Assembly (NCBI GenBank): GCA_009758405.1
Contig: WSBC01000004.1
Location: forward strand, 114,634 to 178,633
Direction: 5' to 3'
Length of the DNA: 64,000 nt
Origin: Methanobacteriota archaeon
GTDB lineage: Archaea; Thermoplasmatota; Thermoplasmata; Thermoplasmatales; ARK-15
Of the stretch, positions 1 through 64,000 are shown one piece after another; the first letter of the stretch is position 1, and the number at the start of each line of letters is the position of its first letter. Under the pieces are notes generated by a model, which worked only from the letters and a program-made list of their open reading frames with translations, was not told where the DNA came from and did not search any database. Made by a program: the position numbers and the translations under genes.

Positions 1-2588
1 GTCTTATCGGAGAATTCCTTTGGGTTTGATTTCCTAATGTCATTTATAGTATAGAATCCTGATGAGAATATTTTTTCTGCATCTTCCATTGTAATACCTG
101 GAAGTTTTGACAATGACTTAATCTTATATTTTTTATAAACAGGCGAAATGCCTACATCAATTCCTCCCTCTAGAATATCATTGTAGCTCATTACAAGACT
201 TGCTGTAAATTTATCTGAAAATTTTATTTTTCTAATTTTATACTCTTCAACCAATCTATCAATATATGGATCTATTATATTCCTCAATAATTTTGAATCC
301 GAAAGGAATAGGTCAATATAATCATCGTATTCAACTTTTAAATTCTTTTTCATGGAGGCTATCCTTCTCAATAATTTCCTTAGAACTCCAAAATCCTCTA
401 TTTTTTTGTCAACTTCTTTATCAAAGAATATTTTGAAATTTGGAAGATCTATCATTTCATAATTCTTCGGAAGCTCATATATGAATTCTACCATCTGTGG
501 GGTAATTGTGATTAAATTTCCCTCAACACCAATCTCATAATTATTCTTCTCAATCTCCTCCTTCATTTTTTTCGCATCTATCTTGCTTAAAACATTTTCT
601 ATCATATTTGCAAATGGTTTGTAGATTTCTCCCAGATTCTCCCTTTTAAGTTTAACCTTGTATTCAAGTCCCATCCATTTTTCAGTAATCTCAATAGAAT
701 AGGCATTAAAATATCTTAATATATTCTGCTTAATATTTAAGAGTAAAGGAATATGTTTGAAATTTACCTCTATTATCAGTTTTTTCAAAGGTGTAGATAA
801 AGGTATGCCTTCTTTTATTTTTAAATTTAAAATCCTTTTTCTTGCCTCTATTAAATCTGGAATAAATCTTTCTAACATTTCGTTAACAGAAAACCTACCC
901 ACCCTGAAATCATTAAGGTTTATTTGGTGTTTTTGAGAGAATGAAGAAATGGTAGAGGGGAAAAATGGATATGATAATACAACAATTTCATTGAATATAC
1001 CTGAATTAATCTTTTCTTTTCTGTTTATTTTCATATAATCCCTGGATATACTCATTATTAAATTTTCATAATCTCTAAGTAATTTTCCAAAATCATAGTT
1101 TTCAATGAATTTTTCCATGTTTACTTTGAACCTTTCTACTTTTGAGTAAATCCACATGTCCAATATGTTTTCATTATCCCTTGTGCCATATATTTCCATA
1201 TAATTTAAAATATTTATAAGAATATTTTTAAGCTTTGAAAATCTTCTAATATCATTTTCATGAATTTTTCCATGCATTTTAGAAATAAATGAAATTCTTA
1301 GTACCTCTGGATCCTTGTCTTTGAATTTATCAAAATCCTTAAGATCTGTATATGATATAAAAACATCTGAAAAAAAATTCGACTTAAGTTCTGACATAAG
1401 TGCCAGCATCAAAAATCTATGCTTAAATTCCCTGTGGTTCAATACCCCCCTATTTTTAACAGATTTTATCATTTCATAAACGCCCAATGGTAATATATAT
1501 GGGTCATAGGAGTAATTTCTTTTCATCATTCCCCCGCAAGTACAGGGTTTTTCATTGAATCCGTACTCAATTTTCCCACATTTATCACATTCAAGAAGCG
1601 GTATTTTAGGGAAATTTCTAAAATCCTTGGATATTAAAATATCCTTCTTTGATATATTTATAAAATTCTTTGGAAATATATTAAAATTTAAGGATCCAAT
1701 TCTAACATATACGCCTTTAAGCCTTCTCTTAGTTACCCTTCTACCACAATAGTTGCAGTGTGGGATATTACCTTCAAAGGTTTCATGGTCTATTATTTCC
1801 ACCTCTACCCTTTCATTCTCACCAATTAACCTTTCATCCTCATCACTGAATTCTGATGAAAGAAATTTTGTTGGCAATTCCTTCTGTGAAATGGCTTTAA
1901 CATTCTTAAACCATTCAATTATCTCACTACCCTTCTTTTCTTCGGGTTTTGAAGGAAATATTATTGTTTTTTCTTTTAATTTTTCAAATATATAATTTTC
2001 CATTATCCATTTTTCATTTCCAAGATTTTGAACAATAAATATTGAGTCAGGATTTATATTAACACCACTAATCTGAAGAACAATATCTTCAAGGCCTGAA
2101 TGTATAAAGTATGTATCATCGGAGATCCTTATTTTTGCATAAAGAACCCTATATTCCCCCTTCTCCATATGTACATCCCTGTTTGAAAGTTGCGTTTTAC
2201 AGTATTCGCAATAGTAAGTCGATTTTTTTATCACCATTATGGAATTGGTTTTGAACAATTTTTCAATAATAGTATCAAGCGACCATATTGCATTCTGATC
2301 CGCAGAGGATATCAAAAACGGATTTGTGAACATGCTAAGGTATTCAATGAGTTCAGTAAAATTCATAACTGGTCTTTTAATTGTTACGGGAACAACAACA
2401 TCTGTAGGAATTATTAATTTGTCAGGTGTTAATTTATTGGCAGGGGTTTTTTTTGTGGCAATGGTCGAGGATATAGTTTCTTGAAGTTTTAAAATGAAGT
2501 CAGAATATGATATTGAATATATATCCTCCTTTTTAATTGGCAAATTTATTGGTAGAGTTGACCTGATTCTTGTTTTTTCAATGCTCAT
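1..2588 (-). CDS. Large class Ia aminoacyl-tRNA-synthetase-like protein (IleRS/ValRS-type architecture, catalytic signatures not recognisable) with extra C-terminal helix-hairpin-helix; 3' end beyond window
   Basis: Absent from supplied ORF track because it runs off the left edge. Manual minus-strand translation from ATG 2588-2586 gives >=862 codons with no stop seen; I verified only two segments codon by codon (MSIEKTRIRSTLPINL...SGFYTINDIRKSNPKEFSDK). Collinear landmarks: YYCEYCKTQLSNRDVHMEK, IPHCNYCGRRV, ISKDFRNFPKIPLLECDKCGKI, DFGKLLRDYENLIMSISRDYMKINRKE, EDFGVLRKLLRRIASMKKNLKVEYDDYIDL; HhH-like LPGITMEDAEKIFSSGFYTINDI. Confidence 0.6.
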   Translation of the reverse strand, partial: MSIEKTRIRSTLPINLPIKKEDIYSISYSDFILKLQETISSTIATKKTPANKLTPDKLIIPTDVVVPVTIKRPVMNFTELIEYLSMFTNPFLISSADQNAIWSLDTIIEKLFKTNSIMVIKKSTYYCEYCKTQLSNRDVHMEKGEYRVLYAKIRISDDTYFIHSGLEDIVLQISGVNINPDSIFIVQNLGNEKWIMENYIFEKLKEKTIIFPSKPEEKKGSEIIEWFKNVKAISQKELPTKFLSSEFSDEDERLIGENERVEVEIIDHETFEGNIPHCNYCGRRVTKRRLKGVYVRIGSLNFNIFPKNFINISKKDILISKDFRNFPKIPLLECDKCGKIEYGFNEKPCTCGGMMKRNYSYDPYILPLGVYEMIKSVKNRGVLNHREFKHRFLMLALMSELKSNFFSDVFISYTDLKDFDKFKDKDPEVLRISFISKMHGKIHENDIRRFSKLKNILINILNYMEIYGTRDNENILDMWIYSKVERFKVNMEKFIENYDFGKLLRDYENLIMSISRDYMKINRKEKINSGIFNEIVVLSYPFFPSTISSFSQKHQINLNDFRVGRFSVNEMLERFIPDLIEARKRILNLKIKEGIPLSTPLKKLIIEVNFKHIPLLLNIKQNILRYFNAYSIEITEKWMGLEYKVKLKRENLGEIYKPFANMIENVLSKIDAKKMKEEIEKNNYEIGVEGNLITITPQMVEFIYELPKNYEMIDLPNFKIFFDKEVDKKIEDFGVLRKLLRRIASMKKNLKVEYDDYIDLFLSDSKLLRNIIDPYIDRLVEEYKIRKIKFSDKFTASLVMSYNDILEGGIDVGISPVYKKYKIKSLSKLPGITMEDAEKIFSSGFYTINDIRKSNPKEFSDK

Positions 2589-2622
2589 TTACATAAATAG
2601 TATATTAACAATATATTAAAAA

Positions 2623-4047
2623 TTATTGTACATATTTCCTGAATACCTGAGGGATCATATCTATAACTTCTGATGTAAAATATGAGTTTGATTTTTCTTC
2701 AAATGCCATCTTACCTGCACTCCCAACTATAAAACTTGCAAGGGTGGCAGAGTGGAATGTATCAATACCCCTTGAAAGTAGTCCTCCAACAGCTCCAGTC
2801 AGTATATCTCCAGTACCACCCCTAGTCATACTTGGATGATGAAAAGATTTATTTTTCTTTACAATTTCACCGTCTGAAATTATATCTACACTACCCTTCA
2901 AAAGTATAACAAGGTTGTATTTTTTTGCCATTTTGACAACATTATTTTCATCGGGATCTATTGAAAAAATCCTTTTAAATTCTCCCCTATGTGGTGTAAT
3001 TACTGCAAAACCTTTTAAATCATCGAAGAGTGTAACTGAATCCAGGGCATCAGCATCAATAACTATGGGCTTTTTTACAAGAAGTGATTCTTCAATAATT
3101 TTAGTAGAGCTCTCCTGTGAAACTTCATTTTTTCCAATTCCACAGCCCAGTGCAACTGCTGTTGCCTTATCTTCAATTATCCTTTTTAGTTCATTGTTAA
3201 ATTCAATATATCTTTCCCCACTTTTCTTCAATATTATATCATGAGTTGATGAAGATATGTAATTATGAATATACTCAGGAGAAAAAAGGAAAAGGAGATC
3301 TATTCCCATCCTCAATGCACCTTTTGACATATAAATCGGTGCCCCATAATAATCAACACTCCCTGCTATACCCACAAGAATGCCGTTTTCACCCTTATGA
3401 CTTTCATCGGGGTTAAATTTATAAGAAACAAATTCGCCAGGTCCTACCATCTCTAATAACTCACGTGGAAATCCAACATCTGCTACTATGATTTTCCCTG
3501 AATTTTTTTCATTCATCTCCCTTTTACTGAATTGCATAGTCACTGTAATGTCTGGCTTTATGGAGACATTTGTTCCTATGCCCGTAGGAACATCTACAGA
3601 AACTATTGTTTTCCTGGAAACATTTATTTTTTCAATAAGAGATCTATATGGCTCCTCTGGATCCTTTTCAATCCCTATTCCCAGCATAGCATCAACAATC
3701 ACATCATATTTTGAGGGATCAAAAAAATTTACAATGTTTACACCCTCCTCCTTTGCCTCATTGTATTTCTTAATGCAAAGCTGGCTCTTTGGCATCTTGG
3801 CCATATATACATCTACATTAACTCCATTTTTCTTCAAATTGATTGCTGTAACATATCCATCACCACCATTGTTTCCGCTACCGCAAACAACAAGAACATT
3901 CTTAGGTTTAAGTGATAAAACAACATCAGCCACTGCCTTTCCTGCATTTTCCATCAATTTTTCCATGTTTAGTCCTAAGTACTCTGCATTCTTATCCAAT
4001 ATCCTTGCATCTATCAAGCCATACATATTTATAAGAAATAATTTCAC
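2623..4047 (-). CDS. nnr: Bifunctional NAD(P)H-hydrate repair enzyme (YjeF_N epimerase + ADP-dependent dehydratase)
   Basis: 474 aa; N-domain LMENAGKAVAD...VVCGSGNNGGDG; C-domain carbohydrate-kinase-like GGTGDILTG. GTG start at 4047 overlaps upstream stop; alternative ATG at 4026. Confidence 0.85.
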   Translation of the reverse strand: MKLFLINMYGLIDARILDKNAEYLGLNMEKLMENAGKAVADVVLSLKPKNVLVVCGSGNNGGDGYVTAINLKKNGVNVDVYMAKMPKSQLCIKKYNEAKEEGVNIVNFFDPSKYDVIVDAMLGIGIEKDPEEPYRSLIEKINVSRKTIVSVDVPTGIGTNVSIKPDITVTMQFSKREMNEKNSGKIIVADVGFPRELLEMVGPGEFVSYKFNPDESHKGENGILVGIAGSVDYYGAPIYMSKGALRMGIDLLFLFSPEYIHNYISSSTHDIILKKSGERYIEFNNELKRIIEDKATAVALGCGIGKNEVSQESSTKIIEESLLVKKPIVIDADALDSVTLFDDLKGFAVITPHRGEFKRIFSIDPDENNVVKMAKKYNLVILLKGSVDIISDGEIVKKNKSFHHPSMTRGGTGDILTGAVGGLLSRGIDTFHSATLASFIVGSAGKMAFEEKSNSYFTSEVIDMIPQVFRKYVQ

Positions 4048-4667
4048 ATATTTAAAATACCTGAAACAATAAATATTATTCCAAAGACTGTTAATACTGT
4101 GAATGCTATTAAATCTAGAGCCCAGCGAGGTAATTTCATTAGATATCTATAGGATACTGCTGCAAATGCAACCAAAACCAATATGCCTGTTATAGCTCCA
4201 AATATAGCATATTGTGGAGAAAATGCACCTGAAGCGGCTATTATTAAAGTGGCCTCTGTTCCCTCAACAAGTGTAGCAAAAAACATTGGAATAATATTAA
4301 CCCTATTAAAACCAACATTAAGGCTCTTTGCCACTATCTCTTCCTCTTCCTTTTTCATTTTAAGTTCGAAGTTCCCTCCTTTAAAATAGTACCTGTAAAA
4401 TCCACGACCAAATCTATATGCAAAATATAATAAAATTATGCCCGCAACAATTGAAACATAATCTGATGGAAAAAGTGAAAAAATATTTTCAAGTATCAAA
4501 TATAATAGGATTACAACGATTATTCCTGAGACTAAACCAGCCAAAACATTTTTCTTTCCTAACTTTTTGATTGTTGTGAGTGCTATAATTGTTACTTCAC
4601 TGCCTTCAATTAAAATGGCCTTAAATGATGCGAGGAATGATAAAACCAGAAATGTTATGGAAACCAT
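4044..4667 (-). CDS. Integral membrane protein, GDT1/UPF0016-like (two E-G-[ST]-E repeats)
   Basis: 207 aa, ~6 TM; internal duplication with LIEGSEVTIIAL and LVEGTEATLIIA motifs separated by a charged loop. Confidence 0.45.
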   Translation of the reverse strand: MVSITFLVLSFLASFKAILIEGSEVTIIALTTIKKLGKKNVLAGLVSGIIVVILLYLILENIFSLFPSDYVSIVAGIILLYFAYRFGRGFYRYYFKGGNFELKMKKEEEEIVAKSLNVGFNRVNIIPMFFATLVEGTEATLIIAASGAFSPQYAIFGAITGILVLVAFAAVSYRYLMKLPRWALDLIAFTVLTVFGIIFIVSGILNM

Positions 4668-4681
4668 ATAACGGGTAATAA

Positions 4682-5341
4682 TTACAGTATAATAATCTTT
4701 GTTCTACTTTTTTTAATAAGTTCATTCAATAGATATTTTGAAAAAAGGAGTTTTTTAAATTTTTTATAAAAGTCCTTACCCTTCCTTGTATTAGGTTCAT
4801 AAAAATTGAAACCCATTAATATGATACTTGATGCATTAAAATGATCTGCAAAAAATACTGCCCTATCACCATCAGTAAAGCCACCAAAGTTATATACGTT
4901 CCATAATGGAAATGCCTGTGTAGTACCGAACCTTTTTTCAATTTTATCCACAATTTTCAATCTCTCCATATTATCCCCATGTGCGTGTACTCCAATTATT
5001 GATCCTTTCTTTGATGCCTCTATGATTATCTCTGGTTTTGAATCTAGGTCTGTAAATACAATATCTGGAACAAATCCTATTTCAAAGATCCTTGATGTGG
5101 CATCATCTGCTGTAATAATCAACTTACCCTTTAGCATTGCAGGATCTATGGAAAAATACGGTGAATCCCCTATTATAATCACATTTTTACCTTTTATTAA
5201 TTTTTCAAGTTCCTTCAACTTTATAAAATTATCCCCCAATAGTGCTGACAATATTTCTGCACTTTCCATATCCCTTCTTTCACTAAAATTAAATTCCTTA
5301 AGGATCATTTTATAATATGATTTCCATTCACTGTAATTCAT
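4682..5341 (-). CDS. mptE: MptE-like 6-hydroxymethyl-7,8-dihydropterin pyrophosphokinase family protein (DUF115)
   Basis: 219 aa; VIIIGDSPYF, ITADDATS, PDIVFTDLD, GVHAHGDN, GGFTDGDRAVFFA, ILMGFNF pattern recalled for DUF115/MptE. Confidence 0.55.
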   Translation of the reverse strand: MNYSEWKSYYKMILKEFNFSERRDMESAEILSALLGDNFIKLKELEKLIKGKNVIIIGDSPYFSIDPAMLKGKLIITADDATSRIFEIGFVPDIVFTDLDSKPEIIIEASKKGSIIGVHAHGDNMERLKIVDKIEKRFGTTQAFPLWNVYNFGGFTDGDRAVFFADHFNASSIILMGFNFYEPNTRKGKDFYKKFKKLLFSKYLLNELIKKSRTKIIIL

Positions 5342-6440
5342 CCTTCTCCCCTTCGTAAAGGAGCCTTCTCATTACTGAAGAAAATATTGAGAGTGCAAGA
5401 CCCATTCCAATGATTATTAGGCTGGGGCCATTGAACGCAGGAGAAATGAAAGAGAGTAGCACTCTAATGTACATAATTGCACCATAAACGAGGATGCCAA
5501 GACCTATTACCAGGGATATTCCTATTAAATATCCCCTAATCCTTCCTTTTTTGTGAAACAGTGTTTCAAAGGCTATGCCTGCTTCCCTTACAACAACAGC
5601 AAAAACTATCCATAATACTAGATTCTGGAAAAAGAGCGCAATTGCTGGAAATATTTCCTTTTCAATTGATGATGCATCAAATGAAGATATTATACCAAAT
5701 ATTACTATAAATATGGCTAGCAGGTCTGAAGTAATTGATATCTTTGCCTCCATAAATGCATTTTTGAACCTTCTGTATGAATTTGTAATCCTTGTCCCTA
5801 CCCTGAAGCCCCTAAGAAGAAAATAAAAACCAAGGGTCAAAAGCACAAATGCAAAACCAAATGTGCCAGGATCTGGGTAATAGGAAGAGGGGAAAAAGTA
5901 TTTCCAAAGTATAAGTCCAAAAACTGAAATACTATATGCTAGCAATATCAAAGCAATTGGAACCATAATTTTTCTTGCCACCTTTTCATCCCTGAGCGCC
6001 CTAACAAGAATATAATATGAAGATTCCAAACCTTTGCTCTGTTTTACAATTATCCTTTTTACATGTATAACTGGAACAATTGAGGTAATAATGGGAAGTA
6101 TGAACTCATCCTCTTCCCCGTCACTAACAAGTATTGCATCCCTCGGATTCAATTTTTCTTTCACACTCAAAAGCTCCTCTCTTATTTTTTCATCACTTTT
6201 TAATCCCACCGAGATATCTCCTGTAAGTGTAACTACCTCAACTTCCTTTCCCTCATTCTTTAAAGAATCGTATATTGAAACTGCACCAAATATTGCATTG
6301 GCATCGGAGTCTTCAGGATCTGCAAGTATCAATTTATTCGCAACTCTTAAATTTTCATCTCTTCCAATAATTGGACCCTTTTCACCAGTTTTTCTTCCTA
6401 CGTCGTCATCCCTATCAACACTAATTATGAGTGTAACCAT
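5328..6440 (-). CDS. Membrane protein, DUF373-like (soluble N-domain + multi-TM C-domain)
   Basis: 370 aa; N-term ISVDRDDDVGRKTG...ADPEDSDANAIFGA followed by ~6 TM segments; overlaps mptE-like start by 14 nt. Confidence 0.5.
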   Translation of the reverse strand: MVTLIISVDRDDDVGRKTGEKGPIIGRDENLRVANKLILADPEDSDANAIFGAVSIYDSLKNEGKEVEVVTLTGDISVGLKSDEKIREELLSVKEKLNPRDAILVSDGEEDEFILPIITSIVPVIHVKRIIVKQSKGLESSYYILVRALRDEKVARKIMVPIALILLAYSISVFGLILWKYFFPSSYYPDPGTFGFAFVLLTLGFYFLLRGFRVGTRITNSYRRFKNAFMEAKISITSDLLAIFIVIFGIISSFDASSIEKEIFPAIALFFQNLVLWIVFAVVVREAGIAFETLFHKKGRIRGYLIGISLVIGLGILVYGAIMYIRVLLSFISPAFNGPSLIIIGMGLALSIFSSVMRRLLYEGEKDELQ

Positions 6441-6487
6441 TCAATTAATTGGATGCATTCTTTTTATTTTAAAATTTTGTATCTTAA

Positions 6488-6715
6488 GCCTGTAGAAATC
6501 CTTTAAAAAAGATTTATTATATTTTTTCTTTATTTATTTTATGAATACTGTACACAAAAAAATTTCATCATTACTTTTATTCTAAAATTGATTTTATTTA
6601 TCGAGCTGATAGAGAAAAATGATAAGTTCAATAAAGGACAATCCTTGCATTCGATATACGTAAGGATGATATAATGAGGACCTTTGATATGAAATATCCT
6701 TGACCTTTACACATA
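6488..6715 (-). repeat. Copy 4 of the TIR-bounded intergenic repeat family (inverted orientation, internally deleted, ~230 bp)
   Basis: Reverse complement aligns to copies at 30365 and 33645: ...AGCTCGAT..ATCAATTTTAGAA..ATGAAATTTTT..ATAATAAATC.TTTTTTAAAGGATTTCTACAGGC; left part ..GGTCCTCATTATATCATCC..GGATTGTCCTTTATTGAAC; middle ~130 bp missing. Confidence 0.7.
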
Positions 6716-6819
6716 AATATAGAAGCTATAATGAAATAAAAAAATTAATTAAGATAACACCAAAAAATATAAGTATTATTATCCCATGGAAGTATTTACA
6801 AAACAAAGGAGGTCTTATT

Positions 6820-7104
6820 ATGCCAGAAAACTTAGAAAGGAGCGACGAAAACGTTGTGTATGTGGGAAAAAAGCCAACAATGAACTATGTGCTTGCGGTG
6901 GTGACACAGTTTAATAATGGAGCCAAAAATGTGGTTATAAAGGCAAGGGGTAAATCAATTAACAAGGCAGTGGATATTGCAGAGATTGTCAGAAATAGGT
7001 TTTTGAATGATCTGAAATACGAAGTAACCCTTGGAACAGAAAAGATAAAGAGTGAGGACAGGGAAAGCAACGTTTCATCCATTGAAATATTATTAAAAAG
7101 GTAA
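6820..7104 (+). CDS. albA: DNA/RNA-binding protein Alba
   Basis: 94 aa from ATG 6820 (AAGGAGG at 6806-6812). [61 protein letters not shown]. The track start at 6700 is an upstream extension through AT-rich repeat sequence. Confidence 0.9.
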
Positions 7105-7133
7105 GGGGATTAATTCCCCAAAAAATATTTTTT
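7105..7133 (+). terminator. Hairpin plus T-run downstream of alba
   Basis: GGGGA-TTAAT-TCCCC (7105-7119) directly after the TAA stop, then T6 at 7128-7133. Confidence 0.4.
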
Positions 7134-7146
7134 AGGGGTGTAAAAA

Positions 7147-7311
7147 ATGAAAAAGAAACTTTTTGATGTTGAAATAGTAAGGGAGGGGGATACTTACATT
7201 GCAAGAATCACACTGCCAAATGGTGATGTTTCAACAATAGAAAGCGATAATATAGAAGAGCTTTTGAACCATCTTAATACTGAACTAGAAGATCATTTTT
7301 CTAGAAGATGA
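7147..7311 (+). CDS. Small hypothetical protein (54 aa), below ORF-track cutoff
   Basis: MKKKLFDVEIVREGDTYIARITLPNGDVSTIESDNIEELLNHLNTELEDHFSRR; its TGA overlaps the glyA ATG (ATGA at 7308-7311). Weak resemblance to the UPF0150/HicB-type beta-alpha fold pattern. Confidence 0.4.
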   Translation: MKKKLFDVEIVREGDTYIARITLPNGDVSTIESDNIEELLNHLNTELEDHFSRR

Positions 7312-8453
7312 AATTTGATCCCTTATTACTGACAAAAAGACACAATCAATATAGGAATAGTTCAATTAATCTTCTTCCAAGCGAAAATATTGTTAGTGAA
7401 AAGGTTAAATATATTCTTGGTAGTGATCTTGCTTCAAGGTATTCACTTACCCTGAATGGTGGAAATGCTTACGGGGGCACAAGATATATAGATGAAATAA
7501 TAAGCAATGGAGAGAATATTATTTCCTCACTCTTTAATGTAAAATTTGCTGAAATAAGGCCACTTTCAGGTCATATTTCTGCAATGATTGCTCTACTTTC
7601 AATTGCAAATAAAAATGGAAAAATTATGGCCATTTATCCAGAAAATGGTGGCTACGATGGTTATTCCCAAGGTTATTTGCCTGACATACTTTCATTGAAC
7701 TCTAGAGCAATACCCTTTGATAACAAAAGGTGGAATATAGATTATGAAGGCCTTGAGGATGCCGTTAGAGCTTATAGGCCAGATGTAATTGTATTAGGTG
7801 CAAGTTATTTCTTATTCCCCTACGATTTAAAATATATTAAGGATCTATCAGAATCTTACAATTTCAAGATTATTTATGATTCCTCCCATGTTATGGGACT
7901 TATTGCAGGTGGTGAATTTCAAAAGGATATATTCAAATTTACAGATATTGTATATGGTTCGACACATAAATCCTTTTTTGGGCCCCAGGGAGGTATATTG
8001 CTTACAAATGATGAATACCTTTATGAAAAAATTAAAAACAATGTTGTTTGGAGGACAATGGACAATTATCATTTAAACAGGCTTGCAGCACTTGTCCAGG
8101 CCTCTTTAGAAATGAAAAAATATGGTAAAGATTATGCAATTAACGTAATAAAAAATTCGAAAAGACTAGCCAAAAACCTTGATGAATATGGTTTTGGGGT
8201 AAAATCCTTTGATGGGGAATATACACAGTCCCATCAGATACTTATAAAAAATAAGGAATTATGTCATATTCTCGAAAAATCAAGGATAATTATTGATTGT
8301 GTAGGTAGAATGGGCACAAATGAAGTAACTAGACTAGGTTTTAATTTAAAGGATATTGATAAACTTTCTGAACTCATAATGCTCTCTCTTGAAAAAAATG
8401 TATCTAAGGAAGTGATTACATTCAGAAAAATGTTCAAGGTGAAGTACTGTTAA
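7308..8453 (+). CDS. glyA: Serine hydroxymethyltransferase-like PLP enzyme (short form, 381 aa)
   Basis: INLLPSENIVSEKV, RPLSGHISAM, DSSHVMGLIAGG, GSTHKSFFGPQGGILL (PLP lysine context). Confidence 0.75.
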   Translation: MKFDPLLLTKRHNQYRNSSINLLPSENIVSEKVKYILGSDLASRYSLTLNGGNAYGGTRYIDEIISNGENIISSLFNVKFAEIRPLSGHISAMIALLSIANKNGKIMAIYPENGGYDGYSQGYLPDILSLNSRAIPFDNKRWNIDYEGLEDAVRAYRPDVIVLGASYFLFPYDLKYIKDLSESYNFKIIYDSSHVMGLIAGGEFQKDIFKFTDIVYGSTHKSFFGPQGGILLTNDEYLYEKIKNNVVWRTMDNYHLNRLAALVQASLEMKKYGKDYAINVIKNSKRLAKNLDEYGFGVKSFDGEYTQSHQILIKNKELCHILEKSRIIIDCVGRMGTNEVTRLGFNLKDIDKLSELIMLSLEKNVSKEVITFRKMFKVKYC

Positions 8454-9375
8454 ATATTTTATCAATTATGAATTTTGGATCAAATTTAATAATATCTTCA
8501 TATCCCTGGCCTATTCCAAGGAAAATTATGGGTTTTTTAATTTCAAATGATAGACTAATGGCCGCCCCTCCTTTTGCATCAGCATCCACCTTACATAATA
8601 TTATTGAATCAAAACCTACATTTTCATCGAATGTTTTTGCCTGATTTATAATGTCATTCCCAGCCAATGCATCTCCAACAAAGATTGTATGGTTGGGTTT
8701 AGCTACCCTCTTTATTTTTTTCATTTCCTCAATTAGGTTTTTATTTGTCTGCATTCTTCCTGCAGTATCTATAAGAACTACATGTTTTCCCTTTGATTTT
8801 GCGTGTGAAATCGCATCAAATGCAACACTTGCAGGATCACTTCCTGGCTGGTGCTTGATTAGGGTTACATTAAGTTTATTTGCATGATACTCAAGCTGTT
8901 CGATTGCACCAGCCCTAAAGGTATCTGCAGCTGCTATTACTGGTACTAAACCCATTTTTTGTATCTGTCTTGCAATCTTTGCAATCGTTGTTGTTTTTCC
9001 AGTTCCATTAATACCCAGAAACATTATTACATAGGGTTTTTCAGATTTTTCAATCTCCTCTAGGAGATCAAAATTCGAATTTGAAAGTATATTTATAAGT
9101 GTTTCTTTAATTATTTGTTCCACAACCTTTTCCGGATCTGTGCCTATTTTTATCTTTAATCCAAGCACCCTTTCCCTTATCCTTGATCTTATTTCTTCAG
9201 CAACATCGTATGCAACATCTGCCTCTAAAAGTGAGATTTCAAATTCATCCAGAATTTCATCAAGTCTTTTTTCATTTATTTTCTTACCTATTATTCCAGC
9301 GGATTCCTCAACGCTTACCTCCTCGCTTAGCTTTTTCTTAAAAATGTTGAGCTTTTCTTTAAGGATTTTGAACAT
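8434..9375 (-). CDS. ftsY: Signal recognition particle receptor FtsY
   Basis: Likely start MFKILKEKL at 9375; SRP54-type GTPase motifs GINGTGKTTT, DTAGR, CKVDADAKGG; converges on glyA with 20-nt overlap. Confidence 0.9.
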   Translation of the reverse strand: MFKILKEKLNIFKKKLSEEVSVEESAGIIGKKINEKRLDEILDEFEISLLEADVAYDVAEEIRSRIRERVLGLKIKIGTDPEKVVEQIIKETLINILSNSNFDLLEEIEKSEKPYVIMFLGINGTGKTTTIAKIARQIQKMGLVPVIAAADTFRAGAIEQLEYHANKLNVTLIKHQPGSDPASVAFDAISHAKSKGKHVVLIDTAGRMQTNKNLIEEMKKIKRVAKPNHTIFVGDALAGNDIINQAKTFDENVGFDSIILCKVDADAKGGAAISLSFEIKKPIIFLGIGQGYEDIIKFDPKFIIDKIFNSTSP

Positions 9376-9796
9376 TTGACCTACCCTGGTACTTGTTATA
9401 TATCTCCTCAACCTTCCTCTCAATGGCAAGGTACTGTCCCTGTACCTTTTCACTTTCCTGACTGAGCTTTAAATGTAAATCTTCCATATCTTTTATCCTT
9501 GATCTAATCATCTCCAGTGCTCTATCAATGCTACTTTCTATAATTACCCCACTACCAAGAGGTATCATTGCCCTCTTTTTTTCACTCGGATTTAAATAAA
9601 TATAGGTATCTGCGCCTATGTTTACAAGCAATTCCTTTTCCTCTAGCTTCAAATAATTTTCTAAGGTCACCCTTGCTCTATTGTGTTCTTCAATCTGTTC
9701 CTTTAGATATGCTATTTGAACGCTTAAATTCTCCATGTGCTTTTTTAAGATGTCTGCGGTAGCAATTAAATCCTCTAGTGTATTCTCATTCTCCAT
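9359..9796 (-). CDS. pfdA: Prefoldin alpha subunit
   Basis: ~146 aa from MENENTLEDL (9796); coiled coil-beta hairpin-coiled coil layout; conserved LX-pfdA-ftsY neighbourhood. Confidence 0.75.
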   Translation of the reverse strand: MENENTLEDLIATADILKKHMENLSVQIAYLKEQIEEHNRARVTLENYLKLEEKELLVNIGADTYIYLNPSEKKRAMIPLGSGVIIESSIDRALEMIRSRIKDMEDLHLKLSQESEKVQGQYLAIERKVEEIYNKYQGRSNVQNP

Positions 9797-10031
9797 TTTC
9801 TCCACCTGCTTTCTTGTACCTATGTATTGCTCTTGGATCGGTAGCATCCTTAAGTGGTATTGAGTATGCATCCTCAATTCTAATTTCCCTTCTTTTCTTC
9901 CTGTATATACTTCCTAGGAGTGAGTAGAAATAATCCTCTGCCTCTTGCTTATTCTTCGCAGTTACCTCCTTGCTAATATGTACCCAATTTTTGCCTTCTT
10001 TGTAATTTCCTATTATTCTATAGATTTTCAC
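9786..10031 (-). CDS. rpl18a: 50S ribosomal protein L18Ae/LX
   Basis: 81 aa MKIYRIIGNYKEGKNWVHISKEVTAKNKQEAEDYFYSLLGSIYRKKRREIRIED; family pattern and position upstream of pfdA. Confidence 0.7.
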   Translation of the reverse strand: MKIYRIIGNYKEGKNWVHISKEVTAKNKQEAEDYFYSLLGSIYRKKRREIRIEDAYSIPLKDATDPRAIHRYKKAGGENGE

Positions 10032-11272
10032 TTAATCACCCCCGAAAATTTACTTTTTGATAACTTGAGTGCCTCAAGACCTGGCATCTCTTCACCAGAT
10101 AAAAAGTTTATCAATGCACCGCCACCAACACTAACGTGTGTGAATTTCCTGTTAAGATCCAACTTTGCAATAACAGATATTGTATGTCCCCCTCCTGCAA
10201 CCTTAAAACAATCAAGATCGGCTATTGCCCTGAATATCTCTATAGTTCCTATTGCAAATTCTTCGATCTCATAAACACCCATAGGCCCATTAAGTATTAT
10301 TGCCCCAGAGTCCTTTAACATTTCTTTATATTTTGCAACTGTGCCGATTCCAATGTCCATAATTGGATCCTCCACAGGAAGTTCTGAAATTTCTACCTCA
10401 TATCTATGTCCATCTTTTTTAATTGCAAGATCCTCGGGAAGTACTATCTTATCTCCGTATTTGGATAATAATTCCTTGCAAATGTTAAGAAGTTCATCCA
10501 ACTCTCCAAGCTCCTTTTTAAGAAATTCCACATTTACCTTCCCTATATCGACACCCTTTGACAGTAGGAAAAGGTTTGATACAAGCCCTCCAGTAAATAT
10601 TTTATCTATTATACCTTTGTTGAGAAAATTTTTAGCTACCTTTAATGAGTCATCCACCTTTGCTCCTGCAAGTATAGCATATTTTGGTCTTGTATTATCG
10701 CTAAGGAATTTTGAAAGCATCGTAATCTCTTTATCCATTAGAACCCCCGCTAAATTGGGTAAATCCTCCGCAAAACCCACCAGCGTGGTCTGTGGTCTAT
10801 GTATTGCTGCAAATGCATCATTGATGAAATAGTCAAAAAGGGGTGAAAGCCTTTTTACAATGTGGGATTTCCTCTGTATTGATATTGGTTCATCTGCAAG
10901 TACCACATCCTCTGAATAGAACCTTGTATTTTCAAGGAGTATCATATCACCATCCTTCATTGACTTAATTTTTTCAATAACAAATGATTCAAAGAGTCCA
11001 TCCACATACTCAACAGGTCTCCTCAATAATCTTGAAAGCACCTCTGCATGTCTTTTGGTAGTAAGGAAATCCTTTTTCCCTGGCCTTGACTGATGAGCCA
11101 TTATAACTACCTTAGATTCTCCTAGCCTTTTAAGTGTATCCAGATGTGCAACAAACCTTGAGGTATCAAGTATTTCACCCGTTTCCGTATTTACCGGAGA
11201 ATTAAGATCAAGTCTAACAAGCACGCGTTTCCCCTTAAGATCAAAATCATCCATGGTGAAATAATCTTTCAT
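10028..11272 (-). CDS. pgk: Phosphoglycerate kinase
   Basis: 414 aa; KRVLVRLDLNSP, MAHQSRPG, GAKVDDS, GGGHT..., VSVGGGA. Confidence 0.9.
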   Translation of the reverse strand: MKDYFTMDDFDLKGKRVLVRLDLNSPVNTETGEILDTSRFVAHLDTLKRLGESKVVIMAHQSRPGKKDFLTTKRHAEVLSRLLRRPVEYVDGLFESFVIEKIKSMKDGDMILLENTRFYSEDVVLADEPISIQRKSHIVKRLSPLFDYFINDAFAAIHRPQTTLVGFAEDLPNLAGVLMDKEITMLSKFLSDNTRPKYAILAGAKVDDSLKVAKNFLNKGIIDKIFTGGLVSNLFLLSKGVDIGKVNVEFLKKELGELDELLNICKELLSKYGDKIVLPEDLAIKKDGHRYEVEISELPVEDPIMDIGIGTVAKYKEMLKDSGAIILNGPMGVYEIEEFAIGTIEIFRAIADLDCFKVAGGGHTISVIAKLDLNRKFTHVSVGGGALINFLSGEEMPGLEALKLSKSKFSGVIK

Positions 11273-11357
11273 GAAAATGAGTATTACTTTTATTAATATA
11301 GTATTTATGCTTCATTTTAGAAAATATTTATATTGTTAGCATCGATTAGGGTTTTCT

Positions 11358-11909
11358 ATGTTTGAAGTAAGGTTTCATGGAAGAGGTGGTCAAGGGGCAG
11401 TTACAGCAGCAAACATCCTTGCCACGGCTGCTTTTCTCGAGGGAAATGATGTACAATCCTTCCCTTTCTTCGGTGTTGAGAGGAGGGGAGCACCAGTAGA
11501 GGCATATACAAGAATAGATAATAAAAGAATAGATATTAAGATGTATATCTACAATCCTGATGCAATTGTGGTCCTAGATACATCTTTAATGGAAAAGGTG
11601 GATGTTTTAAAGGGATTAAAAAAGGGTGGATATATAATATTAAATACACAAAAGAAACCTGAGGACTTTGATTTTAAAGATTATAAGGTGGCAGTTGTAG
11701 ATGCCACAGACGTGGCGGTTAATCTTGGGCTCGGGTCCAGATCCTCTCCAATAGTAAATACTGCAATACTTGGTGCATATGCGAAGGCAATAGGAAATGT
11801 TAAAATAGAAAGTATAGTTCAAGCAATAAAAAGTAATGCACCCACAAGACCCGATGATAATGCCAAGGCAGCTTTGGAATCTTATAATAGAACAATTTTA
11901 GGATGGTGA
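11358..11909 (+). CDS. porC: 2-oxoacid (pyruvate/2-ketoisovalerate-type):ferredoxin oxidoreductase, gamma subunit (cluster 1)
   Basis: 183 aa; [18 protein letters not shown]...FGVERRGAP; first gene of a gamma-delta-alpha-beta set. Substrate (POR vs VOR) not decidable from sequence reading. Confidence 0.8.
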
Positions 11910-11916
11910 TTAAATT

Positions 11917-12219
11917 ATGAAAATAAGTAGAGGTGCCACAATTACCGAACCAGGTAGTACTTCCTTGGAAGAGACAGGGTCATGGAGGACATTCAGGCCA
12001 GTGATAAGGTATGAGAAATGCATAAGATGCATGATATGCTGGAATTTTTGCCCTGAACCTGCAATTGAGAAAAAGGAAGGTGAAAACTACCCTGTTGCAA
12101 ACCCGAAGTTAATAAAAATGCCTGTTCCAGTGATAAACTATAATTTTTGCAAGGGTTGCGGTATATGTGTGAATGAATGTCCTACAAAGGCAATTGATTT
12201 CATAAGGGAGGAGAAGTAA
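11917..12219 (+). CDS. porD: 2-oxoacid:ferredoxin oxidoreductase, delta subunit (2x[4Fe-4S])
   Basis: 100 aa; CIRCMICWNFCPEPAI and CKGCGICVNECPTKAI. Confidence 0.8.
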   Translation: MKISRGATITEPGSTSLEETGSWRTFRPVIRYEKCIRCMICWNFCPEPAIEKKEGENYPVANPKLIKMPVPVINYNFCKGCGICVNECPTKAIDFIREEK

Positions 12220-12220
12220 A

Positions 12221-13420
12221 ATGCCAATGATGATGTTAAGGGGGAATGAAAGTACTGCCTATGCTGCAAAACTTGCAAGGGTGAAGGTAATACCTGCATA
12301 TCCTATAACACCTTCAACACTGTTTCCTGAAAAGATCTCAGAGCTCATAGCAAATGGAGAAATGGAGGCAGAGTTTCTTCCTGTAGAGAGTGAACATTCA
12401 GCATTATCTGCAGCTATTGGCGCAGCTGCAACAGGAGTCAGAGCGATGACTGCCACAGCAAGCCAAGGCCTGGCCCTGATGCATGAGGTCCTTTTCATAG
12501 CAAGCGGTATGAGGATGCCAATCGTAATGGCAATTGGCAATAGGGCATTAAGTGCTCCTGTAAACATATGGGCAGATCAGCAAGACACAATAGCGGAAAG
12601 GGATTCTGGATGGATACAATTTTATGCAGAGACTAATCAGGAGGCTTTGGACCTAACATTAATAGCATTCAAGGTGGCAGAAAATGATAAAGTTCTTCTT
12701 CCTGCAATGATGGGAATGGATGCTTTTGTACTCACACATACAATGGAACCTGTGAATGTTCCAGAACAGCAGGACGTTGATGAATTTCTAGGTGAAAAAA
12801 AGATCAACTATCCTGTACTTGATCCTGAAAAACCTGCTACCTTTGGTGCCTTCGTTTTTCCTGAGCACTATATGGATATAAGGTATTCGCAATTTATTGC
12901 CATGGAACATGCAAGGTCTGTAATAGACGATGTTTTTAATGAATTTGAGAAAAAATTTGGTAGAAGGTATTCAAAGGTTTCTGGTTTTATGGTGGATGAT
13001 GCTGAAATAGTTTTTGTAACAATGGGATCTATGACAGGAACTGCAAGAGAAACTGTGAGAAAACTAAGGGAAAAGGGTGAAAAGGTGGGTTTAGTAAAAA
13101 TCACTGTTTACAGGCCGTTTCCCAAAGAGGAGATCGTTTCATTAACAAAAAATGCAAAGGTGGTGGCTGTTGTAGATAGAAATATAAGTCCTGGATTTGC
13201 AGGAGCCATATTTACAGAAACAGTAGCAAGCTATAATAATGAAAAGAAGAGGCCAAAAATAATTGATTTTATTATGGGCCTTGGTGGAAGGGACGTAAAA
13301 ATTGAGAACTATGAGCAGGTATACAATTTAGCCAAGGCTGCTTTAAGGGGTAAATTCAAGGAGATCAATTGGATTGATGTTGATGAGGAGGCCGTTAAGG
13401 AAGTGGAGGGAACATTATGA
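12221..13420 (+). CDS. porA: 2-oxoacid:ferredoxin oxidoreductase, alpha subunit
   Basis: 399 aa; AYPITPST...ESEHSA...TATASQGLALMHE. Confidence 0.85.
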   Translation: MPMMMLRGNESTAYAAKLARVKVIPAYPITPSTLFPEKISELIANGEMEAEFLPVESEHSALSAAIGAAATGVRAMTATASQGLALMHEVLFIASGMRMPIVMAIGNRALSAPVNIWADQQDTIAERDSGWIQFYAETNQEALDLTLIAFKVAENDKVLLPAMMGMDAFVLTHTMEPVNVPEQQDVDEFLGEKKINYPVLDPEKPATFGAFVFPEHYMDIRYSQFIAMEHARSVIDDVFNEFEKKFGRRYSKVSGFMVDDAEIVFVTMGSMTGTARETVRKLREKGEKVGLVKITVYRPFPKEEIVSLTKNAKVVAVVDRNISPGFAGAIFTETVASYNNEKKRPKIIDFIMGLGGRDVKIENYEQVYNLAKAALRGKFKEINWIDVDEEAVKEVEGTL

Positions 13421-14310
13421 ATTACGAAGATATGGAATTTTTTGCGCCTGGTCACAGAGCCTGTGCAGGTTGTGCTGCACCAATAATAGTAAAGTGGGTG
13501 CTGAAAATATCAGGGCCCAAAACGATTGTTGTAAATGCCACAGGATGTTTAGAGGTTTTCTCAACCCCCTATCCCCATACATCTTGGAGGCTCCCCTGGA
13601 TTCATACTGCATTTGAAAATGCGGCTGCAACAGCAAGTGGTATAGATGCTGCCCTTAAGGCGATTGGAAAGAGGGATGATGTAAACATAGTTGTCTTTGG
13701 AGGAGATGGAGGTACATCAGACATTGGTTTTCAGAGCTTGAGCGGTATGGCAGAAAGGGGGCATAATATACTCTATATCATGTACGATAATGAGGCATAT
13801 ATGAATACAGGCATACAGAGATCTTCCTCAACTCCATTTGGGGCTTGGACCTCCACCACACAGGTAGGTCCCTCAAGACCCCTGGGCAAGGAGGAATTTA
13901 AAAAACCAATCGCAGAAATTATGGCTGCACATAAGATACCCTATGTGGCCACTGCAAATCCCGCATTCCTTCCGGATTTTAAAGCAAAGATACAAAAAGC
14001 ACTTTCAATAAAGGGTCCAAAGTTCATACACACTATTTCAAGCTGTACAACGGGATGGAGGCATGATCCAAGCAAGACTATTGAAATTATGCGTCTTGCC
14101 ACAGAAACAGGTATTTTCCCTCTATGGGAAATAGAAAATGGAGATTTCTCCAAAATAAAAATTACCTATATGCCAAAACAGAGAAAACCTGTTGAAGAAT
14201 ATTTAAAACCCCAGGGAAGGTTTAGACACCTTTTCAATGAGCCAGAAAAAATAAAGGAAATACAGAAGATGGTTGATGAATGGTGGGCTAAGTTTGAAAC
14301 AAAATCTTAA
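13417..14310 (+). CDS. porB: 2-oxoacid:ferredoxin oxidoreductase, beta subunit (TPP-binding)
   Basis: 297 aa; GHRACAGCAAP, GGDGGTSDIGFQSLSG, YDNEAYMNTGIQRSSSTP; ATGA overlap with alpha. Confidence 0.85.
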   Translation: MNYEDMEFFAPGHRACAGCAAPIIVKWVLKISGPKTIVVNATGCLEVFSTPYPHTSWRLPWIHTAFENAAATASGIDAALKAIGKRDDVNIVVFGGDGGTSDIGFQSLSGMAERGHNILYIMYDNEAYMNTGIQRSSSTPFGAWTSTTQVGPSRPLGKEEFKKPIAEIMAAHKIPYVATANPAFLPDFKAKIQKALSIKGPKFIHTISSCTTGWRHDPSKTIEIMRLATETGIFPLWEIENGDFSKIKITYMPKQRKPVEEYLKPQGRFRHLFNEPEKIKEIQKMVDEWWAKFETKS

Positions 14311-15806
14311 ACCATTGGCATCAGACTAACATTTGGGAATCCCTTATTCCTGTCTACAATCAGAGAGTGATAAATTATTCTAGGCTTTATTCCATAGATG
14401 AATGGAACATTTTCTATTTCCACAAGCTTAAGGTAATAATCGGATATATTAATTATTTCATTCTTTAACGACTGTGATTCCCTCACCATGAGTATTGCAA
14501 CATCGGAGGATGATTTAACTGACTGTGCCATATGGAATAATTCCTTTATTGCATTATCAGTTCCTTTTATGTATTCGAGTGTATCAGTACCTATAAAGTT
14601 TAGTACACTCTTATTTTCAAAACCAGTTAGATCAAGTATTGCCCTCAAAAGCCTCTGGTTAACCTGTTGTTCGTCCTTTCCACCAGCAGCAACAACATAT
14701 GGGATGTTTGATTCCTCAACTGTATAATCAACGTATCTTACTTTTTTTCTAAATATATCTGGATCTATGAATCTTGTAAAATCCTTTTCAAGTCTCATTG
14801 GATTCCATCCACCAAGAGGTATCATAAAAATTCCAATATCGTTATATAGAAAGTTTAATCCAATTGGTCTAAATAAAAGTCTTATCTCTTCCATAGAAAT
14901 ATCTTTTCCTATTTCAATTGTAAGGAATGATGAAGGTCTTATTCCATTACCAAGCATTTTATCTAAATCAGGAATTCCTGTGGAATAATAGTTATCATTT
15001 TTTGTTGGTTCAAACTTTGTAATCTCTCTTTTTTCATATTCTTCTGGGTAGAATGTAAGGAATTTACCACCATAAAGTGTATATGAATAACTTGACTGGA
15101 ATATTTCCACTCCCCTAAGCTTATTTATTTTCAATATCCTTTTCCTTCTTCCATCCTCCACGTCATGGTAAAGATATATCACACCATCAACAATATAATC
15201 CTCCGGGCTTATATCCCCCTTTTCTGAAACAAATATTATAGAGGCATTTGCACCTTCTACGAGATCATTCTGTATCATTGATACGAATTGATCTTCCCTA
15301 ATACCAAACCTGGAGGTGATTCCCTCTACAGAATCTATTACGACTACACTTTTGTTTGGCAAATTCATTTCAATCTCATCATATACACGTTTAACTTCTG
15401 GGGCTTGCCTTCCCTGAAAAACCTTTTGATATCCTGATCTTGGAACCTTTTTTGGTTGTTCACCGGTCATCTCCTGTAAAACTCTTCTCCCATACTCCTT
15501 AATAGGCTTTTCTTCCTCCTGAATCTGCGATAGAGCCTCAAGTAGTAGTTTTGAGGCCACAAGGAGTCTGAGGTTCTTTTCCATTCCTTTAAGCCAAGGA
15601 AATTGCTGATAAAGGCTAGCATCTCCCACCCTGGTTGAAAGATAAATAATGTTACTTTTTCCCTGCAATGTTTCTAGTATTTGCAGAGAAATTGTTGTTT
15701 TCCCACCTCCCGGAGGCCCCTTTACCAGTAGAGAGTTGCCATTTTTTGAAAGTAAAAACTGTAAAAGCTCATATGGAAATCTGTAATTTATATTCAATCC
15801 ATTCAT
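14307..15806 (-). CDS. KaiC/GvpD-like RecA-superfamily ATPase (two-domain)
   Basis: 499 aa; Walker A GPPGGGKTT, Walker B VVVIDSVEG, KINKLRGVE; C-terminal half has the same fold pattern but no Walker A. Confidence 0.65.
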   Translation of the reverse strand: MNGLNINYRFPYELLQFLLSKNGNSLLVKGPPGGGKTTISLQILETLQGKSNIIYLSTRVGDASLYQQFPWLKGMEKNLRLLVASKLLLEALSQIQEEEKPIKEYGRRVLQEMTGEQPKKVPRSGYQKVFQGRQAPEVKRVYDEIEMNLPNKSVVVIDSVEGITSRFGIREDQFVSMIQNDLVEGANASIIFVSEKGDISPEDYIVDGVIYLYHDVEDGRRKRILKINKLRGVEIFQSSYSYTLYGGKFLTFYPEEYEKREITKFEPTKNDNYYSTGIPDLDKMLGNGIRPSSFLTIEIGKDISMEEIRLLFRPIGLNFLYNDIGIFMIPLGGWNPMRLEKDFTRFIDPDIFRKKVRYVDYTVEESNIPYVVAAGGKDEQQVNQRLLRAILDLTGFENKSVLNFIGTDTLEYIKGTDNAIKELFHMAQSVKSSSDVAILMVRESQSLKNEIINISDYYLKLVEIENVPFIYGIKPRIIYHSLIVDRNKGFPNVSLMPMV

Positions 15807-15875
15807 AGTAAAACTATAATGTATTTTATGATATTTAATTTTTATCTTGAATATCTCAGAAAATATATTGCATCT

Positions 15876-16226
15876 TACTTCATAAAAATCCTATCTAATG
15901 ATCCTACTTACCATTATCTGCTCTTTATCTTTTGATTGGATCATTGCTTCACTTGATTGTCCTTTAGCCCTTTATTGGGCTGGGTAATAGATTTGAGTTC
16001 AAGCATTACAAAAATATTATTTTTAAAAAATATAAAAATTTCAACTGAAATTAAATGATTATAAATGGAATTAATAAAAAGAGTACATTAATTAAAATAA
16101 AGTTTGGTGATTCCATCAGATGAATAAAATTAATTTAAAAGGGAAATAATGAAATTTCAGGGATAAAATATCCATAGAATAGGTAAAAATATAAGAAATC
16201 AATTTTTTAAAAGGATTTCTACTGGG
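15876..16226 (+). repeat. Copy 1 of the TIR-bounded intergenic repeat family (left end degenerate)
   Basis: ..ATAAAAATCCTATCTA..CTGCTC..ATCTTTTGATTGGATCATTGCTTCAC..GGTAATAGATTTGAG..AAGCATTACAAAAATATTATTT..GGAATTAATAAAAAGAGTACATTAATTAAAATAAA..AAAAGGATTTCTACTGGG. Confidence 0.75.
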
Positions 16227-16270
16227 AAAAGAAAAATTTAAAATTCCATTTTGATTAATTAATCTTAAGA

Positions 16271-18163
16271 ATGAAAAAAATTAATAAGACCTCCATATCA
16301 ATTTTCGTTTCAATTTTGCTCATAACACTACTAGGAATTTTCCTAAGAATATTACCCTCCTACAGTTATTCCATATGGGGTGTGGACTACGGTATCTATT
16401 ATGCTCTCACCACGGCCTTTGTTAATTTAGGGTTGATATTTCATCCACTTCCTTCAATATGGGGAAGTTCAGGTTATGGAAATTTTCCTATGTTTTACTG
16501 GACCATGATTTTTATACATGATATTACAAATTTAAGTGTAAATTTATTGCTTTTAAAAGTTCCGCCTATATTTGCAGGGCTTACAATTCCAATAATTTAT
16601 TTTATTGGAAAAAAACTGACAAATTCCTATGTTATAGGTATAATTTCTGCATTATTTTTAGCAATTAATCCCATGGAGGTTTTTGAAACATCAATGGTGG
16701 GATTACTTGTATTTGGGCATCTTTTCCTTCTGCTTTCAATACTCTTTTTCATATATTCTAGAGACAATAAGTATTTCTATTTGCCCTTAATTTTATCCTC
16801 ATTTTCATTGATACTTTCCCATCACTTGAGCACATATATGTATATAATTTCTATATTTGGTATAATATACCTAACAAGACTAATAAAGGGTAATTATAAT
16901 AATTATAAGTATGAACTTATATATTTTCTTGCTTTCACTGCAGCAACCTTCTCATATTGGCTCATAATGGTTCCTTCCATGTATTCATTCATAGAGCAGG
17001 GATTTTTAGGAATAATTCCCTGGTATGGAGTTATTGCAATATTTTATATTATTATTTTATTTCTGCTATATATTGTAGGATTCCTTGAAAAATATGTAAA
17101 AAAGATTTCACACATCAACATAGAGATAAAAAATTCCTATTCATTTCTTTTAACACTTTTGCTTGTATTTTCAATATTCATTTTACTCATTACAATAGGT
17201 ATTAAGGGAATTAGGATTCAACCAATAGGAATCATTTACTCCATTCCCTTCATAATTACAATAGGATTTATTGGAGTTGGAATTAATAAAATTAAAAATT
17301 ATGGTGAGGGAGAGATTATTCTATTTGGATGGATATCATTACTCTCATTTTCTTTGATTTATTCAACAATCACCTGGAACGGTGTTTTAATTCCCTATAG
17401 GTATCTTGAGTATTTATTTGAACCCTTTTCAATTTTTGGTGGAATTGGTGTTTATGAAATTTATAGATCCTTTTCTATTAAAAAAATTGGTGAAGAGAGA
17501 TATTATTATTTACCCCCGGATATAGGGGCAAAAGGTAGCTTAATAAGTGGTGAGATAAGATCTGCACCACCAATCTATTTTTCAAATCAATACAAAAAAA
17601 GGGTTTTAGTAAAGGTGGAGAAGGGGGACTTTAAGGTATTTTTTGCAATATTTCTAATAGTGATTGTAATGGTCTCTCTTGTTACTGCATATCCATTCAT
17701 AAACCAGGTAAGTGAGGTTTCACAGAATTACGTAACTCCTGTTATGATGAGTGGCATAATATGGATAGAAAAAAATGGTAATAAAAATTATTCCGTGGCC
17801 ACAGATGCTGTGGATGGATTATATCTTGAGGCGCTTGGTTTTAATTCAACATTTGAATATACCTACTACCTATGGAATTCTTCTTCCTGGAAGGATGCAA
17901 TATATGAACTCGAAGGACTGAATGGAACATATCCAAGGGTAGGTTATGTCTTAATTAATTCAAATATGTATAATAATGGTGTTTATGGTTATCAATTATC
18001 TACCCATCCCTCCTATGATCCACCTATTTATATGAGCAATTCTTCATTCAATAAATTCTTTAAAGAGCCATTCCAGGTTGCATATTATAATTCTACCGCT
18101 GATAAGTCTCAATGGGTTTATGTTTTTATTGTTAACTGGACATTTATTGAATCCAGCAGGTGA
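16271..18163 (+). CDS. Polytopic membrane protein with C-terminal extracytoplasmic domain; possible GT-C-type glycosyltransferase (AglB/PMT-like), function uncertain
   Basis: 630 aa, >=12 predicted TM, then a soluble C-domain rich in N-x-S/T sequons. No canonical WWDYG motif (nearest: VATDAVDGLYLEALG). Confidence 0.35.
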   Translation: MKKINKTSISIFVSILLITLLGIFLRILPSYSYSIWGVDYGIYYALTTAFVNLGLIFHPLPSIWGSSGYGNFPMFYWTMIFIHDITNLSVNLLLLKVPPIFAGLTIPIIYFIGKKLTNSYVIGIISALFLAINPMEVFETSMVGLLVFGHLFLLLSILFFIYSRDNKYFYLPLILSSFSLILSHHLSTYMYIISIFGIIYLTRLIKGNYNNYKYELIYFLAFTAATFSYWLIMVPSMYSFIEQGFLGIIPWYGVIAIFYIIILFLLYIVGFLEKYVKKISHINIEIKNSYSFLLTLLLVFSIFILLITIGIKGIRIQPIGIIYSIPFIITIGFIGVGINKIKNYGEGEIILFGWISLLSFSLIYSTITWNGVLIPYRYLEYLFEPFSIFGGIGVYEIYRSFSIKKIGEERYYYLPPDIGAKGSLISGEIRSAPPIYFSNQYKKRVLVKVEKGDFKVFFAIFLIVIVMVSLVTAYPFINQVSEVSQNYVTPVMMSGIIWIEKNGNKNYSVATDAVDGLYLEALGFNSTFEYTYYLWNSSSWKDAIYELEGLNGTYPRVGYVLINSNMYNNGVYGYQLSTHPSYDPPIYMSNSSFNKFFKEPFQVAYYNSTADKSQWVYVFIVNWTFIESSR

Positions 18164-18196
18164 AAAGATTTTATTAAAGAATTGATATACATAATT

Positions 18197-19417
18197 ATGG
18201 CTTCTAAGGTTGATGGTGAGCAAAAAATTTACTGGGCAGAAAGCAGAATGGGCATTATATCCAAAATAAGGGAAAGATTCTCTAGGGAACTTCCATTTAA
18301 GGGTATAAGGGTAGGCATGGCCCTTCATCTAGAGGCAAAGACTGCAGTTCTTGCCAAAACATTAAAGGAGGGGGGTGCGGAGGTTTATATCACCTCATGC
18401 AACCCTCTCACCACCGATGATGATGTGGCAGTTGCACTTTCAGATCAACTACATGTTTATGGAAAGAGAGGGCAGACCAGAGATGAATATTATGAAAGCC
18501 TCAATAAAGTACTTGATTCTGAGCCAAATATAATAATTGATGATGGAGGGGATCTCACAACATTATTACACACTGAAAGGAAGTTGGAAATAATGGGGGG
18601 TAATGAGGAAACTACAACTGGTGTAATGAGACTAAAAATAATGGAGAAACAGGGTATTTTAAAATTCCCCATGTTTGATGTTAACGATGCAGAAATGAAG
18701 CATTTATTTGACAACAGGTATGGTACTGGCCAGAGTACTCTTGATGGTATAATGAGTACAACAAATATACTTATTGCTGGTAAAAATGTAGTAGTGGCCG
18801 GATACGGATGGTGTGGGAAGGGTATAGCAATGAGAATGAAGGGAATGGGGGCAAAGGTAACTGTTACTGAAGTAGACCCTGTAAAGGCGATTGAGGCACA
18901 TATGGATGGTTTTATAGTTAAAAAAATGGAGGAGGCAATAAAAGATGCGGATATTGTTGTAACAGCCACTGGGGTAAAGGATATTGTTAGAAAGGAACAC
19001 TTCCTAAAGGCAAAGAATGGTTGTATATTTGCAAATTCAGGACATTTTGATGTGGAAATAAACAAGAATGATCTTTCTTCAATCTCAAAGGAGAAGAAAA
19101 ATGTAAGAAAATATGTTGAAGAATATATTCTAAAAGATGGAAAAAAATTGTACCTTTTGGGGGAGGGTAGATTGATTAACCTTGTGGGTGGCCAAGGTCA
19201 TCCCGTTGAAATAATGGATCTTTCATTTTCCATTCAAGCATTAACTGCAGAATATATAGTAAAGAATCATTCAAATCTGGATAAGAAGGTCTATCCTGTG
19301 CCAAAGGAGATAGATAGAGGGGTAGCAGAAATAGCACTAAATATTTTTGGTATAGAAAAGGACGAACTAACTGAGGAACAAAAAGAGTACATAAACTCCT
19401 GGAATGTGGGAACATGA
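18197..19417 (+). CDS. ahcY: S-adenosyl-L-homocysteine hydrolase
   Basis: ~406 aa from ATG 18197; HLEAKTA, IIDDGGD, GNEETTTGV, FDNRYGTGQS, VAGYGWCGKG, GHFDVEI. Confidence 0.9.
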   Translation: MASKVDGEQKIYWAESRMGIISKIRERFSRELPFKGIRVGMALHLEAKTAVLAKTLKEGGAEVYITSCNPLTTDDDVAVALSDQLHVYGKRGQTRDEYYESLNKVLDSEPNIIIDDGGDLTTLLHTERKLEIMGGNEETTTGVMRLKIMEKQGILKFPMFDVNDAEMKHLFDNRYGTGQSTLDGIMSTTNILIAGKNVVVAGYGWCGKGIAMRMKGMGAKVTVTEVDPVKAIEAHMDGFIVKKMEEAIKDADIVVTATGVKDIVRKEHFLKAKNGCIFANSGHFDVEINKNDLSSISKEKKNVRKYVEEYILKDGKKLYLLGEGRLINLVGGQGHPVEIMDLSFSIQALTAEYIVKNHSNLDKKVYPVPKEIDRGVAEIALNIFGIEKDELTEEQKEYINSWNVGT

Positions 19418-20043
19418 GGTTTCTTGTAATGAGTGACCTTCATTCCATGGTAACACACTATATGTTAGAGGAGATTTCAAAGGAAGAGGATGCCGAGGCC
19501 GTTATACTCCTCGGAGATCTAACAAACTTTGGTCCAGCCGAATTCATTATGAATATTGCTGTTAAGGATTTACCAGTATTCGCAATTCCTGGCAACTGCG
19601 ATCCACCGGAAATACTTAACTATTTTTCTAAGGCAAATATGATCAATATGCATAAGAATTCATACTCCTTTTCTAGATTCAATTTGGTTGGTCTAGGTGG
19701 TGCCGATTACAGCTTTGTAAATCTTGGGATAGGATATACTGACGATTTTGCATATACGTTTCTTAAATCAAAAGTTGATGAAAATACAGTAGTAATGCTT
19801 CATCAACCACCATATGGTATTCTTGATAAGGTGCATGAAAGGCATACCGGAAACAGGGGAATAAGGAAGGCAATAGATGAAAAGAGACCTTTTCTCGTTA
19901 TTTCAGGGCATATACATGAGGAAAGGGGAATCATAAAAAATGAGAGTACTGTATTCTTTAACCCTGGTCCTGCAAAGGAAGGTTATTATGCAATCCTGGA
20001 TATAGATGACAAAAAACCTGAAATAAGGTTATTAAAAAGATGA
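19414..20043 (+). CDS. Metallophosphoesterase (calcineurin-like)
   Basis: 209 aa; MSDLHS, LLGDLTNFG, PGNCD, ISGHIHE; ATGA overlap with ahcY. Confidence 0.8.
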   Translation: MRFLVMSDLHSMVTHYMLEEISKEEDAEAVILLGDLTNFGPAEFIMNIAVKDLPVFAIPGNCDPPEILNYFSKANMINMHKNSYSFSRFNLVGLGGADYSFVNLGIGYTDDFAYTFLKSKVDENTVVMLHQPPYGILDKVHERHTGNRGIRKAIDEKRPFLVISGHIHEERGIIKNESTVFFNPGPAKEGYYAILDIDDKKPEIRLLKR

Positions 20044-20046
20044 TTT

Positions 20047-20811
20047 TTACCTTTTTTCAAGGTCCTCGCCACCAGAATATGTCAACTGTATATTGCTATA
20101 AACGTCCTCCATTCCCCTGAGATCCCTAGAGGAAACAAAAAGAGGTTTAAAATTAACCCCAAGTGATTCCATTGCCTTGAACATCTCCAGTGCATACTCT
20201 TTTATCATACTCTGCCTTTCTTGTCTAAGATCCATATAGAGGGTATCCACATCCTCAGACCAAGACCTGATTTTAAATATTTCAGAATCATCAAGGAGGT
20301 CTATCTTGTTAATTATGTTTACATATGGCAAATAAAATCTGAAAAAAACAGAAGCTGAAAGGGTGAGCAATGATACATATCCTGAAGGGGAAATTGCAAG
20401 CATTGGATCCATAATAAATGCCATATAACTCTCCCTTTCGGATAGACCTCTTATTATGAGATCGCTAGATGTTCTAAAGGCAAACAATTCTAGCTGCCCC
20501 GGGGTGTCTATTATTGCATAATCTGCATCCATTGAAACTATTTCTTCCCTAATTTCATCAATCTCTGATGCAATCAGATCTGATGCTAGTATTTGTGCAC
20601 CATTTGGTCCAAGAGAATATTCTTCCATGATGTCCTGAAGCTGGTACCAGTCCCTGACATCCACATCCGGTCTATAGGGTATGTTCTCAACCCCAGGGTC
20701 TAAGTTAACGGTAATTGCCTCATACTGATTATTTCTCATCCATTCCTGAAGGGCATAGGTGAATGTGGACTTCCCAGAGCCTGCAGGTCCTGTAACATAA
20801 ATATATATCAT
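20047..20811 (-). CDS. GPN-loop GTPase (PAB0955/Npa3 family)
   Basis: 254 aa; GPAGSGKST, NLDPG, LGPNGA, IDTPGQLE, NKIDLL; 4-nt overlap with the PolD large subunit gene. Confidence 0.85.
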   Translation of the reverse strand: MIYIYVTGPAGSGKSTFTYALQEWMRNNQYEAITVNLDPGVENIPYRPDVDVRDWYQLQDIMEEYSLGPNGAQILASDLIASEIDEIREEIVSMDADYAIIDTPGQLELFAFRTSSDLIIRGLSERESYMAFIMDPMLAISPSGYVSLLTLSASVFFRFYLPYVNIINKIDLLDDSEIFKIRSWSEDVDTLYMDLRQERQSMIKEYALEMFKAMESLGVNFKPLFVSSRDLRGMEDVYSNIQLTYSGGEDLEKR

Positions 20812-23800
20812 ATAAAATCCTCCAGTTTTTTTCCATTAGATTTCTGTTGTTGTTCCTCAACAAATAATGTTCTTATTGCTTGCTCTGCAAAAAGGAGTCT
20901 CTGCCTTGTATAAGTACTTATCTTATACTCCTCTGAAATATCCTTTGCTATATCTAAGTACTTAGTTATTCCGCCCTCTGATATTGTAAGAACTATGTTC
21001 CCTCCACATTCACATTTACCAGTTAGAGGCATCCTCCTGTACCTCCTGTTACATTTAGAACATCTGAATTCCTGAGTGCCATACTTTCTCATATTTCCCA
21101 TTATGTCTGGAATGAAATGGTGTGAAACAATTCTGTTTGCAACATCCTTAGCATCTACTGCTCTGATCTTTTTTGCAAGAAGAAGTTGTGCATTTGTTTT
21201 CTTTTCCATTTCACCAAGTGTTTTGTATGCGCTCTCCAGTACTCCAATATTAATGTTGTTTGTATCGTGTGTGAATCCATAATCAATATATTCCTTACCT
21301 TTACCGAGCCTTTCTTTTATTGTTTCCATTTTTGAATTTATTTCCGATGGCTTTGCATTTCTTATTGAGGCTTCAAAAAATTCTAATGGATAATTAAACA
21401 TTATATCAACATTCAATGCCTCCTTATCCACCTCTCTTGGATCAACCCTGAGGGAGAGGAAAAGTGGAGCATCCATTAGGCTACCTCTTGAGGAGGGAAG
21501 ATAGTGCCTTGAAAAGTTTATCAATGCATCCAACAATAGCATTACAGAGTCCTCATCCCCATCACAGTTTCTTCTCTTCGCAGCATGATAAAATGGATGA
21601 GCAAAACATGCCTGGGCATCAGTATAACCTATAATCCTTGCAAGTATTGCACCTGATGTATGTGGTGAAAGACCCATCACAAGATGACCTATTAGATCTT
21701 CAATATTCCTTGCTTTATAATATGGTTCAAGACCATAATACCTTTGAAGAAGATCATCTATAAACCTTGAGACGCTCAGTAGGTACTCACCACCCCTTTT
21801 AGAAATTATTATATCCTGAGGGAAAATCTGCAAAACCTGCCCACCATCCCTCAATTCATTGCCGTAAATATCCTTGGTATAACCAAGCTCTCTAGCCCTT
21901 TCAACTGACAAACCAATCTCACGTGGTTTAAAATGTGTAATTGCCAGGTTACTCATATCAAACCTGGATGTACCATCCTTGAAAACCCAGACATTATGCA
22001 TTGCTCTCAGTATTCCCTTCTCCAGTGGCTCGGGCAAACTTTCCCTTGAAATCAGGCCCTTTACACCCTTAACATCGAAATCATAATCTACTATCCCTAA
22101 GTTATCCAATGCTCTCCTGAACTCCTCAGCTATGGGTATTTCTATTTTTTCTGTTTTTCCAGTGAACACAGTTCTGGTACCGCATTTTTCGCACCTTACC
22201 TTATATGTCTTTCTTTTACACCTCGGGCAAACCCTTACTCCTGCTTCTACAGAAACTATCTCATTAGAATTTTCAGTCAACAATGAAATCGATCTTCTTT
22301 TACCGATTGTTTCACCAATTGGGAATAGCACATTCACTGGTGGTTTCATTTTTCTTTCCGCTGCCTTCTCGGGTCTCCCCATTCTTGCTCCTACTCTGGT
22401 AGGCGCTCTGGGCATCACCTTTATTCCAGAAAATTTTTCAAGTAATTCAAAAACATCCTTTACATCATTTTCCCACTTCATTTTCTCAATTATTTTTCCA
22501 TTATTTTCACCTAAACCTAGGAAATTTATCAACACATCTAAATATCTCTCAATTATATATCCATCTCTATCCCTGTGTAAAACTCCAAGTGTGCAAAGGA
22601 TCTCCTTAATTTCATCATTCCTTTTTAAAATCAGTCTTCCTTCCTCAATCCTTCCATTTGAGATTATATGATCCCTCAACTTCTTTAATTCCTCTAAGCT
22701 TATATCGTGCCAGAAAAGGTTGAAGTCAGGATGGATGGGTATTCCATATTTTTTTGAAATCTCATAGGCCTCACTAAATGTTATTTTATCTAACTTTCCC
22801 AATCCCTTGGATGAGGCAATTGCATTCCACCATTCACGTGTAAAGGATCCCCTTTTTAATGGATAATTGTTTTCAAGGAATTCACCAAATGGAATTAGAA
22901 TCTCGCCATTATCATATATCTTTACTACCCTTCTTGATATTTCCATTGCTTCTTTATATGTATTAACCTGAACAAGGTCACCATTATCTAGCAAAACTAT
23001 AGGACCCTCTATGCTATCACAAGAAGTTATACCTGCAGCCTTTCCAGGGAATTCCAATTTCAGCTGTGTACCTATTGCTATGAAGTTGTCCATCAACACC
23101 ATGGATGCGGGATTTATGGATACTGTGGCAAGACCTCCCGTCCTGCATCTTCCATATCTCAGCCTGAAACCGCCCTTCATATCGGAATGTGAAAAAACAG
23201 GTCTTCCTGCAACTATATCCTCAATATATCTCTCTGAGGATTCACTCAAGCTATCGGATTTCTCTTGCCTAATAAGATTATCAAGGAATCCCCATCCATC
23301 AACATTCATTTTTTCTACAATGCCCTTTAATTTCCTTGCCTTCTGTATTATACCCTCTGCTACAACCAGGCACATTCCGCCCCTTACCCTGTTTGTCTCA
23401 ATCCCTGGTAAGTCCCTGAAGCCTGACACCTCTGTATCCAATGTTCCCTCTCCATCTATGCACACTGGGCAATTTTTTATTGTTTCTTCAACCTCTGTTG
23501 TAGAGGGCTGGTATTGTAAATGCTCTACATTCCCATATATTTGTATCTCTTCTTTATATCTCTCCACAATCTCAGGTGTTGGTTTAAATTGCCCAAGACC
23601 AAGGTCCCTCCTCACAATATCACCTATCAGTACACTAAGTGCCTGAGCAGTACCACCTGCACCCCTTATGGGTCCTGAATAATAAATTGAAAGATATTCT
23701 GTTCCATCGGCGTTTTTCTTAATCTTTACATCAGTGATTCCCTCCAGTGGTGCCACCAATATGCCTTCTGTTAATATGGCAAGACCTATCCTCACTGCCA

Positions 23801-24083
23801 AATCAAGTGCCTTTATTCTATCCTCAGAAAATTTCTTTGCTATTTCCTTTGCAGCCATTATGCTTACTGTCTCCCTATCATATTTTTTTGAATATTCCCT
23901 TATGATATTTGCCACACCCTCTATACCAAATAATTTTTCAACCCTTGATGCTAGATCCTCCGCCATAGGAATTTCAACATGATCCTCTGGATCTTTACCC
24001 ATTTCCCTTGCTTTTTCAGCAATTTCATAACATTTTTTAGCGTTTTCTTCAAGATTTTTGAAATAATAATCCATATGGATCAC
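20808..24083 (-). CDS. polC: DNA polymerase II (PolD) large subunit DP2
   Basis: 1091 aa; Zn modules CPRCKRKTYKVRCEKCG and CSKCNRRYRRMPLTGKCECGG, GIRGAGGTAQ-type region (PIRGAGGTAQAL), NCDGDED catalytic motif; no intein. Confidence 0.9.
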   Translation of the reverse strand: MIHMDYYFKNLEENAKKCYEIAEKAREMGKDPEDHVEIPMAEDLASRVEKLFGIEGVANIIREYSKKYDRETVSIMAAKEIAKKFSEDRIKALDLAVRIGLAILTEGILVAPLEGITDVKIKKNADGTEYLSIYYSGPIRGAGGTAQALSVLIGDIVRRDLGLGQFKPTPEIVERYKEEIQIYGNVEHLQYQPSTTEVEETIKNCPVCIDGEGTLDTEVSGFRDLPGIETNRVRGGMCLVVAEGIIQKARKLKGIVEKMNVDGWGFLDNLIRQEKSDSLSESSERYIEDIVAGRPVFSHSDMKGGFRLRYGRCRTGGLATVSINPASMVLMDNFIAIGTQLKLEFPGKAAGITSCDSIEGPIVLLDNGDLVQVNTYKEAMEISRRVVKIYDNGEILIPFGEFLENNYPLKRGSFTREWWNAIASSKGLGKLDKITFSEAYEISKKYGIPIHPDFNLFWHDISLEELKKLRDHIISNGRIEEGRLILKRNDEIKEILCTLGVLHRDRDGYIIERYLDVLINFLGLGENNGKIIEKMKWENDVKDVFELLEKFSGIKVMPRAPTRVGARMGRPEKAAERKMKPPVNVLFPIGETIGKRRSISLLTENSNEIVSVEAGVRVCPRCKRKTYKVRCEKCGTRTVFTGKTEKIEIPIAEEFRRALDNLGIVDYDFDVKGVKGLISRESLPEPLEKGILRAMHNVWVFKDGTSRFDMSNLAITHFKPREIGLSVERARELGYTKDIYGNELRDGGQVLQIFPQDIIISKRGGEYLLSVSRFIDDLLQRYYGLEPYYKARNIEDLIGHLVMGLSPHTSGAILARIIGYTDAQACFAHPFYHAAKRRNCDGDEDSVMLLLDALINFSRHYLPSSRGSLMDAPLFLSLRVDPREVDKEALNVDIMFNYPLEFFEASIRNAKPSEINSKMETIKERLGKGKEYIDYGFTHDTNNINIGVLESAYKTLGEMEKKTNAQLLLAKKIRAVDAKDVANRIVSHHFIPDIMGNMRKYGTQEFRCSKCNRRYRRMPLTGKCECGGNIVLTISEGGITKYLDIAKDISEEYKISTYTRQRLLFAEQAIRTLFVEEQQQKSNGKKLEDFI

Positions 24084-24421
24084 TATTTCAAAAGATCGGA
24101 AATAAGTAGCTTGTCCCTTAATGAAGCCCTCACAATTATCTTCTTTGAAATGTATGCAGTAAGTGCATCAAGCTCCTTGTTTAAAATTTTATCAAACGTG
24201 TCCTTTTCTAATTCTATCTCAATATCTGGTTTGTCAAAAGGATCAACAAAGGCTAATTTTCCATTTTCTAAATAAAGATAATATTTCCCGTTATCCTTAA
24301 AATTTATGAATATTTTCCTCTTAAGATCCTTTATATCATCATATAGCCTTCTATCCTCTGATGATCTTTTGTTAAATTTTTCAACAAGTTCCTCAATCTT
24401 ATCCATCCATCTCACCATCAT
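24083..24421 (-). CDS. SCP2 (sterol-carrier-protein-2-like) domain protein
   Basis: 112 aa; ...DIEIELEKDTFDKILNKELDALTAYISKKIIVRASLRDKLLISDLL resembles the SCP2 C-terminal pattern. Sits between rnhB and polD-L with abutting or overlapping ends. Confidence 0.45.
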   Translation of the reverse strand: MMVRWMDKIEELVEKFNKRSSEDRRLYDDIKDLKRKIFINFKDNGKYYLYLENGKLAFVDPFDKPDIEIELEKDTFDKILNKELDALTAYISKKIIVRASLRDKLLISDLLK

Positions 24422-25046
24422 AAAATAAATCCAAACTTGTATTAATTTTTTTTAATGTACCCCATGACCTCCTTACTATGGGTGGGAATGATCCATTAAT
24501 TTTAAAATAATCTTTCAGAAATTTTATTGTCCTTGGATCAGATGGATATCCTGAGCCAAAATCACCATATACCTCCTTGAGCTTTTCCACTTCCCTATCC
24601 CTTATCACCTTTGCAACTATAGAGGCAGCTGAAACTATAGGAAAATCTCTATCCGCATGGTGCTTTGAAATTATTTTCGCTTGAACATGTGTATTTTTCC
24701 TTATAGTTTCAGCAAACCTTTCTTCATCAACGTCGGCCGCATCAACATAATATATATTTTCACCCAATTTATCTATGATCCTTGCAAAATACATAGCCTC
24801 AATATCATTCAATGTATATTCCTTTCTTAATCTGTCAATCTCATCTGGAGATAGAATCTCAATCTCATATGCGTTTGATAATTCAATTATTCTTGGATAT
24901 AATTTTTCCCTACTATTTCTTGAAAGAGCTTTAGAATCCTTTACCTTCAATGGAATAATCTTTTCTACTTCAGCACATAGGCCACATATTACCAAAGGGC
25001 CAATTACCGGCCCCCTTCCCGCCTCATCAATTCCACAATTTATCAT
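24399..25046 (-). CDS. rnhB: Ribonuclease HII
   Basis: 215 aa; GIDEAGRGPVIGPLV, DSKALS, ADVDE, ASIVAK; C-terminal PIP-like NTSLDLFY. Confidence 0.9.
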   Translation of the reverse strand: MINCGIDEAGRGPVIGPLVICGLCAEVEKIIPLKVKDSKALSRNSREKLYPRIIELSNAYEIEILSPDEIDRLRKEYTLNDIEAMYFARIIDKLGENIYYVDAADVDEERFAETIRKNTHVQAKIISKHHADRDFPIVSAASIVAKVIRDREVEKLKEVYGDFGSGYPSDPRTIKFLKDYFKINGSFPPIVRRSWGTLKKINTSLDLFYDGEMDG

Positions 25047-25420
25047 TTACCGGCATTCTCTTTAATTATCTCCTCTAGGTTATCTAGAACAAAGCTCAAC
25101 ACTATATCTGCTCTTGGATATATTTCATCCTCGGTAATCTCTTCTCCATAAAAGTCCTTTATTGCATTGTAAATGGATTCACCAATAACATCATCCGCTT
25201 CCATTCCCTTGGAAATATTCTCAAGAGCAAGATTTACTACCTTGTCCATAAATTTATCTGTTATTATAAATTCATCATTGGCTGATGAAAAGATACCGTG
25301 CCTTTCCATATCTAGTAAAAATGCAAGTGTAAATTCACTCAAAGTCTCCTCGAGAAAATCTATGTATTCATCCTTTTCGTTTTTTTCTGTCTTGGGTTTA
25401 TTTTGTCTTTTATTAGCCAT
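25043..25420 (-). CDS. Hypothetical acidic protein (125 aa), first gene of the rnhB-polD operon
   Basis: Basic N-tail MANKRQNKPKTEKNEK, then an acidic helical body; 4-nt overlap with the rnhB start; no family recognised. Confidence 0.5.
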   Translation of the reverse strand: MANKRQNKPKTEKNEKDEYIDFLEETLSEFTLAFLLDMERHGIFSSANDEFIITDKFMDKVVNLALENISKGMEADDVIGESIYNAIKDFYGEEITEDEIYPRADIVLSFVLDNLEEIIKENAGK

Positions 25421-25539
25421 GATTACTTAAATGGTTTTCCATATAAAACTTTTCCTATTCTTACATCGATGAAATGTTAAGAGGATTAAATCCATGAGGA
25501 TTTAGTTTCAATAATTTTTATGTGAAATCTTTATAGATA

Positions 25540-26217
25540 CTATTTCATTAAATATTCCTTTATTTCTTTTAAAAAATCAATAAATTCCTCTCTTTTAACC
25601 CTTCCAGTGTTTACATTCCTCGGGCTCGGGTGATAATGCATAAAAACTCTTACACCATTTATATCAATATATGATCCATTTACAAACTCATCCTTTATAT
25701 TAATCCCCTTCTCCCTATAATACATTTTGAGAGATTGGAATGCCACCCTTCCTAGAACTAAAATCGCCCTAAGGTTTCTCATAGTATCTATCTCGAATTT
25801 AAGATATGGCAGGCAATTTTTCATTTCTTCGGGTGTAGGTCTATCGTTTGGAGGTACACATTTTACAACAGCAGTAACATAAGTATCATAATATATTAAG
25901 CCATCTTCCCTACTAATAGAACTACCTTTATTTGTAAATCCAACCTCATAAAGGCAGGATACAAGAAATTCTGCACTCTTATCACCCGTAAATATCCTGC
26001 CAGTCCTGTTTCCACCTGTGGCTGCAGGTGCAAGACCTAGTATGAGAAACTTACCATTATGATCACCATAACCCGGTACGGGCTTGCTCCAGTAGTTTTC
26101 TCCAAAGTATCTATTTTTTCTTTCCGATACTCTTACCCTAAATTCAACTAACCTTGGGCATTTTTCACATCTTACAAGAAATTTATTCATTTCTTCAAGA
26201 TCCTTGAACATTTTCAA
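25540..26217 (-). CDS. udg: Uracil-DNA glycosylase, family 4/5 (Fe-S type)
   Basis: 225 aa; CEKCPRL, ILGLAPAATGGNRTGRIFTGD (A-P-A rather than G-E-x-P-G suggests the UDGb-like family 5), HPSPRN. Confidence 0.75.
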   Translation of the reverse strand: MKMFKDLEEMNKFLVRCEKCPRLVEFRVRVSERKNRYFGENYWSKPVPGYGDHNGKFLILGLAPAATGGNRTGRIFTGDKSAEFLVSCLYEVGFTNKGSSISREDGLIYYDTYVTAVVKCVPPNDRPTPEEMKNCLPYLKFEIDTMRNLRAILVLGRVAFQSLKMYYREKGINIKDEFVNGSYIDINGVRVFMHYHPSPRNVNTGRVKREEFIDFLKEIKEYLMK

Positions 26218-28175
26218 TAAAGCCTTATTGATTCAAGATTCCTTGGCGAAATTGAATTAAAACCAAATTTATAGCTAAAGGTACCCGCCAGGTATTCGCA
26301 ATTCTCATTATCACCATGACATGTAATTATCCTGTTTGGCTTTGGAGACATGGAGGTAATGTACTGTATAAGCTGTTTTCTATCCGCATGTCCAGAGAAT
26401 CCTTCAACAGTTATTACCTGAAGATTGATATCTATGTTCACCATGGTTCCCTTTCTTGGCAGGGAAACACTCTTTACACCAGATTGAATTTTTCTTCCCA
26501 AGGTTCCCTCTGCCTGATAACCTACAAATAAAAGTGCATTCTTAGGATCATCGGCAAGGTTCATAAAATATTCCAGTACTGGTCCACCGTTCATCATGCC
26601 TGAGGTGGCAAGTATTACGGCAGGTTCCTGGTCATCTATTATCTTTTCTCTTGTTTCCGATGTATCCACCCTAACAAATATATCTGAAAGGAATGGGTTA
26701 TCTGTTTTTTTAAACATCCTTTCCCTTAGATCTCGATTGAGATATTCTGGATAGGCAGCATGAATTGCAGTTGCTTCCCATATCATTCCATCTAAATATA
26801 CTGGTACCTTTGAAATTTCATTTTTCCTCATATAATCCTCAAGAACCACCATCACCTCCTGGCTCCTTCCCACTGCAAAAACAGGGATTAAAACCTTTCC
26901 CCTTCTGTTAATAACATCCTGGACAACATTTTTTAAATTTTCACTTGCCTCTTTCCTTGTGGGCTGAAAATTGTCCTTTCCACCGTAGGTGGATTCAATT
27001 ACCACAGTCTCAGCCCTAGGAAACCTGTTTGTAGCAGGAGAAAATAGCCATGTTTTCTCAAACTTTATATCGCCTGTTATTACAACATTATGAAGTCCCT
27101 CTCCTATGTGAAAATGTGCAACAGATGAGCCAAGAATATGACCAGCATTATGAAATGTTAATCTAACATCAGGTGTAATGTCCGTGGTTTCGCCATATTC
27201 AATAGTTATTGTTCTTTTAAGCATCTCTTTTATGTCCTTGAAATCGTAGGGTACCTTATTGCCTTCTGCATGTGCCAGTTTAATATAATCCATTTGTAAG
27301 AGAACTGCTAGGTCTCTGGTAGGAAGCGTTAAATAAACTGGGCCCTTGTAATTATACTTGTATAGAAAAGGTATGAGGCCTGAATGGTCAATGTGGGCAT
27401 GCGTAAGAACAACAGCATCAAGATATTTGAATGGATTATTTTCATTCTGAAACGCATCCTGTGACCATACCTCTGGAACATAGAGATATGGAATACCCGA
27501 CCAGGGCTCATTTCCTTGAACATTTGCCACATTTACCCCACAATCAACCAAAATCCTACTATTTCTTGTCATGAGAAGAGTGGCGGATCTCCCCACCTCC
27601 CTGTAACCACCTAGTGCAATTATTCTAACCCAGTTTTCTCCCTGTAACACAGGTCTATTCAATTTTTTTCCAATCTCCCTGAGGAACTCTCTTCTCATAT
27701 CCTTGTTTTCCTTGAGGAATTCTCTTACCTCTGTAACTATTCTGGATGGTATGGGGGGTGTTCTTATTACTTTGGGTGCCCATTTTATCCTCTTTTTAAT
27801 TTCATTTAATAAATAACCTTCCTTACCTATTACCAGACCTGGAGCTTCAGCAGCAATTACCACCTCACAGGTTTCAGGCTCAAAATAAATATCTGATACC
27901 CCTGCCTCAGGTGGAACAATCTTCATTATTTCCTCCCTTGCCTCATTCTCATCCATAAGAATTGATGGATCAGGCCTTATAGAAATTCTCCTCCTAATTT
28001 TTTGTGCTATTTGCTTTACAACATCAGGATTTTCAGTGAAAAAATCAATATCTTTAGTATAAACAACGATAATTGAGGCTTCAAAATCTATGCTAGTGAT
28101 GTTGATTGATGGTGCATATTCAAGAACGGCCATTTTCGTCTGTTCCAGTATATCCTCCCATTCTCCCGCAAACAT
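26214..28175 (-). CDS. aCPSF1: KH-domain beta-CASP metallo-beta-lactamase ribonuclease
   Basis: 653 aa; N-terminal KH-like GLVIGKEG, MBL motif THAHIDHSG, beta-CASP region, C-terminal HGD. Confidence 0.9.
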   Translation of the reverse strand: MFAGEWEDILEQTKMAVLEYAPSINITSIDFEASIIVVYTKDIDFFTENPDVVKQIAQKIRRRISIRPDPSILMDENEAREEIMKIVPPEAGVSDIYFEPETCEVVIAAEAPGLVIGKEGYLLNEIKKRIKWAPKVIRTPPIPSRIVTEVREFLKENKDMRREFLREIGKKLNRPVLQGENWVRIIALGGYREVGRSATLLMTRNSRILVDCGVNVANVQGNEPWSGIPYLYVPEVWSQDAFQNENNPFKYLDAVVLTHAHIDHSGLIPFLYKYNYKGPVYLTLPTRDLAVLLQMDYIKLAHAEGNKVPYDFKDIKEMLKRTITIEYGETTDITPDVRLTFHNAGHILGSSVAHFHIGEGLHNVVITGDIKFEKTWLFSPATNRFPRAETVVIESTYGGKDNFQPTRKEASENLKNVVQDVINRRGKVLIPVFAVGRSQEVMVVLEDYMRKNEISKVPVYLDGMIWEATAIHAAYPEYLNRDLRERMFKKTDNPFLSDIFVRVDTSETREKIIDDQEPAVILATSGMMNGGPVLEYFMNLADDPKNALLFVGYQAEGTLGRKIQSGVKSVSLPRKGTMVNIDINLQVITVEGFSGHADRKQLIQYITSMSPKPNRIITCHGDNENCEYLAGTFSYKFGFNSISPRNLESIRLY

Positions 28176-28204
28176 TATAACGCCTTCTATGGTTTAAAAT
28201 TAAT

Positions 28205-28840
28205 TTAGATTAACTTTAATTTTTTCATCCTTTTCTTAACTTCTTCATCATCAAGTTTTACAAATCCATCCTTTTCCGTTATTGTTGCAACATCAATACC
28301 ATCGCCAGATGCTGCATCCCTTTTCATTGCTGCACTGATTCCCCTAATTGCTAAATTTATTCCATCATCCAGTGTAATTTGATCGTTGTATGAATCTTCA
28401 AGAACACCGTATACAAATAAGGATCCTGATCCTGCGCTCACATATTTATCTTCAATAGAACCACCTGCAGCATCTAGTGAAAAAACATGATAACCCCTTG
28501 AATCATATCCACCAACTATAAGACTAACATAATATGGATAAAATTTACTTTGATTAAGTATATTTGAAAGCATAGTTGCAGCTGCCTGAACAGTCATGGG
28601 AACCTTATTTTTAAGCCTATAAAGCTCGGCCTCTGCCCTCAAATACCTTACAAGGACCTGCAGATCCCCCACAAGCCCTGCAGTAGTCATGCCAATATAT
28701 TTGTCTATCATAAACAACTTCTGCGTGATCTTGTGAGCAATAAAAGTATCCATTGTTGCCCTCCTCTCCGTAGCAAGTATTACTCCTTCCTTTGTCACAA
28801 TACCAACCGTTGTGGTACCAGTCTTTAATCTCTCTTCCAT
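28205..28840 (-). CDS. psmB: Proteasome beta subunit
   Basis: 211 aa; propeptide then [13 protein letters not shown]. Confidence 0.9.
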
Positions 28841-28889
28841 AAAAATTTCACCCTTTAAGAACTAGATAATTATATTATATTTAAAACTT

Positions 28890-28922
28890 ATTTTAAAAAA
28901 ATTAAAAATTTAAAAAAAGGGG
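28890..28922 (-). terminator. Oligo-T tract downstream of gdhA
   Basis: On the minus strand, T7 (28912-28918) begins 5 nt after the gdhA TAA stop, followed by further T5-T7 runs. Confidence 0.4.
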
Positions 28923-28923
28923 C

Positions 28924-30174
28924 TTATGCCCAGCCCCTAATCCTCACTGCATCTGCTACCCTTTTAACCGCCACAATATATGCAGCTGTTCTAGGCTCTA
29001 CCTTATACTTCTCCATTGCATCCATTACGTCCCAGAATGCCTTTGTCATCTTCTGATCAAGCCTCTGATAGACCTCGTCCAGTGTCCAATAGTATCCATT
29101 TATGTTCTGAACCCACTCAAAGTATGAAACTGTCACACCGCCTGCATTTGCGAGGAAATCTGGTATATCTAATATTCCCTTCTTATAAAGTATTTCATCA
29201 GCCTCAGGTGTTGTAGGTCCATTTGCAAGCTCAAGTACAATCTTTGCTTTTATTTTATCTGCATTTTTACCTGTAATCTGATTTTCGAGGGCAGCAGGTA
29301 TAAGCACATCAACCTTGAGCTCAAGAAGCTCCTCATTTGTTATATTCTTTGTTCCAGGGAAGTTTACAACAGATCCTGTCTTCTCCTTGTGTTCAAGAAC
29401 CTTCTCAAAGTCAAGTCCTTTTTCACAATATATGCCACCCTTAGAGTCACTAACTGCAACTACTTTTGCACCGAACATCTCAGTAACAAGTTTGTGTGCA
29501 AATTGTCCTGCGTTTCCATAACCCTGAACTGCAACTGTGGCCTTGCTTAGGTCAAGCTTTATCTTCTTCGCTGCCTCTCTCAAGCAATACATTCCACCTT
29601 TAGCAGTAGCATCTCCCCTTCCAAGGGATCCACCAACTTCAAGTGGCTTACCAGTAATAACACCAGGTGCATTATATCCTACGATTTTTGAATACTCATC
29701 CATCATCCATGCCATTATCTGGGGAGTTGTATAAACATCTGGTGCAGGTATGTCCTTTTCTGGTCCTATAAACCTTCCAATTGCCCTAATATATCCCCTT
29801 GAAAGCCTTTCTATTTCGCCTTCACTCATGGATTTTGGATCACAAATTACTCCTCCCTTTGCTCCTCCATATGGAATATCTACTACAGATGTCTTCCATG
29901 TCATCCAGGCTGCAAGCGCCTTAACTGTATCCAATGTCTCCTGAGGATGGAATCTTATTCCTCCCTTTGTGGGTCCCCTTGCATCATTGTACTGAACCCT
30001 AAAGCCCTTAAATATTTTCACACTTCCATCGTCCATCTTCACAGGTATTGTTACCTCCAATACTCTCATAGGTTCCCTCAAAAATGCATGTAATGCTGGA
30101 TCCAGTTTCATCACTTTTGCTGCCTTGTCAAGCTGTTCTTGCGCTATTTTAAACGGATTTAATTCTTCTGCCAT
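28924..30174 (-). CDS. gdhA: Glutamate dehydrogenase
   Basis: 416 aa; [26 protein letters not shown]. Confidence 0.92.
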
Positions 30175-30364
30175 ATTTTATCACCCCAACGGGCGATGGT
30201 ATATAGCATTGAAATATATTAAGTATTGCTTAACATATGCTAGCAATTAGCTTTCAAATTTATCCATTTTCCAGAGTTTGTTTAACAAATATCTTCGTTT
30301 TCTTGAGATAATTTGGAAATTTTTCAGTAAGAATTAAATAATGAATTTTAAATAAGATCCTAAA

Positions 30365-30724
30365 GGCTTTGTAGAAATTTTATCTAGGGATCGTAATTAC
30401 CATCATCTGCTCCCATCTTTTGACTGGATCATTGCTTCACCTAATGGTCCTTTTACTTATTCAAAGTATTAGGTAATAGATTTAAGTGCTAACATTAAAA
30501 AAATATTATTTAAGAAATAAATATAAGGATTTCTATCATAATTAAGGGATTGCAGATGGAATTAATAGAAAAGGTATATTAATTAAAATAAATCCTGGTA
30601 TTTGATTAGCTCGATTAATAGAATCAATTCCAGAAAGAATTTAATTATGAAATTTTTGTTATGCAACACTCACAAAATAAATAAAATAATAAATCATTCT
30701 TTTTAAAAAGGATTTCTACTAGGC
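30365..30724 (+). repeat. Copy 2 (full length, 360 bp) of the TIR-bounded intergenic repeat family
   Basis: Left end GGCTTTGTAGAAAT.., right end ..GGATTTCTACTAGGC (inverted). About 80% identical by eye to the 33645-33998 copy over the whole length; no ORF. Confidence 0.8.
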
Positions 30725-30771
30725 TTTTAATTCAAAAATATTTAATATTAGAGAATCATTTAATTGTTTGT

Positions 30772-31281
30772 ATGGAGATCAAACAGCTCGTGGAGGCGGC
30801 ACTTTTTGCATCTGATGAACCCTTAAAGGTATCTGATATTGCAGGAAACCTGATGATTGAAAAGAAGGCAATATACAAGGCATTGAAGGACCTTAAAAAA
30901 GAGTATGATGAAAGGGGGAGTGCGATGGAGATTGTCAAGATTGGTCAGAGGTACATAATGCAGTTAAGGGAAGGATATAGAGATATTGCAAATAAATTCG
31001 GTAAACCTGAGCTTGACAAGGATGTCCTTAAGACTCTTGCGGTCATAGCTTATTATCAGCCTATAAAACAGAGTATATTAAGAGAATTGATTGGTGAAAA
31101 GGTATACGAGCATGTTGATCTTCTTAAAAAGAAGAGGCTAATTTCCTCTAGAACTCATGGAAAGACAGAGTTATTATCAGTTACAAAAAATTTCAGCGTA
31201 TATTTTGGAATTGATGCTAAGGATCCACAGAGCATAAAAAGGTATCTGGCTGAGAAACTGAACCTTAAGCTGGAGGGATAA
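30772..31281 (+). CDS. scpB: Segregation and condensation protein B
   Basis: 169 aa; LVEAALFASDEPLKVSDIA...TLAVIAYYQPI. Confidence 0.8.
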   Translation: MEIKQLVEAALFASDEPLKVSDIAGNLMIEKKAIYKALKDLKKEYDERGSAMEIVKIGQRYIMQLREGYRDIANKFGKPELDKDVLKTLAVIAYYQPIKQSILRELIGEKVYEHVDLLKKKRLISSRTHGKTELLSVTKNFSVYFGIDAKDPQSIKRYLAEKLNLKLEG

Positions 31282-31283
31282 AT

Positions 31284-32612
31284 TTGAATATTCTTTTAAT
31301 AGGTGGTGGGGGAAGAGAGCATGCGATAGCCGCCGCTATTAAAAAGAGTGGTGGCAATTTATATTCATTTATGGAATTTAGAAACCCTGGAATTGCAAGA
31401 ATATCCGATGATATTTTAATAGCAAATAATTTAAATGAACTTCTTAAATGGAAACATGTAAGGAATGGGAATATTGATTTTGCAATTGTTGGTCCTGAAG
31501 CGCCATTAGAGGCAGGGATTGTCAATTCATTACAGGAAATCGGTATAGCCTGTGCCTCTCCATCCAAAGAGGCAGCACAGATAGAAACCAGCAAAAAGTT
31601 CATGAGGGATCTAATGAAGAAATACAACATTCCAGGATATGTTGAAAGCCATTATTTTTCAGATGAGAATGATCTAATTTCCTTTATGAAGGATTTTGAA
31701 AAGGAATTTGCGGTAAAGCCTGTAGGATTAACAGGAGGGAAGGGGGTTAAGGTTCAAGGCCATCATTTCAGCACAAGGGAGGAGGGTATAAAATATGCCA
31801 GGGAGGTAATAAAGGCAGGGATAGGTGAGGGTAAAGGTGTTTTGATAGAGGAAAAGATGGAGGGGGAGGAGTACACTCTGCAGGCTTTTACAGATGGAAA
31901 AAATCTTATACCAATGCCACTGGTGCAAGATTTCAAGAGAGCTTACGAAAATGATGAGGGACCAAACACAGGCGGTATGGGCTCATACTCTATGGCTGAT
32001 CATTCCCTACCCTTTATAGATTCATCAGCTTTAGAGAAATCTAAAGAAATACTGAAAATGATTATTGAATCTATGGAAAGGGAAGGAATTGAGTATAGGG
32101 GTACTATATATGGCCAGTTCATGCTTACAAAGCATGGACCCAAGGTAATTGAAATAAATGCAAGGTTTGGTGATCCAGAGGCAATGAATGTTCTTTCAAT
32201 TTTTGAGGGCGATTTTCTCAGGATAATAGAGGGAATGGCCTATGGAAACTTATCTTTAAGGTATTCAAAATTTTCAAATCTTGGAACAGTGGTAAAATAC
32301 CTTGTTCCTCCAGGCTATGGATCAAATCCCCATGGTGGGGAAGAGTTCTTCGTTGATGAAGAAGGAATAAGGAATTCAGGAGCAGTATTTTATTATGGCT
32401 CAGTGGATGAAAGGAATGGTAAATTATATACAACACACTCAAGAACCATTGCAATAGTGGGGATTCATGAGGATCTCTATGAGGCCGAGAAAATAGCTGA
32501 AAATTCGATAAGATTTGTTAAGGGAAATCTTTATCACAGAAGTGACATAGGAAAAAGGGAAACAATCTTAAAAAAATTAAAGAAAATGGAGGAAATATTA
32601 AAGGATCCCTAA
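31284..32612 (+). CDS. purD: Phosphoribosylamine-glycine ligase
   Basis: 442 aa, TTG start; ILLIGGGGREHA, ATP-grasp, GPNTGGMGSY, EINARFGDPE. Confidence 0.9.
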   Translation: MNILLIGGGGREHAIAAAIKKSGGNLYSFMEFRNPGIARISDDILIANNLNELLKWKHVRNGNIDFAIVGPEAPLEAGIVNSLQEIGIACASPSKEAAQIETSKKFMRDLMKKYNIPGYVESHYFSDENDLISFMKDFEKEFAVKPVGLTGGKGVKVQGHHFSTREEGIKYAREVIKAGIGEGKGVLIEEKMEGEEYTLQAFTDGKNLIPMPLVQDFKRAYENDEGPNTGGMGSYSMADHSLPFIDSSALEKSKEILKMIIESMEREGIEYRGTIYGQFMLTKHGPKVIEINARFGDPEAMNVLSIFEGDFLRIIEGMAYGNLSLRYSKFSNLGTVVKYLVPPGYGSNPHGGEEFFVDEEGIRNSGAVFYYGSVDERNGKLYTTHSRTIAIVGIHEDLYEAEKIAENSIRFVKGNLYHRSDIGKRETILKKLKKMEEILKDP

Positions 32613-33260
32613 ATATCTTTCAATCTCACTTATTACCTCAAAGGCGGCCACCCATGCTGGAAGTGGTCTTTCAAATATGGATATATTGGAGAATTGGCTC
32701 ACGTTTGTTAAAAAATCGCCTGAGGGAAAACCACCAATAATTATTGCCTCATCATCCTTAAGGATCTCTTTGATTCTTACGCTTTTTCCCTTCTCATTCA
32801 GTACAAATATGGAGGAGGGGGAGATATTCTTTATAAGTGTAAAAATATCCATCTCAACAATTTTTAATAAGGGCTTTTCTGCACTAGGAACATACCTGTT
32901 ATGAAAAAGATCTTCAATTAGTCCTATGAATCTATTATAACTTTTTGGAATTTTTACAGATGGATCTACGAATATAACTTGATTCTTTCTCGTATGAACA
33001 TAAACCCTTAGTTTACCTGATATATTCAAAGGAGATTCCAGGCAATTTAGAAGGAAATAATGAACTATATCTGGTCTTCCCCTTCTGTTCTCATCCCCTG
33101 GAAAATATTTTGAAATGGCAGAGTGATGAAAATTTGAATCAAGCACCATGGCCCCTGGCCTTTTTCCTCTCCTTCTAGCCTGCTTTGAAACCGAGGGATG
33201 GCTCCAGAGTTCCTGTGGTACTGTCTCAAGCTCGGAATCTGCAAGTATTAAATGAAACAT
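32598..33260 (-). CDS. nep1: Ribosomal RNA small subunit methyltransferase Nep1 (Emg1)
   Basis: 220 aa; LILADSELETVP, RGRPDIVHYFLL; converges on purD with 15-nt overlap. Confidence 0.85.
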   Translation of the reverse strand: MFHLILADSELETVPQELWSHPSVSKQARRRGKRPGAMVLDSNFHHSAISKYFPGDENRRGRPDIVHYFLLNCLESPLNISGKLRVYVHTRKNQVIFVDPSVKIPKSYNRFIGLIEDLFHNRYVPSAEKPLLKIVEMDIFTLIKNISPSSIFVLNEKGKSVRIKEILKDDEAIIIGGFPSGDFLTNVSQFSNISIFERPLPAWVAAFEVISEIERYLGIL

Positions 33261-33262
33261 AT

Positions 33263-33556
33263 TCAGCCAAATATGGATCCCATACCTTCGAGGGAACTTT
33301 CATCCTGGGCCTTAAATTTTTTGTAAATTTCTTCCATTTCATTTTTTGGTAATATTTCACCGAACTTACCTGCTATTTCCTTTGCCCTATTTATACCTTC
33401 ATCACTACCTTCAACAAGTATGTATATACTATCATCCTTAAGATCTAGCGAAATTCCTTCCCTTTTTATTATACTCTGTCTAGAAACTATATCGTCCCTG
33501 TAAAGTTCATCAATTTCTGATGATTTCTTTTTATCCACCTTAATTATAATGTACAT
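33263..33556 (-). CDS. Hypothetical 97-aa protein with acidic/hydrophobic C-terminal tail ...AQDESSLEGMGSIFG
   Basis: Stop is 2 nt upstream of the nep1 start (same strand). Alpha/beta N-part; the tail resembles the ribosomal stalk P1 C-terminus; no family recognised. Confidence 0.55.
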   Translation of the reverse strand: MYIIIKVDKKKSSEIDELYRDDIVSRQSIIKREGISLDLKDDSIYILVEGSDEGINRAKEIAGKFGEILPKNEMEEIYKKFKAQDESSLEGMGSIFG

Positions 33557-33644
33557 AGTTAGGCAAAATTATCAGAGATTATTAATCTTTTTATGTATCC
33601 TGAGGAGATAATTAACAAGAAATAATTTTCATATTAGATTTTTT

Positions 33645-33998
33645 GGCTTTGTAGAAATCCTATCTATGGTTCCTACTTATCATCATCTGCTCCCCATCTT
33701 TTGGCTGGATCATCGCTTCACTTAATGGTCCTTTTATCCCTACATTGAACTAGGTAATGGATTTAAGTGCAAGCATTACAAAAATATTATTTAAGACATA
33801 AATATAATGATCTTTATTAAAATTAAAATATTATATATTAAATTAATAAAAAAGTACACTAATTAAAATAAATCTTGGTATTTGATTAGCTCGATTAATT
33901 GGATCAATTTTAGAAAGAATTTAATTATGAAATTTTTGGACACTATAGATAAATAAAAAATATAATAAATCATTTTTTAAAAAGGATTTCTACTAGGC
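33645..33998 (+). repeat. Copy 3 (full length, 354 bp) of the TIR-bounded intergenic repeat family, flanked by AGATTTTTT on both sides
   Basis: GGCTTTGTAGAAATCC...GGATTTCTACTAGGC; identical 9-mers at 33636-33644 and 33999-34007. Confidence 0.8.
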
Positions 33999-34032
33999 AG
34001 ATTTTTTAAAAAATTAAAATAATTTATAAGGC

Positions 34033-34281
34033 TTAATACATTGTCAGGTTGTATTTTTCCTTTAATTTTATGAAATCTTCCCTAGTACGAACATTAAGTA
34101 TTTCACTTATTTCCTTCATAATATTAGTTATTTCCTTATCCCAAACCTCCCTGGCAAGTACTAGCCTTTTCTCTTCATCGTCAAAATATATATCTTCACC
34201 GTATTCTTTGAAGCATCTAAGGGCCTCTGCTGCTCCCTCTTCATTCCTTTCATTTTCAAAATGTTCTATACATTCCTTCAC
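34033..34281 (-). CDS. Hypothetical protein (82 aa), last gene of the nuo transcription unit
   Basis: MKECIEHFENERNEEGAAEALRCFKEYGEDIYFDDEEKRLV...; 4-nt overlap with the upstream ORF. Confidence 0.45.
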   Translation of the reverse strand: MKECIEHFENERNEEGAAEALRCFKEYGEDIYFDDEEKRLVLAREVWDKEITNIMKEISEILNVRTREDFIKLKEKYNLTMY

Positions 34282-34640
34282 AGGTCATCACACCTCTGCA
34301 TATTATAGTATGGATATTTTATATCATACCTGTTTATTGCATATTCCAGCCTGTGTATATAACCATTAACAGATTTATTTACATCTCCAGTGTATTCCCT
34401 GTCAAGCATAAATATTTCGGGATAATCCTTTGATAATGCAATTAGTCTTTCCTTTGCCTCCTTGATTGTTATCCTTTGCTCGAGTGCATCCATATGTATT
34501 CTTGCAAAGATATAAATACCTTCCCTGAGTCTATTTCCTCTTAATTTTGAAAGCTTTTCCAGCGCTCTATAACTCTCATTTATCTCCCCATAAATCAAGG
34601 TGGTATTTAAAAGGGAGATATATAGCCTTTCAGTTATCAT
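34278..34640 (-). CDS. Hypothetical helical protein (~120 aa) translationally coupled to nuoN
   Basis: ATG at 34640 forms an ATGA overlap with the nuoN stop (the track start at 34655 is an extension). MITERLYISLLNTTLIYGEINESYRALEKL... Confidence 0.45.
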   Translation of the reverse strand: MITERLYISLLNTTLIYGEINESYRALEKLSKLRGNRLREGIYIFARIHMDALEQRITIKEAKERLIALSKDYPEIFMLDREYTGDVNKSVNGYIHRLEYAINRYDIKYPYYNMQRCDDL

Positions 34641-36028
34641 GGCAAACCACCCCATAAATTATAAAGGGAATTGAAAATAATTGGAATTACTATGCCAACA
34701 GCGAGTGTAAGGATTGCAAGAGAAAATACTGCATAGTCTATATGCCTATTTTTTTCAACTTCCACATTAGATTCTTTCCAATAAAGGTACATCACTACCC
34801 TGAAATAGTAATAGACTGATATGGCCGAGTTCAAAACTGCTATAATGGCCAGCCACCATAGTCCCCCTTCTATCAGGCTGAGGAAAAGGAAGTATTTTCC
34901 CATAAAACCAAGAGTAGGTGGTATCCCTGCAAGTGAAAAGAGTAAAACAGTGAATGAGAATGCAAGAAGTGGCCTTTTCTTTCCAAGCCCTGCGATATCA
35001 TTAAGTGTGGTTCCCTTTTCCTCAAGGTTTTCCATTGTAATGAAGGATCCTCCCTTCATCAATATATATGCAATTGAAAATACTAGTATTGCAGCAAGGG
35101 CGAGCGAAAGAGCATTTTCACCTGTAAGAGTAAAAATAAGGGAGAGGTAACCTGCATTAGCAACACTGCTGTAGGCGAGCATTCTCTTTACATCCTTCTG
35201 AACAAGTGCTGTTACATTGCCATATGTCATTGTTAATATAGATATAATTATAAAGAAAATCTGCACATAGTTTGAGAATGAGATGTCAAATGTAAATAAG
35301 AATATTCTTATCATTATTGCAAATGCCATCAGTTTACTTGATGTTGATAATAGGGCCGAAACTGGGGATCTTGCACCGTTATAGGTATCTATGGCCCAGC
35401 TATGGAACGGGAATAATGAGAGCTTGAAACCGAATCCCACCAAAAGGAATATTAAAGAAAGTATATATGTACTTGAATTCGATGTAAGCCCTAAAGAGAA
35501 TGAATTTGTTGAAATATAGTAGAATGATATACCAAAAATTATCATTGCAGATGAAAGTGCACCTATTACAAAGAATTTCATAGAAGCCTCAAGTGATTTT
35601 CTTGATTTTGGATATGCTGCAAGAATGTATGTGGCTATGCTTGATGCCTCAAACGTGACAAAGATTGAGATTAGGTTATTTGAGAATACCGCTAATACCA
35701 TGCTACCTGTGGAGAATAGTAGTATTGAGTAGAAGATCTCTGAATGTGAAAAATTAAACCTGTATGTGGCTATGGAGATTATTACCATTAAAAATACGAA
35801 CAGTAATGATAATATAGTACCAGCAGTATCAAAGGTGAATATGTCAAAGTATTTGTAATTTGCCCCATAATTTAAAAGGAGTAGAATGAATGATATTATG
35901 CCTGAAGCTATTGAGAACAATGAAAATATCCTGTTGTTTGATGTTATAAATGACCAGAATAAAATAACTATGCCAAATGCAAAAAGTACGAATGAGGGAA
36001 GAAGATATTGGATTATTATTTCCATCAT
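34637..36028 (-). CDS. nuoN: NADH-quinone oxidoreductase subunit N (antiporter-like)
   Basis: 463 aa, ~14 TM; position after nuoM; 1-nt overlap with the nuoM stop. Confidence 0.8.
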   Translation of the reverse strand: MMEIIIQYLLPSFVLFAFGIVILFWSFITSNNRIFSLFSIASGIISFILLLLNYGANYKYFDIFTFDTAGTILSLLFVFLMVIISIATYRFNFSHSEIFYSILLFSTGSMVLAVFSNNLISIFVTFEASSIATYILAAYPKSRKSLEASMKFFVIGALSSAMIIFGISFYYISTNSFSLGLTSNSSTYILSLIFLLVGFGFKLSLFPFHSWAIDTYNGARSPVSALLSTSSKLMAFAIMIRIFLFTFDISFSNYVQIFFIIISILTMTYGNVTALVQKDVKRMLAYSSVANAGYLSLIFTLTGENALSLALAAILVFSIAYILMKGGSFITMENLEEKGTTLNDIAGLGKKRPLLAFSFTVLLFSLAGIPPTLGFMGKYFLFLSLIEGGLWWLAIIAVLNSAISVYYYFRVVMYLYWKESNVEVEKNRHIDYAVFSLAILTLAVGIVIPIIFNSLYNLWGGLP

Positions 36029-37437
36029 TAAACACCTCCCATGTAGGCCTGAAACATATGGTATATTGGATATGGATATATACCAAACAGTAAAACAAGT
36101 AGAAAGAGAATTAGCACAGGCCAGAATTCCCTTGGAATCATATCTCCAATTTTTCCTAGGTAGTTATTGTATGGGCCAAATATTGTTCTCTGAAGTGCCC
36201 ATATATGGTAACTTGCAGATAAGACTAGACCAAATACTATGAGGAATGAAACGTATGTTATTGCCTGCCAAGAACCTACAACAACTGAGAATTCAGCAAT
36301 GAAACCTGCCAGTCCCGGTAGTCCAAGTGATGCAAGAAATCCACCTGTCATTAAGAATGCAAGATTAGGCATCATTTTTGTAAGTCCACCTAGATCCCTA
36401 ATTGCCCTTGTACCCGTGGACCTCTCTATTGAGCCAACTGTGCCGAAAAGGATTGGTATAATAAGTCCATGTGCAAACATCATAAACATACCACCAACAA
36501 GTGCTAACTCTGAAGAGGAAATAAGATAAACACCTGCTGCAATAGATATAAAGCCCATATGACCGATACTTGCGTATGCTACCATTCTTTTTAAATCCTT
36601 TTGGGCAAGTGCTGAAAATGATGCATATATAAGTGAAATTATACCTAATGATAGTATAAGCCATCCCACTGAGGAATCTTTAAAATTAATAAAAATTGCA
36701 AAAATTCCGTAAGCACCCATCTTTGAAAGGAGGCCTGAGAATATCATTGATGATGTTGTTGGAGATTCTACGTAAACATCTGGGGCCCATGTATGAAGGG
36801 GAAATGTGGGCAATTTTATAAAGAAGGCAAGGAAAAATCCTGTTAAAACAAGATAGTAGAGTGCCCCTGAAGGCATTGCACTAAATATTTGGTTGTAATC
36901 AAAGTTGAACGTTCCATTTAGGCTATAATAGTTAAATGCTAGTACAAAGATTGATACAAGCATAATTACCGAGCCAACGTGGGTATAAATAAGAAACTTA
37001 AGTGCCGTGTAATCCTTTCTTGGACCACCCCATCTTCCTATCATAAAGTATGATGGAATTAGCACAAGTTCCCAGAATATGTAAAAGAGGAAAAGGTTCT
37101 GACTCATAAATACGCCGAAGAGTGAGAATTGTAAGAAGAAGATATAGGAAAAATAGGAGCTTTCAATCTTTGGATCCTGGTAGAATATGGCTGCAAAAAC
37201 AACTATTGTAACCAAAAGTATCAAGGGATAGGAAAGGTAATTTAGACCTACATCAAATCCTATTCCAAAGAATTTATCTGTGGTAAAATTGGTATTTATA
37301 AATTCATAGAAAAGTAAAACTGTTAAAAGCATAATTGAAGAAAATACAAGGGAAAGGATTTTTGAATATCTTCCAGAGACTAATGTAAAGATTGAAAATA
37401 GTATGGGAAGGACCAAAAGTAAAAGAAGATAATCCAT
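36028..37437 (-). CDS. nuoM: NADH-quinone oxidoreductase subunit M (antiporter-like)
   Basis: 469 aa; FYIFWELVLIP, PLHTWAPDVYVESPT. Confidence 0.85.
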   Translation of the reverse strand: MDYLLLLLVLPILFSIFTLVSGRYSKILSLVFSSIMLLTVLLFYEFINTNFTTDKFFGIGFDVGLNYLSYPLILLVTIVVFAAIFYQDPKIESSYFSYIFFLQFSLFGVFMSQNLFLFYIFWELVLIPSYFMIGRWGGPRKDYTALKFLIYTHVGSVIMLVSIFVLAFNYYSLNGTFNFDYNQIFSAMPSGALYYLVLTGFFLAFFIKLPTFPLHTWAPDVYVESPTTSSMIFSGLLSKMGAYGIFAIFINFKDSSVGWLILSLGIISLIYASFSALAQKDLKRMVAYASIGHMGFISIAAGVYLISSSELALVGGMFMMFAHGLIIPILFGTVGSIERSTGTRAIRDLGGLTKMMPNLAFLMTGGFLASLGLPGLAGFIAEFSVVVGSWQAITYVSFLIVFGLVLSASYHIWALQRTIFGPYNNYLGKIGDMIPREFWPVLILFLLVLLFGIYPYPIYHMFQAYMGGV

Positions 37438-39342
37438 TCATATCACCCCCATAATTTTCCCAAGTATTAGAAAGACGATTAATCCAATTATTACAAAGGT
37501 AGCATAATTCTGAACAATGCCTGTCTGCAGCCTCCTTGTTATTGAAGCAAGATAATTGAATGATTTTCCTATACCGTTTACAAAGCCATCCACTATATAC
37601 CTGTCAAAAAGGGCCACAACATATGATAGGTATACAATCAACCTATCTGCAATTATATTTGTATATAAATAATCTAGATAATACTTGGCCTTAACAATTC
37701 TGTATGCAAATCCTGATTTTCTAGCAAAATTCTGAGCTGAGAACCTAGAAGATCCATAGAACAGCCATGCTATATAAATACCGAACAGCACTAATATAAA
37801 TGGCAAAATTTCAATATAAAGTGGTAATGTAAATTCAAAATTCCCTATATATTTATAAAATCCTTCTTGGAAAATACCGTATATTAATGAAAATATAGAG
37901 AGAATTACAATAGGCGCCAACATTACCCATGGTGGATCTTTTGCATTCTCCGCCGCATAACTCTTTGGCTTTCCAAGTGCCACAATGAAAAACATTCTGA
38001 ATGTATAAAGTGTGGTTAGAAATGCACCTATTAAAAGAAGTATCCATGCATAATATATTCCTGGGTTTTGCTCTGAGAAATAATAGGAAAGTGAAATAAT
38101 TTCATCCTTACTGAAATATCCAGCAGTTGGTGGAAATCCAACAAGTGTTAGGGCTCCTATAAGCATTGCAGTAATTGTAATTGGCATCCTTTTCCATAGG
38201 CCACCCATCTTCCTTATGTCCCTTATATCAAGAAGTGAATATAATATAGCTCCTGCAGTAAGAAATAGGAGAGCCTTAAGGAATGCATGAACTATGAGAT
38301 GGTATATGCTTATGGATATTGTATACTGACTTGCAACAATACCAAGCCCAAGTGCTGAAAGCATATACCCAAGCTGGCTTATGGTCGAATAGGCGAGAAT
38401 TCTCTTGATATCGTTCATAACAAGGCCCATTGTTCCTGCGAGAAATGCGGTGAATGCACCAACATAAAGTACAAGATATCCTGCCCATGGAGCTGCATAT
38501 AAATAAACAGGGTATATCCTGGCAACTAAATAAATTCCTGCAGTTACCATCGTAGCTGCGTGTATTAATGCAGATACTGTGGTAGGACCCTCCATCGCAT
38601 CCGGTATCCATACATGTAAGGGGAACTGTGCAGACTTACCTGCTGCACCACCAAGGACCAAAGCACCAGCCAATGCAAGCTGATCCTTAGGAACAATATT
38701 CGCATATTTTAATATATTATAGATTGAAAGTGGATCGCCTGTTTTAATCACTGGCAATAGTGACCAGTATAAAACAGCCAGGCCAAGAATCAGAAGAACA
38801 TCCCCCACCCTGGTTACTATGAAGGCCTTTTTTGCAGCTGATGCAGCATTAGGCTTAAACCACCAGAAGCCTATCAATAGATATGAGCACAGGCCAACAA
38901 GCTCCCAGAAAAGGAAGAACATGACCATATTTGAGCTCAGAACCAGCCCAAGCATGCCACCTGTAAAGAGTGATGTTTCAGCAAAATATACGTGTCTGTT
39001 AGGATCCTTACCCATGTAGCCAATAGCAAACATATGTATAAGGAATGATACTCCTGATACCATCATAGCCATTGCTATTGAGAGTGGATCCACGAATACT
39101 CCCCAGGTAAAATTATAAAACCACCCATTCTGGTAATAAAATGACTCATTTAGGCTATAAAGGTAATAGGATAATAGGAAGGATATGAATATCCCGGATG
39201 TTGCCAGTATTCCGGAATATCTCCTGAATTTTTCAAATTTCTTTCCTAAAAGTAAAATTATTGGGAAGAGGATTATTGGAATGAGGAATATTAGCACGGC
39301 GGCAAGAACACCAGGATTTAAAAATTCTTCAACTTGATACAT
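37438..39342 (-). CDS. nuoL: NADH-quinone oxidoreductase subunit L (antiporter-like, long C-terminal helix)
   Basis: 634 aa; FLFWELVGLCSYLLIGFW, GKSAQFPLHVWIPDAMEGPT. Confidence 0.85.
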   Translation of the reverse strand: MYQVEEFLNPGVLAAVLIFLIPIILFPIILLLGKKFEKFRRYSGILATSGIFISFLLSYYLYSLNESFYYQNGWFYNFTWGVFVDPLSIAMAMMVSGVSFLIHMFAIGYMGKDPNRHVYFAETSLFTGGMLGLVLSSNMVMFFLFWELVGLCSYLLIGFWWFKPNAASAAKKAFIVTRVGDVLLILGLAVLYWSLLPVIKTGDPLSIYNILKYANIVPKDQLALAGALVLGGAAGKSAQFPLHVWIPDAMEGPTTVSALIHAATMVTAGIYLVARIYPVYLYAAPWAGYLVLYVGAFTAFLAGTMGLVMNDIKRILAYSTISQLGYMLSALGLGIVASQYTISISIYHLIVHAFLKALLFLTAGAILYSLLDIRDIRKMGGLWKRMPITITAMLIGALTLVGFPPTAGYFSKDEIISLSYYFSEQNPGIYYAWILLLIGAFLTTLYTFRMFFIVALGKPKSYAAENAKDPPWVMLAPIVILSIFSLIYGIFQEGFYKYIGNFEFTLPLYIEILPFILVLFGIYIAWLFYGSSRFSAQNFARKSGFAYRIVKAKYYLDYLYTNIIADRLIVYLSYVVALFDRYIVDGFVNGIGKSFNYLASITRRLQTGIVQNYATFVIIGLIVFLILGKIMGVI

Positions 39343-39345
39343 CGC

Positions 39346-39648
39346 TCACCACCTCAGATCCATCAACGATTTTAGACCAATTCCCTTTGTCTGCCTGTAA
39401 AGGGCAACGAATATTGCAAATCCTATTGCTGCCTCTGCTGCTGCAATCGCAATAGAAAGAAGAACAAACATTATTCCTGATGAATCAGCTATATTGACCG
39501 CCCATGCCACTATGTTGAGGTTAGCGCTGTTTACAAGAATTTCAATGCTTATCAATAGCCTTATTCCACCCTTCACAGTTAGTATTCCATATAAACCAAC
39601 TGTAAACATCATAAGACTGACTGTCAAAACATAGATAAGGGGTATCAT
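39346..39648 (-). CDS. nuoK: NADH-quinone oxidoreductase subunit K
   Basis: 100 aa, 3 TM; ..IAAAEAAIGFAIFVALYR. Confidence 0.8.
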   Translation of the reverse strand: MIPLIYVLTVSLMMFTVGLYGILTVKGGIRLLISIEILVNSANLNIVAWAVNIADSSGIMFVLLSIAIAAAEAAIGFAIFVALYRQTKGIGLKSLMDLRW

Positions 39649-39896
39649 CTTTTCTCCTCCTTTGAAGCTAAATAGAATGCACCTATCATAGATGTAAGAA
39701 GGAGTATTGACATAAGTAAAAATACTGGTGAAAAATTACCCATGGTAATCATGGCAACATTTATCAGGTCCTCAGTCCTTCCTGATATATTTCCACTTAA
39801 ATTATAAATGAATGTAAATACCATTATAAAGAATAATATTGCAATTATTATGGAAAGTATATTCCTGGGTGAAAAATCAATCTTCAACTTCCTCAC
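39645..39896 (-). CDS. nuoJ: NADH-quinone oxidoreductase subunit J, C-terminal part (J2)
   Basis: 83 aa, 2 TM ending ..LLLTSMIGAFYLASKEE; overlaps J1 by 20 nt in another frame. Confidence 0.6.
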   Translation of the reverse strand: MRKLKIDFSPRNILSIIIAILFFIMVFTFIYNLSGNISGRTEDLINVAMITMGNFSPVFLLMSILLLTSMIGAFYLASKEEKR

Positions 39897-40125
39897 CCCT
39901 GGTAAGCATTATTGTGAATAATATTAATATAATAACGGCACCAACATATACAAGAATCTGTACCATGGCAAGGAATTGTGCATTTAGTATTACATATAGA
40001 GTTGCTATTGATAATAAGAAGAATGTGAGTGCGAAAGCAGCCCTCAAAAGATTTTTATCCGAGACTGCCCAGATACCGAAGACTATTCCAATAATACCTA
40101 CAATTAGGAATACTGTTTCAATCAT
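39877..40125 (-). CDS. nuoJ: NADH-quinone oxidoreductase subunit J, N-terminal part (J1)
   Basis: 82 aa, 3 TM; ..NAQFLAMVQILVYVGAVIILILFTIML. Confidence 0.65.
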   Translation of the reverse strand: MIETVFLIVGIIGIVFGIWAVSDKNLLRAAFALTFFLLSIATLYVILNAQFLAMVQILVYVGAVIILILFTIMLTRGEEVED

Positions 40126-40525
40126 GTCTCATCAGCTCCTTTTCACTCCTTGAAAGTCTATCCGGAAGATAATCAAGATCCTTATTATAATAGGCAAGTT
40201 CGAATTCGTTGGATAGCCTTATTGATCCTGTGGGACATACCTCCTGACAAAGTCCACAGTATGTGCATACACCAATGTTCACTGCAGGATATATCTTTCT
40301 CTTATTTTTACCGTTATCATAATCATAATATACCATATGATCTGCATGGTTGGGACATATCTGTGAGCATAGTGTACAGCCTATGCATGTATCCAGATTT
40401 AATATAACCCTACCCCTAAACCTCTTTGTATGCCATGGTATTGGCTCTTCCGGGTACTGAACTGTTACGGGCTTCCTGAAAAGATGTTTTATTACCTGTA
40501 ACATTCCCTTAAGAATTCCCTTCAT
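40118..40525 (-). CDS. nuoI: NADH-quinone oxidoreductase subunit I (2x[4Fe-4S])
   Basis: 135 aa; CIGCTLCSQICP and CTYCGLCQEVCP. Confidence 0.85.
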   Translation of the reverse strand: MKGILKGMLQVIKHLFRKPVTVQYPEEPIPWHTKRFRGRVILNLDTCIGCTLCSQICPNHADHMVYYDYDNGKNKRKIYPAVNIGVCTYCGLCQEVCPTGSIRLSNEFELAYYNKDLDYLPDRLSRSEKELMRHD

Positions 40526-41590
40526 TCAGAACACCCCCAGGCCTACAAGCATTACACTCCAAACAAGGTTTATCAATGAAAGTGGTAGGAGTATCTTCCA
40601 TCCAAAGTTCATAAACTTGTCCACCCTTATCCTTGGAAGTGCTATCCAAAGTGTAAGAAAAATGAACATAAATATGAAGGCCTTTATTAATAGCCAGATA
40701 TAGCCAGATCCATAAAATATAAAATCACTTCCCCCTCCTAGATAAACCACAGAAATAAAGAGGGACGCAAGAAAAACACTACCAAATACACCGAGATAGA
40801 ATATTCCAAACCTGAGACCTGAATATTCAACATTAAAGCCTGAAACAAGTTCGCTTTCACTTTCGGGAAGGTCAAAGGGGACTACCGCCATCTTTGCCAC
40901 CATGGCTATGAAAAAGACAAAGAAACCGATGGGTTCAAGGATTGCAAGTGGCCAGGGGTATTTTGCAATATTTGCGAGGTTTAATGAATCTCCATAACCT
41001 GATAAAAGGACCACTACCCCCAGGGCAGATATTACCATGGGTATTTCATAGCTTAGATCCTGAGCAGCTGCCCTTAGGGCACCAAGCATTGAGAACTTGT
41101 TACCAGAAGAGAGCCCTGCTATTACCTCACCTATTGGTGCTATTGCTGAAAAGGCAATTAGGAGGAGAAGAGTATACTTTACATTAACAAATGTAAGGTC
41201 AAGTCCAAAAAGGTTACCGTAGGGAATAACAAGATATGAAAGTACTAGGAATGTAAAAACTATGTAAGGTGCAAACCTGAACAGCAATGGATCTGCCCTG
41301 TCAGGAATAATGTCCTCTTTACCGAATATCTTCAAGGCATCCGCTATAAGCTGAAGGAGGCCATATGGACCTACCCTGTTTGGGCCTATCCTTTGTTGAA
41401 GGTCTGCCATATATTTCCTGAATATGTATATCACAATTATTATTGTAAGTGATGCGGCCAGAAGAATCAGTAATGAGGCTATTAAATATACAAGAATTTC
41501 CTGAACATACTGTCCATATATCCCATAGACACTGAAATCTATGCCAAGGTACTTCAAAATATATTCTATAAATAAAAGAACATTGATCAT
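40526..41590 (-). CDS. nuoH: NADH-quinone oxidoreductase subunit H
   Basis: 354 aa; QQRIGPNRVGPYGLLQLIADALK, VPFDLPESESELV. Confidence 0.85.
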   Translation of the reverse strand: MINVLLFIEYILKYLGIDFSVYGIYGQYVQEILVYLIASLLILLAASLTIIIVIYIFRKYMADLQQRIGPNRVGPYGLLQLIADALKIFGKEDIIPDRADPLLFRFAPYIVFTFLVLSYLVIPYGNLFGLDLTFVNVKYTLLLLIAFSAIAPIGEVIAGLSSGNKFSMLGALRAAAQDLSYEIPMVISALGVVVLLSGYGDSLNLANIAKYPWPLAILEPIGFFVFFIAMVAKMAVVPFDLPESESELVSGFNVEYSGLRFGIFYLGVFGSVFLASLFISVVYLGGGSDFIFYGSGYIWLLIKAFIFMFIFLTLWIALPRIRVDKFMNFGWKILLPLSLINLVWSVMLVGLGVF

Positions 41591-42693
41591 CTATCCACCT
41601 CCCCAAAAACAGGATCAAGAGTGGATATTGTTGCAATCATATCTGCAATTTTCAGCCCCTTTACCATTATGTTTGTTGCCGATAAATTATGGAATGCAGG
41701 GGATCTTATCCTTACCCTGTATGGTCTGTAAGTACCATCACCAACAATATAAACACCAAATTCACCTCTAGGGGATTCAGTTCTTGAATAAACCTCACCC
41801 TTACCCTTTATTTTTAACAGACCCTGTTTCCTATAAACAGGGTTGAAATATTCACCTTCAGGAATTCTATCAAATGCCTGTTTCGCTATCCTAAGGGATT
41901 GTTTCATCTCCTCTATCCTTACCTTATATCTTGCATAGTTATCGCATTCATTCGAGGTGGGAACCTCAAATTCTACCTTATCATAATGTAAATAGGGGAA
42001 TTTCTTTCTAATATCATACTTTATTCCACTTGCCCTCAATACGGGACCTGTAATACTATAGCTCATTGCATCCTCAGGGGAAAGGTAGCCTATGCCCTTC
42101 ATCCTCTGTATGAATATCTCATTTTCATCAAATATCTTCTGTATCTCTTCAAGTCTCTTTGGAAATTCATTATAAAATTCAAGAAATTTATCTTTAAACT
42201 CATTTGGTATATCTTTATAAACACCACCAATACTAATATAATTGTATGTAAGTCTTGCACCTGAAAGCATCTCGAACATCTGAACTATCTTTTCTCTCTC
42301 CCTGAAGGTATAGAAGAATGGTGTTATCATTCCAAGGTCAAGACCCATTGTCCCAAGCCATACCAGGTGGCTTGCAATCCTGTTTAGCTCCACCACCATC
42401 ATCCTTATCCATTGTGCCCTCTCTGGAACCTCTATATCTGCAAGTTTTTCTACTGCAAGAACATATCCAAGTTCCATATTATGATTGCTCACATAATCTA
42501 ACCTGTCCATAAATATTAGAACAGATGGATAAAACTTATTTTCCGATAATTTTTCAGCATTCCTATGTAAATATCCTATAATTGGGTGTGCCTCTACTAT
42601 TGTTTCTCCATTTAACTTTACCCTTAGTCTTAGGACACCGTGGGTAGAAGGGTGTTGTGGTCCAAAATTCACATCTATTATCCTTTCCTCCAT
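41587..42693 (-). CDS. nuoD: NADH-quinone oxidoreductase subunit D
   Basis: Start MEERIIDVNFGPQHPSTHGVLRL at 42693 (the track start at 42717 overlaps nuoC); ends ..DPVFGEVDR. Confidence 0.88.
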   Translation of the reverse strand: MEERIIDVNFGPQHPSTHGVLRLRVKLNGETIVEAHPIIGYLHRNAEKLSENKFYPSVLIFMDRLDYVSNHNMELGYVLAVEKLADIEVPERAQWIRMMVVELNRIASHLVWLGTMGLDLGMITPFFYTFREREKIVQMFEMLSGARLTYNYISIGGVYKDIPNEFKDKFLEFYNEFPKRLEEIQKIFDENEIFIQRMKGIGYLSPEDAMSYSITGPVLRASGIKYDIRKKFPYLHYDKVEFEVPTSNECDNYARYKVRIEEMKQSLRIAKQAFDRIPEGEYFNPVYRKQGLLKIKGKGEVYSRTESPRGEFGVYIVGDGTYRPYRVRIRSPAFHNLSATNIMVKGLKIADMIATISTLDPVFGEVDR

Positions 42694-42694
42694 T

Positions 42695-43147
42695 TTACCA
42701 CCCATCCTTAGGATCAAAACTCACCCTGTCTGTTCCATCATCGTTCATGTTAACAAACTGCTCCTTTGAAATATCATAGTCCTTGCGCAATGGATGACCT
42801 ACCCAACCCTCCGGAAGGAATATCCTTTTCAGGTCAGGATGTCCATTAAATTTTATACCCATTAGATCATAAATTTCCCTTTCAAACCAGTTTGCAGAAT
42901 CCCATAGTACTGTTGCGCTAGGAAGTACATCATCACTTGTTCTTACCTTGACAACAACCATCTTTTCTTCGTTATAAGATGAAAGATGATAAACTACCTC
43001 TCTATATTTAAGGTAATCAACAGCACTCATAAGAACAAGGTAATTGTATCCATTTTCCTTTAGATTTTTTAATTCTTCTATGAGCGATTCTGGATTCACT
43101 AAAATATATTCATTGCCATCCTTCATTTTTCCTCTTTCAATGATCAT
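42695..43147 (-). CDS. nuoC: NADH-quinone oxidoreductase subunit C (30 kDa)
   Basis: 150 aa; ..[24 protein letters not shown]. Confidence 0.85.
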
Positions 43148-43602
43148 CTTCCTGCCTCACCCTTCCTAATTTTTTCCTGGAGCTTATTGATTGCATAAAT
43201 AAGGGCCTCAGGGGTAGGTGGACAACCTGGAACATAAACATCCACAGGTATCACCTTGTCCACCCCCATTACCACAGAATAGGCGCCCTGATAAGGGCCA
43301 CCCGAGGTGGCGCAGGATCCATAGGCTATCACATACCTGGGTGATGCCATCTGCTCGTATAACCTTCTTACCCTAGGTGCCATTTTCTTTGTTACCGTCC
43401 CCGCAACAATCATCAAATCAGCCTGTCTAGGTGATGCCCTGAAAATTTCACTCCCAAATCTCCCAATATCATAATGAGAACCCTGTGTACCCATCATCTC
43501 AATTGCACAACAGGCAAGGCCGAATGTAAATGGCCACACTGAATTGCTTCTGCCCCAGTTAATTACCTCCTCGAGCTTTGCAAAAAATATTGAATCTGCC
43601 AT
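43144..43602 (-). CDS. nuoB: NADH-quinone oxidoreductase subunit B (20 kDa, N2 cluster)
   Basis: 152 aa; [28 protein letters not shown]. Confidence 0.9.
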
Positions 43603-43606
43603 AATC

Positions 43607-43990
43607 TCATCTCCATTCCATATAACCCTTTTCTATAGCATATAATAGGCCTACAAGCATTATACCTATAAATGTAAATGCTATGAGATATGCATTGAAA
43701 ATATATTTTGCACTGAATGCCCATGGTATAAGGAGAACAACAGCCACGTCAAAAACTGTAAACATTAAGGCCACAAAATAATATTGTATATGTATTGGAC
43801 CCTTTGCATCACCAATTGTTTTTTCACCACATTCATATGTATCATTTCTATCCTTCTCCTGGTGTTTCATTGAAATTTTATTCTCTATCCAAAGCAGGAG
43901 AAAGACTGCAACAAGAGTAAACACAAAAGCCACCGCTATGATAAGGTAACCACCATCATACATAGGCAATTCACTAAACCTATAATGCAT
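43607..43990 (-). CDS. nuoA: NADH-quinone oxidoreductase subunit A
   Basis: 127 aa, 3 TM; TYECGE...[15 protein letters not shown]. Confidence 0.8.
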
Positions 43991-44058
43991 AACTATATTT
44001 TAAAGATTTCATGAAAAAAATATGAAAAATTTATTAATAAATTACACAATATACTGAT

Positions 44059-44117
44059 GCCACTGTGATGATCCCTACAATTGCTGAAAATGATGAAAGA
44101 CGGGCGGGCTGAGTGGC
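44059..44117 (+). ncRNA. Box C/D sRNA (2'-O-methylation guide)
   Basis: GCCAC-t-GTGATGA(C)-tccctacaattg-CTGA(D')-aaa-TGATGA(C')-aagacgggcggg-CTGA(D)-GTGGC. Both spacers are 12 nt, with a 5-bp terminal stem (GCCAC/GTGGC). AT-rich TATA-like TTATTAATAAATT ~20-30 nt upstream. Confidence 0.8.
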
Positions 44118-44130
44118 AAACAGTGATGTT

Positions 44131-44415
44131 ATGAGAATCCTTGTAATATACTACGATGATTCGGATATGAAGGTTTTAAATTATGTAAGGGATTTTGCCA
44201 AGGATATTTTAATATATACCCCTGATGAAAATAGGCCAATTCCTGGGTATAATAATTTTCATGGGGATCTTTTGGAAATTTTGGAAAAATTGAAGGGAAA
44301 TGTTGATGTTATTGCATTTAAAAAAAGAAAAAACTATCCTACAGGTAGTTTCTTCATAGGAGATCTTATCGATCGTTTAAAATCCATGGGATTTAAGATC
44401 CTAGTTATTTCTTAA
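44131..44415 (+). CDS. Hypothetical protein (~94 aa)
   Basis: MRILVIYYDDSDMKVLNYVRDFAKD... The track GTG start at 44113 lies inside the C/D sRNA terminal stem, so ATG 44131 is preferred. Confidence 0.45.
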   Translation: MRILVIYYDDSDMKVLNYVRDFAKDILIYTPDENRPIPGYNNFHGDLLEILEKLKGNVDVIAFKKRKNYPTGSFFIGDLIDRLKSMGFKILVIS

Positions 44416-45031
44416 ATTTTTTCCCTGTTATAAGGACAAAGGATCCTTCACCATAGCCCATTTTCCATTCCTCTTCCACTTCCTTACCAGGGGGGAAGAA
44501 GAGAGTCTGTGCATAATCCGTTATTATAAAACCTGCACTTTCAGCCATTGCCTCTATTTCCTTTATTGTAAAAAAATTTGCGTATTTATAAAAAGGATTT
44601 TCATTTTTTATTTTTAAATAGTATTTTCCATATTCACTATTCTTTTCTATTATTGCAATGAAAAGATTTCCATTATTGTTGATTACCCTATAGGCCTCAT
44701 TTAATACACACTGGGGATCTTCAACAAAACAAATAGTTACTATGATTGAAACATAATCGAATACACAGTCAGGGAATGGTAATTTTTCACCCCTTGCCTG
44801 TATTATTTCAATTCCTCTCTCCTTTGCAATTTTAAGCATTTTAAGGCTTGTATCAACTCCAATTTTTGTACCTAGTTTAGATGCGAACCTACCTGTACCT
44901 ACACCTATCTCAAGGCCAAATTTTTCAGCTTTTATAAAATTTTTTAATAATTTAATCTCGTTATGATAAAGAATCTTATGGCTATCAAACCATAAGTCAT
45001 AAATTTCTGTGTTTTCTTCAAAGATATTCAT
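44405..45031 (-). CDS. Class I SAM-dependent methyltransferase
   Basis: 208 aa; motif I GLEIGVGTGRF; Methyltransf_11-like. Confidence 0.75.
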   Translation of the reverse strand: MNIFEENTEIYDLWFDSHKILYHNEIKLLKNFIKAEKFGLEIGVGTGRFASKLGTKIGVDTSLKMLKIAKERGIEIIQARGEKLPFPDCVFDYVSIIVTICFVEDPQCVLNEAYRVINNNGNLFIAIIEKNSEYGKYYLKIKNENPFYKYANFFTIKEIEAMAESAGFIITDYAQTLFFPPGKEVEEEWKMGYGEGSFVLITGKKFKK

Positions 45032-45611
45032 CCATTATCCTTTTCAATATTTGTTTTACTATGTTATCTGGTAAACCAACTACCCCGGCAACGTATTCTT
45101 CATTCCAGGATTTAATATACTCAGAAAAAATCTCCCTCTCTATGTCTGAATCCATCCTGGGAATAATTTCATTATCTATTATGGATAGTATCTTCTTTTT
45201 TATTGATATTTTTTGTGCTATCCTTTCCTCCAGTTCTTCAATTTCTTCATCTATTTTTTTAAGCATTAATATTGGATCATCAACATTTCCAATGTTCTCA
45301 TCATAGTTGTTAATCTCCCTTTTCCTTATATCAAAAAAATAGGGTGTAAGATATATATTTAAAATAAAGCTCTCATCCAAACTGTAAATCTTCCTATTTG
45401 GACCAATTTCGCTTTTTTCAATTCCTCGCATTCTAACTATGTTGGTTTTTTCTAGGATGTAGAGATGTTTCATTACTGCCTGTTGTGATATACCAAGCTC
45501 CCTTGAAAGCTGGAGGGGATAAACCTCTCCGTGTATTAACCTGGAGAGTATCTCCCTCCTTGTCCTGTTTTCAATTGCAGATAATATTGAATCAATGTCT
45601 GTCATATTCAA
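45018..45611 (-). CDS. ArsR-type winged-helix transcriptional regulator with C-terminal coiled coil
   Basis: 197 aa; NRTRREILSRLIHGEVYPLQLSRELGISQQAVMKHLYILEKTNIV. Confidence 0.7.
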   Translation of the reverse strand: MNMTDIDSILSAIENRTRREILSRLIHGEVYPLQLSRELGISQQAVMKHLYILEKTNIVRMRGIEKSEIGPNRKIYSLDESFILNIYLTPYFFDIRKREINNYDENIGNVDDPILMLKKIDEEIEELEERIAQKISIKKKILSIIDNEIIPRMDSDIEREIFSEYIKSWNEEYVAGVVGLPDNIVKQILKRIMDEYL

Positions 45612-46135
45612 TCTATCTTTACCCTGGTTCCTCCCTTCTTTTTTGGCTGTTCCTTCTCCAATGTTACATCAAGGATACCATTGTGATAAGATGCCTTGGC
45701 TGTTTCTGGCTTTACCCTCTCTGGTAGTTCAATAACCTTATAGTACCTCCTTTCAGGCACGTCTGTTCTTATGGTGACCGTGGTCTCATCTACCTGAAGG
45801 TTTATCTGGTCCTTTTCAACTCCTGGTAATTCTGCTGTCACATAAACATTTTTTTCATCATCCGAAACATCTACCAGTGGCTCCCTATAGCCTTCAAGTT
45901 CGCTGAAGCCCATCTTCGGGACATTACCAAATTCCTCAATCCTGGGCTTCCCATCTGGACCTATCTTCATTGTAAATCCATATACAAATGGACCCTGTAC
46001 ATCACCCATGTGCCTGGAAATCTCATTAAATATCCTAGAGATCCTTTCGTTCATTCTCCTGAATTCTTCTTCGAAATCATCAAAGAAGAAATCGAAATTG
46101 AATTCATCCTCATCCCTTTTCTTTTTGAATACCAT
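45608..46135 (-). CDS. hsp20: Small heat-shock protein (Hsp20/alpha-crystallin)
   Basis: 175 aa; ..VDVSDDEKNVYVTAELPGVEKDQINLQV...ASYHNGILDVTLEK; GGAGGTG 6 nt upstream of the ATG. Confidence 0.85.
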   Translation of the reverse strand: MVFKKKRDEDEFNFDFFFDDFEEEFRRMNERISRIFNEISRHMGDVQGPFVYGFTMKIGPDGKPRIEEFGNVPKMGFSELEGYREPLVDVSDDEKNVYVTAELPGVEKDQINLQVDETTVTIRTDVPERRYYKVIELPERVKPETAKASYHNGILDVTLEKEQPKKKGGTRVKID

Positions 46136-46156
46136 ATTCTCACCTCCATATTAACA

Positions 46157-46198
46157 TATGGTTGTTCATTTATGGTTAATAACCAGTTATATTTAAAT
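46157..46198 (-). promoter_or_regulatory. hsp20 promoter with two AACCATA direct repeats between the TATA-like box and the SD (candidate operator)
   Basis: Minus strand: TTTAAATATA (46198-46189) .. AACCATA (46177-46171) .. AACCATA (46163-46157) .. GGAGGTG .. ATG 46135. Confidence 0.3.
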
Positions 46199-46202
46199 TT
46201 TT

Positions 46203-46949
46203 CTATTTGCCCACCACAACAATGAACGCAGTGTGGAGAAGGCCTGTATTTATAGGCCTTAATTCCCTTTGACCTACCTTCCATTGTCTGCTTATTATTT
46301 CATATACCTCTATACTTTTCGCACCAGTATCTTTAATTTTTTCAGCAAATAAATGTACCTGATTTATATTTGGAAGATAGGCAATTATCCTTCCATTTTC
46401 ATAGATTGATTCGTAGCATTCTCTTGAAATTGCTGATGGATCGGGTATATCCAGGAAAATTGCATCGTACTTTTTATTCATAAAATTAATTCTTTCATCA
46501 ACCTTAATTGAAATAAAATGAGAATCCCACCCAAGCCATTTCATTATATTACTAACATGTTCAAGATTAGATGATGAAGAATCGAATCCATAAAGGATCC
46601 CAGGTATGATATAATATAGAATACTTACCGAGAGATAACCAGATCCCACTCCCACCTCGGCTACTGTTGACCCTGGCCTCACCCCGGATTTTAAAAGCAT
46701 AAATCCGATGTCCTTTATTGATATTGTCTGTGTTATCTTTTCCATGTTTGATAAAATGTCTTCAAGAGAGGGTCTAACAATTAAAAATTCATGGTCTAAT
46801 ATCTTTATGGTGTCTCCGAAGGATAATTTAAGAAATCTCGATGTTTCTATAACACCTAATCCTGGTATCCATTCCTTTTTCCCACTCACTTTAACTATAA
46901 AAATACGCTTACCTTTAAGACCAATCAACTGCCCTTGTTCCACAAACAT
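46203..46949 (-). CDS. trmI: tRNA (adenine-N1)-methyltransferase TrmI/Gcd14
   Basis: 248 aa; EVGVGSGYLS, FLDIPDP, RPINTGLLHTAFIVVVGK. Confidence 0.8.
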   Translation of the reverse strand: MFVEQGQLIGLKGKRIFIVKVSGKKEWIPGLGVIETSRFLKLSFGDTIKILDHEFLIVRPSLEDILSNMEKITQTISIKDIGFMLLKSGVRPGSTVAEVGVGSGYLSVSILYYIIPGILYGFDSSSSNLEHVSNIMKWLGWDSHFISIKVDERINFMNKKYDAIFLDIPDPSAISRECYESIYENGRIIAYLPNINQVHLFAEKIKDTGAKSIEVYEIISRQWKVGQRELRPINTGLLHTAFIVVVGK

Positions 46950-47056
46950 TAATGCCTTTGTAAATATATAAGATTTTAATTTTGCCCTAATTATAATAAT
47001 TTTAAAAATTTATTTGACCATAATTTTTAAATAAAAAATTATTTAATCTATTAAAC

Positions 47057-47542
47057 ATGGGAATTTTTACAGTAGATATAGAAAAGCCCGATGAGGAGAT
47101 AAATGTAATAATAGGTCAGACACATTTTATAAAAAGTGCAGAGGACCTTTATGAGACCTTGGTAACATCCGTTCCTGGAGCAAAGTTCGGCTTGGCCTTT
47201 TGTGAGGCATCTGGAAAAAGGCTAATCAGATATGAGGGAAATGATGATATACTTATTAAATATGCCATAAAGAATGCTGAGAAGGTAGGGGCGGGTCACT
47301 TCTTTATAATTTTGTTAAAAAATTTATTTCCCATAAACGTTTTGAACGCAATAAAAAATGTTCAAGAGGTGCTTACTATTTATGCAGCCACTGCCAATCC
47401 ACTTAAGGTGATAATATATGAAGAGGGGGATATGAGGGGGGTATTAGGGGTAATTGATGGCTACAAACCACTAGGGGTTGAGAGTGATCAGGATAAAAAA
47501 GAAAGAAAAGAATTTTTAAGGAGGATAGGATACAAGCTATAA
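47057..47542 (+). CDS. Adenosine-specific kinase family protein (PAE2307/DUF355-like)
   Basis: 161 aa; IIGQTHFIKSAEDL...FGLAFCEASG..L..FPINVLNAIKN...GVIDG pattern recalled for PF04008. Confidence 0.55.
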   Translation: MGIFTVDIEKPDEEINVIIGQTHFIKSAEDLYETLVTSVPGAKFGLAFCEASGKRLIRYEGNDDILIKYAIKNAEKVGAGHFFIILLKNLFPINVLNAIKNVQEVLTIYAATANPLKVIIYEEGDMRGVLGVIDGYKPLGVESDQDKKERKEFLRRIGYKL

Positions 47543-47543
47543 A

Positions 47544-48278
47544 ATGCTAAGGAAATCAATATACGATATTGAGTGGAAATATTACGACCTTTTATATGGT
47601 GATCTAAGTGAAGATATTGATTTTTACAGAAGATTTGTAAAGGGAAAGTCCCTTCTTGAAATAATGTGCGGAACAGGAAGAATTATATCATCATTGAAAA
47701 ATTTGGAAGAAAGGTATGGTCTAGATATAGATGAGAGGATGCTTTCAATAATGAGATCCAAGGATAAAAAAATTGTAGCAATTAAGGCAGATGCAAGGGA
47801 ATTCTCAATTAAAAAGAAATTTGATAATATAATAATAGGCCTAAATTCAATTTTAATGTTTAATTCTGATGATAAAATAAAGTTACTTAAAAATGCTAAA
47901 AAGCATCTGAATAAGGATGGAAAGATATTTGTTGATGCGATAATGCCTCCAGATCTTGAAGAGGGTGTTGTTTATCTGGGGGATTACAAAATAAGAGGGG
48001 AAACAGAGATATATAGATACTTTGTTCCATATTTTTCTCCTGACATGAGGATTCTTCATCTCAGATATATTTATGATATATTTGAAATGGGTGAATACCG
48101 GAGGGAGACAGCAATGCTTTTGCTCTATCCTGAAAACTATCAGGAAATGAAAGAAATTGCAAATAAATCGGGCTTAAAAATAAAGAATGTTTATGGAGGA
48201 TATGATTGCAAAAGGTTTAATTCAAGTAAAAGTGAAAGGATGTTACTTGTACTTAAGAAGGTAGAGGAAGATGAATGA
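47544..48278 (+). CDS. Class I SAM-dependent methyltransferase
   Basis: 244 aa; motif I LLEIMCGTGRI. Confidence 0.7.
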   Translation: MLRKSIYDIEWKYYDLLYGDLSEDIDFYRRFVKGKSLLEIMCGTGRIISSLKNLEERYGLDIDERMLSIMRSKDKKIVAIKADAREFSIKKKFDNIIIGLNSILMFNSDDKIKLLKNAKKHLNKDGKIFVDAIMPPDLEEGVVYLGDYKIRGETEIYRYFVPYFSPDMRILHLRYIYDIFEMGEYRRETAMLLLYPENYQEMKEIANKSGLKIKNVYGGYDCKRFNSSKSERMLLVLKKVEEDE

Positions 48279-48672
48279 TGAAAAATTTCTTTCTTTACTT
48301 GATTCATTAATAGAGATAAATGAAAATACACCTGTAATAGTTGAGGGAATAAGGGATGAAAAGGCCCTTAGAAAAATAGGGCTTAAAGGAAAGATAATAA
48401 TTTTCAATAGGGGAAAGTCATTATATGATTTTTCTGAAATTATTTCGAATTTGTACAATGAAGTAATAATTCTTTTTGATAATGATAGAAGGGGAAGGTA
48501 TTTGACAAGATACGTTTCAAGGATTCTTGAATCCAAGGGAGTGAGGGTAAATCTTGAATATAGAGATTTCATATTTTCAATGCTTGAGATGAAGGGTATC
48601 GAAGAGATTTCTACATTCTATGAAGAGTCCATGGAAAGAAGGATAAATGGCAAAAGGAGGAGGATGCAATGA
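48271..48672 (+). CDS. Toprim-domain protein (UPF0292-like)
   Basis: 133 aa; [18 protein letters not shown]...[14 protein letters not shown]. Confidence 0.6.
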
Positions 48673-50279
48673 TAGTCCTTGGAATAGAAGGTACCGCGCA
48701 CACACTAGGCATAGGAATAATTGAAGATGAAAAAATACTTGCCAACATAATGGACATGTTTGTGCCTGAAGAAGGTGGAATACATCCTAGAGAGGCTGCT
48801 GTTCACCATTCTAATAAATTCATACCTTCATTGAAAAAGGCATTGTCAATTGCTAAAATAGATATGAAGGATATTGACCTGGTTGCATTCTCTAAGGGTC
48901 CCGGTCTAGGGCCATGTTTGAGAACTGTTGCTACAGCTGCAAGGGCAATCTCCTTAAAGATGAATATTCCAATAATTGGGGTTAATCATAGTATTGCCCA
49001 CCTCGAAATAGGAAGATTGACAGGTGGTGTGGAAGATCCTGTAATGACCTATGTGTCCGGTGGAAATACTCAGATAATATCATATTCAAATGGAAGGTAC
49101 AGGGTTTTTGGAGAGACTCTTGACATAGGTATTGGAAATCTTTTAGATAAGTTTGCAAGAGAGATAAACATACCATTTCCTGGAGGTCCAATGATAGAAA
49201 AATTGGCGAAAAATGGAAAAATATACTATGACCTTCCCTATTCAATAAAGGGTATGGATGTCTCATTCTCAGGGATATTGACCGCACTTAAATCATATCT
49301 GAGGCAAGGGGCCTCTCCAGAGGATCTCTCCTTCTCATTACAGGAAACAGTTTTTTCAATGATGACTGAGGTGACAGAAAGGGCCCTTGCGCATCTCCAT
49401 AAGGATGAGGTATTACTTACGGGTGGAGTTGCAAGGAATGGAAGGTTAAGGGAAATGATGAGAATCATGGCGGATGAAAGGGGTGCTATTCTTCATACAC
49501 CACCACCTGATCTTTGTGTGGATAATGGGGTAATGATTGCATATCTAGGAATGATAATGCACAGGGAGGGAATAAAAATGGATATTGAGGATACTTGGGT
49601 GGACCAGAAGTTCAGGGCAGACTCCATAGATGCCCCTTGGGTAAAGGAAAAGGTCCACTTTAAAAATTATCCTGAATTCCCCGGTGCAGAGGCGAGGATT
49701 ATTAAATCAAGGTATCTTGATATAGAGACAATAAGGAAGGAGAGGATAAGAAAGGCATACAGGATAAAGGAGATTGACGATTTTTTAAGGAGGGAAAGAA
49801 CAAAAAGGGAGGCAAGGATCTTGAATCTAATAAAAGCACTAGGTATAAATGCTCCATATGTATTAGATATTGACCTTAGAGAAGGGATTATGGAAATTTC
49901 ATTTATAGAGGGTAAAAACCTTAGGGAAATATTTGAAGAAATACCAGAAAATGAGAGGTATAGAATTGACGATGTAATAGGTTTATATATTGCAAAAATG
50001 CATAAAAAAGGAATTTCACATGGGGACATTACCACAAGCAACATAATGTATGATGGTATGAATGTTTACATAATAGATCCATCAATGGGGGATTTGAATT
50101 CAAAGGTGGAGGAGCTTGGAACAGATCTTCATCTATTGAAGGAATCCTTTCTCAGTGCACATTCAAATCTAATGGCGGATTTTGAAAGGATTATTCAAAG
50201 TTATCTTAAATATTATCCTGAGGGTATTGTAAACGTAGAAAGAATGAAGGAGATAGAGGGAAGGAGGAGATACTCATGA
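48669..50279 (+). CDS. kae1: Kae1-Bud32 fusion: tRNA t6A threonylcarbamoyltransferase + atypical kinase
   Basis: 536 aa; N-half [25 protein letters not shown]..; C-half RIO-like kinase ..[16 protein letters not shown]. Confidence 0.9.
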
Positions 50280-50836
50280 TACTTGTAACACATAATCAGC
50301 ATAAATTCCTTGAATATGAAGAGATATTTCTAAGATCTAAGATTGAATTAGAATGGTATAACTATGAGTATCCTGAGCTCCAATCCGATAATCTTAAAGA
50401 GATTGTTGAATTTTCACTTAAACACGTCAGCAGAATATTGAATAGACCATTTTTCCTGGAGGATACCGGTCTTTTCATAGATTCTCTTGGAGGATTCCCA
50501 GGTCCCTATTCCTCCTACGTTCAGGAGAAGATTGGAAATATGGGCATTTTAAGACTTTTGGAGGGGATTTCAAATAGAAATGCAAGGTTTATTTCTTTAA
50601 TAGGCTATTTTGATGGTAAAAATTTTTACTATTTTGATGGCACACTTGAGGGTAGTATTTCATATTCGATAAGGGGTAAAAATGGTTTTGGCTATGATCC
50701 AATATTTATACCTGAAAAATATGATAAAACACTTGCTGAAATGAGTATTCAGGAAAAAAATTCAATCTCGCACAGAAGGAGGGCACTTGACAAGCTTCTT
50801 GGGTATATTAAAAATTCAATGGAAAGTATAAAATAG
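50276..50836 (+). CDS. Non-canonical purine NTP pyrophosphatase (HAM1/RdgB)
   Basis: 186 aa; [30 protein letters not shown]. Confidence 0.85.
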
Positions 50837-50855
50837 TGCGGAGCAATGAAGTGTG

Positions 50856-51233
50856 ATGATGAACTGGAGGATTTGGAGGGAATATATAATCTATCTTTCC
50901 TTTATACTAATGGTATTAGGATTTATTCTTTTGGCCTTTTCCACCCTAGGAATTTTTTCTTCCTCACCCCCTTCATATGTAAAGGATTTTCATAATTATA
51001 TAGGTGATTGGATATACTGGATATTTGTCTTATCAATAGCACTTTTCTTAATAGGCCTATATTATTTTTATGACACCTTGAAAAAATTAAAAAAATTTAA
51101 GGAATATATAAACTCAGACAGTAAATCAAAATTTTTAAAAAATCTTAAGGAGTTGGAGATTATTTCTTATAAGCTTGGACCCAAACATGAGGAAATGCTT
51201 GAAGAGAAAAAAAGGGAATGGAAGATACACTAA
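50856..51233 (+). CDS. Hypothetical membrane protein (2 TM + charged C-tail)
   Basis: ~125 aa; two hydrophobic segments, then a K/E-rich helix. Confidence 0.4.
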   Translation: MMNWRIWREYIIYLSFILMVLGFILLAFSTLGIFSSSPPSYVKDFHNYIGDWIYWIFVLSIALFLIGLYYFYDTLKKLKKFKEYINSDSKSKFLKNLKELEIISYKLGPKHEEMLEEKKREWKIH

Positions 51234-52042
51234 TCCTTGAGCATGTCAATAACAAATTGGGGTATTACATTACAATCGTGCATTTTTTCATTGTAGTATG
51301 ATGTTTTAATATCTATTTCTCTTCTTCTTTTAATCTCAGCGTCCGATGCGAAGGTGAAGCTCCAGATTGAGGAGGGGTAGGTAGGGACCGTTGCAACATA
51401 TACATACACATACTTGAAAACCCTTTTCATATTGAAATATGCATTCTTAATATGTTCAGGAAATAAAAAGGGAGAGCCTGTCTGTGACCCAACAATACCT
51501 CCATTTTTAAGGGCCATCTTTACATTCCTGTAAAATTCTTCAGTGAATAGTGCCCTTGCCGGTCCCACCGGGTCAGTTGAATCAATTAATATTACATCAA
51601 ATTTTTCCTTAGTTTTAGATATGAACTCAGCCCCATCTCCAATAAGAAGATCCATCCTTTTATCTGAAAAGGATGAACTTAAAGAGGGCAAATACCTCTT
51701 TGATAATTCCACTACCATTTCATCTATTTCAACAAGTTTTAATTTCTTTATATTATGTTTAAGGCATTCCCTGGCAAGGCCTCCATCTCCACCACCTATT
51801 ATAAGTACCTCTTCAGGCTTACTTATAGAAAAAAGTGGAATATGAGCAAGCATCTCATGATAAATATATTCATCCCTTTCTGTAAGTTGAAATGTTCCAT
51901 CTAGGAAAAGTATTTTCCCATAGGTGGGATTCTCAATTATATCTATTTTTTGATATTTTGATTTTCCTGAAAAAAGGACACTTGATGCCTTCACCATTAA
52001 CCTTACATCATTTGTTTGATTCTCACCAAACCAGATTTTCAT
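51230..52042 (-). CDS. speE: Spermidine synthase (polyamine aminopropyltransferase)
   Basis: 270 aa; LIIGGGDGGLAREC, LIDSTDPVGPA. Confidence 0.88.
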   Translation of the reverse strand: MKIWFGENQTNDVRLMVKASSVLFSGKSKYQKIDIIENPTYGKILFLDGTFQLTERDEYIYHEMLAHIPLFSISKPEEVLIIGGGDGGLARECLKHNIKKLKLVEIDEMVVELSKRYLPSLSSSFSDKRMDLLIGDGAEFISKTKEKFDVILIDSTDPVGPARALFTEEFYRNVKMALKNGGIVGSQTGSPFLFPEHIKNAYFNMKRVFKYVYVYVATVPTYPSSIWSFTFASDAEIKRRREIDIKTSYYNEKMHDCNVIPQFVIDMLKD

Positions 52043-52081
52043 AGGCGATTATATGATTCAAATATTAAAAACTTATATCAA

Positions 52082-52154
52082 TGCCGTGGGCCGGGATTGA
52101 ACCGGCGGCCTCCAGATCTTCAGTCTGGCGCTCTCCCAGCTGAGCTACCACGGC
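52082..52154 (-). tRNA. tRNA-Phe (GAA)
   Basis: GCCGUGGUAGCUCAGCUGGGAGAGCGCCAGACUGAAGAUCUGGAGGCCGCCGGUUCAAUCCCGGCCCACGGCA folds as a cloverleaf with anticodon loop CU-GAA-GA; no encoded CCA; GC-rich island in an AT-rich spacer. Confidence 0.95.
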
Positions 52155-52328
52155 TAATGGGTAATGATTTTCTTAATAAATAAAACTTTTGATAATAATT
52201 TTTTTAATTAATAATCATTGAAAAGTATCTGAAGTAAATATCTTTGAAATTTAAGTAATATAAAAAATGAAACAATGCATTACAAAGTCTTGAATAATAA
52301 TTCTTGTAAATTTTTAAAAAATATGAAT

Positions 52329-52709
52329 TTACTTGATGAAAAATATAGTTAGACCATCTATATCATCAAGAATAACCTTTATATCTGGATTCTCCAGGTC
52401 AACAATTTTACCCATCTTCTCCTTTATCATTTTTCCAACAATTCTATTATCCTCCATGGAATTATTCCTTTTTGACCTTACTGCAAATGATTTAAATTCA
52501 TAATCCTTCAATAATTCAGGTATTTCTTCAATTTTACTTATAACATATGCAATATTTCCTCCCTCAATCTCCCCATTATAAAATAAAAGTAGCTTGTTAC
52601 CAGATATCCTATAAATAAATTCGCCTTCACCCTTTAGAAACTTTCTTTTTAATGATTCTAGAAAATTTTTCAATTCGTTTCTGTTTTTAAAATAAAAAAC
52701 CTTTATCAT
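52329..52709 (-). CDS. Stand-alone THUMP-domain protein
   Basis: 126 aa; ..FAVRSKRNNSMEDNRIVGKMIKEKMGKIVDLENPDIKVILD.. (THUMP-like pattern); ATGA overlap with the upstream gene. Confidence 0.55.
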   Translation of the reverse strand: MIKVFYFKNRNELKNFLESLKRKFLKGEGEFIYRISGNKLLLFYNGEIEGGNIAYVISKIEEIPELLKDYEFKSFAVRSKRNNSMEDNRIVGKMIKEKMGKIVDLENPDIKVILDDIDGLTIFFIK

Positions 52710-54775
52710 CTTATATGACCGAGGGTAAATGATCCCATTATAATTCCACTCTTTGAAGGTGATATTTCAATCCATGACCTGCTCTGTACCTCTGTAATAC
52801 CATTTACCTGCAGATATATTTTGTTCATCTCTGTCTTAAATTCAATGGTTCCATCCATAAGGTGAGATACTAGTTGTATTGTATTTTCCTCATGTAATCC
52901 CTTTTCAAGGAGATATAGTGACACTGCCCTATCCTTTTTCCTCCTAGTTGTAAATGGTTGCAAGAACCTTACAACTGTTGGCGCATCAAGGAACGTGAGT
53001 ATGGTTGATAATGAAAAGAACGCAAGCCTGTAATATTTGTAGTTCTCCCTAATTTTGGATGATATATCCTCAACTGCATTTACAATGCCATTTATATCAG
53101 TTTGAGAATCTATGCAAATTACACCCTTTCTTTCACATTTCTCCCCTATTGTTTTTGAGTATGCATCAATGTAGTTCACTAGACCATTATCAACATATGT
53201 ACTCCATGTGGGTAGTACATATTTAATATCCTCCTCGAAAATTTCAATGGTTTTATCAACAAGTATTACTATCACGGGTATTCCCTTTTTTACACCCTCA
53301 GCAAGGAATGAATATATGAGTACTTCCTTTCCAGTATATGCCGGTCCATATACAATAATATTTGAACCCAATGGAAATCCACCATAAAGAAGATCATCAA
53401 GCCTTCTTGTTCCAGTCCTTACCTTTTCTTCCTTTATCTCTGTCAATATCTCCTCTTGGGCCATTGAAATCTCTTTTTCTATTAAACCCTTAGTTTTTGC
53501 CTCTATCTCCTTTTCCTTCTCCCTTAGATATTTCTCCTTCTCACGTAACTGCTCCTCTTTTCTTTTTATCAATTCCTCGAGATCCTCTATTTTATGCTCT
53601 TTTTCGAGTTTTTTCAATTCCTCTATTTCTATTTTCTGGGACTCAATTTCACGCATCATCTGTTCAATCTTTTTCTCCCTGAACTGTAGATCCTGCTCCC
53701 TCCTTGAAAATTCCTCCTCTTTAAATTTTATCTTTTCCTTTAAATCATTTATTTCCTTTTCCATTATTTCCATCTGTGTTTTCAAATTCTGATTTTCCAT
53801 CTTTAATTTTTCAATATTTGAGATATCCTCTGATTTTTGCAACAGTTCAGTATTACCTGATGCCAGGGCCTTAATTAGATTATTTAATCTTTCTATCTCT
53901 GATTTTAGTAGCCTATTCTCTTCCTCTAAAAATTTAATATCTGTAGTATCATATGATTCTTTCTTAGGAATTTCAAATTTTTCCCTTTCAGCAAGTTCCT
54001 TCATCTGCTTTTCAATAAGCAGTTCCTGTTCCTTAAGCTTCAACTCCCTTTCAGCAAGTTCCCTCACATCTGGATTTTGCGAAGAGACCCAGTCATCCCA
54101 AAGTTCCTTTTGAACCTGAATTCTGTTTTGCAAATTCTCAATTTCTATCTTAAGATCATTATTTTCCATGGCAATAGATAATATTTTTTCCTTGACTTCC
54201 TTTATATCATTAGCATTAACTATTTCTCTTATTTCATTTATTAATCTTTCATATTTTTCTTTTTCAAACCTTAATTCATAAATCTTGTTTTCAAGCTCAT
54301 TTATTCTATCTGAATAATCCAAAAGGACTGAAATCACATCTTTCTTATTTTTTAGATCATTTAGAAAATTTAATTTGTTCAAAATATTTTTGAATGTTAA
54401 TTTTACATTTTCTTTAAGCTGTCTTAAATCCTCCAGGGTCCTTTTCAGTTCATCACTTTTTTCGTCCAGTTCCCTCTTTTTTTCAAGTAGTTCCTCCTTC
54501 AATCTTATAATCTGCTCATCCTCAAGAGATACAGCCTTGTTTTCAATATCCTCTATCTTTTTACTCTCTCCTTTCAACCACTTTTCTATGTTATCCAGTT
54601 CATTTGAAACGCTTTCATATTTACTTTCAATTGTATTTTCCGTTAGGCTGGAAAGAATAAAATCTGTTAATAAATTATTATACTCCTCTTTTGTATATTT
54701 TTTACCACATTTTTTACATACGAGGGTAACTTCATCGATTTCTCCACCACATTGTGTGCATTTTACCATATTCAC
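52706..54775 (-). CDS. Zn-ribbon / ~400-aa coiled-coil / KaiC-RecA-like domain protein (Walker motifs apparently degenerate)
   Basis: 689 aa; N-term CTQCGG..x..CKKCG; heptad-rich K/E/L segment ~60-460; C-domain GTRRLDDLLYGGFPLGSNIIVYGPAYTGKEVL (GK-E instead of GK-[ST]); expected Walker B position reads LAFFSLS. Confidence 0.6.
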   Translation of the reverse strand: MNMVKCTQCGGEIDEVTLVCKKCGKKYTKEEYNNLLTDFILSSLTENTIESKYESVSNELDNIEKWLKGESKKIEDIENKAVSLEDEQIIRLKEELLEKKRELDEKSDELKRTLEDLRQLKENVKLTFKNILNKLNFLNDLKNKKDVISVLLDYSDRINELENKIYELRFEKEKYERLINEIREIVNANDIKEVKEKILSIAMENNDLKIEIENLQNRIQVQKELWDDWVSSQNPDVRELAERELKLKEQELLIEKQMKELAEREKFEIPKKESYDTTDIKFLEEENRLLKSEIERLNNLIKALASGNTELLQKSEDISNIEKLKMENQNLKTQMEIMEKEINDLKEKIKFKEEEFSRREQDLQFREKKIEQMMREIESQKIEIEELKKLEKEHKIEDLEELIKRKEEQLREKEKYLREKEKEIEAKTKGLIEKEISMAQEEILTEIKEEKVRTGTRRLDDLLYGGFPLGSNIIVYGPAYTGKEVLIYSFLAEGVKKGIPVIVILVDKTIEIFEEDIKYVLPTWSTYVDNGLVNYIDAYSKTIGEKCERKGVICIDSQTDINGIVNAVEDISSKIRENYKYYRLAFFSLSTILTFLDAPTVVRFLQPFTTRRKKDRAVSLYLLEKGLHEENTIQLVSHLMDGTIEFKTEMNKIYLQVNGITEVQSRSWIEISPSKSGIIMGSFTLGHIR

Positions 54776-54987
54776 TTTGAAGCTATCCTTAAAATATTAT
54801 TTCCCCTAACTATCACCACACCAAGTTTTCTTACAGAGTCATTCATCTTTTCTTCAGTATCATCAATTATTAGATTCATATACTCATCAAAGCCTATTAA
54901 TGTACCTTCAAGGATCCTGTTATCCTTCATAAGCATAGATATTCTTTTATTCATAAACTCTTCAATTACTTTAATTGGCATTGTCAT
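54772..54987 (-). CDS. Sm-like archaeal protein (SmAP/LSm)
   Basis: 71 aa; ..ISMLMKDNRILEGTLIGFDEYMNLIIDDTEE...LGVVIVRGNNI. Confidence 0.88.
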   Translation of the reverse strand: MTMPIKVIEEFMNKRISMLMKDNRILEGTLIGFDEYMNLIIDDTEEKMNDSVRKLGVVIVRGNNILRIASK

Positions 54988-54996
54988 TGAATCACC

Positions 54997-55155
54997 TCAG
55001 TTGTTTGGAAATGGCCCCTTCTCGTCAAGTTCATCTTCATCATCATTAAAGACAACCTGAACGAGTTCACGCATAAGTGATTTTAGCTCATCCATTTCCT
55101 TTCTTAGCCTTTTTATCTCGTTATTTAGCCTTTCTATTTCATTTTCTTTTTTCAT
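54997..55155 (-). CDS. Small coiled-coil ORF (52 aa), below track cutoff
   Basis: MKKENEIERLNNEIKRLRKEMDELKSLMRELVQVVFNDDEDELDEKGPFPNN; fills the gap between csl4 and the Sm gene on the same strand. Confidence 0.35.
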   Translation of the reverse strand: MKKENEIERLNNEIKRLRKEMDELKSLMRELVQVVFNDDEDELDEKGPFPNN

Positions 55156-55169
55156 AAATTTTCCTCTAA

Positions 55170-55745
55170 TTATGGTTTATTTTTTACCTTTATTTTAATG
55201 TTTCCGTAATCGTTTGCAATTTTCCTTGTTTCTTTTCTGCCACAACGCTCACAGTAAAGAAAATTGTCCTGTCTTATTAAGGGATGCCTACATTTCATAC
55301 ATAATGCCTTAACCACACCCAGATTAGGTTCAGCGGTAGAGAGCTGAACTGATGGCTTTGATTTTATTACCCTCGCCCTTACAATATCACCTATTCTAAA
55401 CATCTTTCCAATTTCATCAACATATTTTTCAGATATCTTGGAAATATGTATGATGCCATCCTGCCTTCCACCAACTATTTCCCTATCAATGCCCTCTATG
55501 CCAACAATGGTAACTAGTGCAAAATCATTGTAAAGTTCTTGAACAACACCATAAACTACCTCTCCTATCCTTAGGTATGGAATTTCCTGTAAAGGTTTTA
55601 CATTTATCATCATATGTTTTTGATTAATTTCAATCCTACCCAAGATATTGGAGAATATTTTTCCATTAATCTCATACACATTATGTCCAGGCACGTATTC
55701 CTCTATAGTTCCAAGATATTCTCCAGGCAATACTATTCTATCCAT
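55170..55745 (-). CDS. csl4: Exosome complex RNA-binding subunit Csl4
   Basis: 191 aa; N-domain PGEYLGTIEEYVPG, S1 domain GDIVRARV, C-terminal Zn ribbon CMKCRHPL..CERCG. Confidence 0.85.
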   Translation of the reverse strand: MDRIVLPGEYLGTIEEYVPGHNVYEINGKIFSNILGRIEINQKHMMINVKPLQEIPYLRIGEVVYGVVQELYNDFALVTIVGIEGIDREIVGGRQDGIIHISKISEKYVDEIGKMFRIGDIVRARVIKSKPSVQLSTAEPNLGVVKALCMKCRHPLIRQDNFLYCERCGRKETRKIANDYGNIKIKVKNKP

Positions 55746-56331
55746 CTTTTTTCACCCTTATCCTTATTAGCTTTACATCTATTTTTTTATATTCCCTGCT
55801 ATGAAACTTAAACCCATAAGGTATATTTAATTTATAATCTTTTTCAAAATCAATTTCACCCCTTTTATACAATAATTTTTTAAGATAATCAATAGCATCA
55901 CTATGGTGTAAAGTATAAATAACATCTGCTATTTCCAGTGCCTTTATAATAAAGATTCTATCTGCCCCAGGTAGCTGATATCCAAAAGGTGGATTCATTA
56001 AAACAGTATTTACCTTAATATTAAAATTTCTCACATCACCAAGGTGCATTTTAATACCCATTCCTCTACAGTTATTTTCAGCAATCTTAAGTGCATCTTC
56101 ATCAATTTCTATACAGTGTATCTCCCTAGCCCCCATATAATATGCTGCCACTGCAAAGGCACCATTACCACAACCAAGATCTGCAACTACCTTCCCATTA
56201 ATATCATTCATTGCAATAAATGCTATATCGGCAACAATATCTGGGGGTGTCTCATACTGCTCAAAAAGTACCTTTTTAACCTTTAGTTTCTCAAGTGATC
56301 CAATTATTTTTTCAAGTTCTTTTTTGTTCAT
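55738..56331 (-). CDS. METTL5-like RNA methyltransferase (COG2263)
   Basis: 197 aa; LEQYETPPDI, VADLGCGNGAF, MNPPFG; typical neighbour of csl4. Confidence 0.8.
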   Translation of the reverse strand: MNKKELEKIIGSLEKLKVKKVLFEQYETPPDIVADIAFIAMNDINGKVVADLGCGNGAFAVAAYYMGAREIHCIEIDEDALKIAENNCRGMGIKMHLGDVRNFNIKVNTVLMNPPFGYQLPGADRIFIIKALEIADVIYTLHHSDAIDYLKKLLYKRGEIDFEKDYKLNIPYGFKFHSREYKKIDVKLIRIRVKKDG

Positions 56332-56332
56332 T

Positions 56333-56734
56333 TCATTCCCTTAGAATGCTTCCATCAAAAATTTTTATTATTCTTTTTGCGATTGATTTTGAATCCTTAA
56401 GTGATATGCCCTTACTAACAAGGATGTTTACTATATTTTTATATGCCCTTTGCCACTTCCATGTACTTCTTACATAATAGGTTTTAATCAAAACCTCAAG
56501 GATATCTTTGCTTATTTCTATGTTATAATTTTCCTTAAGCCTTTCCTTCCAAATCTTATAAATAAAATTGGGTATTACCACTGGTTCTATATAAGTCTCT
56601 TCCAATGATTCATTCACAAAACATTTATTTTTTGCATTTATAAAAATTTTACTTAATTGTAAAAATTTTATATTATTAATTTTATTTATTCTAAAAGAAT
56701 TTGAATTTGGAAAATTTTTAATATCATCGTACAA
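56333..56734 (-). CDS. Hypothetical protein (up to 133 aa; N-terminus uncertain)
   Basis: The stop abuts the METTL5-like start. The first ~40 codons are extremely AT-rich and lie 20 bp from the divergent OFOR start; no internal Met. Confidence 0.4.
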   Translation of the reverse strand: MYDDIKNFPNSNSFRINKINNIKFLQLSKIFINAKNKCFVNESLEETYIEPVVIPNFIYKIWKERLKENYNIEISKDILEVLIKTYYVRSTWKWQRAYKNIVNILVSKGISLKDSKSIAKRIIKIFDGSILRE

Positions 56735-56754
56735 TTAGGAATCGGTGCTAATGA

Positions 56755-57309
56755 ATGCTTGAGATAAGATTTCACGGAAGAGGAGGACAGGGTGCAGTTA
56801 TTGCGTCGGAAATTCTCGCCACTGCAGCCTTCATGGAAGGAAAATATGTATCATCATTCCCATATTTCGGTGTTGAAAGAAGGGGAGCGCCTGTAACAGC
56901 ATTTACTAGAATCGACTCAAGACCAATCAGGGTTAAAACTCAGATATACAGCCCGGACCACGTTATAGTGCTGGATCATTCCCTTGTTAATGCTGTAAAC
57001 GTCATAGCAGGAATGAAAAGGGATGGCTTAATCCTAATAAACACGGTCAAAAATCCTGAGGATTTCCTTTTTGATATAAAAACAGTTGCAACTGTAAATG
57101 CATCAGAGATTGCACTTAAACATAGCCTTGGATCACATTCTGCGCCAATAGTAAATACCTCAATACTTGGGGCATATGCAGCTGCAAGTGGTGTTGTTTC
57201 CCTAGAGTCTGTAAAAAAGGCAATAGGTGAGGTTGTTTCAAGAATGGTTGATGAAAATATTGCCTCCGCGGAGGAGGCATACAAGAGTGTGAAGGTGATG
57301 AAAAGATGA
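56755..57309 (+). CDS. 2-oxoacid:ferredoxin oxidoreductase (POR/VOR family), gamma subunit (cluster 2)
   Basis: 184 aa; [27 protein letters not shown]; paralog of 11358..11909. Confidence 0.8.
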   Translation: MLEIRFHGRGGQGAVIASEILATAAFMEGKYVSSFPYFGVERRGAPVTAFTRIDSRPIRVKTQIYSPDHVIVLDHSLVNAVNVIAGMKRDGLILINTVKNPEDFLFDIKTVATVNASEIALKHSLGSHSAPIVNTSILGAYAAASGVVSLESVKKAIGEVVSRMVDENIASAEEAYKSVKVMKR

Positions 57310-57611
57310 ATGATTTTCCAACACCTATAGCAACAGTACCAAGTACTGGTAATAAAACTGGAGGATGGAGAACCTTCAGGCCTGTAATACTTTATGATAA
57401 ATGCATTAGGTGCATGATTTGCTGGAAATTCTGTCCAGAGCCTGCAATAAAAATTGTTAGTGCAGAAAAATATACTGCAAAGAATGCAGCAATAGGTAAG
57501 CTTGATGCACCTGAAATAGATTACGACTATTGCAAAGGATGCGGTATATGTGCAAATGAATGTCCTGTAAAGTGTATAGAAATGGTTTTTGAGGAGAAAT
57601 TGGAGGAATGA
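57306..57611 (+). CDS. 2-oxoacid:ferredoxin oxidoreductase, delta subunit (cluster 2)
   Basis: 101 aa; CIRCMICWKFCPEPAI, CKGCGICANECPVKCI. Confidence 0.8.
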   Translation: MNDFPTPIATVPSTGNKTGGWRTFRPVILYDKCIRCMICWKFCPEPAIKIVSAEKYTAKNAAIGKLDAPEIDYDYCKGCGICANECPVKCIEMVFEEKLEE

Positions 57612-57615
57612 TTTT

Positions 57616-58794
57616 ATGATAAAAATGTTAACTGGAAATTATGCATCCGCATGGGGAGCAAAGCTTGCAAGGGCAAGGGTGGTGGCTGCTTATCCTATTA
57701 CCCCACAAACAACCATTGTTGAAAAGATTGCAGAATTTATTGCAAATGGTGAATTTGATGGAAAATATATAAGGGTGGAGAGCGAGCATTCTGCAATGGC
57801 TGCATGCATTGCAGCTGAAAATACAGGTGTAAGAACATTTACAGCAACATCCTCTCACGGTCTGGCATTAATGCATGAAATGCTTCACTGGGCTGCAGGT
57901 GCCAGGTTACCAATTGTAATGAGTGTTGTAAACAGGGCCCTGGGACCTCCATGGTCAATATGGAGCGATCAGCAGGATACTATTTCACAAAGAGATACAG
58001 GCTGGTTACAAATATACACAGAAAACAATCAGGAGGTCTTGGACAGCATAATCATGGCTTATAGAATAGCTGAGAATGAAAATGTTCTCTTACCTATAAT
58101 GGTGATAGAAGACGCATTCATACTTTCCCACACTATGGAGCCTGTTGATATACCTTCACAGGAACTTGTGGATAAATTCCTACCCGAATATGATCCTAAA
58201 TACAAGCTTGATCCTTCAAGCCCAATGGGTTTCGGATCTCTGGTTATGCCAGAGGGTCCCTTTATGGAGTACAAATTCAAAGGTCATGAGGCGATGAGAA
58301 GTGCATTGAAAATAATTGATGAAGTTGATTCACTATTTAAGGAGAATTTTGGGAGATCTTATGGGGGGAGTATAGACACTTACAGGATAGATGGTGCTGA
58401 TTATATTCTTGTTATAATGGGTAGCGTGGCCTCCACTGGAAAAGAGGTTGTTGATAAACTTAGGGAAAATGGGAAGAATGTTGGCCTCGTACGTATAAGA
58501 TCCTTTAGACCATTCCCGCATGAGAGGTTAAGGGAGATACTTAAAAATAGGAGAGCTGTTGGTATATTTGATAGAAGCTATACATTCGGATATGGCGGCG
58601 CTCTTTTCTCGGAGGTGAGAAATAGTCTTTATGGTCTTTCAATCCCAGTTAAGGGGTATATAGGAGGTCTAGGGGGCAGGGACATAACTTTAGATATTTT
58701 AGAAAAAATATTTAATGACATTATAAAAATAGGCAAGGAGGGACTTGATAGGGACTATGAATGGGTAGGATTAATTGGTGATAAGAGGTGGTGA
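57616..58794 (+). CDS. 2-oxoacid:ferredoxin oxidoreductase, alpha subunit (cluster 2)
   Basis: Start MIKMLTGNYA at 57616 (the track start at 57589 overlaps delta); AYPITPQT..ESEHSA..TATSSHGLALMHE. Confidence 0.85.
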   Translation: MIKMLTGNYASAWGAKLARARVVAAYPITPQTTIVEKIAEFIANGEFDGKYIRVESEHSAMAACIAAENTGVRTFTATSSHGLALMHEMLHWAAGARLPIVMSVVNRALGPPWSIWSDQQDTISQRDTGWLQIYTENNQEVLDSIIMAYRIAENENVLLPIMVIEDAFILSHTMEPVDIPSQELVDKFLPEYDPKYKLDPSSPMGFGSLVMPEGPFMEYKFKGHEAMRSALKIIDEVDSLFKENFGRSYGGSIDTYRIDGADYILVIMGSVASTGKEVVDKLRENGKNVGLVRIRSFRPFPHERLREILKNRRAVGIFDRSYTFGYGGALFSEVRNSLYGLSIPVKGYIGGLGGRDITLDILEKIFNDIIKIGKEGLDRDYEWVGLIGDKRW

Positions 58795-59708
58795 AATTGA
58801 AAAATTTAACAATACCGGAAGAAGAATACATGCTTCCAGGTCATACTGCGTGTCTTGGTTGTGGGGCCACTTTAGCAATGAGATATGCATTGAAGGCATT
58901 GGGTAAAAATACAATAATAACCATACCTGCCTGTTGCTGGGCAGTAATTCCAGGTGTTTATCCATCAAGGGCCCTTGAGGTGCCACTCCTTTATACTGCC
59001 TTTGAGGTTACTGGGGCAGCGGTGTCTGGAATAAGAGAGGCACTTTCCGCAAAGGGTATAGAGGATGTTAATGTTGTCGGATTTGCAGGTGATGGTGGTA
59101 CTGCAGACATTGGTATACAATCTCTTAGCGGTGCTGTTGAGAGAGGGGAGGACATATTTTACATAATGTATGATAATGAAGCGTATATGAATACAGGAAT
59201 ACAGAGATCATCATCCACACCAAAGGGTGCATGGACCACCACAACACAGGTGGGAAAAATAAGGGACTGGAAAAAGGAGAAGAAAAAGAATATGGTTGAA
59301 ATAATGGCAGCACATGGTATACCTTACACAGCAACAGCCTCGATTGCATTTCCAGAGGATTTCATTAAAAAACTGGAAAAGGGTAAAAAAATAAAGGGAC
59401 CTAAGTTCTACCAAGTGTTTTCAACATGTCCAACAGGATGGCTAGTATCACCAAATAAGAGTGTAGAAGTAGCCAGACTGGCCGTTGAATCAAAGATATT
59501 TCCATTGTATGAGGTAGAAAATGGTGTTTACAACATTACATATATGCCCAAAAAGGAAGTTAAGGTAAAGGATTATTTTGCCCTTCAGGGAAGATTCAGG
59601 CATCTCACTGAAGATGAGATAAGGGAAATTCAAAATGATGTGGATGAGGCATGGAGAATTTTAGTAGAAAAGGAAAAATGGTCCAAATCTCTAATGAAGG
59701 TGCAATAA
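58788..59708 (+). CDS. 2-oxoacid:ferredoxin oxidoreductase, beta subunit (cluster 2)
   Basis: 306 aa, GTG start; GHTACLGCGAT, GDGGTADIGIQSLSG, YDNEAYMNTGIQRSSSTP. Confidence 0.85.
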   Translation: MVKLKNLTIPEEEYMLPGHTACLGCGATLAMRYALKALGKNTIITIPACCWAVIPGVYPSRALEVPLLYTAFEVTGAAVSGIREALSAKGIEDVNVVGFAGDGGTADIGIQSLSGAVERGEDIFYIMYDNEAYMNTGIQRSSSTPKGAWTTTTQVGKIRDWKKEKKKNMVEIMAAHGIPYTATASIAFPEDFIKKLEKGKKIKGPKFYQVFSTCPTGWLVSPNKSVEVARLAVESKIFPLYEVENGVYNITYMPKKEVKVKDYFALQGRFRHLTEDEIREIQNDVDEAWRILVEKEKWSKSLMKVQ

Positions 59709-59710
59709 AA

Positions 59711-61576
59711 ATGAGTGTTTATGATGTTTTATTAAATGATTCAGGCAAATATTTTTTGCTTGGTAATGAAGCTATTGTTCGTGGTATGATTGAGGCGGGG
59801 GTGGGTTTTGCTGCAACATATCCTGGAACACCCTCAAGTGAGGTGGGGGATGTACTTTCTAGGATAGCAAAAAAGGCTGGAATTTATTTTGAGTATTCCA
59901 CCAACGAAATAGTTGCCCTTGAGGCTGTGGCTGCTGCTGCGGCATCAGGAGTAAGGTCATTTACTTTTATGAAGCATGTGGGTCTTAACGTGGCTGCGGA
60001 TGCATTCATGAGTGTTTCATATGCAGGTACAAACTCTGGACTTGTAATAATGAGTGGTGATGATCCCTCAATGTTTTCTTCACAGAACGAACAGGACAAT
60101 AGGCATTACGCAGAATTCGCCTATATGCCTCTTTTAGAGCCATCAAATCCTCAGGAGGCAAAGGATTTTCTGGTTTATGCATTCAAAATATCCGAAAAGT
60201 ATGGAACTCCGGTACTTTTCAGAACAACAACAAGGGTTAGTCATCTTAGAGGGATTGTTGAATATGGAAGTAAGGGGGAAATAAAGGCAAAGGGCCACTT
60301 TAATAAAAATTTCGAGAAATTTACACTTCTTCCTTCAAATGCATACAAGCAAAAGGGCAAACTCATTGAAAGGTATAATGCCTTAAAGGAAGAATCTGAT
60401 AGTTCGTATATAAATAGAGTTGAGGGAAAAGGCTCTGATATAGGTATTATTACATCTGGGGCTGCATACAATTCAGTAAAGGACGCAATAATAGAACTTG
60501 GCCTTGAAATTGATATACTTAAACTTGGTTTTACATTTCCAATTCCTGAAAAAAAGATTTCAGATTTCCTTAATTCACACAAGAGGGTGATTGTTGTTGA
60601 GGAACTAGATCCATACCTTGAAACAAAGGTAAGGAACGTTGCCCAGATATATGGAATAAATACTTCTATAAATGGAAAGATGGATGGCTTTTCTCCATGG
60701 AGTTATGAATTTAACCCCGACAGGGTAATGGAAATATTATCAAAAATCATTGGTATAGAAATTAAAAAGGATGATAAATATAGTGAAATAAAACTTCCTA
60801 GCAGACCGCCAGTTTTATGTCCCGGATGCCCACATAGAGCAACATTTTATGCAACAAAGCTTGTTTCAAAACAGCTAAGGCTTGAGGATCCAATATATCC
60901 TAACGATATTGGTTGCTATAGCCTGGGCTACCAAAAACCGTATCAGATGTCTGATTTTCTGCTTTGTATGGGATCCTCCATTGGTTCGGCAAGTGGCTTT
61001 TCACAAGCCACAGACCAGCCAGTAATCTCATTTATTGGCGATTCCACATTCTTCCATGCAGGAATACCAGGCCTGATAAATGCTGTACACAACAACCATA
61101 GGGTTGTTCTTATAATTCTAGATAATCGTACTACTGCAATGACAGGGCATCAACCAAATCCAGGTCTACCTTTTAATGCCTACAGGGAACCTGCTAAAGA
61201 GATATCAATAGAGGAAATTGTTAAGGGTATTGGCGTAAAATATGTAAGGACCGTTGATCCGTATGATTTGAAGGAAACCATGGTGGCCATAAGGGAGGCA
61301 GCAAATTCAGATGGAGTTTCTGTAATAATTGCAAAGAGAGAGTGCGCACTTTTAAGGGATGAAAGGATGAGAAGGGAGGGAAAATGGATAAGGTATCAGA
61401 TTAATCAGGAAAAATGCACAAAATGTATGAACTGTGTAAAGAATTTTACATGTCCTGCCATTTATGTGGATAGTGATGGTAGTGTCAAAATAGATCCTGT
61501 TTTATGCGATGGATGTGGTGTTTGTTCCACTAGCCTTGTTTGTGGATTCCATGCTATAGAGAGGGTGGAACAATGA
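59711..61576 (+). CDS. iorA: Indolepyruvate:ferredoxin oxidoreductase alpha subunit
   Basis: ~621 aa from ATG 59711; LLGNEAIVRG..YPGTPSSE, CPGCPHR, GDSTFFHAG, C-terminal ferredoxin motifs CTKCMNCV..CP and CDGCGVC. Confidence 0.88.
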   Translation: MSVYDVLLNDSGKYFLLGNEAIVRGMIEAGVGFAATYPGTPSSEVGDVLSRIAKKAGIYFEYSTNEIVALEAVAAAAASGVRSFTFMKHVGLNVAADAFMSVSYAGTNSGLVIMSGDDPSMFSSQNEQDNRHYAEFAYMPLLEPSNPQEAKDFLVYAFKISEKYGTPVLFRTTTRVSHLRGIVEYGSKGEIKAKGHFNKNFEKFTLLPSNAYKQKGKLIERYNALKEESDSSYINRVEGKGSDIGIITSGAAYNSVKDAIIELGLEIDILKLGFTFPIPEKKISDFLNSHKRVIVVEELDPYLETKVRNVAQIYGINTSINGKMDGFSPWSYEFNPDRVMEILSKIIGIEIKKDDKYSEIKLPSRPPVLCPGCPHRATFYATKLVSKQLRLEDPIYPNDIGCYSLGYQKPYQMSDFLLCMGSSIGSASGFSQATDQPVISFIGDSTFFHAGIPGLINAVHNNHRVVLIILDNRTTAMTGHQPNPGLPFNAYREPAKEISIEEIVKGIGVKYVRTVDPYDLKETMVAIREAANSDGVSVIIAKRECALLRDERMRREGKWIRYQINQEKCTKCMNCVKNFTCPAIYVDSDGSVKIDPVLCDGCGVCSTSLVCGFHAIERVEQ

Positions 61577-62175
61577 ATAATGTTAATATTTCACTTGTGG
61601 GCGTTGGTGGACAGGGGGTTGTTTCAACAGGTATTATACTAGGAAATACAGTTGCAAGGAAGGGTATAAACGTGGTAATGTCTGAAATACATGGTATGGC
61701 ACAGCGTGGTGGAATTGTAACTGTGGATCTAAGAATAGGAGATGTTTATGGGCCCATAATACCTGAAGGTAAGATAGATCTAATAATTGGCTTTGAGGCC
61801 TTGGAGACAATAAGGGCATTAAAAAGGGCTTCAAGGAAAACAAGAATAATAATGAACACTGAAAGAATTATACCATTTACTGTAAACATTGGGGATGAAA
61901 AATATCCAGACATCGAGGAAATAATAAAAAAATTTGATATAAGGAATATAATAGGCATTGATGCTGTCAATATTGCCAAACAAACAGGTAATTTGCAGTC
62001 TGTAAATATGGTCCTGCTTGGAGCTGCCTTTGCCACAGAACTTCTACCAATCGAAGAAAAAGACATTGAAGAATCTATAAAAATTCAATTCCCAGAATAC
62101 TCATGGGAATCCAATATAAAGGCATTTAGGATTGGAATGGATCAGTATAGAATTCTTACAAAAGCATATCTATAA
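61573..62175 (+). CDS. iorB: Indolepyruvate:ferredoxin oxidoreductase beta subunit
   Basis: ~200 aa from MNNVNISLVGVGGQG (ATGA overlap with the iorA stop); SEIHGMAQRGG. Confidence 0.85.
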   Translation: MNNVNISLVGVGGQGVVSTGIILGNTVARKGINVVMSEIHGMAQRGGIVTVDLRIGDVYGPIIPEGKIDLIIGFEALETIRALKRASRKTRIIMNTERIIPFTVNIGDEKYPDIEEIIKKFDIRNIIGIDAVNIAKQTGNLQSVNMVLLGAAFATELLPIEEKDIEESIKIQFPEYSWESNIKAFRIGMDQYRILTKAYL

Positions 62176-63124
62176 AGCTCTCTATTCTTATTTTTGTCCT
62201 TTCATCAAGCACTCCAGGCCTGTTTCCTTCTATTGTTAGAACCGGTATATCTATGCTATCCTTTATGATATAGTCTATTATCTGCCTATGGCAAAAGCTC
62301 TGGACATAATGAATTATTCCCTCTATTTTTCTTTTACCTATTTCATTTTTTATGTCCCTTAATCTATCCTGTACAGTATAGGGATATGTATATTCAAGAT
62401 ACTTATCTATCCAGTCCTTTTCAGGAAATGGCATAGAAAATTGTCTCTGTACCTCATTGAAAACAACATGCACACCATTTTTTTCCAAGAAGTTATAAAT
62501 ATCAGTAAATATGGGGGGTACACCAATGTAACCAATCCTAAGATTATATTCTATTTTATTTCTATTATTTGCTTCTTTAATAAAATTTTCTGCTTTTTTA
62601 ATATACACGCTTATGTCACCAAAAAAATCACTTGTATTAACAAGATAATAATGGTTTTCTAAACCACTTACAAGATCTTTTAAAGTAAGTTCGTCAATAA
62701 TCCATGCAAGCCTTCTAGCCTTATCAACAATATCTATTGTGTTCTTCATGTTATCTTCATTTGATTCAAGTAATTCTATGAATCTTTTTATTTCATCTTC
62801 TAATTTTTTCCTACTTTTATCATATGGAAAAGAAAAAGGAATTACCTTTATTCCTTTAAATGATAAAAAATCTAAAAGGGATTCGGTGTTGCTACAATCA
62901 CCCCTCACCACACCTATAACAGCATCAAATCCTTTATTTAAAGCAACAGAATAGAGACCTTTTATCCAGGAACAGGAATTATATGGAAATCCATCAACTT
63001 CTGCCTTTTCCACATAATATTCTGGATTTTCAGAAGTAATGAAAATATTGTTTAAATCAGTAGGTATGTGGTTGCCTGCGAATATGGGCTCAACAGGAAC
63101 CGTGGTAGTAAGACCGATTCTCAT
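62156..63124 (-). CDS. 2-hydroxyacyl-CoA dehydratase/benzoyl-CoA reductase (HgdB/BcrC-like, HGD-D family) protein
   Basis: ~322 aa from MRIGLTTTVPVEPIFAGNHIP (63124). ..NSCSWIKG..VRGDCSN..FCHRQ.. cysteine pattern. The track start at 63199 reads through IS-relic sequence. Confidence 0.6.
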   Translation of the reverse strand: MRIGLTTTVPVEPIFAGNHIPTDLNNIFITSENPEYYVEKAEVDGFPYNSCSWIKGLYSVALNKGFDAVIGVVRGDCSNTESLLDFLSFKGIKVIPFSFPYDKSRKKLEDEIKRFIELLESNEDNMKNTIDIVDKARRLAWIIDELTLKDLVSGLENHYYLVNTSDFFGDISVYIKKAENFIKEANNRNKIEYNLRIGYIGVPPIFTDIYNFLEKNGVHVVFNEVQRQFSMPFPEKDWIDKYLEYTYPYTVQDRLRDIKNEIGKRKIEGIIHYVQSFCHRQIIDYIIKDSIDIPVLTIEGNRPGVLDERTKIRIESFIDMLL

Positions 63125-63162
63125 TATAGATCCATAAATGATTCCAAATTTAAAGATGATGT

Positions 63163-63790
63163 TTAGGTTATGGTTTTTGTTAACCATGTTAACATCCACC
63201 TTTGGAAGTTATCATCCCTGTAAATTGGGATGCTTAAACTTCGTGGGTATAACCCTATAACCTCTATCCCGTCCGCAAATGGTTCAGGAATTGCCTTACT
63301 TATTATATTATATAAATCATTGAGATCCGCATGTATTAGTATTTTATTTTTTGACCTGAAAATGCCCTTTTTTATTCTTTTTCCCATTTACTCATCATGA
63401 TGTTCAATGCTTTCATTGTCAAGGAATGAACACTTGCTTGTATAATCTTCCTCTTGTATCATTACTTGTATGCCTGCCTCTTCTTCCTTGTATTTGATCT
63501 GATTTATCAATGTACAAAAAAATATTTGTACGAAGTTCTGGTCTCATGCTCCCCTGTGCTTCTAGATTAGCCTTAAATCCTTTGCAGTTTCAGTGCCTAT
63601 TGAAGACCCTGATTGGGTCCCAGCTGGACTGATCCTATAAATTCCTTTGCAGGTTAGTGATCAATCAGAATAGACTCATCTCACATTACAGGTCTGAAAA
63701 TCCAGTATCTTGATCTTGCCTTTACAGACCCTATCATTTTCAGGAGCAGAATAGCTAAAAATTAAAGAGAATCTTGGTAGCAAATTCGAA
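63163..63790 (-). pseudogene. tnpB: IS200/IS605-family tnpB relic (5'-truncated, several in-frame stops/frameshifts)
   Basis: Minus-strand fragments: ..RVCKGKIKILDFQTCNVR*.., ..IGTETAKDLRLI*KHRGA*DQNFVQIFFCTLINQIKYKEEEAGIQVMIQEEDYTSKCSFLDNESIEHHDE*MGKRIKKGIFRSKNKILIHADLNDLYNIISKAIPE..GIEVIGLYPRSLSI. They match the TnpB C-half pattern (NQNFVxIPF, EEAGIxV, YTSKxCSFLD, GKRxKRGLFRS, INADxNGAYNI). Confidence 0.75.
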
Positions 63791-64000
63791 AAAACGCAGA
63801 AGGAAAATAAATTTTAATTTAGGAGGGTTAAATCAGAATATCTGTACTCTTTTGATGTTTTATAAAAGAATGGAGGAGCGAAAGATATTAGTTATGATGT
63901 TAAAAATCAACAAGGTCATTATTTTTTATTTCCTATGCCTCCTTTTGAGGAGTATATATGTTAGTATTAGTACCCAGATTATACAGATTATAAGTATTGA

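Follow-up and report, generated by a model that had tools for sequence, protein, structure and literature searches.

A probable aminoacylation-dead descendant of isoleucyl-tRNA synthetase under purifying selection in hot-spring Thermoplasmata

The minus strand at the beginning of the window, by which we mean the whole 64-kb stretch of DNA analysed here, encodes most of a 918-residue protein that is homologous to isoleucyl-tRNA synthetase (IleRS) across residues ~92-815 and that is very probably a selected derivative of this enzyme that no longer aminoacylates tRNA. The overall explanation that we favor, and that the sequence evidence makes fairly probable, is that a non-catalytic IleRS descendant would have been kept by selection beside an ordinary IleRS and would bind tRNA(Ile), serving as an adaptor, a sensor or a regulator.

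Gene, ancestry and selection

A preliminary description of this DNA had reported a stop-free minus-strand frame of 862 codons running from an ATG at position 2588 to the window edge, and translation of window positions 1-2588 confirmed it; the frame is absent from the supplied ORF track because the listing program omits ORFs that run past the window end. The window encodes residues 1-862 of the complete protein, and its translation differs from the protein P0001 at two residues. The remainder of the gene, which was to be sought in adjoining contig sequence, was located past the window edge at L001:12587-12757, where the final 56 residues form the end of a helix-hairpin-helix (HhH) domain and a zinc ribbon. 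The features discussed below are as follows.

3..2588, minus strand: coding sequence for residues 1-862 of the 918-aa IleRS-derived pseudo-synthetase (open frame, P0001 match, hhalign, Foldseek, dN/dS)
2235..2588, minus strand: remnant of the first, N-terminal Rossmann half, aa 1-118 (MAFFT alignment, hhalign, AF2)
1701..2234, minus strand: CP1 zinc knuckle around a shortened editing-like domain, aa 119-296 (invariant Cys, alignment, AF2)
1329..1700, minus strand: remnant of the second Rossmann half with a CP3-type zinc site, aa 297-420 (alignment, invariant columns, charge)
1179..1328, minus strand: region in which the KMSKS loop is expected, aa 421-470 (loop in alignment gap)
771..1178, minus strand: helical anticodon-binding domain (ABD), aa 471-606 (Anticodon_1, invariants, residue mapping via 8wnd_A)
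144..770, minus strand: type-2 IleRS C-terminal anticodon-recognition module (DUF5915), aa 607-815 (Pfam, PDB profile, residue mapping)
3..143, minus strand: RadA-N-terminal-like (HhH)2, aa 816-862 of 816-880 (sub-threshold HHH_5, family profile)
2612..2622, minus strand: BRE/TATA-like element AATTTTTAATATA / AAATTTATAATAT, a putative promoter (kept in orthologous loci)

The class I synthetase ancestry proposed in the preliminary description was borne out by both profile and fold searches. In a profile-profile comparison with hhalign, canonical IleRS matched the 918-aa protein with a probability of 100% (E=1.1e-45, 799 columns), and Foldseek returned IleRS2 (8c8v, E=1.4e-35) as the best match, followed by yeast IleRS, IleRS1, ValRS and LeuRS. 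A profile search of the PDB matched IleRS2 8c8u (E=5.8e-16), and the Pfam model DUF5915 was recognised at 46.6 bits (E=3.9e-12) against a 27-bit gathering cut-off. Single-sequence searches gave no match in the PDB and, in NCBIfam, a sole and negligible match to ValRS (E=0.19, 9.9 bits); a plasmid tblastn search likewise gave no match. All five landmarks from which the IleRS-like order had first been read align at the expected IleRS positions: C127/C130/T132 with the canonical CP1 knuckle C182/C185/T187, C278/C281 with canonical C402/C405, ISKDF..PLLECDKCG with canonical DWCISRQR..PIWxCxxCG, and the ABD helix and the C-terminal RRIxxM(K/R)K motif with their IleRS counterparts. The family agrees with canonical and type-2 IleRSs (P. 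megaterium IleRS2 8c8u/8c8v, yeast 8wnd, Aciduliprofundum) in domain order from the CP1 knuckle to the C-terminal module, in zinc ligands and ABD fold, and in having basic residues where A35/U36 and N34 are read. Unlike these enzymes, the family has a body ~260 residues shorter, N-terminal 90 residues that cannot be aligned and an extra (HhH)2 and zinc-ribbon tail, and it lacks HIGH, the KMSKS loop and the editing motifs.

Phyletic profiling placed the family in ~11 GTDB species of hot-spring Thermoplasmata, where the ORFs are full-length and intact (~915-923 aa, 42-70% identity). In three pairs dN/dS was 0.13, 0.13 and 0.08, and the gene is under purifying selection. The notion that it is a decaying relic, a functionless pseudogene in progress, would fit the massive loss of catalytic motifs and of ~260 body residues but is hardly credible against intact ORFs in ~11 species, more than 100 invariant columns that include all zinc ligands, and a conserved promoter-like element; the dN/dS values of 0.08-0.13 effectively refute it. 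The BRE/TATA-like element in question lies 24-34 nt upstream of the ATG, and the stop codon of Nnr, the gene upstream, directly precedes it. The element is found at the same distance in L001, L002, L005, L007-L010, L012, L015 and L024, whose proteins are 42-70% identical, and would fit a transcript with a short leader or none. An operon with Nnr is not favored because the TATA-like element is kept in the 29-49 nt intergenic gap; read-through is possible. The neighbors comprise Nnr, Rpe and pilus genes, of which Nnr and Rpe offer no functional clue.

In three lineages the MAG that carries the paralog also carries a canonical ileS with intact HIGH, KMSKS and editing motifs, whose existence elsewhere in the genome the preliminary description had left to be checked; the 64-kb window itself contains no canonical IleRS. 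Replacement by an IleRS of foreign origin was considered and rejected, as the coexisting canonical enzyme is an ordinary Thermoplasmata IleRS that is 62-63% identical to that of cultured Aciduliprofundum. HisZ and proteins of the Arc1p/Trbp111 type are accessory proteins comparable to another role that might be proposed, that of a non-enzymatic partner or subunit of canonical IleRS or of another translation complex, acting in tRNA delivery or channelling. Coexistence with the canonical enzyme, the retained tRNA-binding modules and, in one lineage, a distance of only 8 kb between the two genes on a single contig speak for such a partnership, but the other lineages examined show no conserved adjacency to ileS and the interaction is purely putative, and we consider this role quite improbable.

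Lost catalytic motifs and the retained anticodon-reading half

Our motif calls rest on alignments; regex scans miss HIGH even in canonical enzymes. Alignment confirmed that HIGH, KMSKS, TTTPWT and GTGxVH are all missing, as first noted. The earlier view of the catalytic motifs as degenerate does not hold for KMSKS, which falls in an alignment gap and has been deleted outright. The family keeps only 4 of 46 catalytic-core invariants, and no catalytic residue is among them. None of the 21 Rossmann-N invariants survives, the hhalign alignment begins at aa ~92, and the HIGH position reads KKED in the window's protein by MAFFT and KKED, DNET or DWNE across the family; the canonical 'GPP...KD' is echoed only by P13 and D30. 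Rossmann-C keeps 2 of 17 invariants (P330 and C334), with DVWFDSG and DQTRGW lost, and the region around KMSKS keeps 2 of 8 (R431 and N459). Canonical G605/M608/K610/G613 have no aligned counterpart in any of the 10 family members or in the other reduced forms, and after the deleted loop the '..D.LR' helix alone remains. The string 'SKMHGK' (aa 435-440) was rejected as a KMSKS relic, since the KMSKS gap precedes 'DPEVLR', which aligns with the canonical 'G.D.LR' downstream of KMSKS. Pfam tRNA-synt_1 gave no match at E<=1 in the window's protein; in distant reduced relatives it matches weakly, over the CP1 knuckle (P0013, 25.8 bits; P0012, 19.3 bits; gathering score 22.7).

The editing insertion, described at the outset as short and devoid of motifs, is indeed a shortened editing-like domain (aa 119-296) without TTTPWT or GTGxVHxAP: TTTPxT is replaced by G-P-E-gap-V (G-P-E at T222-T224), and the GxVHxAP..G block (G327-G336) is deleted. 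AF2 folds this domain confidently (pLDDT 77-91) in a form that matches the isolated IleRS editing domain 1wny, and the domain has invariant motifs of its own, namely QNxGNExWI, EK..IFP.K and VEIIDHE. With HIGH, the KMSKS loop, and the amino-acid/ATP-binding and editing-site motifs lost, the protein is predicted to be incapable of isoleucine activation, tRNA charging and proofreading. AF2 confidence is low at aa 1-118, 297-331 and 358-419 (pLDDT <50), so a leftover nucleotide or amino-acid pocket may still exist. Its fold and best matches, which are mupirocin-resistant type-2 IleRSs, would suit a divergent IleRS that is still active, such as a second copy with antibiotic resistance in the manner of IleRS2 or MupA; however, IleRS2 and MupA retain the very motifs that are missing here (no HIGH, KMSKS loop deleted, DVWFDSG and DQTRGW lost, no tRNA-synt_1), and the chance of this reading, effectively refuted by the motifs, is close to nil.

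The four cysteines of the CP1 knuckle (C127/C130/C278/C281) are all invariant, and the ligands of the CP3-type zinc site (C334/C337/(C/H)349/C351) vary little or not at all. The Rossmann-C remnant is both the most conserved and the most basic segment (23% invariant columns, net charge +5.9), and the family keeps half of the invariants of the ABD (5/10) and 8 of the 17 found in the ABD and C-terminal module together. Anticodon_1 falls short of its 25.1-bit cut-off in the window's protein (E=0.0039, 17.5 bits), but for several family members the precomputed Pfam annotation includes it, and in distant reduced forms it exceeds the gathering score. Anticodon-reader positions were mapped through yeast IleRS (8wnd_A and PMC11685878), in which Arg739 reads A35/U36 and Arg999 reads N34 (PMC11685878). 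Through these alignments, which are at 17-25% identity, Arg739 corresponds to the invariant R523, Arg736 to position 520 (Lys in eight family members, Gln in two), Arg999 to K/R747 and Arg838 to K/R590; two of these four positions are Lys, not Arg, in most members, and Q996, E981 and the ABD invariants R749, E786 and R842 are not kept in the family. Given the retained anticodon readers and the basic character of the ABD and HhH (net charge +4.2 and +4.3, respectively), the suggested repurposing for nucleic-acid binding is plausible. That the job of the pseudo-synthetase would be the binding of tRNA(Ile) has, in our estimate, an even chance of being right.

The degenerate core and editing-like domain are conserved as much as the tRNA-binding half, and the new invariant polar motifs in these regions hint at a role beyond passive tRNA binding. 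One such role could be a new enzymatic activity, either that of a transferase with Ile-tRNA(Ile) as its donor, as in SbzA, or a new function of the remodelled editing-like domain in hydrolysis or binding. SbzA, which acts in altemicidin/SB-203208 biosynthesis, is the sole IleRS-derived protein so far characterised in a role outside translation; it recognises (Ile-)tRNA(Ile) and shows that an IleRS homolog can act on Ile-tRNA (PMC6331615). A new activity would agree with the even conservation of the two halves and with the family-specific polar motifs listed above, to which D251 belongs as well. SbzA, however, is bacterial, keeps slightly modified HIGH and KMSKS motifs and a full Rossmann fold, and is an active transferase in a biosynthetic gene cluster (PMC6331615), whereas here the motifs are gone and the neighbors are housekeeping genes. 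Searches of Pfam, NCBIfam and the PDB recognised no known catalytic constellation, and we regard a new enzyme as unlikely.

The tail and the synthetase clade that bears it

Against a 27-bit cut-off, HHH_5 scored 18.0 and 22.1 bits in the window's protein and 37-131 bits, above threshold, in the homologous tails of relatives. The family profile matches the RadA N-terminal domain (2bke, E=2.4e-4) and also HhH regions of Hel308 and NusA; just past the window edge the HhH gives way to a CPxC...CPxC zinc ribbon. The HhH that the preliminary description had placed after the synthetase body is probably real, though diverged, but it was not added to a pseudo-synthetase as had been supposed: an (HhH)n and zinc-ribbon tail, in some cases with DUF835/iKaiC, is also found on catalytically intact Thermoplasmatota IleRSs (L017, L018, P0027, P0036, P0043 and others). 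Bootstrap support was 100 for the reduced clade and 83/100 for all tail-bearing forms together. The presence of the tail on intact IleRSs and the grouping of the tail-bearing forms indicate that the tail predates the loss of catalysis.

The window's family is the most reduced end of this Thermoplasmatota clade of tail-bearing IleRSs, which forms a series from intact IleRS-HhH-zinc ribbon-iKaiC through full-size, motif-eroded proteins to reduced forms. Its closest evolutionary relatives are the intact tail-bearing enzymes (Methanomassiliicoccales MAG L018, 1383 aa; L017; P0027/P0036/P0043), with which it shares its C-terminal half and the tail of HhH and zinc ribbon; the intact type has HxGT, a KMSKS-type loop, TTTPWT, TGxVHxAPGHG and DUF835/iKaiC, whereas the window's family has none of these. 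The DUF835/inactivated KaiC domain is present in P0013-P0016, L028-L031, L017 and L018 and is absent from all 10 family members and P0012, which end after the zinc ribbon. An AcnX neighborhood is common to intact forms and to reduced forms with iKaiC, the genomic contexts of P0012-P0016 being drawn from a metagenome scan. A division of HxGH-type and HxGT-type IleRSs into two lineages was discarded, as these are motif classes and not clades (0/100 bootstrap); P0181 and P0182 were also discarded, having turned out to be from unrelated genomes.

The tail is basic and conserved (22-24% invariant columns), and it is similar to the dsDNA-binding N-terminal domain of RadA/Rad51 and to the HhH of Hel308, properties that would be expected if the protein were mainly a DNA-binding, chromatin or repair factor with the (HhH)2 and zinc ribbon as its effective part and the IleRS body as a scaffold or ligand sensor. 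We judge this improbable: the same tail sits on intact IleRSs, for which a link to tRNA or to signalling is the more natural assumption, a DNA-only role would not require invariant anticodon-reading residues, and no conserved linkage to DNA-metabolism genes was found at the loci examined.

A proposed tRNA(Ile)-binding role and its context

In the reading that we favor, that of a non-catalytic tRNA(Ile) binder, the IleRS-derived body would dock on tRNA(Ile) at its anticodon arm, or on an RNA mimic, and would leave the acceptor end untouched, and the (HhH)2 and zinc ribbon would provide a second contact, either with nucleic acid in a sequence-independent manner or with a partner. The pseudo-synthetase would then act as an adaptor, sensor or regulator of tRNA(Ile), not as an enzyme. 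A bolder version, to which we give only a small chance, is that the tail-bearing clade as a whole, the dead reduced form included, would serve archaea in sensing the charging state of tRNA(Ile) or the supply of isoleucine; the body would read the anticodon arm, and the tail of (HhH)2, zinc ribbon and, in relatives, inactivated KaiC would relay the signal to KaiC-type signalling hubs or nucleic acid.

Synthetase-derived pseudoenzymes (the GCN2 HisRS-like domain, HisZ, LeuRS-I) have repeatedly proved to be regulators or sensors, and the first two are synthetase bodies without catalysis that have kept ligand or tRNA binding and been reused for sensing or regulation. The iKaiC of the relatives is a signalling-type output domain, as is the kinase in GCN2, whereas the window's family has no output domain; it also derives from another synthetase class and lineage than the GCN2 HisRS-like domain and HisZ. 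LeuRS-I of Sulfolobaceae is, like the window's family, an archaeal class Ia paralog that coexists with the canonical enzyme; its CP1 editing domain is disrupted, and it binds its tRNA without aminoacylation and matters for growth (Weitzel et al. 2020, via PMC9437257). LeuRS-I differs from the window's family in that it still makes leucyl-adenylate with a retained active site, derives from LeuRS and has an acidic, divergent C-terminus with no HhH or zinc-ribbon tail (PMC9437257).

The literature searched yielded no non-catalytic IleRS-derived protein and no description of IleRS-(HhH)n-zinc ribbon-DUF835 fusions, and a 2026 survey of ~96,000 IleRS sequences makes no mention of HhH, KaiC-type extensions or paralogs. 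The non-catalytic IleRS derivative is a further variant on the theme of aaRS-derived pseudoenzymes, and the tail-bearing series is previously undescribed in that literature. Annotations name some of these proteins 'isoleucine--tRNA ligase' or 'class I tRNA ligase family protein'. Ligase labels on degenerate forms mislead metabolic reconstructions of MAGs.

The public data of one phylum hold a natural series from intact fused IleRS through motif-eroded to reduced forms, which makes testable the role of the tail on an active synthetase, the reason why a dead synthetase stays under selection, and a possible archaeal coupling of tRNA(Ile) status to KaiC-like signalling. Amino-acid-starvation sensing in archaea is still poorly understood; if the sensor reading is true, these proteins would be a functional analog of the eukaryotic GCN2 HisRS-like domain.

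An IleRS-derived protein without catalytic motifs

Translation of the reverse strand recovered the open frame reported in the preliminary description: 862 stop-free codons run through window positions 1-2588 (minus strand) from an ATG at 2588, and the frame is indeed missing from the supplied ORF track, which shows only short plus-strand ORFs here and omits ORFs that cross the window end. A public 918-aa version of the protein (P0001), from a 46.5-kb ENA metagenome contig (L001), differs at two residues and provides the 56 residues beyond the window, namely the rest of the HhH domain and a CPxC...CPxC zinc ribbon. Both differences from the otherwise identical L001 copy (L33/S33 and Q36/K36; window 2480-2492, minus strand) are nonsynonymous, and no synonymous difference occurs in 2586 nt. 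An orthologue at L014:8531-11256 (CAYSIM010000020.1) matches as two pieces, aa 1-382 and 415-917, a split that could reflect a frameshift, an assembly error or real disruption.

Searched as a single sequence, the window's protein gave one Pfam match above threshold, DUF5915, the IleRS C-terminal module (E=3.9e-12); Anticodon_1 and HHH_5 were sub-threshold and tRNA-synt_1 gave no match. Two blocks of a family profile built from 10 close homologues (alignment A1, 42-70% identity) matched structures of type-2 IleRS (E=5.8e-16): one comprised the knuckle of the editing insertion (CP1) and the beginning of the editing domain, the other the helical anticodon-binding domain (ABD) and C-terminal module. 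The same family profile matched a canonical IleRS profile over 799 columns (probability 100%, E=1.1e-45). With an AlphaFold model as query (mean pLDDT 69.6; high confidence at aa 120-295 and 440-918), the best structural match was IleRS2 (E=1.4e-35), followed by yeast IleRS, IleRS1, ValRS and LeuRS, and the isolated IleRS editing domain was matched as well. The landmarks first read from the sequence all fall at the expected IleRS positions in profile and MAFFT alignments and in the mapping to yeast IleRS. The window's protein is IleRS-derived.

We mapped the 94 residues invariant in a canonical IleRS alignment onto the window's family, with the following result.

Retention of canonical IleRS invariants in the window's family
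First Rossmann half: 0 of 21 kept; hhalign can align it only from aa ~92
Second Rossmann half/CP3: 2 of 17 kept (P330 and zinc ligand C334)
KMSKS/SC-fold: 2 of 8 kept; a gap takes the place of the four KMSKS-loop invariants
CP1 knuckle and editing domain: 7 of 31 kept, four of them the zinc-knuckle cysteines
ABD: 5 of 10 kept
C-terminal module: 3 of 7 kept

In a MAFFT alignment that includes intermediate forms, all that is left of 'DGPPY..HxGx..KD' at the N-terminus is P13 and D30, and the HIGH position reads KKED. The editing motif TTTPxT has become G-P-E-gap-V, the GxVHxAP..G block is deleted, and DVWFDSG and DQTRGW are absent. The lack of HIGH, KMSKS and editing motifs noted at the outset holds in the alignments, with the KMSKS loop deleted rather than degenerate. 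Compared with an IleRS of 1065 aa, the homologous body lacks ~260 residues. Model pLDDT falls below 50 exactly at the would-be Rossmann segments, which could reflect either a shallow alignment or real loss of the fold. Judged by its motifs, the protein is predicted to be catalytically dead and would fall outside the functional IleRSs.

Retained anticodon-reading positions and remodelled domains

Both internal zinc sites are invariant in the window's family, C127/C130/C278/C281 and C334/C337/(C/H)349/C351. To place the anticodon readers, the family profile was aligned to yeast IleRS (chain 8wnd_A), with numbering checked against published residues and residue roles taken from the structure paper (PMC11685878). 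R523 corresponds to yeast Arg739, the essential A35/U36 reader, and is invariant in all 15 sequences of the reduced forms, that is, those with shortened IleRS-like bodies. K520 occupies the Arg736 position (K in 8, Q in 2), K/R590 that of Arg838, and position 747, equivalent to the N34 reader Arg999, is always K or R; the yeast R999K mutant keeps ~30% activity and Drosophila naturally carries Lys there (PMC11685878). The ABD (net charge +4.2), Rossmann-C remnant (+5.9) and HhH (+4.3) are all basic. For the tail, the family profile points to similarity with the N-terminal (HhH)2 domain of RadA/Rad51 (E=2.4e-4), and the HhH of the window's protein is diverged, scoring 18-22 bits against an HHH_5 cut-off of 27 bits.

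We propose that the pseudo-synthetase would bind the anticodon arm of tRNA(Ile) and leave the acceptor end untouched, that its basic (HhH)2 and zinc-ribbon tail would make a second nucleic-acid or partner contact, and that the protein might serve as an adaptor, sensor or regulator. Conceptually it resembles the HisRS-like domain of GCN2 and HisZ. The nearest functional precedent is LeuRS-I of Sulfolobaceae, which binds tRNA and forms the adenylate but cannot aminoacylate (as summarised in PMC9437257). The known IleRS paralogues are IleRS2/MupA, which are active and mupirocin-resistant, and the transferase SbzA, in which HIGH and KMSKS are preserved and whose gene belongs to a biosynthetic cluster (PMC6331615).

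Alternatively, the family may have acquired a new activity. This reading draws on the editing-like domain and core remnant, which are conserved as strongly as the tRNA-binding half, and on three polar motifs invariant in the editing-like domain, for which alignment comparison found no counterpart in canonical IleRS and which may point to a surface with a new role in binding or catalysis:

window 2004-2030, minus: QNxGNExWI, aa 187-195
window 1947-1973, minus: EK..IFP.K, aa 206-214
window 1782-1802, minus: VEIIDHE, aa 263-269

Selection and coexistence with a canonical IleRS

The full-length ORFs span ~11 GTDB species and come throughout from MAGs of hot-spring Thermoplasmata (ARK-15 'Aciduliprofundum', DRTY-7, KMA bins and TVZ bins), and dN/dS is 0.13 in two unsaturated orthologue pairs and 0.08 in a third. 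All loci have a BRE/TATA-like element at 24-34 nt ahead of the ATG, directly past the stop of the upstream Nnr gene, a position that suggests a promoter of the gene's own and a near-leaderless transcript.

Given the motif losses in the paralogue, the window's own genome presumably encodes a canonical ileS elsewhere; none lies within the 64-kb window. In three lineages, a ~1026-aa canonical IleRS was found in the same MAG as the paralogue: the two genes lie on one contig in GCA_049966535.1 and GCA_049966975.1, on contigs 51 and 54 in PNIT01, and on contigs 3 and 36 in JAVBIZ01. These copies have intact PHxGH, KMSKS, TTTPWT and GTGIVHIAP, and the coexisting enzyme, 62-63% identical to cultured Aciduliprofundum IleRS, is the ordinary Thermoplasmata IleRS. 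The paralogue thus appears to be a functional gene kept alongside a normal IleRS and, by what can be tested computationally, a putative aaRS-derived pseudoenzyme. Our searches of the literature found no description of its family.

A graded series of tail-bearing IleRSs

An exhaustive profile search returned 40 representatives at E<1e-30, which form a graded series; all named ones are from Thermoplasmatota.

Classes of tail-bearing IleRS-like proteins (P, proteins; L, loci)
(a) intact IleRS with a long tail of at least one HhH unit, in most cases with a zinc ribbon and in most cases ending in DUF835: P0027, P0036, P0037, P0043, P0048, P0050, L018 (1383 aa, Methanomassiliicoccales MAG), L017 (1350 aa)
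(b) partly eroded: P0018, P0029, P0031, P0033
(c) full-size, without HIGH, KMSKS loop deleted: P0021, P0024, P0026, P0030, P0034, P0035, P0038, P0041, P0046
(d) reduced body with DUF835: P0013-P0016, L028-L031
(e) reduced body without DUF835: P0012 and the window's family

Class (a) proteins (for example L018:3881-8032, JAXGRO010000012.1, and L017:162-4214) are apparently active enzymes: they retain HxGT, TTTPWT, TGxVHxAPGHG and a loop of KMSKS type ahead of C-terminal extensions of 200-1200 residues. P0018 has TPR repeats in addition. Galperin et al. 2018 (PMC5847659) class DUF835 as an inactivated KaiC (iKaiC) that serves as an output domain in archaeal response regulators. No description of IleRS-HhH-zinc ribbon-DUF835 fusions was found in the searchable literature, and a 2026 preprint surveying ~96,000 IleRSs mentions neither HhH, KaiC, extensions nor paralogues. 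The initial interpretation is largely right and needs correction: the appended HhH is present, but it was not added to a dead paralogue, the tail being common to active enzymes.

In NJ bootstrapping on the C-terminal half that these proteins share, the window's family and all reduced forms together were each recovered in 100/100 replicates, and all tail-bearing forms separated from untailed IleRSs in 83/100. Within the tailed clade the tree gives little resolution of the order in which decay proceeded, and long-branch attraction may play a part. Reduced, motif-less proteins ending in DUF835 are encoded at L029:1015-4014, L030:5147-7920, L031:7917-11135, L028:684-3593 and L025:5862-9083, with a divergently transcribed AspRS/AsnRS-type gene upstream in L029-L031. 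Downstream of the reduced iKaiC-bearing gene, L029 and L031 carry Aconitase X (AcnX) genes; L017 and L018 have these AcnX genes too, behind their intact tailed IleRS gene. This arrangement suggests that at least some of the degenerate genes occupy a site where the gene was once active and decayed in situ.

The context of the window's family is different and internally conserved, with Nnr upstream and a convergent Rpe downstream. Beyond the paralogue and Rpe, on the downstream side, a type IV pilus-like operon is likewise conserved (two T2SSF and a T2SSE ATPase; L001:13497-21938, L002:13428-22057, L024:13470-22055); it adjoins a gene whose product, 1376-1413 aa long, matches CARDB and double-zinc-ribbon profiles. 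The window is archaeal and, besides MptE-like proteins, encodes the following features, of which PolD DP2, FttA/aCPSF1, the Kae1-Bud32 fusion and tRNA-Phe(GAA) are standard archaeal housekeeping genes:

14307-15806, minus: KaiC/GvpD-like P-loop ATPase
20808-24083, minus: PolD large subunit DP2
26214-28175, minus: FttA/aCPSF1
48669-50279, plus: Kae1-Bud32 fusion
52082-52154, minus: tRNA-Phe(GAA)
52706-54775, minus: KaiC/GvpD-like P-loop ATPase, 689 aa, also matching DUF7504

The window holds no tRNA(Ile) gene, and a 630-aa ORF at 16271-18163 (plus) has no Pfam match at E<=0.001. DUF7504 is weakly matched by the DUF835 tail of L018. The two KaiC/GvpD-like ATPases could be relevant if the tail-bearing IleRS clade communicates with KaiC-type hubs. 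An apparently dead paralogue is in itself a moderate surprise; more interest attaches to the graded series and to the IleRS-iKaiC fusions at its other end.

What the first reader, a model, noticed from the sequence alone, without database searches (positions are those of the whole stretch)
30365..30724. Four copies of a ~350-bp intergenic repeat with terminal inverted repeats (MITE-like family)
Highly similar non-coding elements occur at four sites: 15876-16226, 30365-30724 and 33645-33998 (same orientation), and 6488-6715 (inverted). Copies 2 and 3 align end to end at roughly 80% identity by eye. Shared blocks include CCATCATCTGCTCCC.ATCTTTTGRCTGGATCATYGCTTCACYTAATGGTCCTTTTA, TAGGTAATRGATTTAAGTGC, TAATTAAAATAAATCYTGGTATTTGATTAGCTCGATTAAT, GAAAGAATTTAATTATGAAATTTTTG and AATAAATCATT.TTTTAAAAAGGATTTCTACTAGGC. 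The two ends are inverted copies of each other: left GGCTTTGTAGAAATCC, and GCCTAGTAGAAATCC as the reverse complement of the right end. None of the copies has an ORF. A conserved internal hairpin is present in copy 2 (GGATCATT-9 nt-AATGGTCC, 30426-30450), reduced to 7 bp in copy 3. Four copies in 64 kb would imply a high genome-wide copy number. I do not recognise this as a described element.
Basis: seen in the sequence. Interest (0 to 1): 0.65.

Follow-up and report, generated by a model that had tools for sequence, protein, structure and literature searches.

The report
Archaeal MITE family from IS5-type transposon
The four repeats are real copies of a small non-coding mobile element (a MITE) in a heat-vent archaeon, moved by the transposase of a related 1-kb insertion sequence. 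It is an ordinary kind of element, but it lands just upstream of gene promoters in one orientation and carries a dead fragment of an RNA-guided nuclease gene (tnpB).

Summary
The window, a contig of a Thermoplasmata/Aciduliprofundum-like MAG, carries three full copies (352-360 bp, 74-84% identical) and one 124-bp right-end fragment. The ends are ~16-bp inverted repeats, and no copy has an ORF above 36 aa.

The MITE reading is supported.
- Related genomes have empty sites at copies 2 and 3.
- Copy 3 and several metagenome copies carry perfect 8-10-bp target-site duplications.
- A 99.5%-identical metagenome contig has an extra copy at window 6761/6762, where the window is empty.
- A 1011-bp insertion sequence with the same ends, a 10-bp duplication and an IS5-family DDE transposase was found. 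Its last ~160 bp form the MITE's right third.
- Ends and duplication length resemble IS903.

Two things were not anticipated.
- The left ~115 bp is an antisense relic of the 3' end of a tnpB gene. The parent lineage was therefore a DDE-type transposon carrying TnpB, which is a rare but published kind.
- Right ends lie, after the duplication, directly against an AAAAAATTTAAATAT (BRE/TATA-like) motif, about 45 nt before a start codon.

No RNA family or conserved RNA fold was found. Verdict: a new member of a known kind, of moderate interest.

The parts
30365..30724 (+). MITE copy 2 (360 bp, full length), the element of the finding. It lies between glutamate dehydrogenase (- strand, start 30174) and scpB (+ strand, start 30772). 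No recognisable target-site duplication.
   Evidence: nhmmer E=5e-106. Absent from the same spacer in relatives L049 (230-bp spacer) and L051 (135 bp), against 597 bp here.
30365..30380 (+). Left terminal inverted repeat of copy 2 (GGCTTTGTAGAAATTT; family consensus GGCTTTGTAGAAATCC).
   Evidence: Of the first 12 bases, 11 equal the IS903B inverted repeat GGCTTTGTTGAATAAATC quoted in PMC10569121.
30381..30477 (-). Left module: antisense relic of the last ~35 codons of a tnpB gene (frame ...KGPLGEAMIQSKDG..., frameshifted in this copy).
   Evidence: The same frame is continuous with a Zn-ribbon/RuvC-III motif in the long variants and in protein P0099.
30566..30709 (+). Right module: relic of the 3' end of the IS5-family transposase gene of the parent insertion sequence.
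   Evidence: nhmmer places model positions 202-359 on the IS copies. tblastn of the IS transposase hits 30605-30726.
30710..30724 (+). Right terminal inverted repeat of copy 2 (GGATTTCTACTAGGC).
30734..30748 (+). Host BRE/TATA-like promoter motif (AAAAATATTTAATAT) directly beyond the right end, 24 nt before the scpB start codon. It is not part of the element.
   Evidence: The same motif is present in the MITE-free relative L049. Positional profile of 30 right flanks.
33645..33998 (+). MITE copy 3 (354 bp, full length), between a 97-aa gene and an 82-aa gene, both on the - strand.
   Evidence: nhmmer E=6e-105. Relatives have a 33-34-bp spacer at this place, against 476 bp here.
33636..33644 (+). 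Left copy of the 9-bp target-site duplication of copy 3 (AGATTTTTT).
33999..34007 (+). Right copy of the 9-bp target-site duplication of copy 3 (AGATTTTTT), followed at 34008-34022 by AAAAAATTAAAATAA.
15876..16227 (+). MITE copy 1 (352 bp). It is the oldest-looking copy: both inverted repeats are degraded (TACTTCATAAAAATCC / GGATTTCTACTGGGA) and no duplication is visible. It lies between a KaiC/GvpD-like ATPase gene (- strand) and a 630-aa ORF (+ strand, start 16271).
   Evidence: nhmmer E=7e-93; flanks.
6488..6611 (-). Copy 4: a 124-bp right-end fragment with its right inverted repeat intact, 47 nt upstream of the DUF373 gene start (6440). A BRE/TATA-like motif lies at 6464-6478.
   Evidence: nhmmer model positions 241-357, E=2e-12. 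Present in all near-identical contigs L068, L155 and L173-175.
6761..6762 (+). Polymorphic insertion site. It is empty in the window, but a long-variant MITE sits here in the 99.5%-identical metagenome contig L068. The host sequence that follows is AAAAAATATAAGTAT, 58 nt before the Alba start codon.

Best explanation
The repeats are copies of a miniature inverted-repeat transposable element (MITE) of a Thermoplasmata (Aciduliprofundum/DHVE2-like) archaeon.

How it moves. The element has no gene of its own. It is moved in trans by the DDE transposase of a ~1.0-kb IS5-family insertion sequence with IS903-like ends and an IS903-like duplication length. That transposase recognises the shared ~16-bp terminal inverted repeats (GGCTTTGTAGAAATCC). 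It cuts the element out and pastes it into a staggered cut, which leaves a 9-10-bp target-site duplication.

Anatomy.
- Left inverted repeat.
- About 115 bp that are an antisense relic of the 3' end of a tnpB gene.
- About 70-85 bp of unknown origin. In the ~490-bp variants this is replaced by a further ~200 bp of tnpB relic.
- About 145 bp that are the 3' end of the IS transposase gene.
- Right inverted repeat.

Origin. The simplest origin is internal deletion of a larger element with the same ends that carried both the DDE transposase and a divergently oriented tnpB.

Target choice. Insertion is not random. The right end is placed so that the duplication directly abuts an AAAAAATTTAAATAT motif. 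In these genomes that motif is usually the BRE/TATA box of a gene starting ~45 nt further on. Copies therefore accumulate just upstream of promoters without destroying them.

Shown: repeat family, inverted repeats, duplications, empty sites, polymorphism, autonomous IS with the same ends, the tnpB and transposase relics, and the flank motif.

Inferred: trans-mobilisation by that particular transposase, the double-gene parent, and that target choice is made by the transposase rather than by selection after insertion.
For: Family and ends.

Source organism and synteny.

Empty sites for copies 2 and 3 in relatives whose ScpB is 82% and 69% identical.

Target-site duplications:
- window copy 3: AGATTTTTT, 9/9
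- L055: TGTTACTTCA, 10/10
- L101: 8/9
- L136/L056: AGATGTAA, 8/8
- L049: 8/9
- IS in L080: TGAAATAATA, 10/10
- IS in L168: TAAAAAAGGA, 10/10

Recent activity: contig L068 is 99.5% identical to window 1-6761 and then runs into a MITE. The window and contig L155 (99.7% identical) are empty there.

Many copies: about 45 profile hits in 108 metagenome loci, many of them at contig ends.

Autonomous partner:
- L080:455-1465 is 1011 bp, has the same inverted repeats and carries a DDE_Tnp_1 transposase with the Y-2-R-3-E-6-K motif, frameshifted in this copy.
- NCBIfam IS5_2 scores 136 bits against a cut-off of 140.
- The nearest annotated relatives are archaeal IS5-family transposases.
- Further IS copies, 93-97% identical at protein level, sit at contig ends.
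- The transposase frame reads through the right inverted repeat (...FLKRISTRL), and MITE model positions 202-359 align to it.

IS903 likeness: IS903B has the inverted repeat GGCTTTGTTGAATAAATC and a 9-bp duplication (PMC10569121).

tnpB relic:
- Unedited frames of the long variants hit PF07282 at E~1e-5.
- P0099 is a continuous ORF running from the Zn ribbon and DRDLNAAINI motif to ...SKDGEQMMVSRIPE*, followed at once by the inverted repeat.
- Full-length TnpBs with the same tail exist (P0101, P0104). One sits between IS903-like inverted repeats.

Flank motif:
- T at +1 in 28/30 right flanks.
- A at +10 in 26/30.
- T at +17 in 26/30.
- 20/30 right flanks match at least 11/15 of the motif, against 0.7% of random window positions and 1/18 left flanks.
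- ORFs start 27-58 nt beyond about 16 of the 30 right ends.
Against: - No autonomous IS lies in the window or in 7 kb beyond its left end. The rest of the source genome could not be searched, so co-residence of MITE and IS is shown only at the level of shared metagenomes (Ga0078972, Ga0080006).
- The one complete IS found is frameshifted, and the second is decayed.
- Copies 1 and 2 show no target-site duplication. For copy 2 the joined flanks are about as long as the empty site in L049, so a duplication may never have been there or was lost.
- The MITE right module is only ~68-70% identical to the L080 IS (85% in L079), so that IS copy is a relative of the parent and not the parent itself.
- No intact element carrying both transposase and tnpB was found.
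- The flank motif was derived from the same data it was scored on. Selection against disruptive insertions could contribute to it.
Confidence: 0.88

Rival explanations
1. The repeats are genes for, or parts of, a structured non-coding RNA or a cis-regulatory RNA that is conserved upstream of several genes.
For: All copies are intergenic, lie close to start codons and have no ORF. Copy 2 has an 8-bp hairpin. The + strand folds slightly better than shuffled sequence (z=-1.8).
Against: - No Rfam family reaches its threshold, and the weak hits have E>1.
- RNAalifold gives a positive (penalising) covariation term on every alignment. The left module on the - strand has -0.5 kcal/mol.
- Most of the + strand energy comes from pairing of the two inverted repeats.
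- Empty sites, duplications and a within-population polymorphism show mobile DNA, not fixed genes.
Confidence: 0.03
2. The copies are fixed upstream regulatory modules, such as binding-site clusters for a transcription factor, that spread by duplication or gene conversion rather than by transposition.
For: Right ends sit at a nearly constant distance (43-47 nt) from start codons of c1, c2 and c4. c1 and c2 lack duplications. c2 and c3 share some similarity in ~35 nt of left flank.
Against: - The downstream genes are unrelated (ScpB, DUF373, a 630-aa ORF, Alba).
- Relatives keep the same promoters without the element.
- Perfect 9-10-bp duplications flank many copies, and a transposase-bearing element has the same ends.
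- Contigs break inside the element, as expected for dispersed high-copy repeats.
Confidence: 0.04
3. The MITE copies are still working parts of a TnpB system. Each copy expresses, from its tnpB-relic end, an omega-RNA-like transcript whose guide is the adjacent flank. That transcript is used in trans by a TnpB encoded elsewhere.
For: - The left ~115 bp, which is the tnpB 3' end where omega-RNA scaffolds are normally encoded, is the part shared by otherwise divergent MITE subfamilies, including the one in relative L049.
- The geometry is that of IS605. In an empty site the T/A-rich motif would lie 5' of the sequence matching the putative guide (inference).
- DDE-associated TnpBs whose 3' end lies within 250 bp of the transposon end are published (PMC10691335).
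Against: - No conserved secondary structure or covariation in that region.
- The tnpB frames are broken in many copies, and no intact close TnpB was found in ~1 Mb of related loci. Only three short relic proteins came out of the 5.8-billion-protein word search.
- Conservation can be explained by recent amplification.
Confidence: 0.05

Closest known systems
MITEs of prokaryotic IS5-family insertion sequences (non-autonomous deletion derivatives; archaeal examples recalled from memory include the Sulfolobus SM1-SM4 and haloarchaeal MITEs)
   Same: Small (350-490 bp) and non-coding. Terminal inverted repeats identical to those of a transposase-bearing IS. Target-site duplication of the same length as the IS. 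Many dispersed intergenic copies, with empty sites in relatives.
   Different: The internal sequence is a chimera of two gene relics (transposase 3' end and antisense tnpB 3' end). Insertion is strongly phased and oriented with respect to a BRE/TATA-like motif. No description for Aciduliprofundum/DHVE2-like Thermoplasmata was found in the searchable literature.
IS903 (IS5 family, IS903 group)
   Same: About 1 kb with a single DDE transposase. The inverted repeat starts GGCTTTGT.GAA, matching 11 of the first 12 bases. IS903B makes a 9-bp target duplication (PMC10569121).
   Different: - The duplication here is 9-10 bp.
- tblastn of the transposase against plasmids returned only 167 records, led by haloarchaea and Roseomonas. 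The top 25 listed hits are archaeal or Roseomonas IS5-family transposases (ISHvo2- and ISH28-like, 19-36% identity), and no IS903 annotation appears among them.
- The NCBIfam IS5_2 score is just under its cut-off.
- The host is an archaeon.
DDE-transposase-associated TnpB elements (branches DDE-1 to DDE-6 of Altae-Tran et al. 2023, PNAS, PMC10691335; partners named ISL2, IS630 and IS1031 in review PMC13565253)
   Same: tnpB lies inside an element bounded by inverted terminal repeats, with its 3' end at the transposon end. Solo tnpB elements with the same kind of ends also exist (L171, L169), as that paper reports.
   Different: Here the ends and duplication are IS903-like, a partner not named in the sources read. 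The tnpB survives only as relics in this lineage. No intact element with both genes was recovered, so the association is inferred from the relics and from the shared ends.
IS200/IS605-family elements and their palindrome-associated derivatives (PATEs)
   Same: They contain tnpB sequence. The relation of a T/A-rich target motif on one side to the tnpB 3' end on the other is the same.
   Different: IS200/IS605 elements have no terminal inverted repeats and make no target duplication (PMC13565253). This family has both, and a DDE transposase partner.

Membership tests
MITE (non-autonomous DNA transposon) | Short (under ~600 bp) and without coding capacity | tested here: met
   352-360 bp; the longest internal ORF is 36 aa.
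MITE (non-autonomous DNA transposon) | Terminal inverted repeats | tested here: met
   GGCTTTGTAGAAATCC / GCCTAGTAGAAATCC. The 10-mer core is found only at element ends, 5 times against 0.13 expected.
MITE (non-autonomous DNA transposon) | Target-site duplication flanking the copies | tested here: met
   Perfect 9-bp duplication at window copy 3 and 8-10 bp at L055, L101, L136 and L049. Not visible at window copies 1 and 2.
MITE (non-autonomous DNA transposon) | Multiple dispersed copies, with presence/absence differences between related genomes | tested here: met
   - Four sites in the window.
- About 45 profile hits in metagenome loci.
- Empty sites in L049 and L051.
- Polymorphism at 6761/6762.
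A genome-wide count could not be made.
MITE (non-autonomous DNA transposon) | An autonomous element with the same ends that encodes the transposase | tested here: met
   L080:455-1465 and L168:2865-3861. Found in the same metagenomes as MITE copies, not in the window itself.
IS5 family (parent insertion sequence) | DDE transposase of the DDE_Tnp_1 type with the Y-2-R-3-E-6-K signature | tested here: met
   PF01609, E=5e-10. YKQRSKIETVHYVIK is read directly in the L080 ORF.
IS5 family (parent insertion sequence) | Score above the curated family model cut-off | tested here: inconclusive
It is the best of all the IS-family models that matched.
IS903 group of the IS5 family | About 1 kb, ends starting GGC, 9-bp target duplication | tested here: met
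   1011 and 997 bp, ends GGC/GCC, duplications of 9-10 bp. The IS903B repeat and duplication are quoted in PMC10569121. The group definition itself is from my memory of ISfinder.
IS903 group of the IS5 family | Transposase detectably closest to IS903-group transposases | tested here: not met
   tblastn against 72,556 plasmids returned 167 records, led by haloarchaea and Roseomonas. The top 25 listed hits carry no IS903 annotation. The subgroup is therefore left open.
TnpB (RNA-guided nuclease gene), as a relic | Zn-ribbon/TNB domain and RuvC-III motif (DRDxNAAxNI) | tested here: met
   - Unedited relic frames score 25.2-25.8 bits on PF07282 against a cut-off of 26.3, E~1e-5.
- A hand-spliced composite frame scores 42 bits.
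- It matches NCBIfam guided_TnpB positions 343-385 of 389.
- P0098-P0100 carry PF07282.
The window copies keep only the tail downstream of this motif.
TnpB (RNA-guided nuclease gene), as a relic | Functional omega-RNA with conserved structure at the gene's 3' end | tested here: inconclusive
   No supported consensus structure. The copies are few and closely related, and no expression data are available.
Any Rfam RNA family | Covariance-model score at or above the gathering threshold | tested here: not met
   Only tRNA-Phe in the whole window passes. The best sub-threshold hits on the element have E of 1.8 or more.
IS200/IS605 family or PATE | No inverted repeats and no target duplication; subterminal hairpins; Y1 TnpA partner | tested here: not met
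   Inverted repeats and duplications are present, and the partner is a DDE transposase. Family definition as in PMC13565253.

The most novel reading that the evidence does not exclude
The family descends from an archaeal IS5/IS903-type DDE transposon that carried a TnpB RNA-guided nuclease, and it still keeps that transposon's geometry. This would be a prokaryotic counterpart of Fanzor-bearing DDE transposons.

The transposase places the element in one orientation next to a T/A-rich motif. The tnpB end at the far side reads out into the flank. In an empty site the motif would therefore sit immediately 5' of the guide-matching sequence and could act as the TAM. TnpB could then cut empty alleles and drive homing.

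A side effect would be a transposon family that homes to the upstream edge of archaeal promoters. MITE copies might still supply omega-RNA-like guides.
Probability: 0.15. Interest if true: 0.7.

Novelty: new member of a known kind. Interest (0 to 1): 0.4.

Why it matters
In kind this is ordinary: a MITE and its IS5-family parent. Three points give it some value.

1. It documents an active mobile-element family in an uncultured Thermoplasmata lineage. Copies break assemblies and differ between near-identical genomes, which matters for binning and for strain tracking.

2. The insertion sites are phased to within a base or two against a BRE/TATA-like motif and share one orientation. If the transposase makes that choice, this is a simple system for studying promoter-proximal targeting in archaea, and a possible source of promoter rewiring.

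3. The tnpB relic inside DDE-type inverted repeats adds an IS903-like partner to the short list of DDE-transposon/TnpB associations. The geometry makes the idea that target preference and TAM co-evolve directly testable.

Tried and rejected
- **Genome scan.** The genome-contig scan with the right-end 20-mer gave 47 single hits in unrelated bacteria, about the chance expectation, and none matched the profile.
- **Viral scan.** The viral-contig scan gave 6 chance hits.
- **CRISPR-leader idea.** No tandem arrays lie near any copy.
- **RNA readings.** Rfam at gathering and at E up to 10, RNAalifold on three alignments, and single-sequence folds on both strands were all negative. Weak C/D-box snoRNA hits on the - strand have E above 1 and lack a D box.
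- **Duplications at copies 1 and 2.** None found.
- **Origin of the left module.** It does not match the 5' part of the IS beyond the inverted repeat.
- **Intact tnpB or a two-gene parent.** Searched by tblastn in ~1 Mb of fetched loci; only relics were found.
- **Extending the source genome.** One look-up failed. The other added 7.4 kb with no further copy.
- **Literature.** Nothing was found on Aciduliprofundum MITEs or on promoter-targeting archaeal insertion sequences. The archaeal IS review PMC1847376 is not held, so the IS5 subgroup definitions rest on my memory of ISfinder.

Full report
**1. The observation**

The window is AT-rich (35.5% GC). It carries archaeal genes: Alba, ScpB, PolD DP2, proteasome, aCPSF1, and a Nuo/Mrp-type complex.

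Repeat finding and a profile built from the copies confirm three full-length copies on the + strand.

| Copy | Coordinates | Length |
|---|---|---|
| c1 | 15876-16227 | 352 bp |
| c2 | 30365-30724 | 360 bp |
| c3 | 33645-33998 | 354 bp |
| c4 | 6488-6611 (inverted) | 124 bp |

- Pairwise identities are c1-c2 74%, c1-c3 76% and c2-c3 84%.
- c4 covers only the right end.
- The ends are inverted repeats, GGCTTTGTAGAAATCC and GCCTAGTAGAAATCC. The 10-base core occurs five times in 64 kb, only at element ends, against 0.13 expected.
- The elements are 24-26% GC and hold no ORF above 36 aa.

**2. Source and relatives**

ScpB, encoded next to c2, is found on contig WSBE01000033.1 of MAG GCA_009758305.1. 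Its homologues are named Thermoplasmata archaeon or Aciduliprofundum sp..

Syntenic loci from relatives were fetched: L049/L050 (ScpB 82% identical) and L051-L053 (69% identical).

| Spacer | Window | L049 | L051 |
|---|---|---|---|
| GDH-scpB (site of c2) | 597 bp | 230 bp | 135 bp |
| 97-aa gene to 82-aa gene (site of c3) | 476 bp | 34 bp | 33 bp |

- Alignments show that the elements are insertions in the window lineage.
- The scpB promoter-like sequence CAAAAATATTTAATA is conserved in L049, right beside the insertion point. It is host sequence, not part of the element.

**3. More copies, duplications, recent activity**

- The genome-contig scan gave only chance hits.
- The metagenome scan with the right-end 20-mer gave 108 loci. 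About 45 profile hits fall in them.
- These include full elements of 353-364 bp (L055, L056=L136, L101, L145), one of 389 bp (L079), and ~490-bp variants (L108, L145).
- Many contigs start or stop inside the element, as expected for a dispersed repeat.

Target-site duplications are clear:

| Copy | Duplication | Match |
|---|---|---|
| window c3 | AGATTTTTT | 9/9 |
| L055 | TGTTACTTCA | 10/10 |
| L101 | - | 8/9 |
| L136 | AGATGTAA | 8/8 |
| L049 | - | 8/9 |

c1 and c2 show none.

Contig L068 is 99.5% identical to window 1-6761 and then continues into a MITE left end. The window and L155 (99.7% identical) are uninterrupted there. This is an insertion polymorphism within one population.

**4. 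The autonomous partner**

L080:455-1465 is a 1011-bp element with these features:
- ends GCCTTGTAGAAAACC and GCCTAGTAGAAATCC;
- a 10-bp duplication, TGAAATAATA;
- a DDE_Tnp_1 transposase in two frames (189 + 138 aa) with the Y-2-R-3-E-6-K signature.

A neighbouring copy (L063) shows that the split is a 1-nt frameshift.

Family assignment of the repaired protein:
- Its best match is NCBIfam transpos_IS5_2, at 136 bits against a cut-off of 140.
- By tblastn it matches archaeal IS5-family transposases, ISHvo2- and ISH28-like, at 19-36% identity.

Other copies:
- A second, decayed copy lies at L168:2865-3861 (76% identical, duplication TAAAAAAGGA).
- Further copies, 93-97% identical at protein level, lie at contig ends.

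Relation to the MITE:
- The transposase frame runs through the right inverted repeat (...NYFLKRISTRL).
- MITE model positions ~202-359 are this 3' end, ~68-70% identical, or 85% in L079.

Likeness to IS903:
- Length, GGC ends and a 9-10-bp duplication resemble IS903.
- The published IS903B repeat is GGCTTTGTTGAATAAATC, with a 9-bp duplication. It shares 11 of its first 12 bases with this family (PMC10569121).
- The listed plasmid hits include nothing annotated as IS903, so the subgroup stays open.

**5. The left module is a tnpB relic**

- Beyond the inverted repeat, the left part of the MITE does not match the IS.
- On the reverse strand most copies share a frame...KGPSSEAMIQSKDGEQMMVSRIxR*, that ends at the repeat.
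- In the ~490-bp variants the frame continues upstream to ...TSRTCSVCG...HCDKCGLTIDRDINASY.
- Unedited frames hit PF07282 (Cas12f1-like/TnpB TNB domain) at E~1e-5.
- A hand-spliced composite frame matches positions 343-385 of the 389-position NCBIfam TnpB model.
- A word-based protein search found three short proteins with this sequence.
- One of them, P0099, is a continuous ORF. On L169 its reading frame reaches back at least 170 codons to the contig start, with one frameshift. Its stop codon is followed at once by AGGATTTCTACAAGCCC, the outer end of the inverted repeat. tnpB therefore lies inside the repeat-bounded element.
- An exhaustive profile search found full-length TnpBs with the same tail: P0101 (377 aa, 68% identical) and P0104 (390 aa).
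- P0101 sits in a complete 1.96-Mb genome between IS903-like inverted repeats (GGGCTTGTCAATTTTTCGTTGAT / GGGACTTTGTCAAATAATCGTTGAT). There is no DDE gene inside, and a later IS110 insertion interrupts it.
- In L172 the repeat overlaps the tnpB stop codon.

This matches what Altae-Tran et al. 2023 describe: DDE-associated TnpB branches with inverted terminal repeats, a TnpB 3' end within 250 bp of the transposon end, and solo TnpBs with the same ends (PMC10691335; review PMC13565253).

The long MITE variant is what a single internal deletion of an element with divergent tnpB and DDE transposase genes would leave. No such parent was recovered.

**6. Not an RNA**

- Rfam finds nothing.
- Consensus folding of full copies, of the left module, and of the long tnpB-relic region gives weak energies with penalising covariation terms.
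- Single-sequence z-scores are -1.8 and -0.3.

**7. Where it lands**

Thirty non-redundant right-end flanks were aligned by the element end.

| Position beyond the right end | Base | Count out of 30 |
|---|---|---|
| +1 | T | 28 |
| +10 to +15 | A | 26, 20, 25, 24, 17, 19 |
| +16 to +18 | T | 23, 26, 20 |
| +21 | A | 25 |
| +22 | T | 22 |

- The pattern is T-N8/9-AAAAAATTTAAATAT, a BRE/TATA-like motif that starts just after the duplication.
- Twenty of 30 right flanks match at least 11 of 15 motif positions at that offset.
- Only 0.7% of random window positions do, and 1 of 18 left flanks. That one is the complete IS in L080, which is evidently inserted the other way round.
- An ORF of at least 70 aa starts 27-58 nt beyond about 16 of the 30 right ends. 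For c1, c2 and c4 the distances are 43, 47 and 47 nt. This puts the TATA-like centre ~26-29 nt before the start codon, as for leaderless archaeal transcripts.
- The polymorphic insertion at 6761/6762 obeys the same rule: it is followed by AAAAAATATAAGTAT, upstream of Alba.
- c3 shows the motif without a downstream gene. This argues for sequence preference rather than a need for a working promoter.
- The motif was derived from these same flanks, so the match counts are partly circular. The per-position counts (binomial p of 1e-9 to 1e-11) and the left/right contrast are not.

**8. Verdict**

The element is a MITE of an IS5-family, IS903-like insertion sequence, and it was recently active in this population.

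It is a new member of a known kind. Two features deserve a note: the antisense tnpB relic, which ties the lineage to the rare DDE-associated TnpB transposons, and the phased, oriented insertion at the upstream edge of promoter-like motifs.

Still unproven:
- that the IS lies in the same genome as the window;
- that a double-gene parent existed;
- that target choice is made by the transposase.

Noticed in passing
window 6761-6762; L068:8590-8797: In a 99.5%-identical metagenome contig, a long-variant MITE with the tnpB relic is inserted ~58 nt upstream of the Alba gene. The window and another near-identical contig are empty at that site. This is an insertion polymorphism within one population.
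   Followed up: yes
right-end flanks: window 30725-30748, 33999-34022, 16228-16246, 6464-6487; 30 loci in all: The sequence beyond the right end follows T-N8/9-AAAAAATTTAAATAT, a BRE/TATA-like motif directly after the duplication. A start codon usually lies ~45 nt from the element end. Left ends lack the motif.
   Followed up: yes
L171:3926-6679 (complete genome CP060531.1): A full-length TnpB (377 aa) lies between IS903-like ~25-bp inverted repeats with no DDE transposase inside. Its 3' end is interrupted by an IS110-family insertion (5192-6409). This looks like a solo-tnpB element with DDE-type ends.
   Followed up: partly
L049:8190-8477 (also L050): The Aciduliprofundum-like relative has its own related MITE between the proteasome and GDH genes, where the window has an 83-bp spacer. 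It is 288 bp and consists almost entirely of tnpB relic between diverged inverted repeats, with an 8/9 duplication.
   Followed up: partly
window 33594-33635 and 34008-34035: Copy 3 sits inside ~80 bp of spacer that relatives lack altogether. About 35 nt of the left flank of copy 2 (30330-30364) resembles the left flank of copy 3. Copy 2 also has no duplication, and its joined flanks are about as long as the empty site in L049. The origin of this is unexplained.
   Followed up: partly
window 11358-14310 and 56755-59708: There are two paralogous four-gene 2-oxoacid:ferredoxin oxidoreductase clusters (gamma, delta-ferredoxin, alpha, beta). They show up as 71-73% identical direct repeats 45.4 kb apart (families D1 and D8).
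   Followed up: no
window 16271-18163: The 630-aa ORF directly downstream of copy 1 has no Pfam match.
   Followed up: no
L079:2656-3044: This MITE copy has an extra partial left inverted repeat (GGCTTTGTAGATTTAC) 31 bp outside the normal left-module start. It is probably a small internal duplication or insertion.
   Followed up: no

Follow-up and report, generated by a model that had tools for sequence, protein, structure and literature searches.

We found that nucleotides 44059-44117 (plus strand) of the window, that is, of the whole 64,000-nucleotide stretch of DNA analyzed here, very probably encode a functional archaeal box C/D sRNA of double-guide architecture that annotation has missed. 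This 59-nt box C/D sRNA of an uncultured Thermoplasmata archaeon is a previously uncatalogued and otherwise ordinary member of a well-known RNA class, and nothing in it is unexpected for archaeal C/D sRNAs.

The NuoB and NuoD proteins encoded in the window are identical to proteins of metagenome-assembled genomes (MAGs) named 'Thermoplasmata archaeon' by NCBI, and the close members of their protein clusters carry the labels Aciduliprofundum sp. or Thermoplasmatales archaeon. The same NuoB occurs on at least 21 contigs, some belonging to MAGs and others to metagenomes of JGI and ENA. MAGs GCA_022759105.1 and GCA_046536835.1 represent this lineage, GCA_049968795.1 is one of those of the sister species, and hot-spring metagenomes carrying the organism include JGI 3300001340, 3300005861, and 3300045899. 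The left neighbor of the sRNA is NuoA (43607-43990, minus strand; Pfam Oxidored_q4, E=5e-25), the first gene of the nuo operon, and the right neighbor is a small ORF of 94 aa (44131-44415, plus strand, with the start revised to ATG 44131). This ORF is lineage restricted: a Pfam search assigned it to no family, and its relatives form only two clusters among 5.8 billion proteins. The G+C content is 35.5% in the window, 53% in the sRNA, and 13% in the 68-nt spacer upstream of it, so the earlier description of a GC-rich patch in an AT-rich spacer is borne out. At gathering thresholds, a tRNA was the sole report of Rfam in the 64-kb window, and no rRNA genes were present in the window or in the related loci retrieved.

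The RNA reads GCCAC U GUGAUGA UCCCUACAAUUG CUGA AAA UGAUGA AAGACGGGCGGG CUGA GUGGC, exactly as written in the earlier note, which had claimed a canonical four-box layout with 12-nt guides, a 3-nt linker, and a perfect 5-bp terminal stem. The 5' half of the terminal stem (GCCAC, 44059-44063) pairs with the 3' half (GUGGC, 44113-44117) and is part of the predicted minimum free energy structure. A single U (44064) separates the 5' stem from box C (GUGAUGA, 44065-44071), which fits the consensus RUGAUGA. The 12-nt D' guide (44072-44083) is followed by box D' (CUGA, 44084-44087), a 3-nt AAA linker (44088-44090) that forms the loop of the internal k-loop, and box C' (UGAUGA, 44091-44096); both internal boxes (D' and C') match the consensus exactly. 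The 12-nt D guide (44097-44108) and box D (CUGA, 44109-44112) complete the element, and all features lie on the plus strand.

Searched with a strict four-box regular expression (spacers of 10-14, 2-9, and 10-14 nt), both strands of the 64-kb window gave one match, and none of 200 dinucleotide-preserving shuffles gave any. Under an iid composition model, 1.6e-5 four-box matches are expected per window, and the expectation falls to 2.8e-9 per window once the pattern must further include 12+12 spacers and a 5-bp stem. Pairs of box C and box D alone were found five times in the window, compared with an expectation of 2.3. A heuristic scan of the window for other C/D sRNAs returned none besides 44059-44117.

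No Rfam family attained its gathering score over the sRNA, which is why it was left unannotated. In a permissive Rfam search, all meaningful sub-threshold matches over the sRNA were C/D families, archaeal or eukaryotic, and the best of them was Sulfolobus sR2, which scored 27 bits (E about 1e-4) where the gathering threshold is 42. Since Rfam C/D families are guide specific, a sub-threshold score is expected for a new guide pair. The shortfall therefore places the RNA outside every catalogued family and is no argument against its identity as a C/D sRNA; the covariance-model matches, all C/D and each below its gathering score, agree with the earlier claim of an unannotated C/D sRNA. Folding of the 59 nt predicted the terminal stem alone, with both guides single-stranded, and the stability of the fold was no better than that of shuffled sequence (z=0.38). 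Such a predicted terminal-stem-only fold is the picture expected of a C/D sRNA.

To describe the conservation of the sRNA, we compared it among contigs of the same species and with a sister species, in which the small ORF is 70% identical. Within the species, six contigs carry an identical sRNA, apart from a single G-to-A substitution in the D' guide, at its box-proximal end. The sister species has the sRNA in the same nuoA - sRNA - ORF order, with 56 of the 59 nt identical; the changes fall at positions 1-2 of the D' guide and position 12 of the D guide (positions are counted from the adjoining box, D' or D). The flanking non-coding DNA (the spacer before the ATG together with 60 nt upstream) is identical at only 42 of 75 positions, and the third codon positions of the adjacent ORF at 54 of 95. 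The sRNA is thus conserved above both its flanks (Fisher p=1.2e-7) and the third codon positions (p=6e-8), indicating at the sequence level that it is under strong purifying selection.

More distant relatives were sought in two scans. The genome scan used the pattern ATGAN{1,4}GACGGGCGGNCTGA, in which the distance between the D-guide core and box D is fixed, over 596 Gb of species-representative genomes; the matches listed leave out the species' own representative genome and Pyrococcus/Thermococcus. Among the matches listed, at least six from Thermoplasmatota (DHVE2 group, Aciduliprofundum, and Thermoplasmata) had the complete architecture. The cultured DHVE2 relative Aciduliprofundum boonei carries an orthologue. 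As a specificity control, none of the 110 bacterial matches listed carried a C box and a D' box upstream. A metagenome scan demanding four boxes and the guide added seven further orthologues. In total, 16 distinct Thermoplasmatota orthologues keep the boxes and the D guide, although the search patterns themselves demanded the D guide core GACGGGCGG, box D, and the C' box, so that invariance there is partly by construction. The UGAUG of box C is invariant in 16/16 orthologues, and box D' is present in 16/16, although MAFFT places it one column off in two of the aligned sequences. Box C' is likewise invariant in all 16, though the search patterns required it (as ATGA or TGATGA), and box D, found in all orthologues, was required in the same way. 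Together with the 56/59 identity to the sister species, compared with about 56% in the flanks, this shows that the boxes are retained in relatives. The guide spacers, 12 + 12 nt here, measure 11-13 nt in the orthologues, and the D'-C' linker is 3-6 nt long and variable in sequence.

The terminal stem was also compared among the orthologues. It is paired in 80 of 80 cells (16 distinct sequences), compared with 41-59% when the 3' strand is slid, and four pair types occur at stem pair 4 (C-G in nine sequences, A-U in four, G-C in two, and U.G in one). None of 500 column shuffles attained the observed pairing or the observed covariation score, a signal that comes mostly from this one pair and from related sequences. 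These comparisons indicate that the stems change in a compensatory manner across orthologues, and the terminal-stem covariation looked for in relatives is thereby found.

The genomic surroundings of the RNA differ among relatives. The DHVE2-type copies lie after an OsmC-like gene and have T-runs past the stem; they adjoin neither nuoA nor the small ORF, and synteny was accordingly discarded as a path to distant orthologues. One relative, L144, has a nuoDCBA operon whose 152-aa NuoB is very similar. In L144 the gene for an MFS transporter ends 19 nt before the sRNA, the sRNA is co-directional with nuoA, and the homologue of the small ORF is about 1.4 kb away on the opposite strand. Because the L144 sRNA sits apart from the ORF homologue, linkage to the ORF is not essential to the RNA.

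The D guide has a clear predicted substrate. Its positions 2-10 from box D form nine consecutive Watson-Crick pairs, eight of the nine being G-C, with CCGCCCGUC, which corresponds to E. coli 16S 1399-1407; E. coli 16S served as the numbering reference and is the sole rRNA that was paired. The stretch 16S 1399-1407 belongs to the decoding-centre sequence, which is conserved universally. Position 5 of the guide faces C1402, the nucleotide that the +5 rule selects. Positions 1, 11, and 12 are unpaired with 16S, and the duplex is thus of minimum length, 9 bp. A published prediction criterion asks for an uninterrupted run of nine or more canonical pairs that includes the +5 site (PMC4644070), and the check for an rRNA complement of at least 9 nt accordingly comes out in favor of the D guide, with nine pairs spanning +5 at C1402 of E. 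coli 16S. The residues quoted for N. equitans 1401-1410 agree with the universal 16S sequence (PMC5389701). Judged from this complementarity, the D guide probably directs 2'-O-methylation of 16S C1402, its predicted substrate.

As is well established for C/D RNPs, both the terminal k-turn (boxes C/D) and the internal k-loop (C'/D') are binding sites of L7Ae, and Nop5 and fibrillarin assemble on the L7Ae-bound sRNA; the RNA described here would be expected to follow the same route. Positions 2-10 of the D guide would then pair with 16S 1399-1407, and fibrillarin would 2'-O-methylate the nucleotide opposite position 5, that is, C1402, in the P-site/decoding centre.

The ribose of this nucleotide is methylated in each of the three domains: in Bacteria (by RsmI), in Eukarya (with guides of the U43/snR70 class), and in those archaea that have been examined. 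In E. coli, C1402 is m4Cm, made by RsmH and RsmI (PMC11551388, PMC11542601). A review table lists as its Cm1402 counterparts P. abyssi Cm1369, yeast Cm1639, human Cm1703, and Arabidopsis Cm1645, the last of which is guided by AtU43 (PMC11542601). In N. equitans, Cm1402 was mapped by RiboMeth-seq, with 'no obvious sRNA candidate' (PMC5389701). A survey of seven archaeal species contains sparse predictions for helix 44 and, for this position, two starred 16S C1389* predictions only (PMC4644070), where the star denotes a mismatch at the target site (PMC4644070 supplement legend). The string ACGGGCGG occurs in none of the 489 sRNA sequences of that survey (PMC4644070 supplement), and a literature search for a named Pyrococcus guide for Cm1369 gave only the review table (PMC11542601).

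To characterize the D' guide, we considered both its conservation and its possible targets. The sister species has the same nucleotides at positions 3-12 (UCCCUACAAU) and differs at positions 1-2 alone. If neutral identity is taken as 0.57, ten or more identical positions out of 12 have a probability of 0.056, and ten identities in a row have one of 0.0036, the latter being a post hoc figure. The DHVE2-type D' guides have the core TTCAGCCTT fixed and vary at positions 1-2 and 12, whereas the D' guide of L144 is entirely different (TATTGCTAAGGG). A fixed core with variable positions looks like selection on a pairing core, suggesting that the D' guide is probably functional too.

The stretch that a target of the D' guide would complement is AUUGUAGGGA. 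With G.U pairs allowed, no complement was found in the window and the related loci, nor was a target found in tRNA-Phe. In E. coli 16S, 23S, and 5S rRNA, only 7-nt runs were obtained (16S 1506 and 5S 97), all mismatched at positions 4-5, and these candidates were rejected. For a target placed immediately before GUCGUAACAAGG on the 3' strand of helix 44, the metagenome scan returned no matches; the 12-mer query was too strict, because positions 1-2 of the D' guide are probably unpaired, and this candidate is unsupported rather than disproved. When reverse-complemented, the window D' guide resembles the D' guide of L144, a likeness that was matched in 1158 of 20,000 shuffles and is not significant. 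Guides without a recognizable rRNA target make up about a quarter to a third in archaea (PMC4644070, PMC7994747), including 28% orphan guides in Pyrobaculum (PMC7994747). Given this frequency, it is possible that the D' guide is an orphan guide.

Upstream of the sRNA lies a BRE/TATA-like promoter element, GAAAAA followed by TTTATTAATA (44024-44039, plus strand). Its segment GAAAAA-TTTATTAA occupies 44024-44037, and the TATA-like part is centred 25.5 nt before 44059, within the 20-30 nt given for such a box in the earlier note. An archaeal TATA box is found near -26 relative to the start site. The sequence GAAAAATTTAWTTAAT is kept in the sister species, though the spacer around it has diverged and is much longer, and an A/T box is present 25-36 nt upstream in most AT-rich orthologues, whatever the genomic context. 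By analogy, we infer that 44024-44039 may act as a promoter.

Downstream, a 13-nt spacer (44118-44130, plus strand) with a Shine-Dalgarno-like AGUGAU (44122-44127) leads to ATG 44131. The string AGTGAT plus 3 nt plus ATG is kept in the sister species, in which the neighboring bases differ. Neither the window nor the sister species has a T-run terminator between sRNA and ORF and, given the promoter-like box upstream, the sRNA and the small ORF are likely co-transcribed. Transcription would start at or beside the first stem nucleotide from the BRE/TATA-like box and continue into the small ORF, and the sRNA may be excised from the 5' leader of the mRNA or protected there as an RNP. Processing of the sRNA from the ORF leader would fit this layout of a promoter-like box, a 13-nt gap, and no T-run. 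Among archaeal C/D genes, some lie within 25 nt of an ORF and some have their own TATA-like promoters (PMC7994747).

The proximity of the two genes raises the question of where the ORF begins and what the element does there. One alternative is that the 3' end of the sRNA is protein coding, with the ORF starting at GTG 44113, overlapping the RNA by 5 nt, and belonging to a known class of 5' overlaps. This GTG opens the mechanically longest ORF (100 aa), it is in frame with ATG 44131, and all automatic annotations of this species use it; moreover, about 7% of the C/D genes of archaea overlap an ORF at its 5' end (PMC7994747). However, the codon consists of the first three nucleotides of the 3' stem (44113-44117), inside the terminal stem as the earlier note had it, and its conservation follows from its being part of the RNA stem. 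All 11 contigs of the sister species read GCT or GCC (GCY) and then TAA after the stem GTG, which is out of frame with the ATG there. The homologues of the small ORF (P0002/P0033), 94 aa long and 70% identical, align from residue 7 of the 100-aa ORF, and the AGTGAT located 3 nt before the ATG is conserved, unlike the bases around it. A start at GTG 44113 is therefore highly improbable. Because of the 94-aa homologues and the GTG-GCY-TAA of the sister species, we place the start of the small ORF, on comparative sequence grounds and as the earlier note had proposed, at ATG 44131 and not at GTG 44113.

Under a second alternative, the element would primarily be a cis-acting k-turn in the leader of the small ORF, where L7Ae controls translation or stability, and not a methylation guide acting in trans. 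It ends 13 nt before the ATG with the Shine-Dalgarno-like AGUGAU in between and no terminator, and this layout is retained in the sister species. L7Ae is reported to bind k-turns in mRNA leaders (PMC5539422), and a C/D gene overlapping the 5' end is reported to reduce expression of the downstream gene (PMC7994747). In contrast, a cis k-turn has no need for two 12-nt spacers or for a guide that is complementary to 16S 1399-1407 across a phylum, and the same RNA is found without the adjoining ORF in L144 and in the DHVE2-type genomes, with its own T-run in the latter. We consider a primarily cis-acting element quite improbable, whereas a secondary cis effect on the small ORF in this lineage is possible. 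The last alternative, that UGAUGA and CUGA words have come together in an intergenic spacer by chance and without function, draws on the shortness of these words, on the five pairs of box C and box D where 2.3 were expected, and on the failure of every Rfam family to reach its gathering score. Against it stand the absence of the full pattern from all 200 shuffles at an expectation of 1.6e-5, the 95% conservation compared with about 56% in the flanks, the orthologues in other genomic contexts with compensatory stem changes, and the 53% G+C segment within a 13% G+C spacer. Conservation and covariation effectively refute this reading, whose probability is close to nil. The preferred reading remains a trans-acting C/D sRNA of double-guide architecture.

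These results add a missing RNA gene to these MAGs and correct the start codon of the adjacent ORF, which is annotated inside the RNA throughout this species. They also provide a clean candidate guide for 2'-O-methylation of archaeal 16S C1402, a site with poorly documented archaeal guides, whose methylation is carried out by a protein enzyme in Bacteria and by U43/snR70-type snoRNPs in Eukarya. With regard to gene evolution, the boxes, the stem, and one guide are fixed, and turnover among close relatives affects the second guide and the genomic context; the contexts seen are a copy with its own terminator, a copy 3' of a gene, and a copy in the 5' leader of an ORF. A more far-reaching scenario, which we regard as speculative and rather unlikely as a whole, is that the RNA is the Thermoplasmatota member of an uncatalogued archaeal guide family for Cm1402, the only small-subunit ribose methylation common to the three domains, and the counterpart and possibly the ancestor of U43/snR70. 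In this scenario, the gene would have been captured in the leader of a lineage-specific ORF, RNP assembly would gate that ORF, and the D' guide would be freely swapped between close relatives.

Among known systems, the closest likeness is to the archaeal box C/D sRNAs (Sulfolobus sR1-sR2, RF01152/RF01139; Pyrococcus snoPyro_CD, RF00095). They share with this sRNA the boxes, the 12-nt spacers, the short D'-C' linker, the short terminal stem, and a length of about 55-60 nt, as well as an rRNA-complementary guide with the +5 nucleotide inside the duplex, an ORF-proximal position, and an upstream TATA-like box. The guides differ from those of every Rfam C/D family (best 27 vs gathering 42 bits), and the class from which the sRNA comes, Thermoplasmata, is represented neither in the seven-species survey (PMC4644070) nor in the Pyrobaculum survey (PMC7994747). 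Bacterial RsmI, together with RsmH, yields the same predicted product, a 2'-O-methyl group on 16S C1402 (PMC11542601, PMC11551388). However, RsmI is a stand-alone protein methyltransferase without an RNA guide, and its mechanism is wholly different from that of this sRNA.

Eukaryotic U43/SNORD43/snR70 selects the same rRNA nucleotide, the equivalent of E. coli C1402 (PMC11542601), and the end of the Rfam snoU43 consensus, GGGCGGaCUGA, has the core and register of GGGCGG-G-CUGA in this sRNA. The snoU43 model (RF01174) scores 16.5 bits on this sRNA against a gathering score of 45 (E=1.8), and the identity is confined to GGGCGG-N-CUGA, the size and the remaining sequence being unrelated. From these sequences, the sRNA would work like U43/snR70; membership in that family or homology with it is not supported, because the likeness is confined to the guide and box D. 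Convergence is as likely as common descent, because both guides must complement invariant rRNA. Within Archaea, N. equitans Cm1402 and P. abyssi Cm1369 occupy the same rRNA position as the predicted target of this sRNA (PMC5389701, PMC11542601). The C1389* predictions (Dennis et al. 2015) are mismatched at the target site, whereas the D guide described here forms a clean nine-pair Watson-Crick match.

The copy of the sRNA in a close relative, at the locus with a nuoDCBA operon (L144), was located at about 8826-8891 on the minus strand and has the same stem, boxes and D guide as the window sRNA (44059-44117, plus strand). Its neighbours are nuoA (L144 8313-8705), with which it is co-directional, and an MFS transporter gene (L144 8906-10207), and it lies 19 nt downstream of the transporter stop codon. 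The D' guide of this copy, TATTGCTAAGGG, is unrelated to that of the window sRNA (44072-44083). Close relatives have therefore exchanged the second guide as well as the genomic context. The L144 D' guide bears some resemblance to the reverse complement of the window D' guide (ATTG-TA-GGG versus ATTGCTAAGGG), but the likeness was not significant because shuffling gave p ~0.06. If it were real, the two D' guides could target opposite strands of one rRNA helix.

The spacer between nuoA and the small ORF spans 140 nt in the window (43991-44130) versus 375 nt in the sister species (L129 9626-10000), and only the nuoA-proximal part, the ~45 nt directly upstream of the sRNA and the sRNA itself could be aligned between the two. 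The small ORF adjoining the sRNA (44131-44415, plus strand) encodes 94 aa and matched no Pfam family. Among 5.8 billion proteins, its relatives formed two clusters only, and a further homologue of 97 aa was found in L144 (10272-10565). The small ORF appears to encode an orphan protein limited to this Thermoplasmata lineage.

According to the Pfam labels from the contig look-up, several RNA-modification or ribosome-biogenesis genes are present at about 33-54 kb of the window, which corresponds to L001 1-20459, including a GCD14/Trm61-like gene, a TsaD+RIO1 (Kae1-Bud32) fusion, EMG1/Nep1, a THUMP-domain protein and several SAM methyltransferases. Besides the sRNA, tRNA-Phe (52082-52154, minus strand) was the only RNA gene detected across the window.

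Haloquadratum walsbyi (L100 2156-2345) and a Bathyarchaeota MAG (L118 4291-4481) also have the D guide core with CUGA after it. Upstream of the core, both candidates show a C box and internal boxes that are plausible though degenerate, and neither has a clear terminal stem. The two loci may belong to the same guide family, as remote representatives from outside Thermoplasmatota.

In the DHVE2-type orthologues of the sRNA (L052, L097, L125, L139-L143 and L145), the D' core TTCAGCCTT was kept, with variation at guide positions 1-2 and 12. This core is complementary to E. coli 23S rRNA 2521-2531 (CUGGGGCUGAA), two G.U pairs included. With the E. coli 23S rRNA as the reference, the candidate +5 target of the DHVE2-type D' guide would be G2525 in the peptidyl-transferase region, a prediction offered as a lead only.

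Follow-up and report, generated by a model that had tools for sequence, protein, structure and literature searches.

The described proteins closest in fold to the one considered here are PH0284 (2dr3) and SSO2452 (2w0m), which are stand-alone and carry a canonical GKT P-loop, a catalytic Glu-Glu pair and a Walker B Asp. The CI and CII domains of cyanobacterial KaiC share both the fold and the Pfam family (PF06745). Elp4/5/6 (PAXNEB), the Rad51 paralogues and the MEDS proteins are likewise RecA-like, have lost their Walker motifs and function in assembly or binding; the Elp456 ring binds tRNA. Two further systems offer analogies rather than homologies: RNase Y and degradosome-type scaffolds, in which an anchor and a coiled coil organise RNA-processing partners, and Tan1/THUMPD1-type adaptors, in which a non-catalytic THUMP protein serves another protein. 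Unlike these, the system described below has neither a KH/HD nuclease domain nor an acetyltransferase partner. Archaeal Sm genes are normally found directly upstream of the gene for the zinc-finger protein L37e, often near tRNA genes (PMC3710371), and Sm-like archaeal proteins (SmAPs) interact physically with the archaeal exosome via DnaG, a binder of the Csl4-exosome (PMC5570065).

In the window (the whole 64-kb stretch of DNA that was analysed), the Sm gene belongs to a string of seven genes on the minus strand, in the order small conserved ORF, METTL5-like methylase, Csl4, cc52, Sm, Zn-ribbon/coiled-coil/KaiC-like protein and minimal THUMP protein, with a co-oriented tRNA-Phe gene after them. 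ORF coordinates place the junctions between -8 and +14 nt, in line with the overlaps or gaps of at most 14 nt described in the sequence-only reading: +1 nt between the small ORF and the METTL5-like gene, -8 nt between the latter and Csl4, +14 nt from Csl4 to cc52, +9 nt from cc52 to Sm and -4 nt at the KaiC-like/THUMP junction, where the reported ATGA overlap (52706-52709) is indeed present. Two start sites need to be revised. The GTGA overlap proposed between Sm and the KaiC-like gene (54772-54775) is doubtful, because homologues of the KaiC-like protein begin MxKC; this gene (52706..54775) therefore probably starts at ATG 54769, with a 2-nt gap past the Sm TGA and a product of 687 aa, rather than at GTG 54775 with a product of 689 aa. 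Similarly, the first ORF (56333..56617), previously called hyp133, has its most likely start at GTG 56617 and, with this start, which all homologues share, encodes 94 aa.

Pfam and NCBIfam profiles bear out the identities originally given to these genes (LSM, Csl4, MTS methylase, THUMP and KaiC). The small first ORF has no family match in either collection; it carries a YYVRSTWKWQRAYK motif, and its homologues (88-102 aa, with an equivalent VNE... start) lie ahead of the METTL5-like gene in 20+ loci. The METTL5-like (MTS-type) SAM methyltransferase (55738..56331, 197 aa; PF05175 MTS, 3.8e-11) is a conserved upstream partner in related loci. The exosome cap subunit Csl4 (55170..55745, 191 aa) scores 200.4 bits against the NF034126 equivalog, for which the cut-off is 90, and has ECR1_N and S1 matches as well as a C-terminal CxxC...CxxC. 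Cc52 (54997..55155, 52 aa) is an amphipathic leucine-zipper-like helix with an acidic tail that terminates in GPFPNN, or in FFDFN or MYGYT in DHVE2; it yields coiled-coil noise only against Pfam, and is kept directly upstream of Sm in 33 loci. The SmAP itself (54772..54987, 71 aa) matches LSM with an E-value of 7e-21 (74.1 bits, cut-off 23.4), the archaeal SmAP1 structures 1th7, 1i8f and 1i4k, and eukaryotic SmG and SmE; the D-x-(F/Y)MN and RGN motifs are conserved in its alignment. At the other end of the string, the stand-alone minimal THUMP protein (52329..52709, 126 aa), named 'THUMP domain-containing protein' by NCBI, matches PF02926 (27.6 bits, cut-off 20.6), Pus10_THUMP_arc (PF22023; 35.2 bits, cut-off 28) and, weakly, the ThiI N-terminus. 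No catalytic domain was found in it with Pfam or NCBIfam, its homologues were found in the window's clade only, and it may act as a non-catalytic tRNA-end adaptor. The tRNA-Phe(GAA) gene (52082..52154, minus strand) lies 174 nt past it and recurs at the same position in seven of the 14 related loci scanned, in three of them just 22 nt past THUMP; an Rfam scan of the window detected nothing besides tRNA.

This arrangement resembles the Sm-L37e tandem in that Sm is followed, at coupling distance, by a co-oriented C4-zinc-ribbon gene with a tRNA gene nearby (PMC3710371), but here the downstream gene is KaiC-like and its zinc ribbon is of another family, so the canonical context is not reproduced; nor is there an L37e-like ORF in the 64-kb window. 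Derivation of the ribbon from L37e was considered and discarded, as the N-terminus has no L37e match in Pfam or the PDB and only the generic CxxCG spacing is common to both.

The cc52-SmAP-KaiC-like cassette is conserved, translationally coupled and ancestrally appended to METTL5-Csl4. Neither the architecture nor the linkage is peculiar to this genome: the KaiC-like family has 453 genome matches, with all retrieved loci originating from Thermoplasmatota-type MAGs or genomes, and each of the 31 assessable species-level genomes in two related clades, that of the window and DHVE2/Aciduliprofundum, keeps the cassette whole. Sm lies directly upstream of the KaiC-like gene, the last cassette member in both clades, in 34 of 34 loci (31 species representatives), and the cassette junctions range from about -4 to +12 nt. 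The flanks, by contrast, are rearranged, with Csl4 present, lost or replaced upstream, and THUMP or a ~100-aa beta protein downstream. The Sm/KaiC-like/THUMP sandwich does not extend to the family, since THUMP adjoins the KaiC-like gene in the window's own clade only (15 loci); the unrelated beta protein occupying its position in DHVE2 was considered as a divergent THUMP, but has no profile or Pfam match and belongs to a different beta-rich sequence family. A distant clade member (L055) has the order METTL5-Csl4-(two small coiled-coil ORFs)-KaiC-like.

The Sm link is confined to this one branch of the family. No Sm, cc52 or THUMP gene was found near the KaiC-like gene in 39 assessable loci from other clades. 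In the largest Sm-less clade (23 loci), the flanking genes, separated by gaps of 3-15 nt, are a small TM ORF and one that encodes a membrane protein with DUF1614+RDD. Small upstream ORFs of the distant clades were evaluated as cc52 homologues and rejected; they have no similarity to it, and several are TM peptides or spurious ORFs. Multi-pass TM N-termini are present in 21 of 120 close homologues, and at least two predicted N-terminal TM helices in 35 of 142 further cluster representatives, about a quarter, which speaks for a general scaffold at the membrane or in the cytoskeleton. It is possible, if on the unlikely side, that the family as a whole is a cytoskeletal or membrane-proximal scaffold of Thermoplasmatota with no RNA function, concerned with shape, division, the envelope or chromosome tethering, and that the adjacency of Sm in two related orders reflects an inherited operon or housekeeping co-expression. 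Cytoskeletal proteins typically have long coiled coils, and the (HhH)2 domains of some variants suggest nucleic-acid or protein tethering in general. Against such a role, the cassette survives two-sided rearrangement in 31 species-level genomes, and its junctions are at translational-coupling distance. RNA-related neighbours also recur in unrelated arrangements: Csl4 and METTL5 in two clades, THUMP in the window's, and the RNA-modification genes TruD and GCD14, which lie directly downstream of the KaiC-like gene in other clades.

The KaiC-like protein has the architecture first read from its translation, consisting of an N-terminal ribbon, a coiled coil and a C-terminal KaiC/RecA-like domain. 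The zinc ribbon (CxxC-x10-CxxC, aa 6-23, 54707..54760; CTQC...CKKC, with predicted beta strands) conforms to a consensus, CxxCGGxIDxxTLxCxxCG, that is highly conserved across the window's clade and DHVE2; C4, C7, C18 and C21 are invariant in the alignment (A2). It is followed by IEKWLKGE (54566..54589), one copy of a family motif, L-x-K-W-L-x-G-[ED], of which a motif survey detected one to four copies in each of 78 homologues out of 120, in every case after the N-terminal module and before the coiled coil. The alpha-helical region (aa 29-445, 53441..54691) had been described as about 400 aa of uninterrupted heptad-like sequence. Its heptad periodicity is clear (0.478 over aa 41-445, against 0.266 +/- 0.021 in shuffles, ~10 sd), but in the AF2 model seven short breaks interrupt the helices of aa 27-443; the region is segmented in its N-terminal half, and a single long stretch is formed by the last helix (aa ~310-443) alone. 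The final ~110 aa of the helical region are conserved in sequence throughout the family (KEEExxRREQDLxFREKK..., RKEEELRxKEKYL), while the N-terminal module differs by lineage, comprising Zn ribbon plus KWLxGE here, and in other lineages either a multi-pass membrane domain or a Zn ribbon joined to (HhH)2. No RNA-binding domain was detected in the protein with Pfam.

An SMC/Rad50-type identity was rejected. Proteins of that type build an ABC-type ATPase head from their N- and C-terminal parts and carry an antiparallel coiled coil with a hinge or zinc hook. Here the single P-loop domain is RecA-type and exclusively C-terminal, there is no split ABC head, and matches to SMC, Rad50 and archaea-specific SMC-related profiles are coiled-coil hits far below threshold (17 bits, against cut-offs of 300-730). 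Five TM-type relatives match RNase_Y_N (best E 6e-9), most likely on account of K/E-rich coiled-coil composition rather than homology. A fusion of SRP54/FtsY-N to a KaiC-like C-domain (P0052, L088) was discounted as a functional clue; it was seen on one 5.7-kb MAG contig only, and the position of the fusion point, exactly at a repetitive EIKEEK boundary, makes an assembly chimera or local deletion likely.

The C-terminal domain (aa 451-689, 52709..53425), which ends in a conserved GSFxLxHIR tail, matches the KaiC family PF06745 over aa 452-651 (57.7 bits, cut-off 26.6) and DUF7504 (PF24336; 36.4 bits, cut-off 27), as do 47 of 62 long relatives for the latter. The protein is thus a member of a large uncharacterised Thermoplasmatota family defined by Pfam KaiC and DUF7504. 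The AF2 model of the domain (pLDDT 87, pTM 0.88) retrieves PH0284 with Foldseek (TM 0.80, E 1.7e-15), as well as KaiC CI and SSO2452. The fold of PH0284 and SSO2452 spans the whole 239-aa domain at 20-22% identity, and an N-terminal RLDDLLxGG-type motif and an AEGLKKG helix are also shared; the KaiC-like protein differs from both in the ~450 aa of zinc ribbon and coiled coil that precede the domain, in having GKE and D-K, and in lacking the Walker B Asp. Relative to KaiC, its domain is single rather than duplicated, the catalytic residues have been lost and there are no KaiA or KaiB genes. Matches to PAXNEB (29.7 bits) and MEDS within the family are weak, near or below their cut-offs and limited to the P-loop region, and none of Elp4/5/6, the Rad51 paralogues or the MEDS proteins has a coiled-coil or zinc-ribbon architecture.

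The deviant P-loop GPAYTGKE (K483, E484; 53324..53347) is present as originally read, and is a family-wide trait rather than a local defect. In place of GxxxxGK[ST], Glu follows the Lys in 293 of 342 aligned members (86%) and Ser or Thr in just nine, with the Lys retained in 94% and the Gly near-invariant. At the positions of the PH0284 catalytic Glu-Glu, as aligned to 2dr3, the protein has D507-K508 (53252..53257), with D in 218 and K in 221 of the 342 members. The strand equivalent to Walker B, RLAFFSLS (53006..53029; RVVVDS in PH0284), has F587 in the Asp position, confirming the absence of Asp noted in LAFFSLS; across the family this position is occupied by R (119), L (70), M (36) or F (34), and by Asp in about seven of 342. 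Judged by these alignments, the whole family has replaced the residues on which Mg-ATP hydrolysis depends, consistent with the initial description of a non-catalytic or atypical NTPase. Identity between the window's clade and DHVE2 is 62-65% for the C-domain and 56-63% for Sm, compared with 37-40% for METTL5 and 48% for Csl4 (from one DHVE2-side locus, L033). The C-domain is hence under strong purifying selection, evolving as slowly as Sm, which makes it a selected non-catalytic or atypical module.

The retained Lys and conserved Glu could permit some atypical catalysis. An active, deviant NTPase or KaiC-type switch, in which the Glu after the Walker A Lys would replace the Thr and Walker B Asp in handling Mg2+, and the coiled-coil protein would assemble under the control of nucleotide state or phosphorylation, is nonetheless unlikely. 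The conservation of the Walker A Gly and Lys and of GKE exceeds that expected of an abandoned site, an Asp persists at the first catalytic-Glu position, and the nearest folds are ATP-dependent hexamers; Makarova et al. reportedly proposed in 2017 that KaiC-like proteins are archaeal signalling hubs. Against this, residues vary freely where the Walker B Asp should be (R, L, M, F, E), the Arg found there in 35% of members is likelier to plug the site, and the neighbourhoods show no conserved partner of kinase, phosphatase or sensor type.

Some relatives are named 'RAD55 family ATPase' or 'recombinase RecA', and together with PH0284 and SSO2452 as top structural matches this raises the question of a DNA repair or recombination mediator of the RadA-paralogue type, comparable to the non-catalytic Rad51 paralogues, whose zinc ribbon and HhH would bind DNA. 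Variants with HHH_5, as in RadA/Rad51 N-termini, do match Rad51 (1pzn, E 0.014), but their closest match is NusA AR1 (E 1.7e-5), a protein-interaction module, so the HhH is not decisive evidence of DNA binding. In addition, HhH is absent from the window's protein, repair genes do not recur around the family's loci and membrane-anchored variants fit poorly; this explanation seems highly improbable. Database names are otherwise generic, with no characterised relative among them; none was found in the literature searched either, which included ESCRT and 'dark matter' papers and made no mention of DUF7504, in agreement with the earlier statement that no characterised equivalent is known.

The reading preferred here, at a probability of roughly 0.4, is that the protein has a structural, scaffolding role and is not an enzyme. 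It would be an oligomerisation hub that does not hydrolyse nucleotide, carried on a coiled-coil stalk, and in this lineage would serve as an Sm/RNA scaffold. The C-domain would oligomerise like its ring-forming relatives, and its retained Lys may still hold a nucleotide or phosphate ligand, making the domain a non-hydrolysing hub or switch. The ~400 heptad-periodic residues would form a long stalk, and the N-terminal module would set what the stalk is tethered to. In the window's lineage, the protein would be produced in step with the Sm ring and the acidic-tailed cc52, and might organise or tether Sm-bound RNA, such as tRNA or rRNA precursors or exosome substrates. Of the RNA-linked role suggested at the outset, gene order makes a version limited to this lineage plausible; the 39 loci without Sm and the membrane variants argue against generalising it to the family.

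A more specific form of the scaffold, and an unlikely one, would be a Thermoplasmatota-specific RNP organiser that replaces the near-universal Sm-L37e pairing. A pseudo-ATPase ring would bear coiled-coil arms whose Zn-ribbon/KWLxGE tips, with cc52, dock Sm heptamers; the THUMP tRNA-end adaptor would join in the window's clade, and the assembly would concentrate tRNA or rRNA precursors or exosome substrates. If true, this organiser would correspond in function to bacterial degradosome scaffolds or to eukaryotic Lsm-containing granules.

What archaeal Sm proteins do in the cell is still poorly defined, with partners known from a few pull-downs only. A conserved, translationally coupled gene in the slot usually held by L37e is hence a concrete candidate for a component of an Sm-associated complex, in a lineage that includes the cultured Aciduliprofundum boonei. 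More broadly, a large and strongly conserved coiled-coil family of Thermoplasmatota, with a RecA fold from which the catalytic residues are missing, may make up a major structural component of these cells.

ORF calling bears out the compact layout proposed by the sequence-only reading: seven adjoining ORFs occupy the minus strand from 52329 to 56734, with successive junctions of +1, -8, +14, +9, -4 or +2, and -4 nt. Family scans also agree with the identities it had assigned, namely an MTS/METTL5-like methyltransferase, Csl4 (NF034126, 200 bits), an LSM-domain protein (Sm; 54772-54987, 74 bits), a 689-aa KaiC-like protein (52706-54775) and a stand-alone 126-aa THUMP protein scoring above the cut-offs of both THUMP (27.6 bits) and Pus10_THUMP_arc (35.2 bits), all on the minus strand. 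Two starts require revision. The KaiC-like gene had been read from a GTG overlapping Sm; homology favours ATG 54769, 2 nt past the Sm stop, as the most likely start, giving 687 aa. The small conserved ORF that begins the string had been over-extended (56333-56734): every homologue (88-102 aa) begins at the position matching GTG 56617 (VNESLEE...), so that the product is most likely 94 aa. This product bears the motif YYVRSTWKWQRAYK, matched no family, and is encoded 5' of the METTL5-like gene in 20+ genomes. The description of the region as an 'exosome neighbourhood' holds for Csl4 alone, since no Rrp4/41/42 core gene was noted among the scanned ORFs, a minority of those in the window. Further information-processing genes lie near the cassette, at 20808-28175 (PolD DP2, 20808-24083; FttA/aCPSF1, 26214-28175) and at 46203-50836 (a GCD14/Trm61-like tRNA methyltransferase, 46203-46949; a small Toprim protein, 48271-48672; a Kae1-Bud32 fusion, 48669-50279; Ham1, 50276-50836; and an adenosine-specific kinase).

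In the KaiC-like protein, a sequence check placed the CxxC...CxxC ribbon and the GPAYTGKE and RLAFFSLS motifs where they had first been reported, and AF2 (17-sequence alignment) models the N-terminus as a small beta Zn ribbon. Heptad periodicity over residues 41-445 scores 0.478, against 0.266 +/- 0.021 in shuffled sequences. The helical region had been called uninterrupted; AF2 instead shows segments, with helices over residues 27 to 443, seven short breaks and a final helix of ~134 residues, at an overall pLDDT of 65 that is in line with a monomeric coiled coil. For the C-terminal 239 residues, an alignment of 18 sequences yielded a model of high confidence (pLDDT 87, pTM 0.88); in the PDB it is most similar to PH0284, a hexameric ATPase of the RecA superfamily (TM 0.80, E 1.7e-15), to KaiC CI domains and to SSO2452. 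Pfam KaiC (57.7 bits) and DUF7504 (36.4 bits) both score on residues 452-651. Aligned to the PH0284 profile, the Walker A Ser/Thr position is E484, the catalytic Glu-Glu lies opposite D507-K508 and the Walker B Asp opposite F587. Fold and Pfam score put the C-domain in the KaiC/RecA superfamily, but three catalytic hallmarks are missing, so it should not be classed as a KaiC-type ATPase. The window encodes one more member of the KaiC family (14307-15806, minus strand, 499 aa), which is GvpD-like (GvpD_P-loop 5e-18, KaiC 1e-13) and has the canonical P-loop GPPGGGKT.

The altered active site recurs throughout a wide family. Close homologues form 162 clusters; at E <= 1e-30 the family comprises 251 representatives of 50%-identity clusters, and a relative is encoded in 453 stretches of species-representative genomes. 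All 80 retrieved loci come from Thermoplasmatota-type MAGs and genomes. Among 342 aligned members, the Walker A Lys is retained in 94%; directly after it stands Glu in 86%, with Ser or Thr confined to 9 sequences, and the Walker B Asp position holds R, L, M or F, with Asp in about 7. Such consistent change argues that the deviant site is an ancestral, maintained trait, and the domain shows no decay. When the window is compared with the related DHVE2/Aciduliprofundum clade, C-domain identity (62-65%) is on a par with that of Sm (56-63%) and exceeds that of Csl4 (48%, one locus) and the methylase (37-40%). A deviant NTPase that is still active, or a signalling switch, is considered unlikely. Database names for the relatives are generic only ('ATPase domain-containing', 'DUF7504 family', 'RAD55 family ATPase', 'KaiC/GvpD/RAD55 family RecA-like ATPase'). 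The family scan shows that the protein is not of the SMC/Rad50 type, and a DNA role akin to that of RadA paralogues is thought very improbable.

The C-domain is nearly always at the C-terminus, with a conserved closing tail (GSFxLxHIR), and the final ~110 residues of the coiled coil keep their sequence across three types of N-terminus: a Zn ribbon with one to four L-x-K-W-L-x-G-[ED] motifs, a Zn ribbon with an (HhH)2 domain nearest to NusA AR1, and a multi-pass transmembrane domain. The L-x-K-W-L-x-G-[ED] motif, a candidate partner-binding linear motif, occurs in 1-4 copies in Zn-ribbon-type members, after the Zn ribbon/HhH module and before the coiled coil (in the window protein at 54566-54589), and is missing from transmembrane-type members. 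The domain scan found no further informative fusions in the family. One 439-aa relative (P0052, L088:337-1656) joins an SRP54/FtsY-type N/G fragment to the C-domain exactly at the EIKEEK boundary; encoded just upstream of THUMP on a single 5.7-kb MAG contig, it is probably a chimera or deletion.

The gene neighbourhood was surveyed by calling ORFs in 87 loci and searching them with the window proteins and profiles built from their matches. The whole string, from the small ORF through METTL5, Csl4, the 52-aa coiled-coil ORF (cc52), Sm and the KaiC-like gene to THUMP, is kept in the window's clade (15 loci), where the MAG 'Aciduliprofundum sp. ARK-15', with a 90% identical C-domain, comes nearest. 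In DHVE2/Aciduliprofundum, including the cultured A. boonei, cc52-Sm-KaiC-like is invariably present, while Csl4 is mostly missing or the upstream genes differ. There the THUMP slot is filled, at L020:6717-7031 and 11 other loci, by an unrelated ~100-aa beta-rich protein (FLWKKGKLYLSV...RAMRHFLLPY), with Kae1-Bud32 and Ham1 next in line. The beta-rich protein has no Pfam match and its start codon overlaps the stop of the KaiC-like gene; by its position it is a second predicted lineage-specific, translationally coupled partner. The spacing from Sm to the KaiC-like gene is about -4 to +12 nt in 34/34 loci of both clades (31 species representatives). That the cassette stays intact despite breakpoints on either side suggests that selection holds cc52, Sm and the KaiC-like gene together as a unit.

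Outside both clades, Sm, cc52 and THUMP were found in none of the 39 loci that extend 800 nt or further upstream. A 23-locus haloalkaliphilic Thermoplasmata clade (L045-L087; e.g. L051:4290-8148) has a small transmembrane ORF upstream of the KaiC-like gene and, 3-15 nt downstream, a DUF1614+RDD membrane protein, then an M24 peptidase and an AsnC-type protein. Elsewhere the KaiC-like gene is followed by GCD14/Trm61 and GatD (six loci) or by TruD (three loci). With membrane-anchored relatives in the family and the Sm link missing beyond two clades, a generic cytoskeletal or membrane scaffold stays a strong rival explanation, if a somewhat less probable one than the main reading. In the distant soda-lake Thermoplasmata MAG locus L055 (2702-6732), METTL5-Csl4 precedes the KaiC-like gene with two short ORFs for coiled-coil proteins (80 and 83 aa) in between and without Sm, which hints that the tie to the Csl4 operon predates that to Sm.

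The window's cc52 (54997-55155, minus strand) is a genuine conserved gene, found in 33 loci and invariably directly 5' of Sm. It encodes a leucine-zipper-like amphipathic helix and an acidic tail closing in an aromatic or Pro motif (GPFPNN in the window; FFDFN, MYGYT or LYTYN in DHVE2), which calls to mind C-terminal docking tails known elsewhere. The gene downstream of an archaeal Sm gene nearly always encodes the Zn-finger protein L37e, often with tRNA genes nearby (PMC3710371). In the window this slot holds a different Zn-ribbon protein, the KaiC-like one, and no L37e-like small zinc-ribbon ORF is present anywhere in the 64 kb. A feature additional to the sequence-only reading is a tRNA-Phe(GAA) gene at 52082-52154 (minus strand), co-oriented with THUMP and 174 nt beyond it. 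The same tRNA lies co-oriented 3' of the small THUMP gene in 7 of 14 related loci scanned (e.g. L001, 10557-10629; L015, L017 and L061, ~7144-7217), and in three of these 7 only 22 nt past the THUMP stop, despite differing next protein-coding genes. There may be an mRNA-tRNA co-transcript beside a tRNA-end-binding domain.

Searches of the literature returned no account that describes either the family or the Sm cassette; an earlier mention in archaeal KaiC-like comparative work is possible. By general analogy, the functions that come nearest are those of RecA-fold modules without catalysis (Elp456, Rad51 paralogues, MEDS) and of RNA-processing scaffolds built from an anchor and a coiled coil. 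The KaiC-like protein combines a strongly constrained KaiC-fold domain without hydrolytic residues with a long coiled coil and a lineage-specific N-terminal module, and would act as a non-hydrolysing oligomerisation hub on a stalk, i.e. a scaffold or tether, perhaps also binding a ligand. For the window's lineage, the operon suggests the Sm ring and cc52 as partners in a Csl4/METTL5 context, with a non-catalytic minimal THUMP protein and a tRNA gene following. SmAPs bind the archaeal exosome via DnaG, which binds the Csl4-exosome (PMC5570065). Because of these operon partners, the SmAP-exosome link and the displaced L37e slot, the reading preferred for this lineage, at a probability of roughly 0.4, is that the protein may serve as an RNA-linked scaffold.
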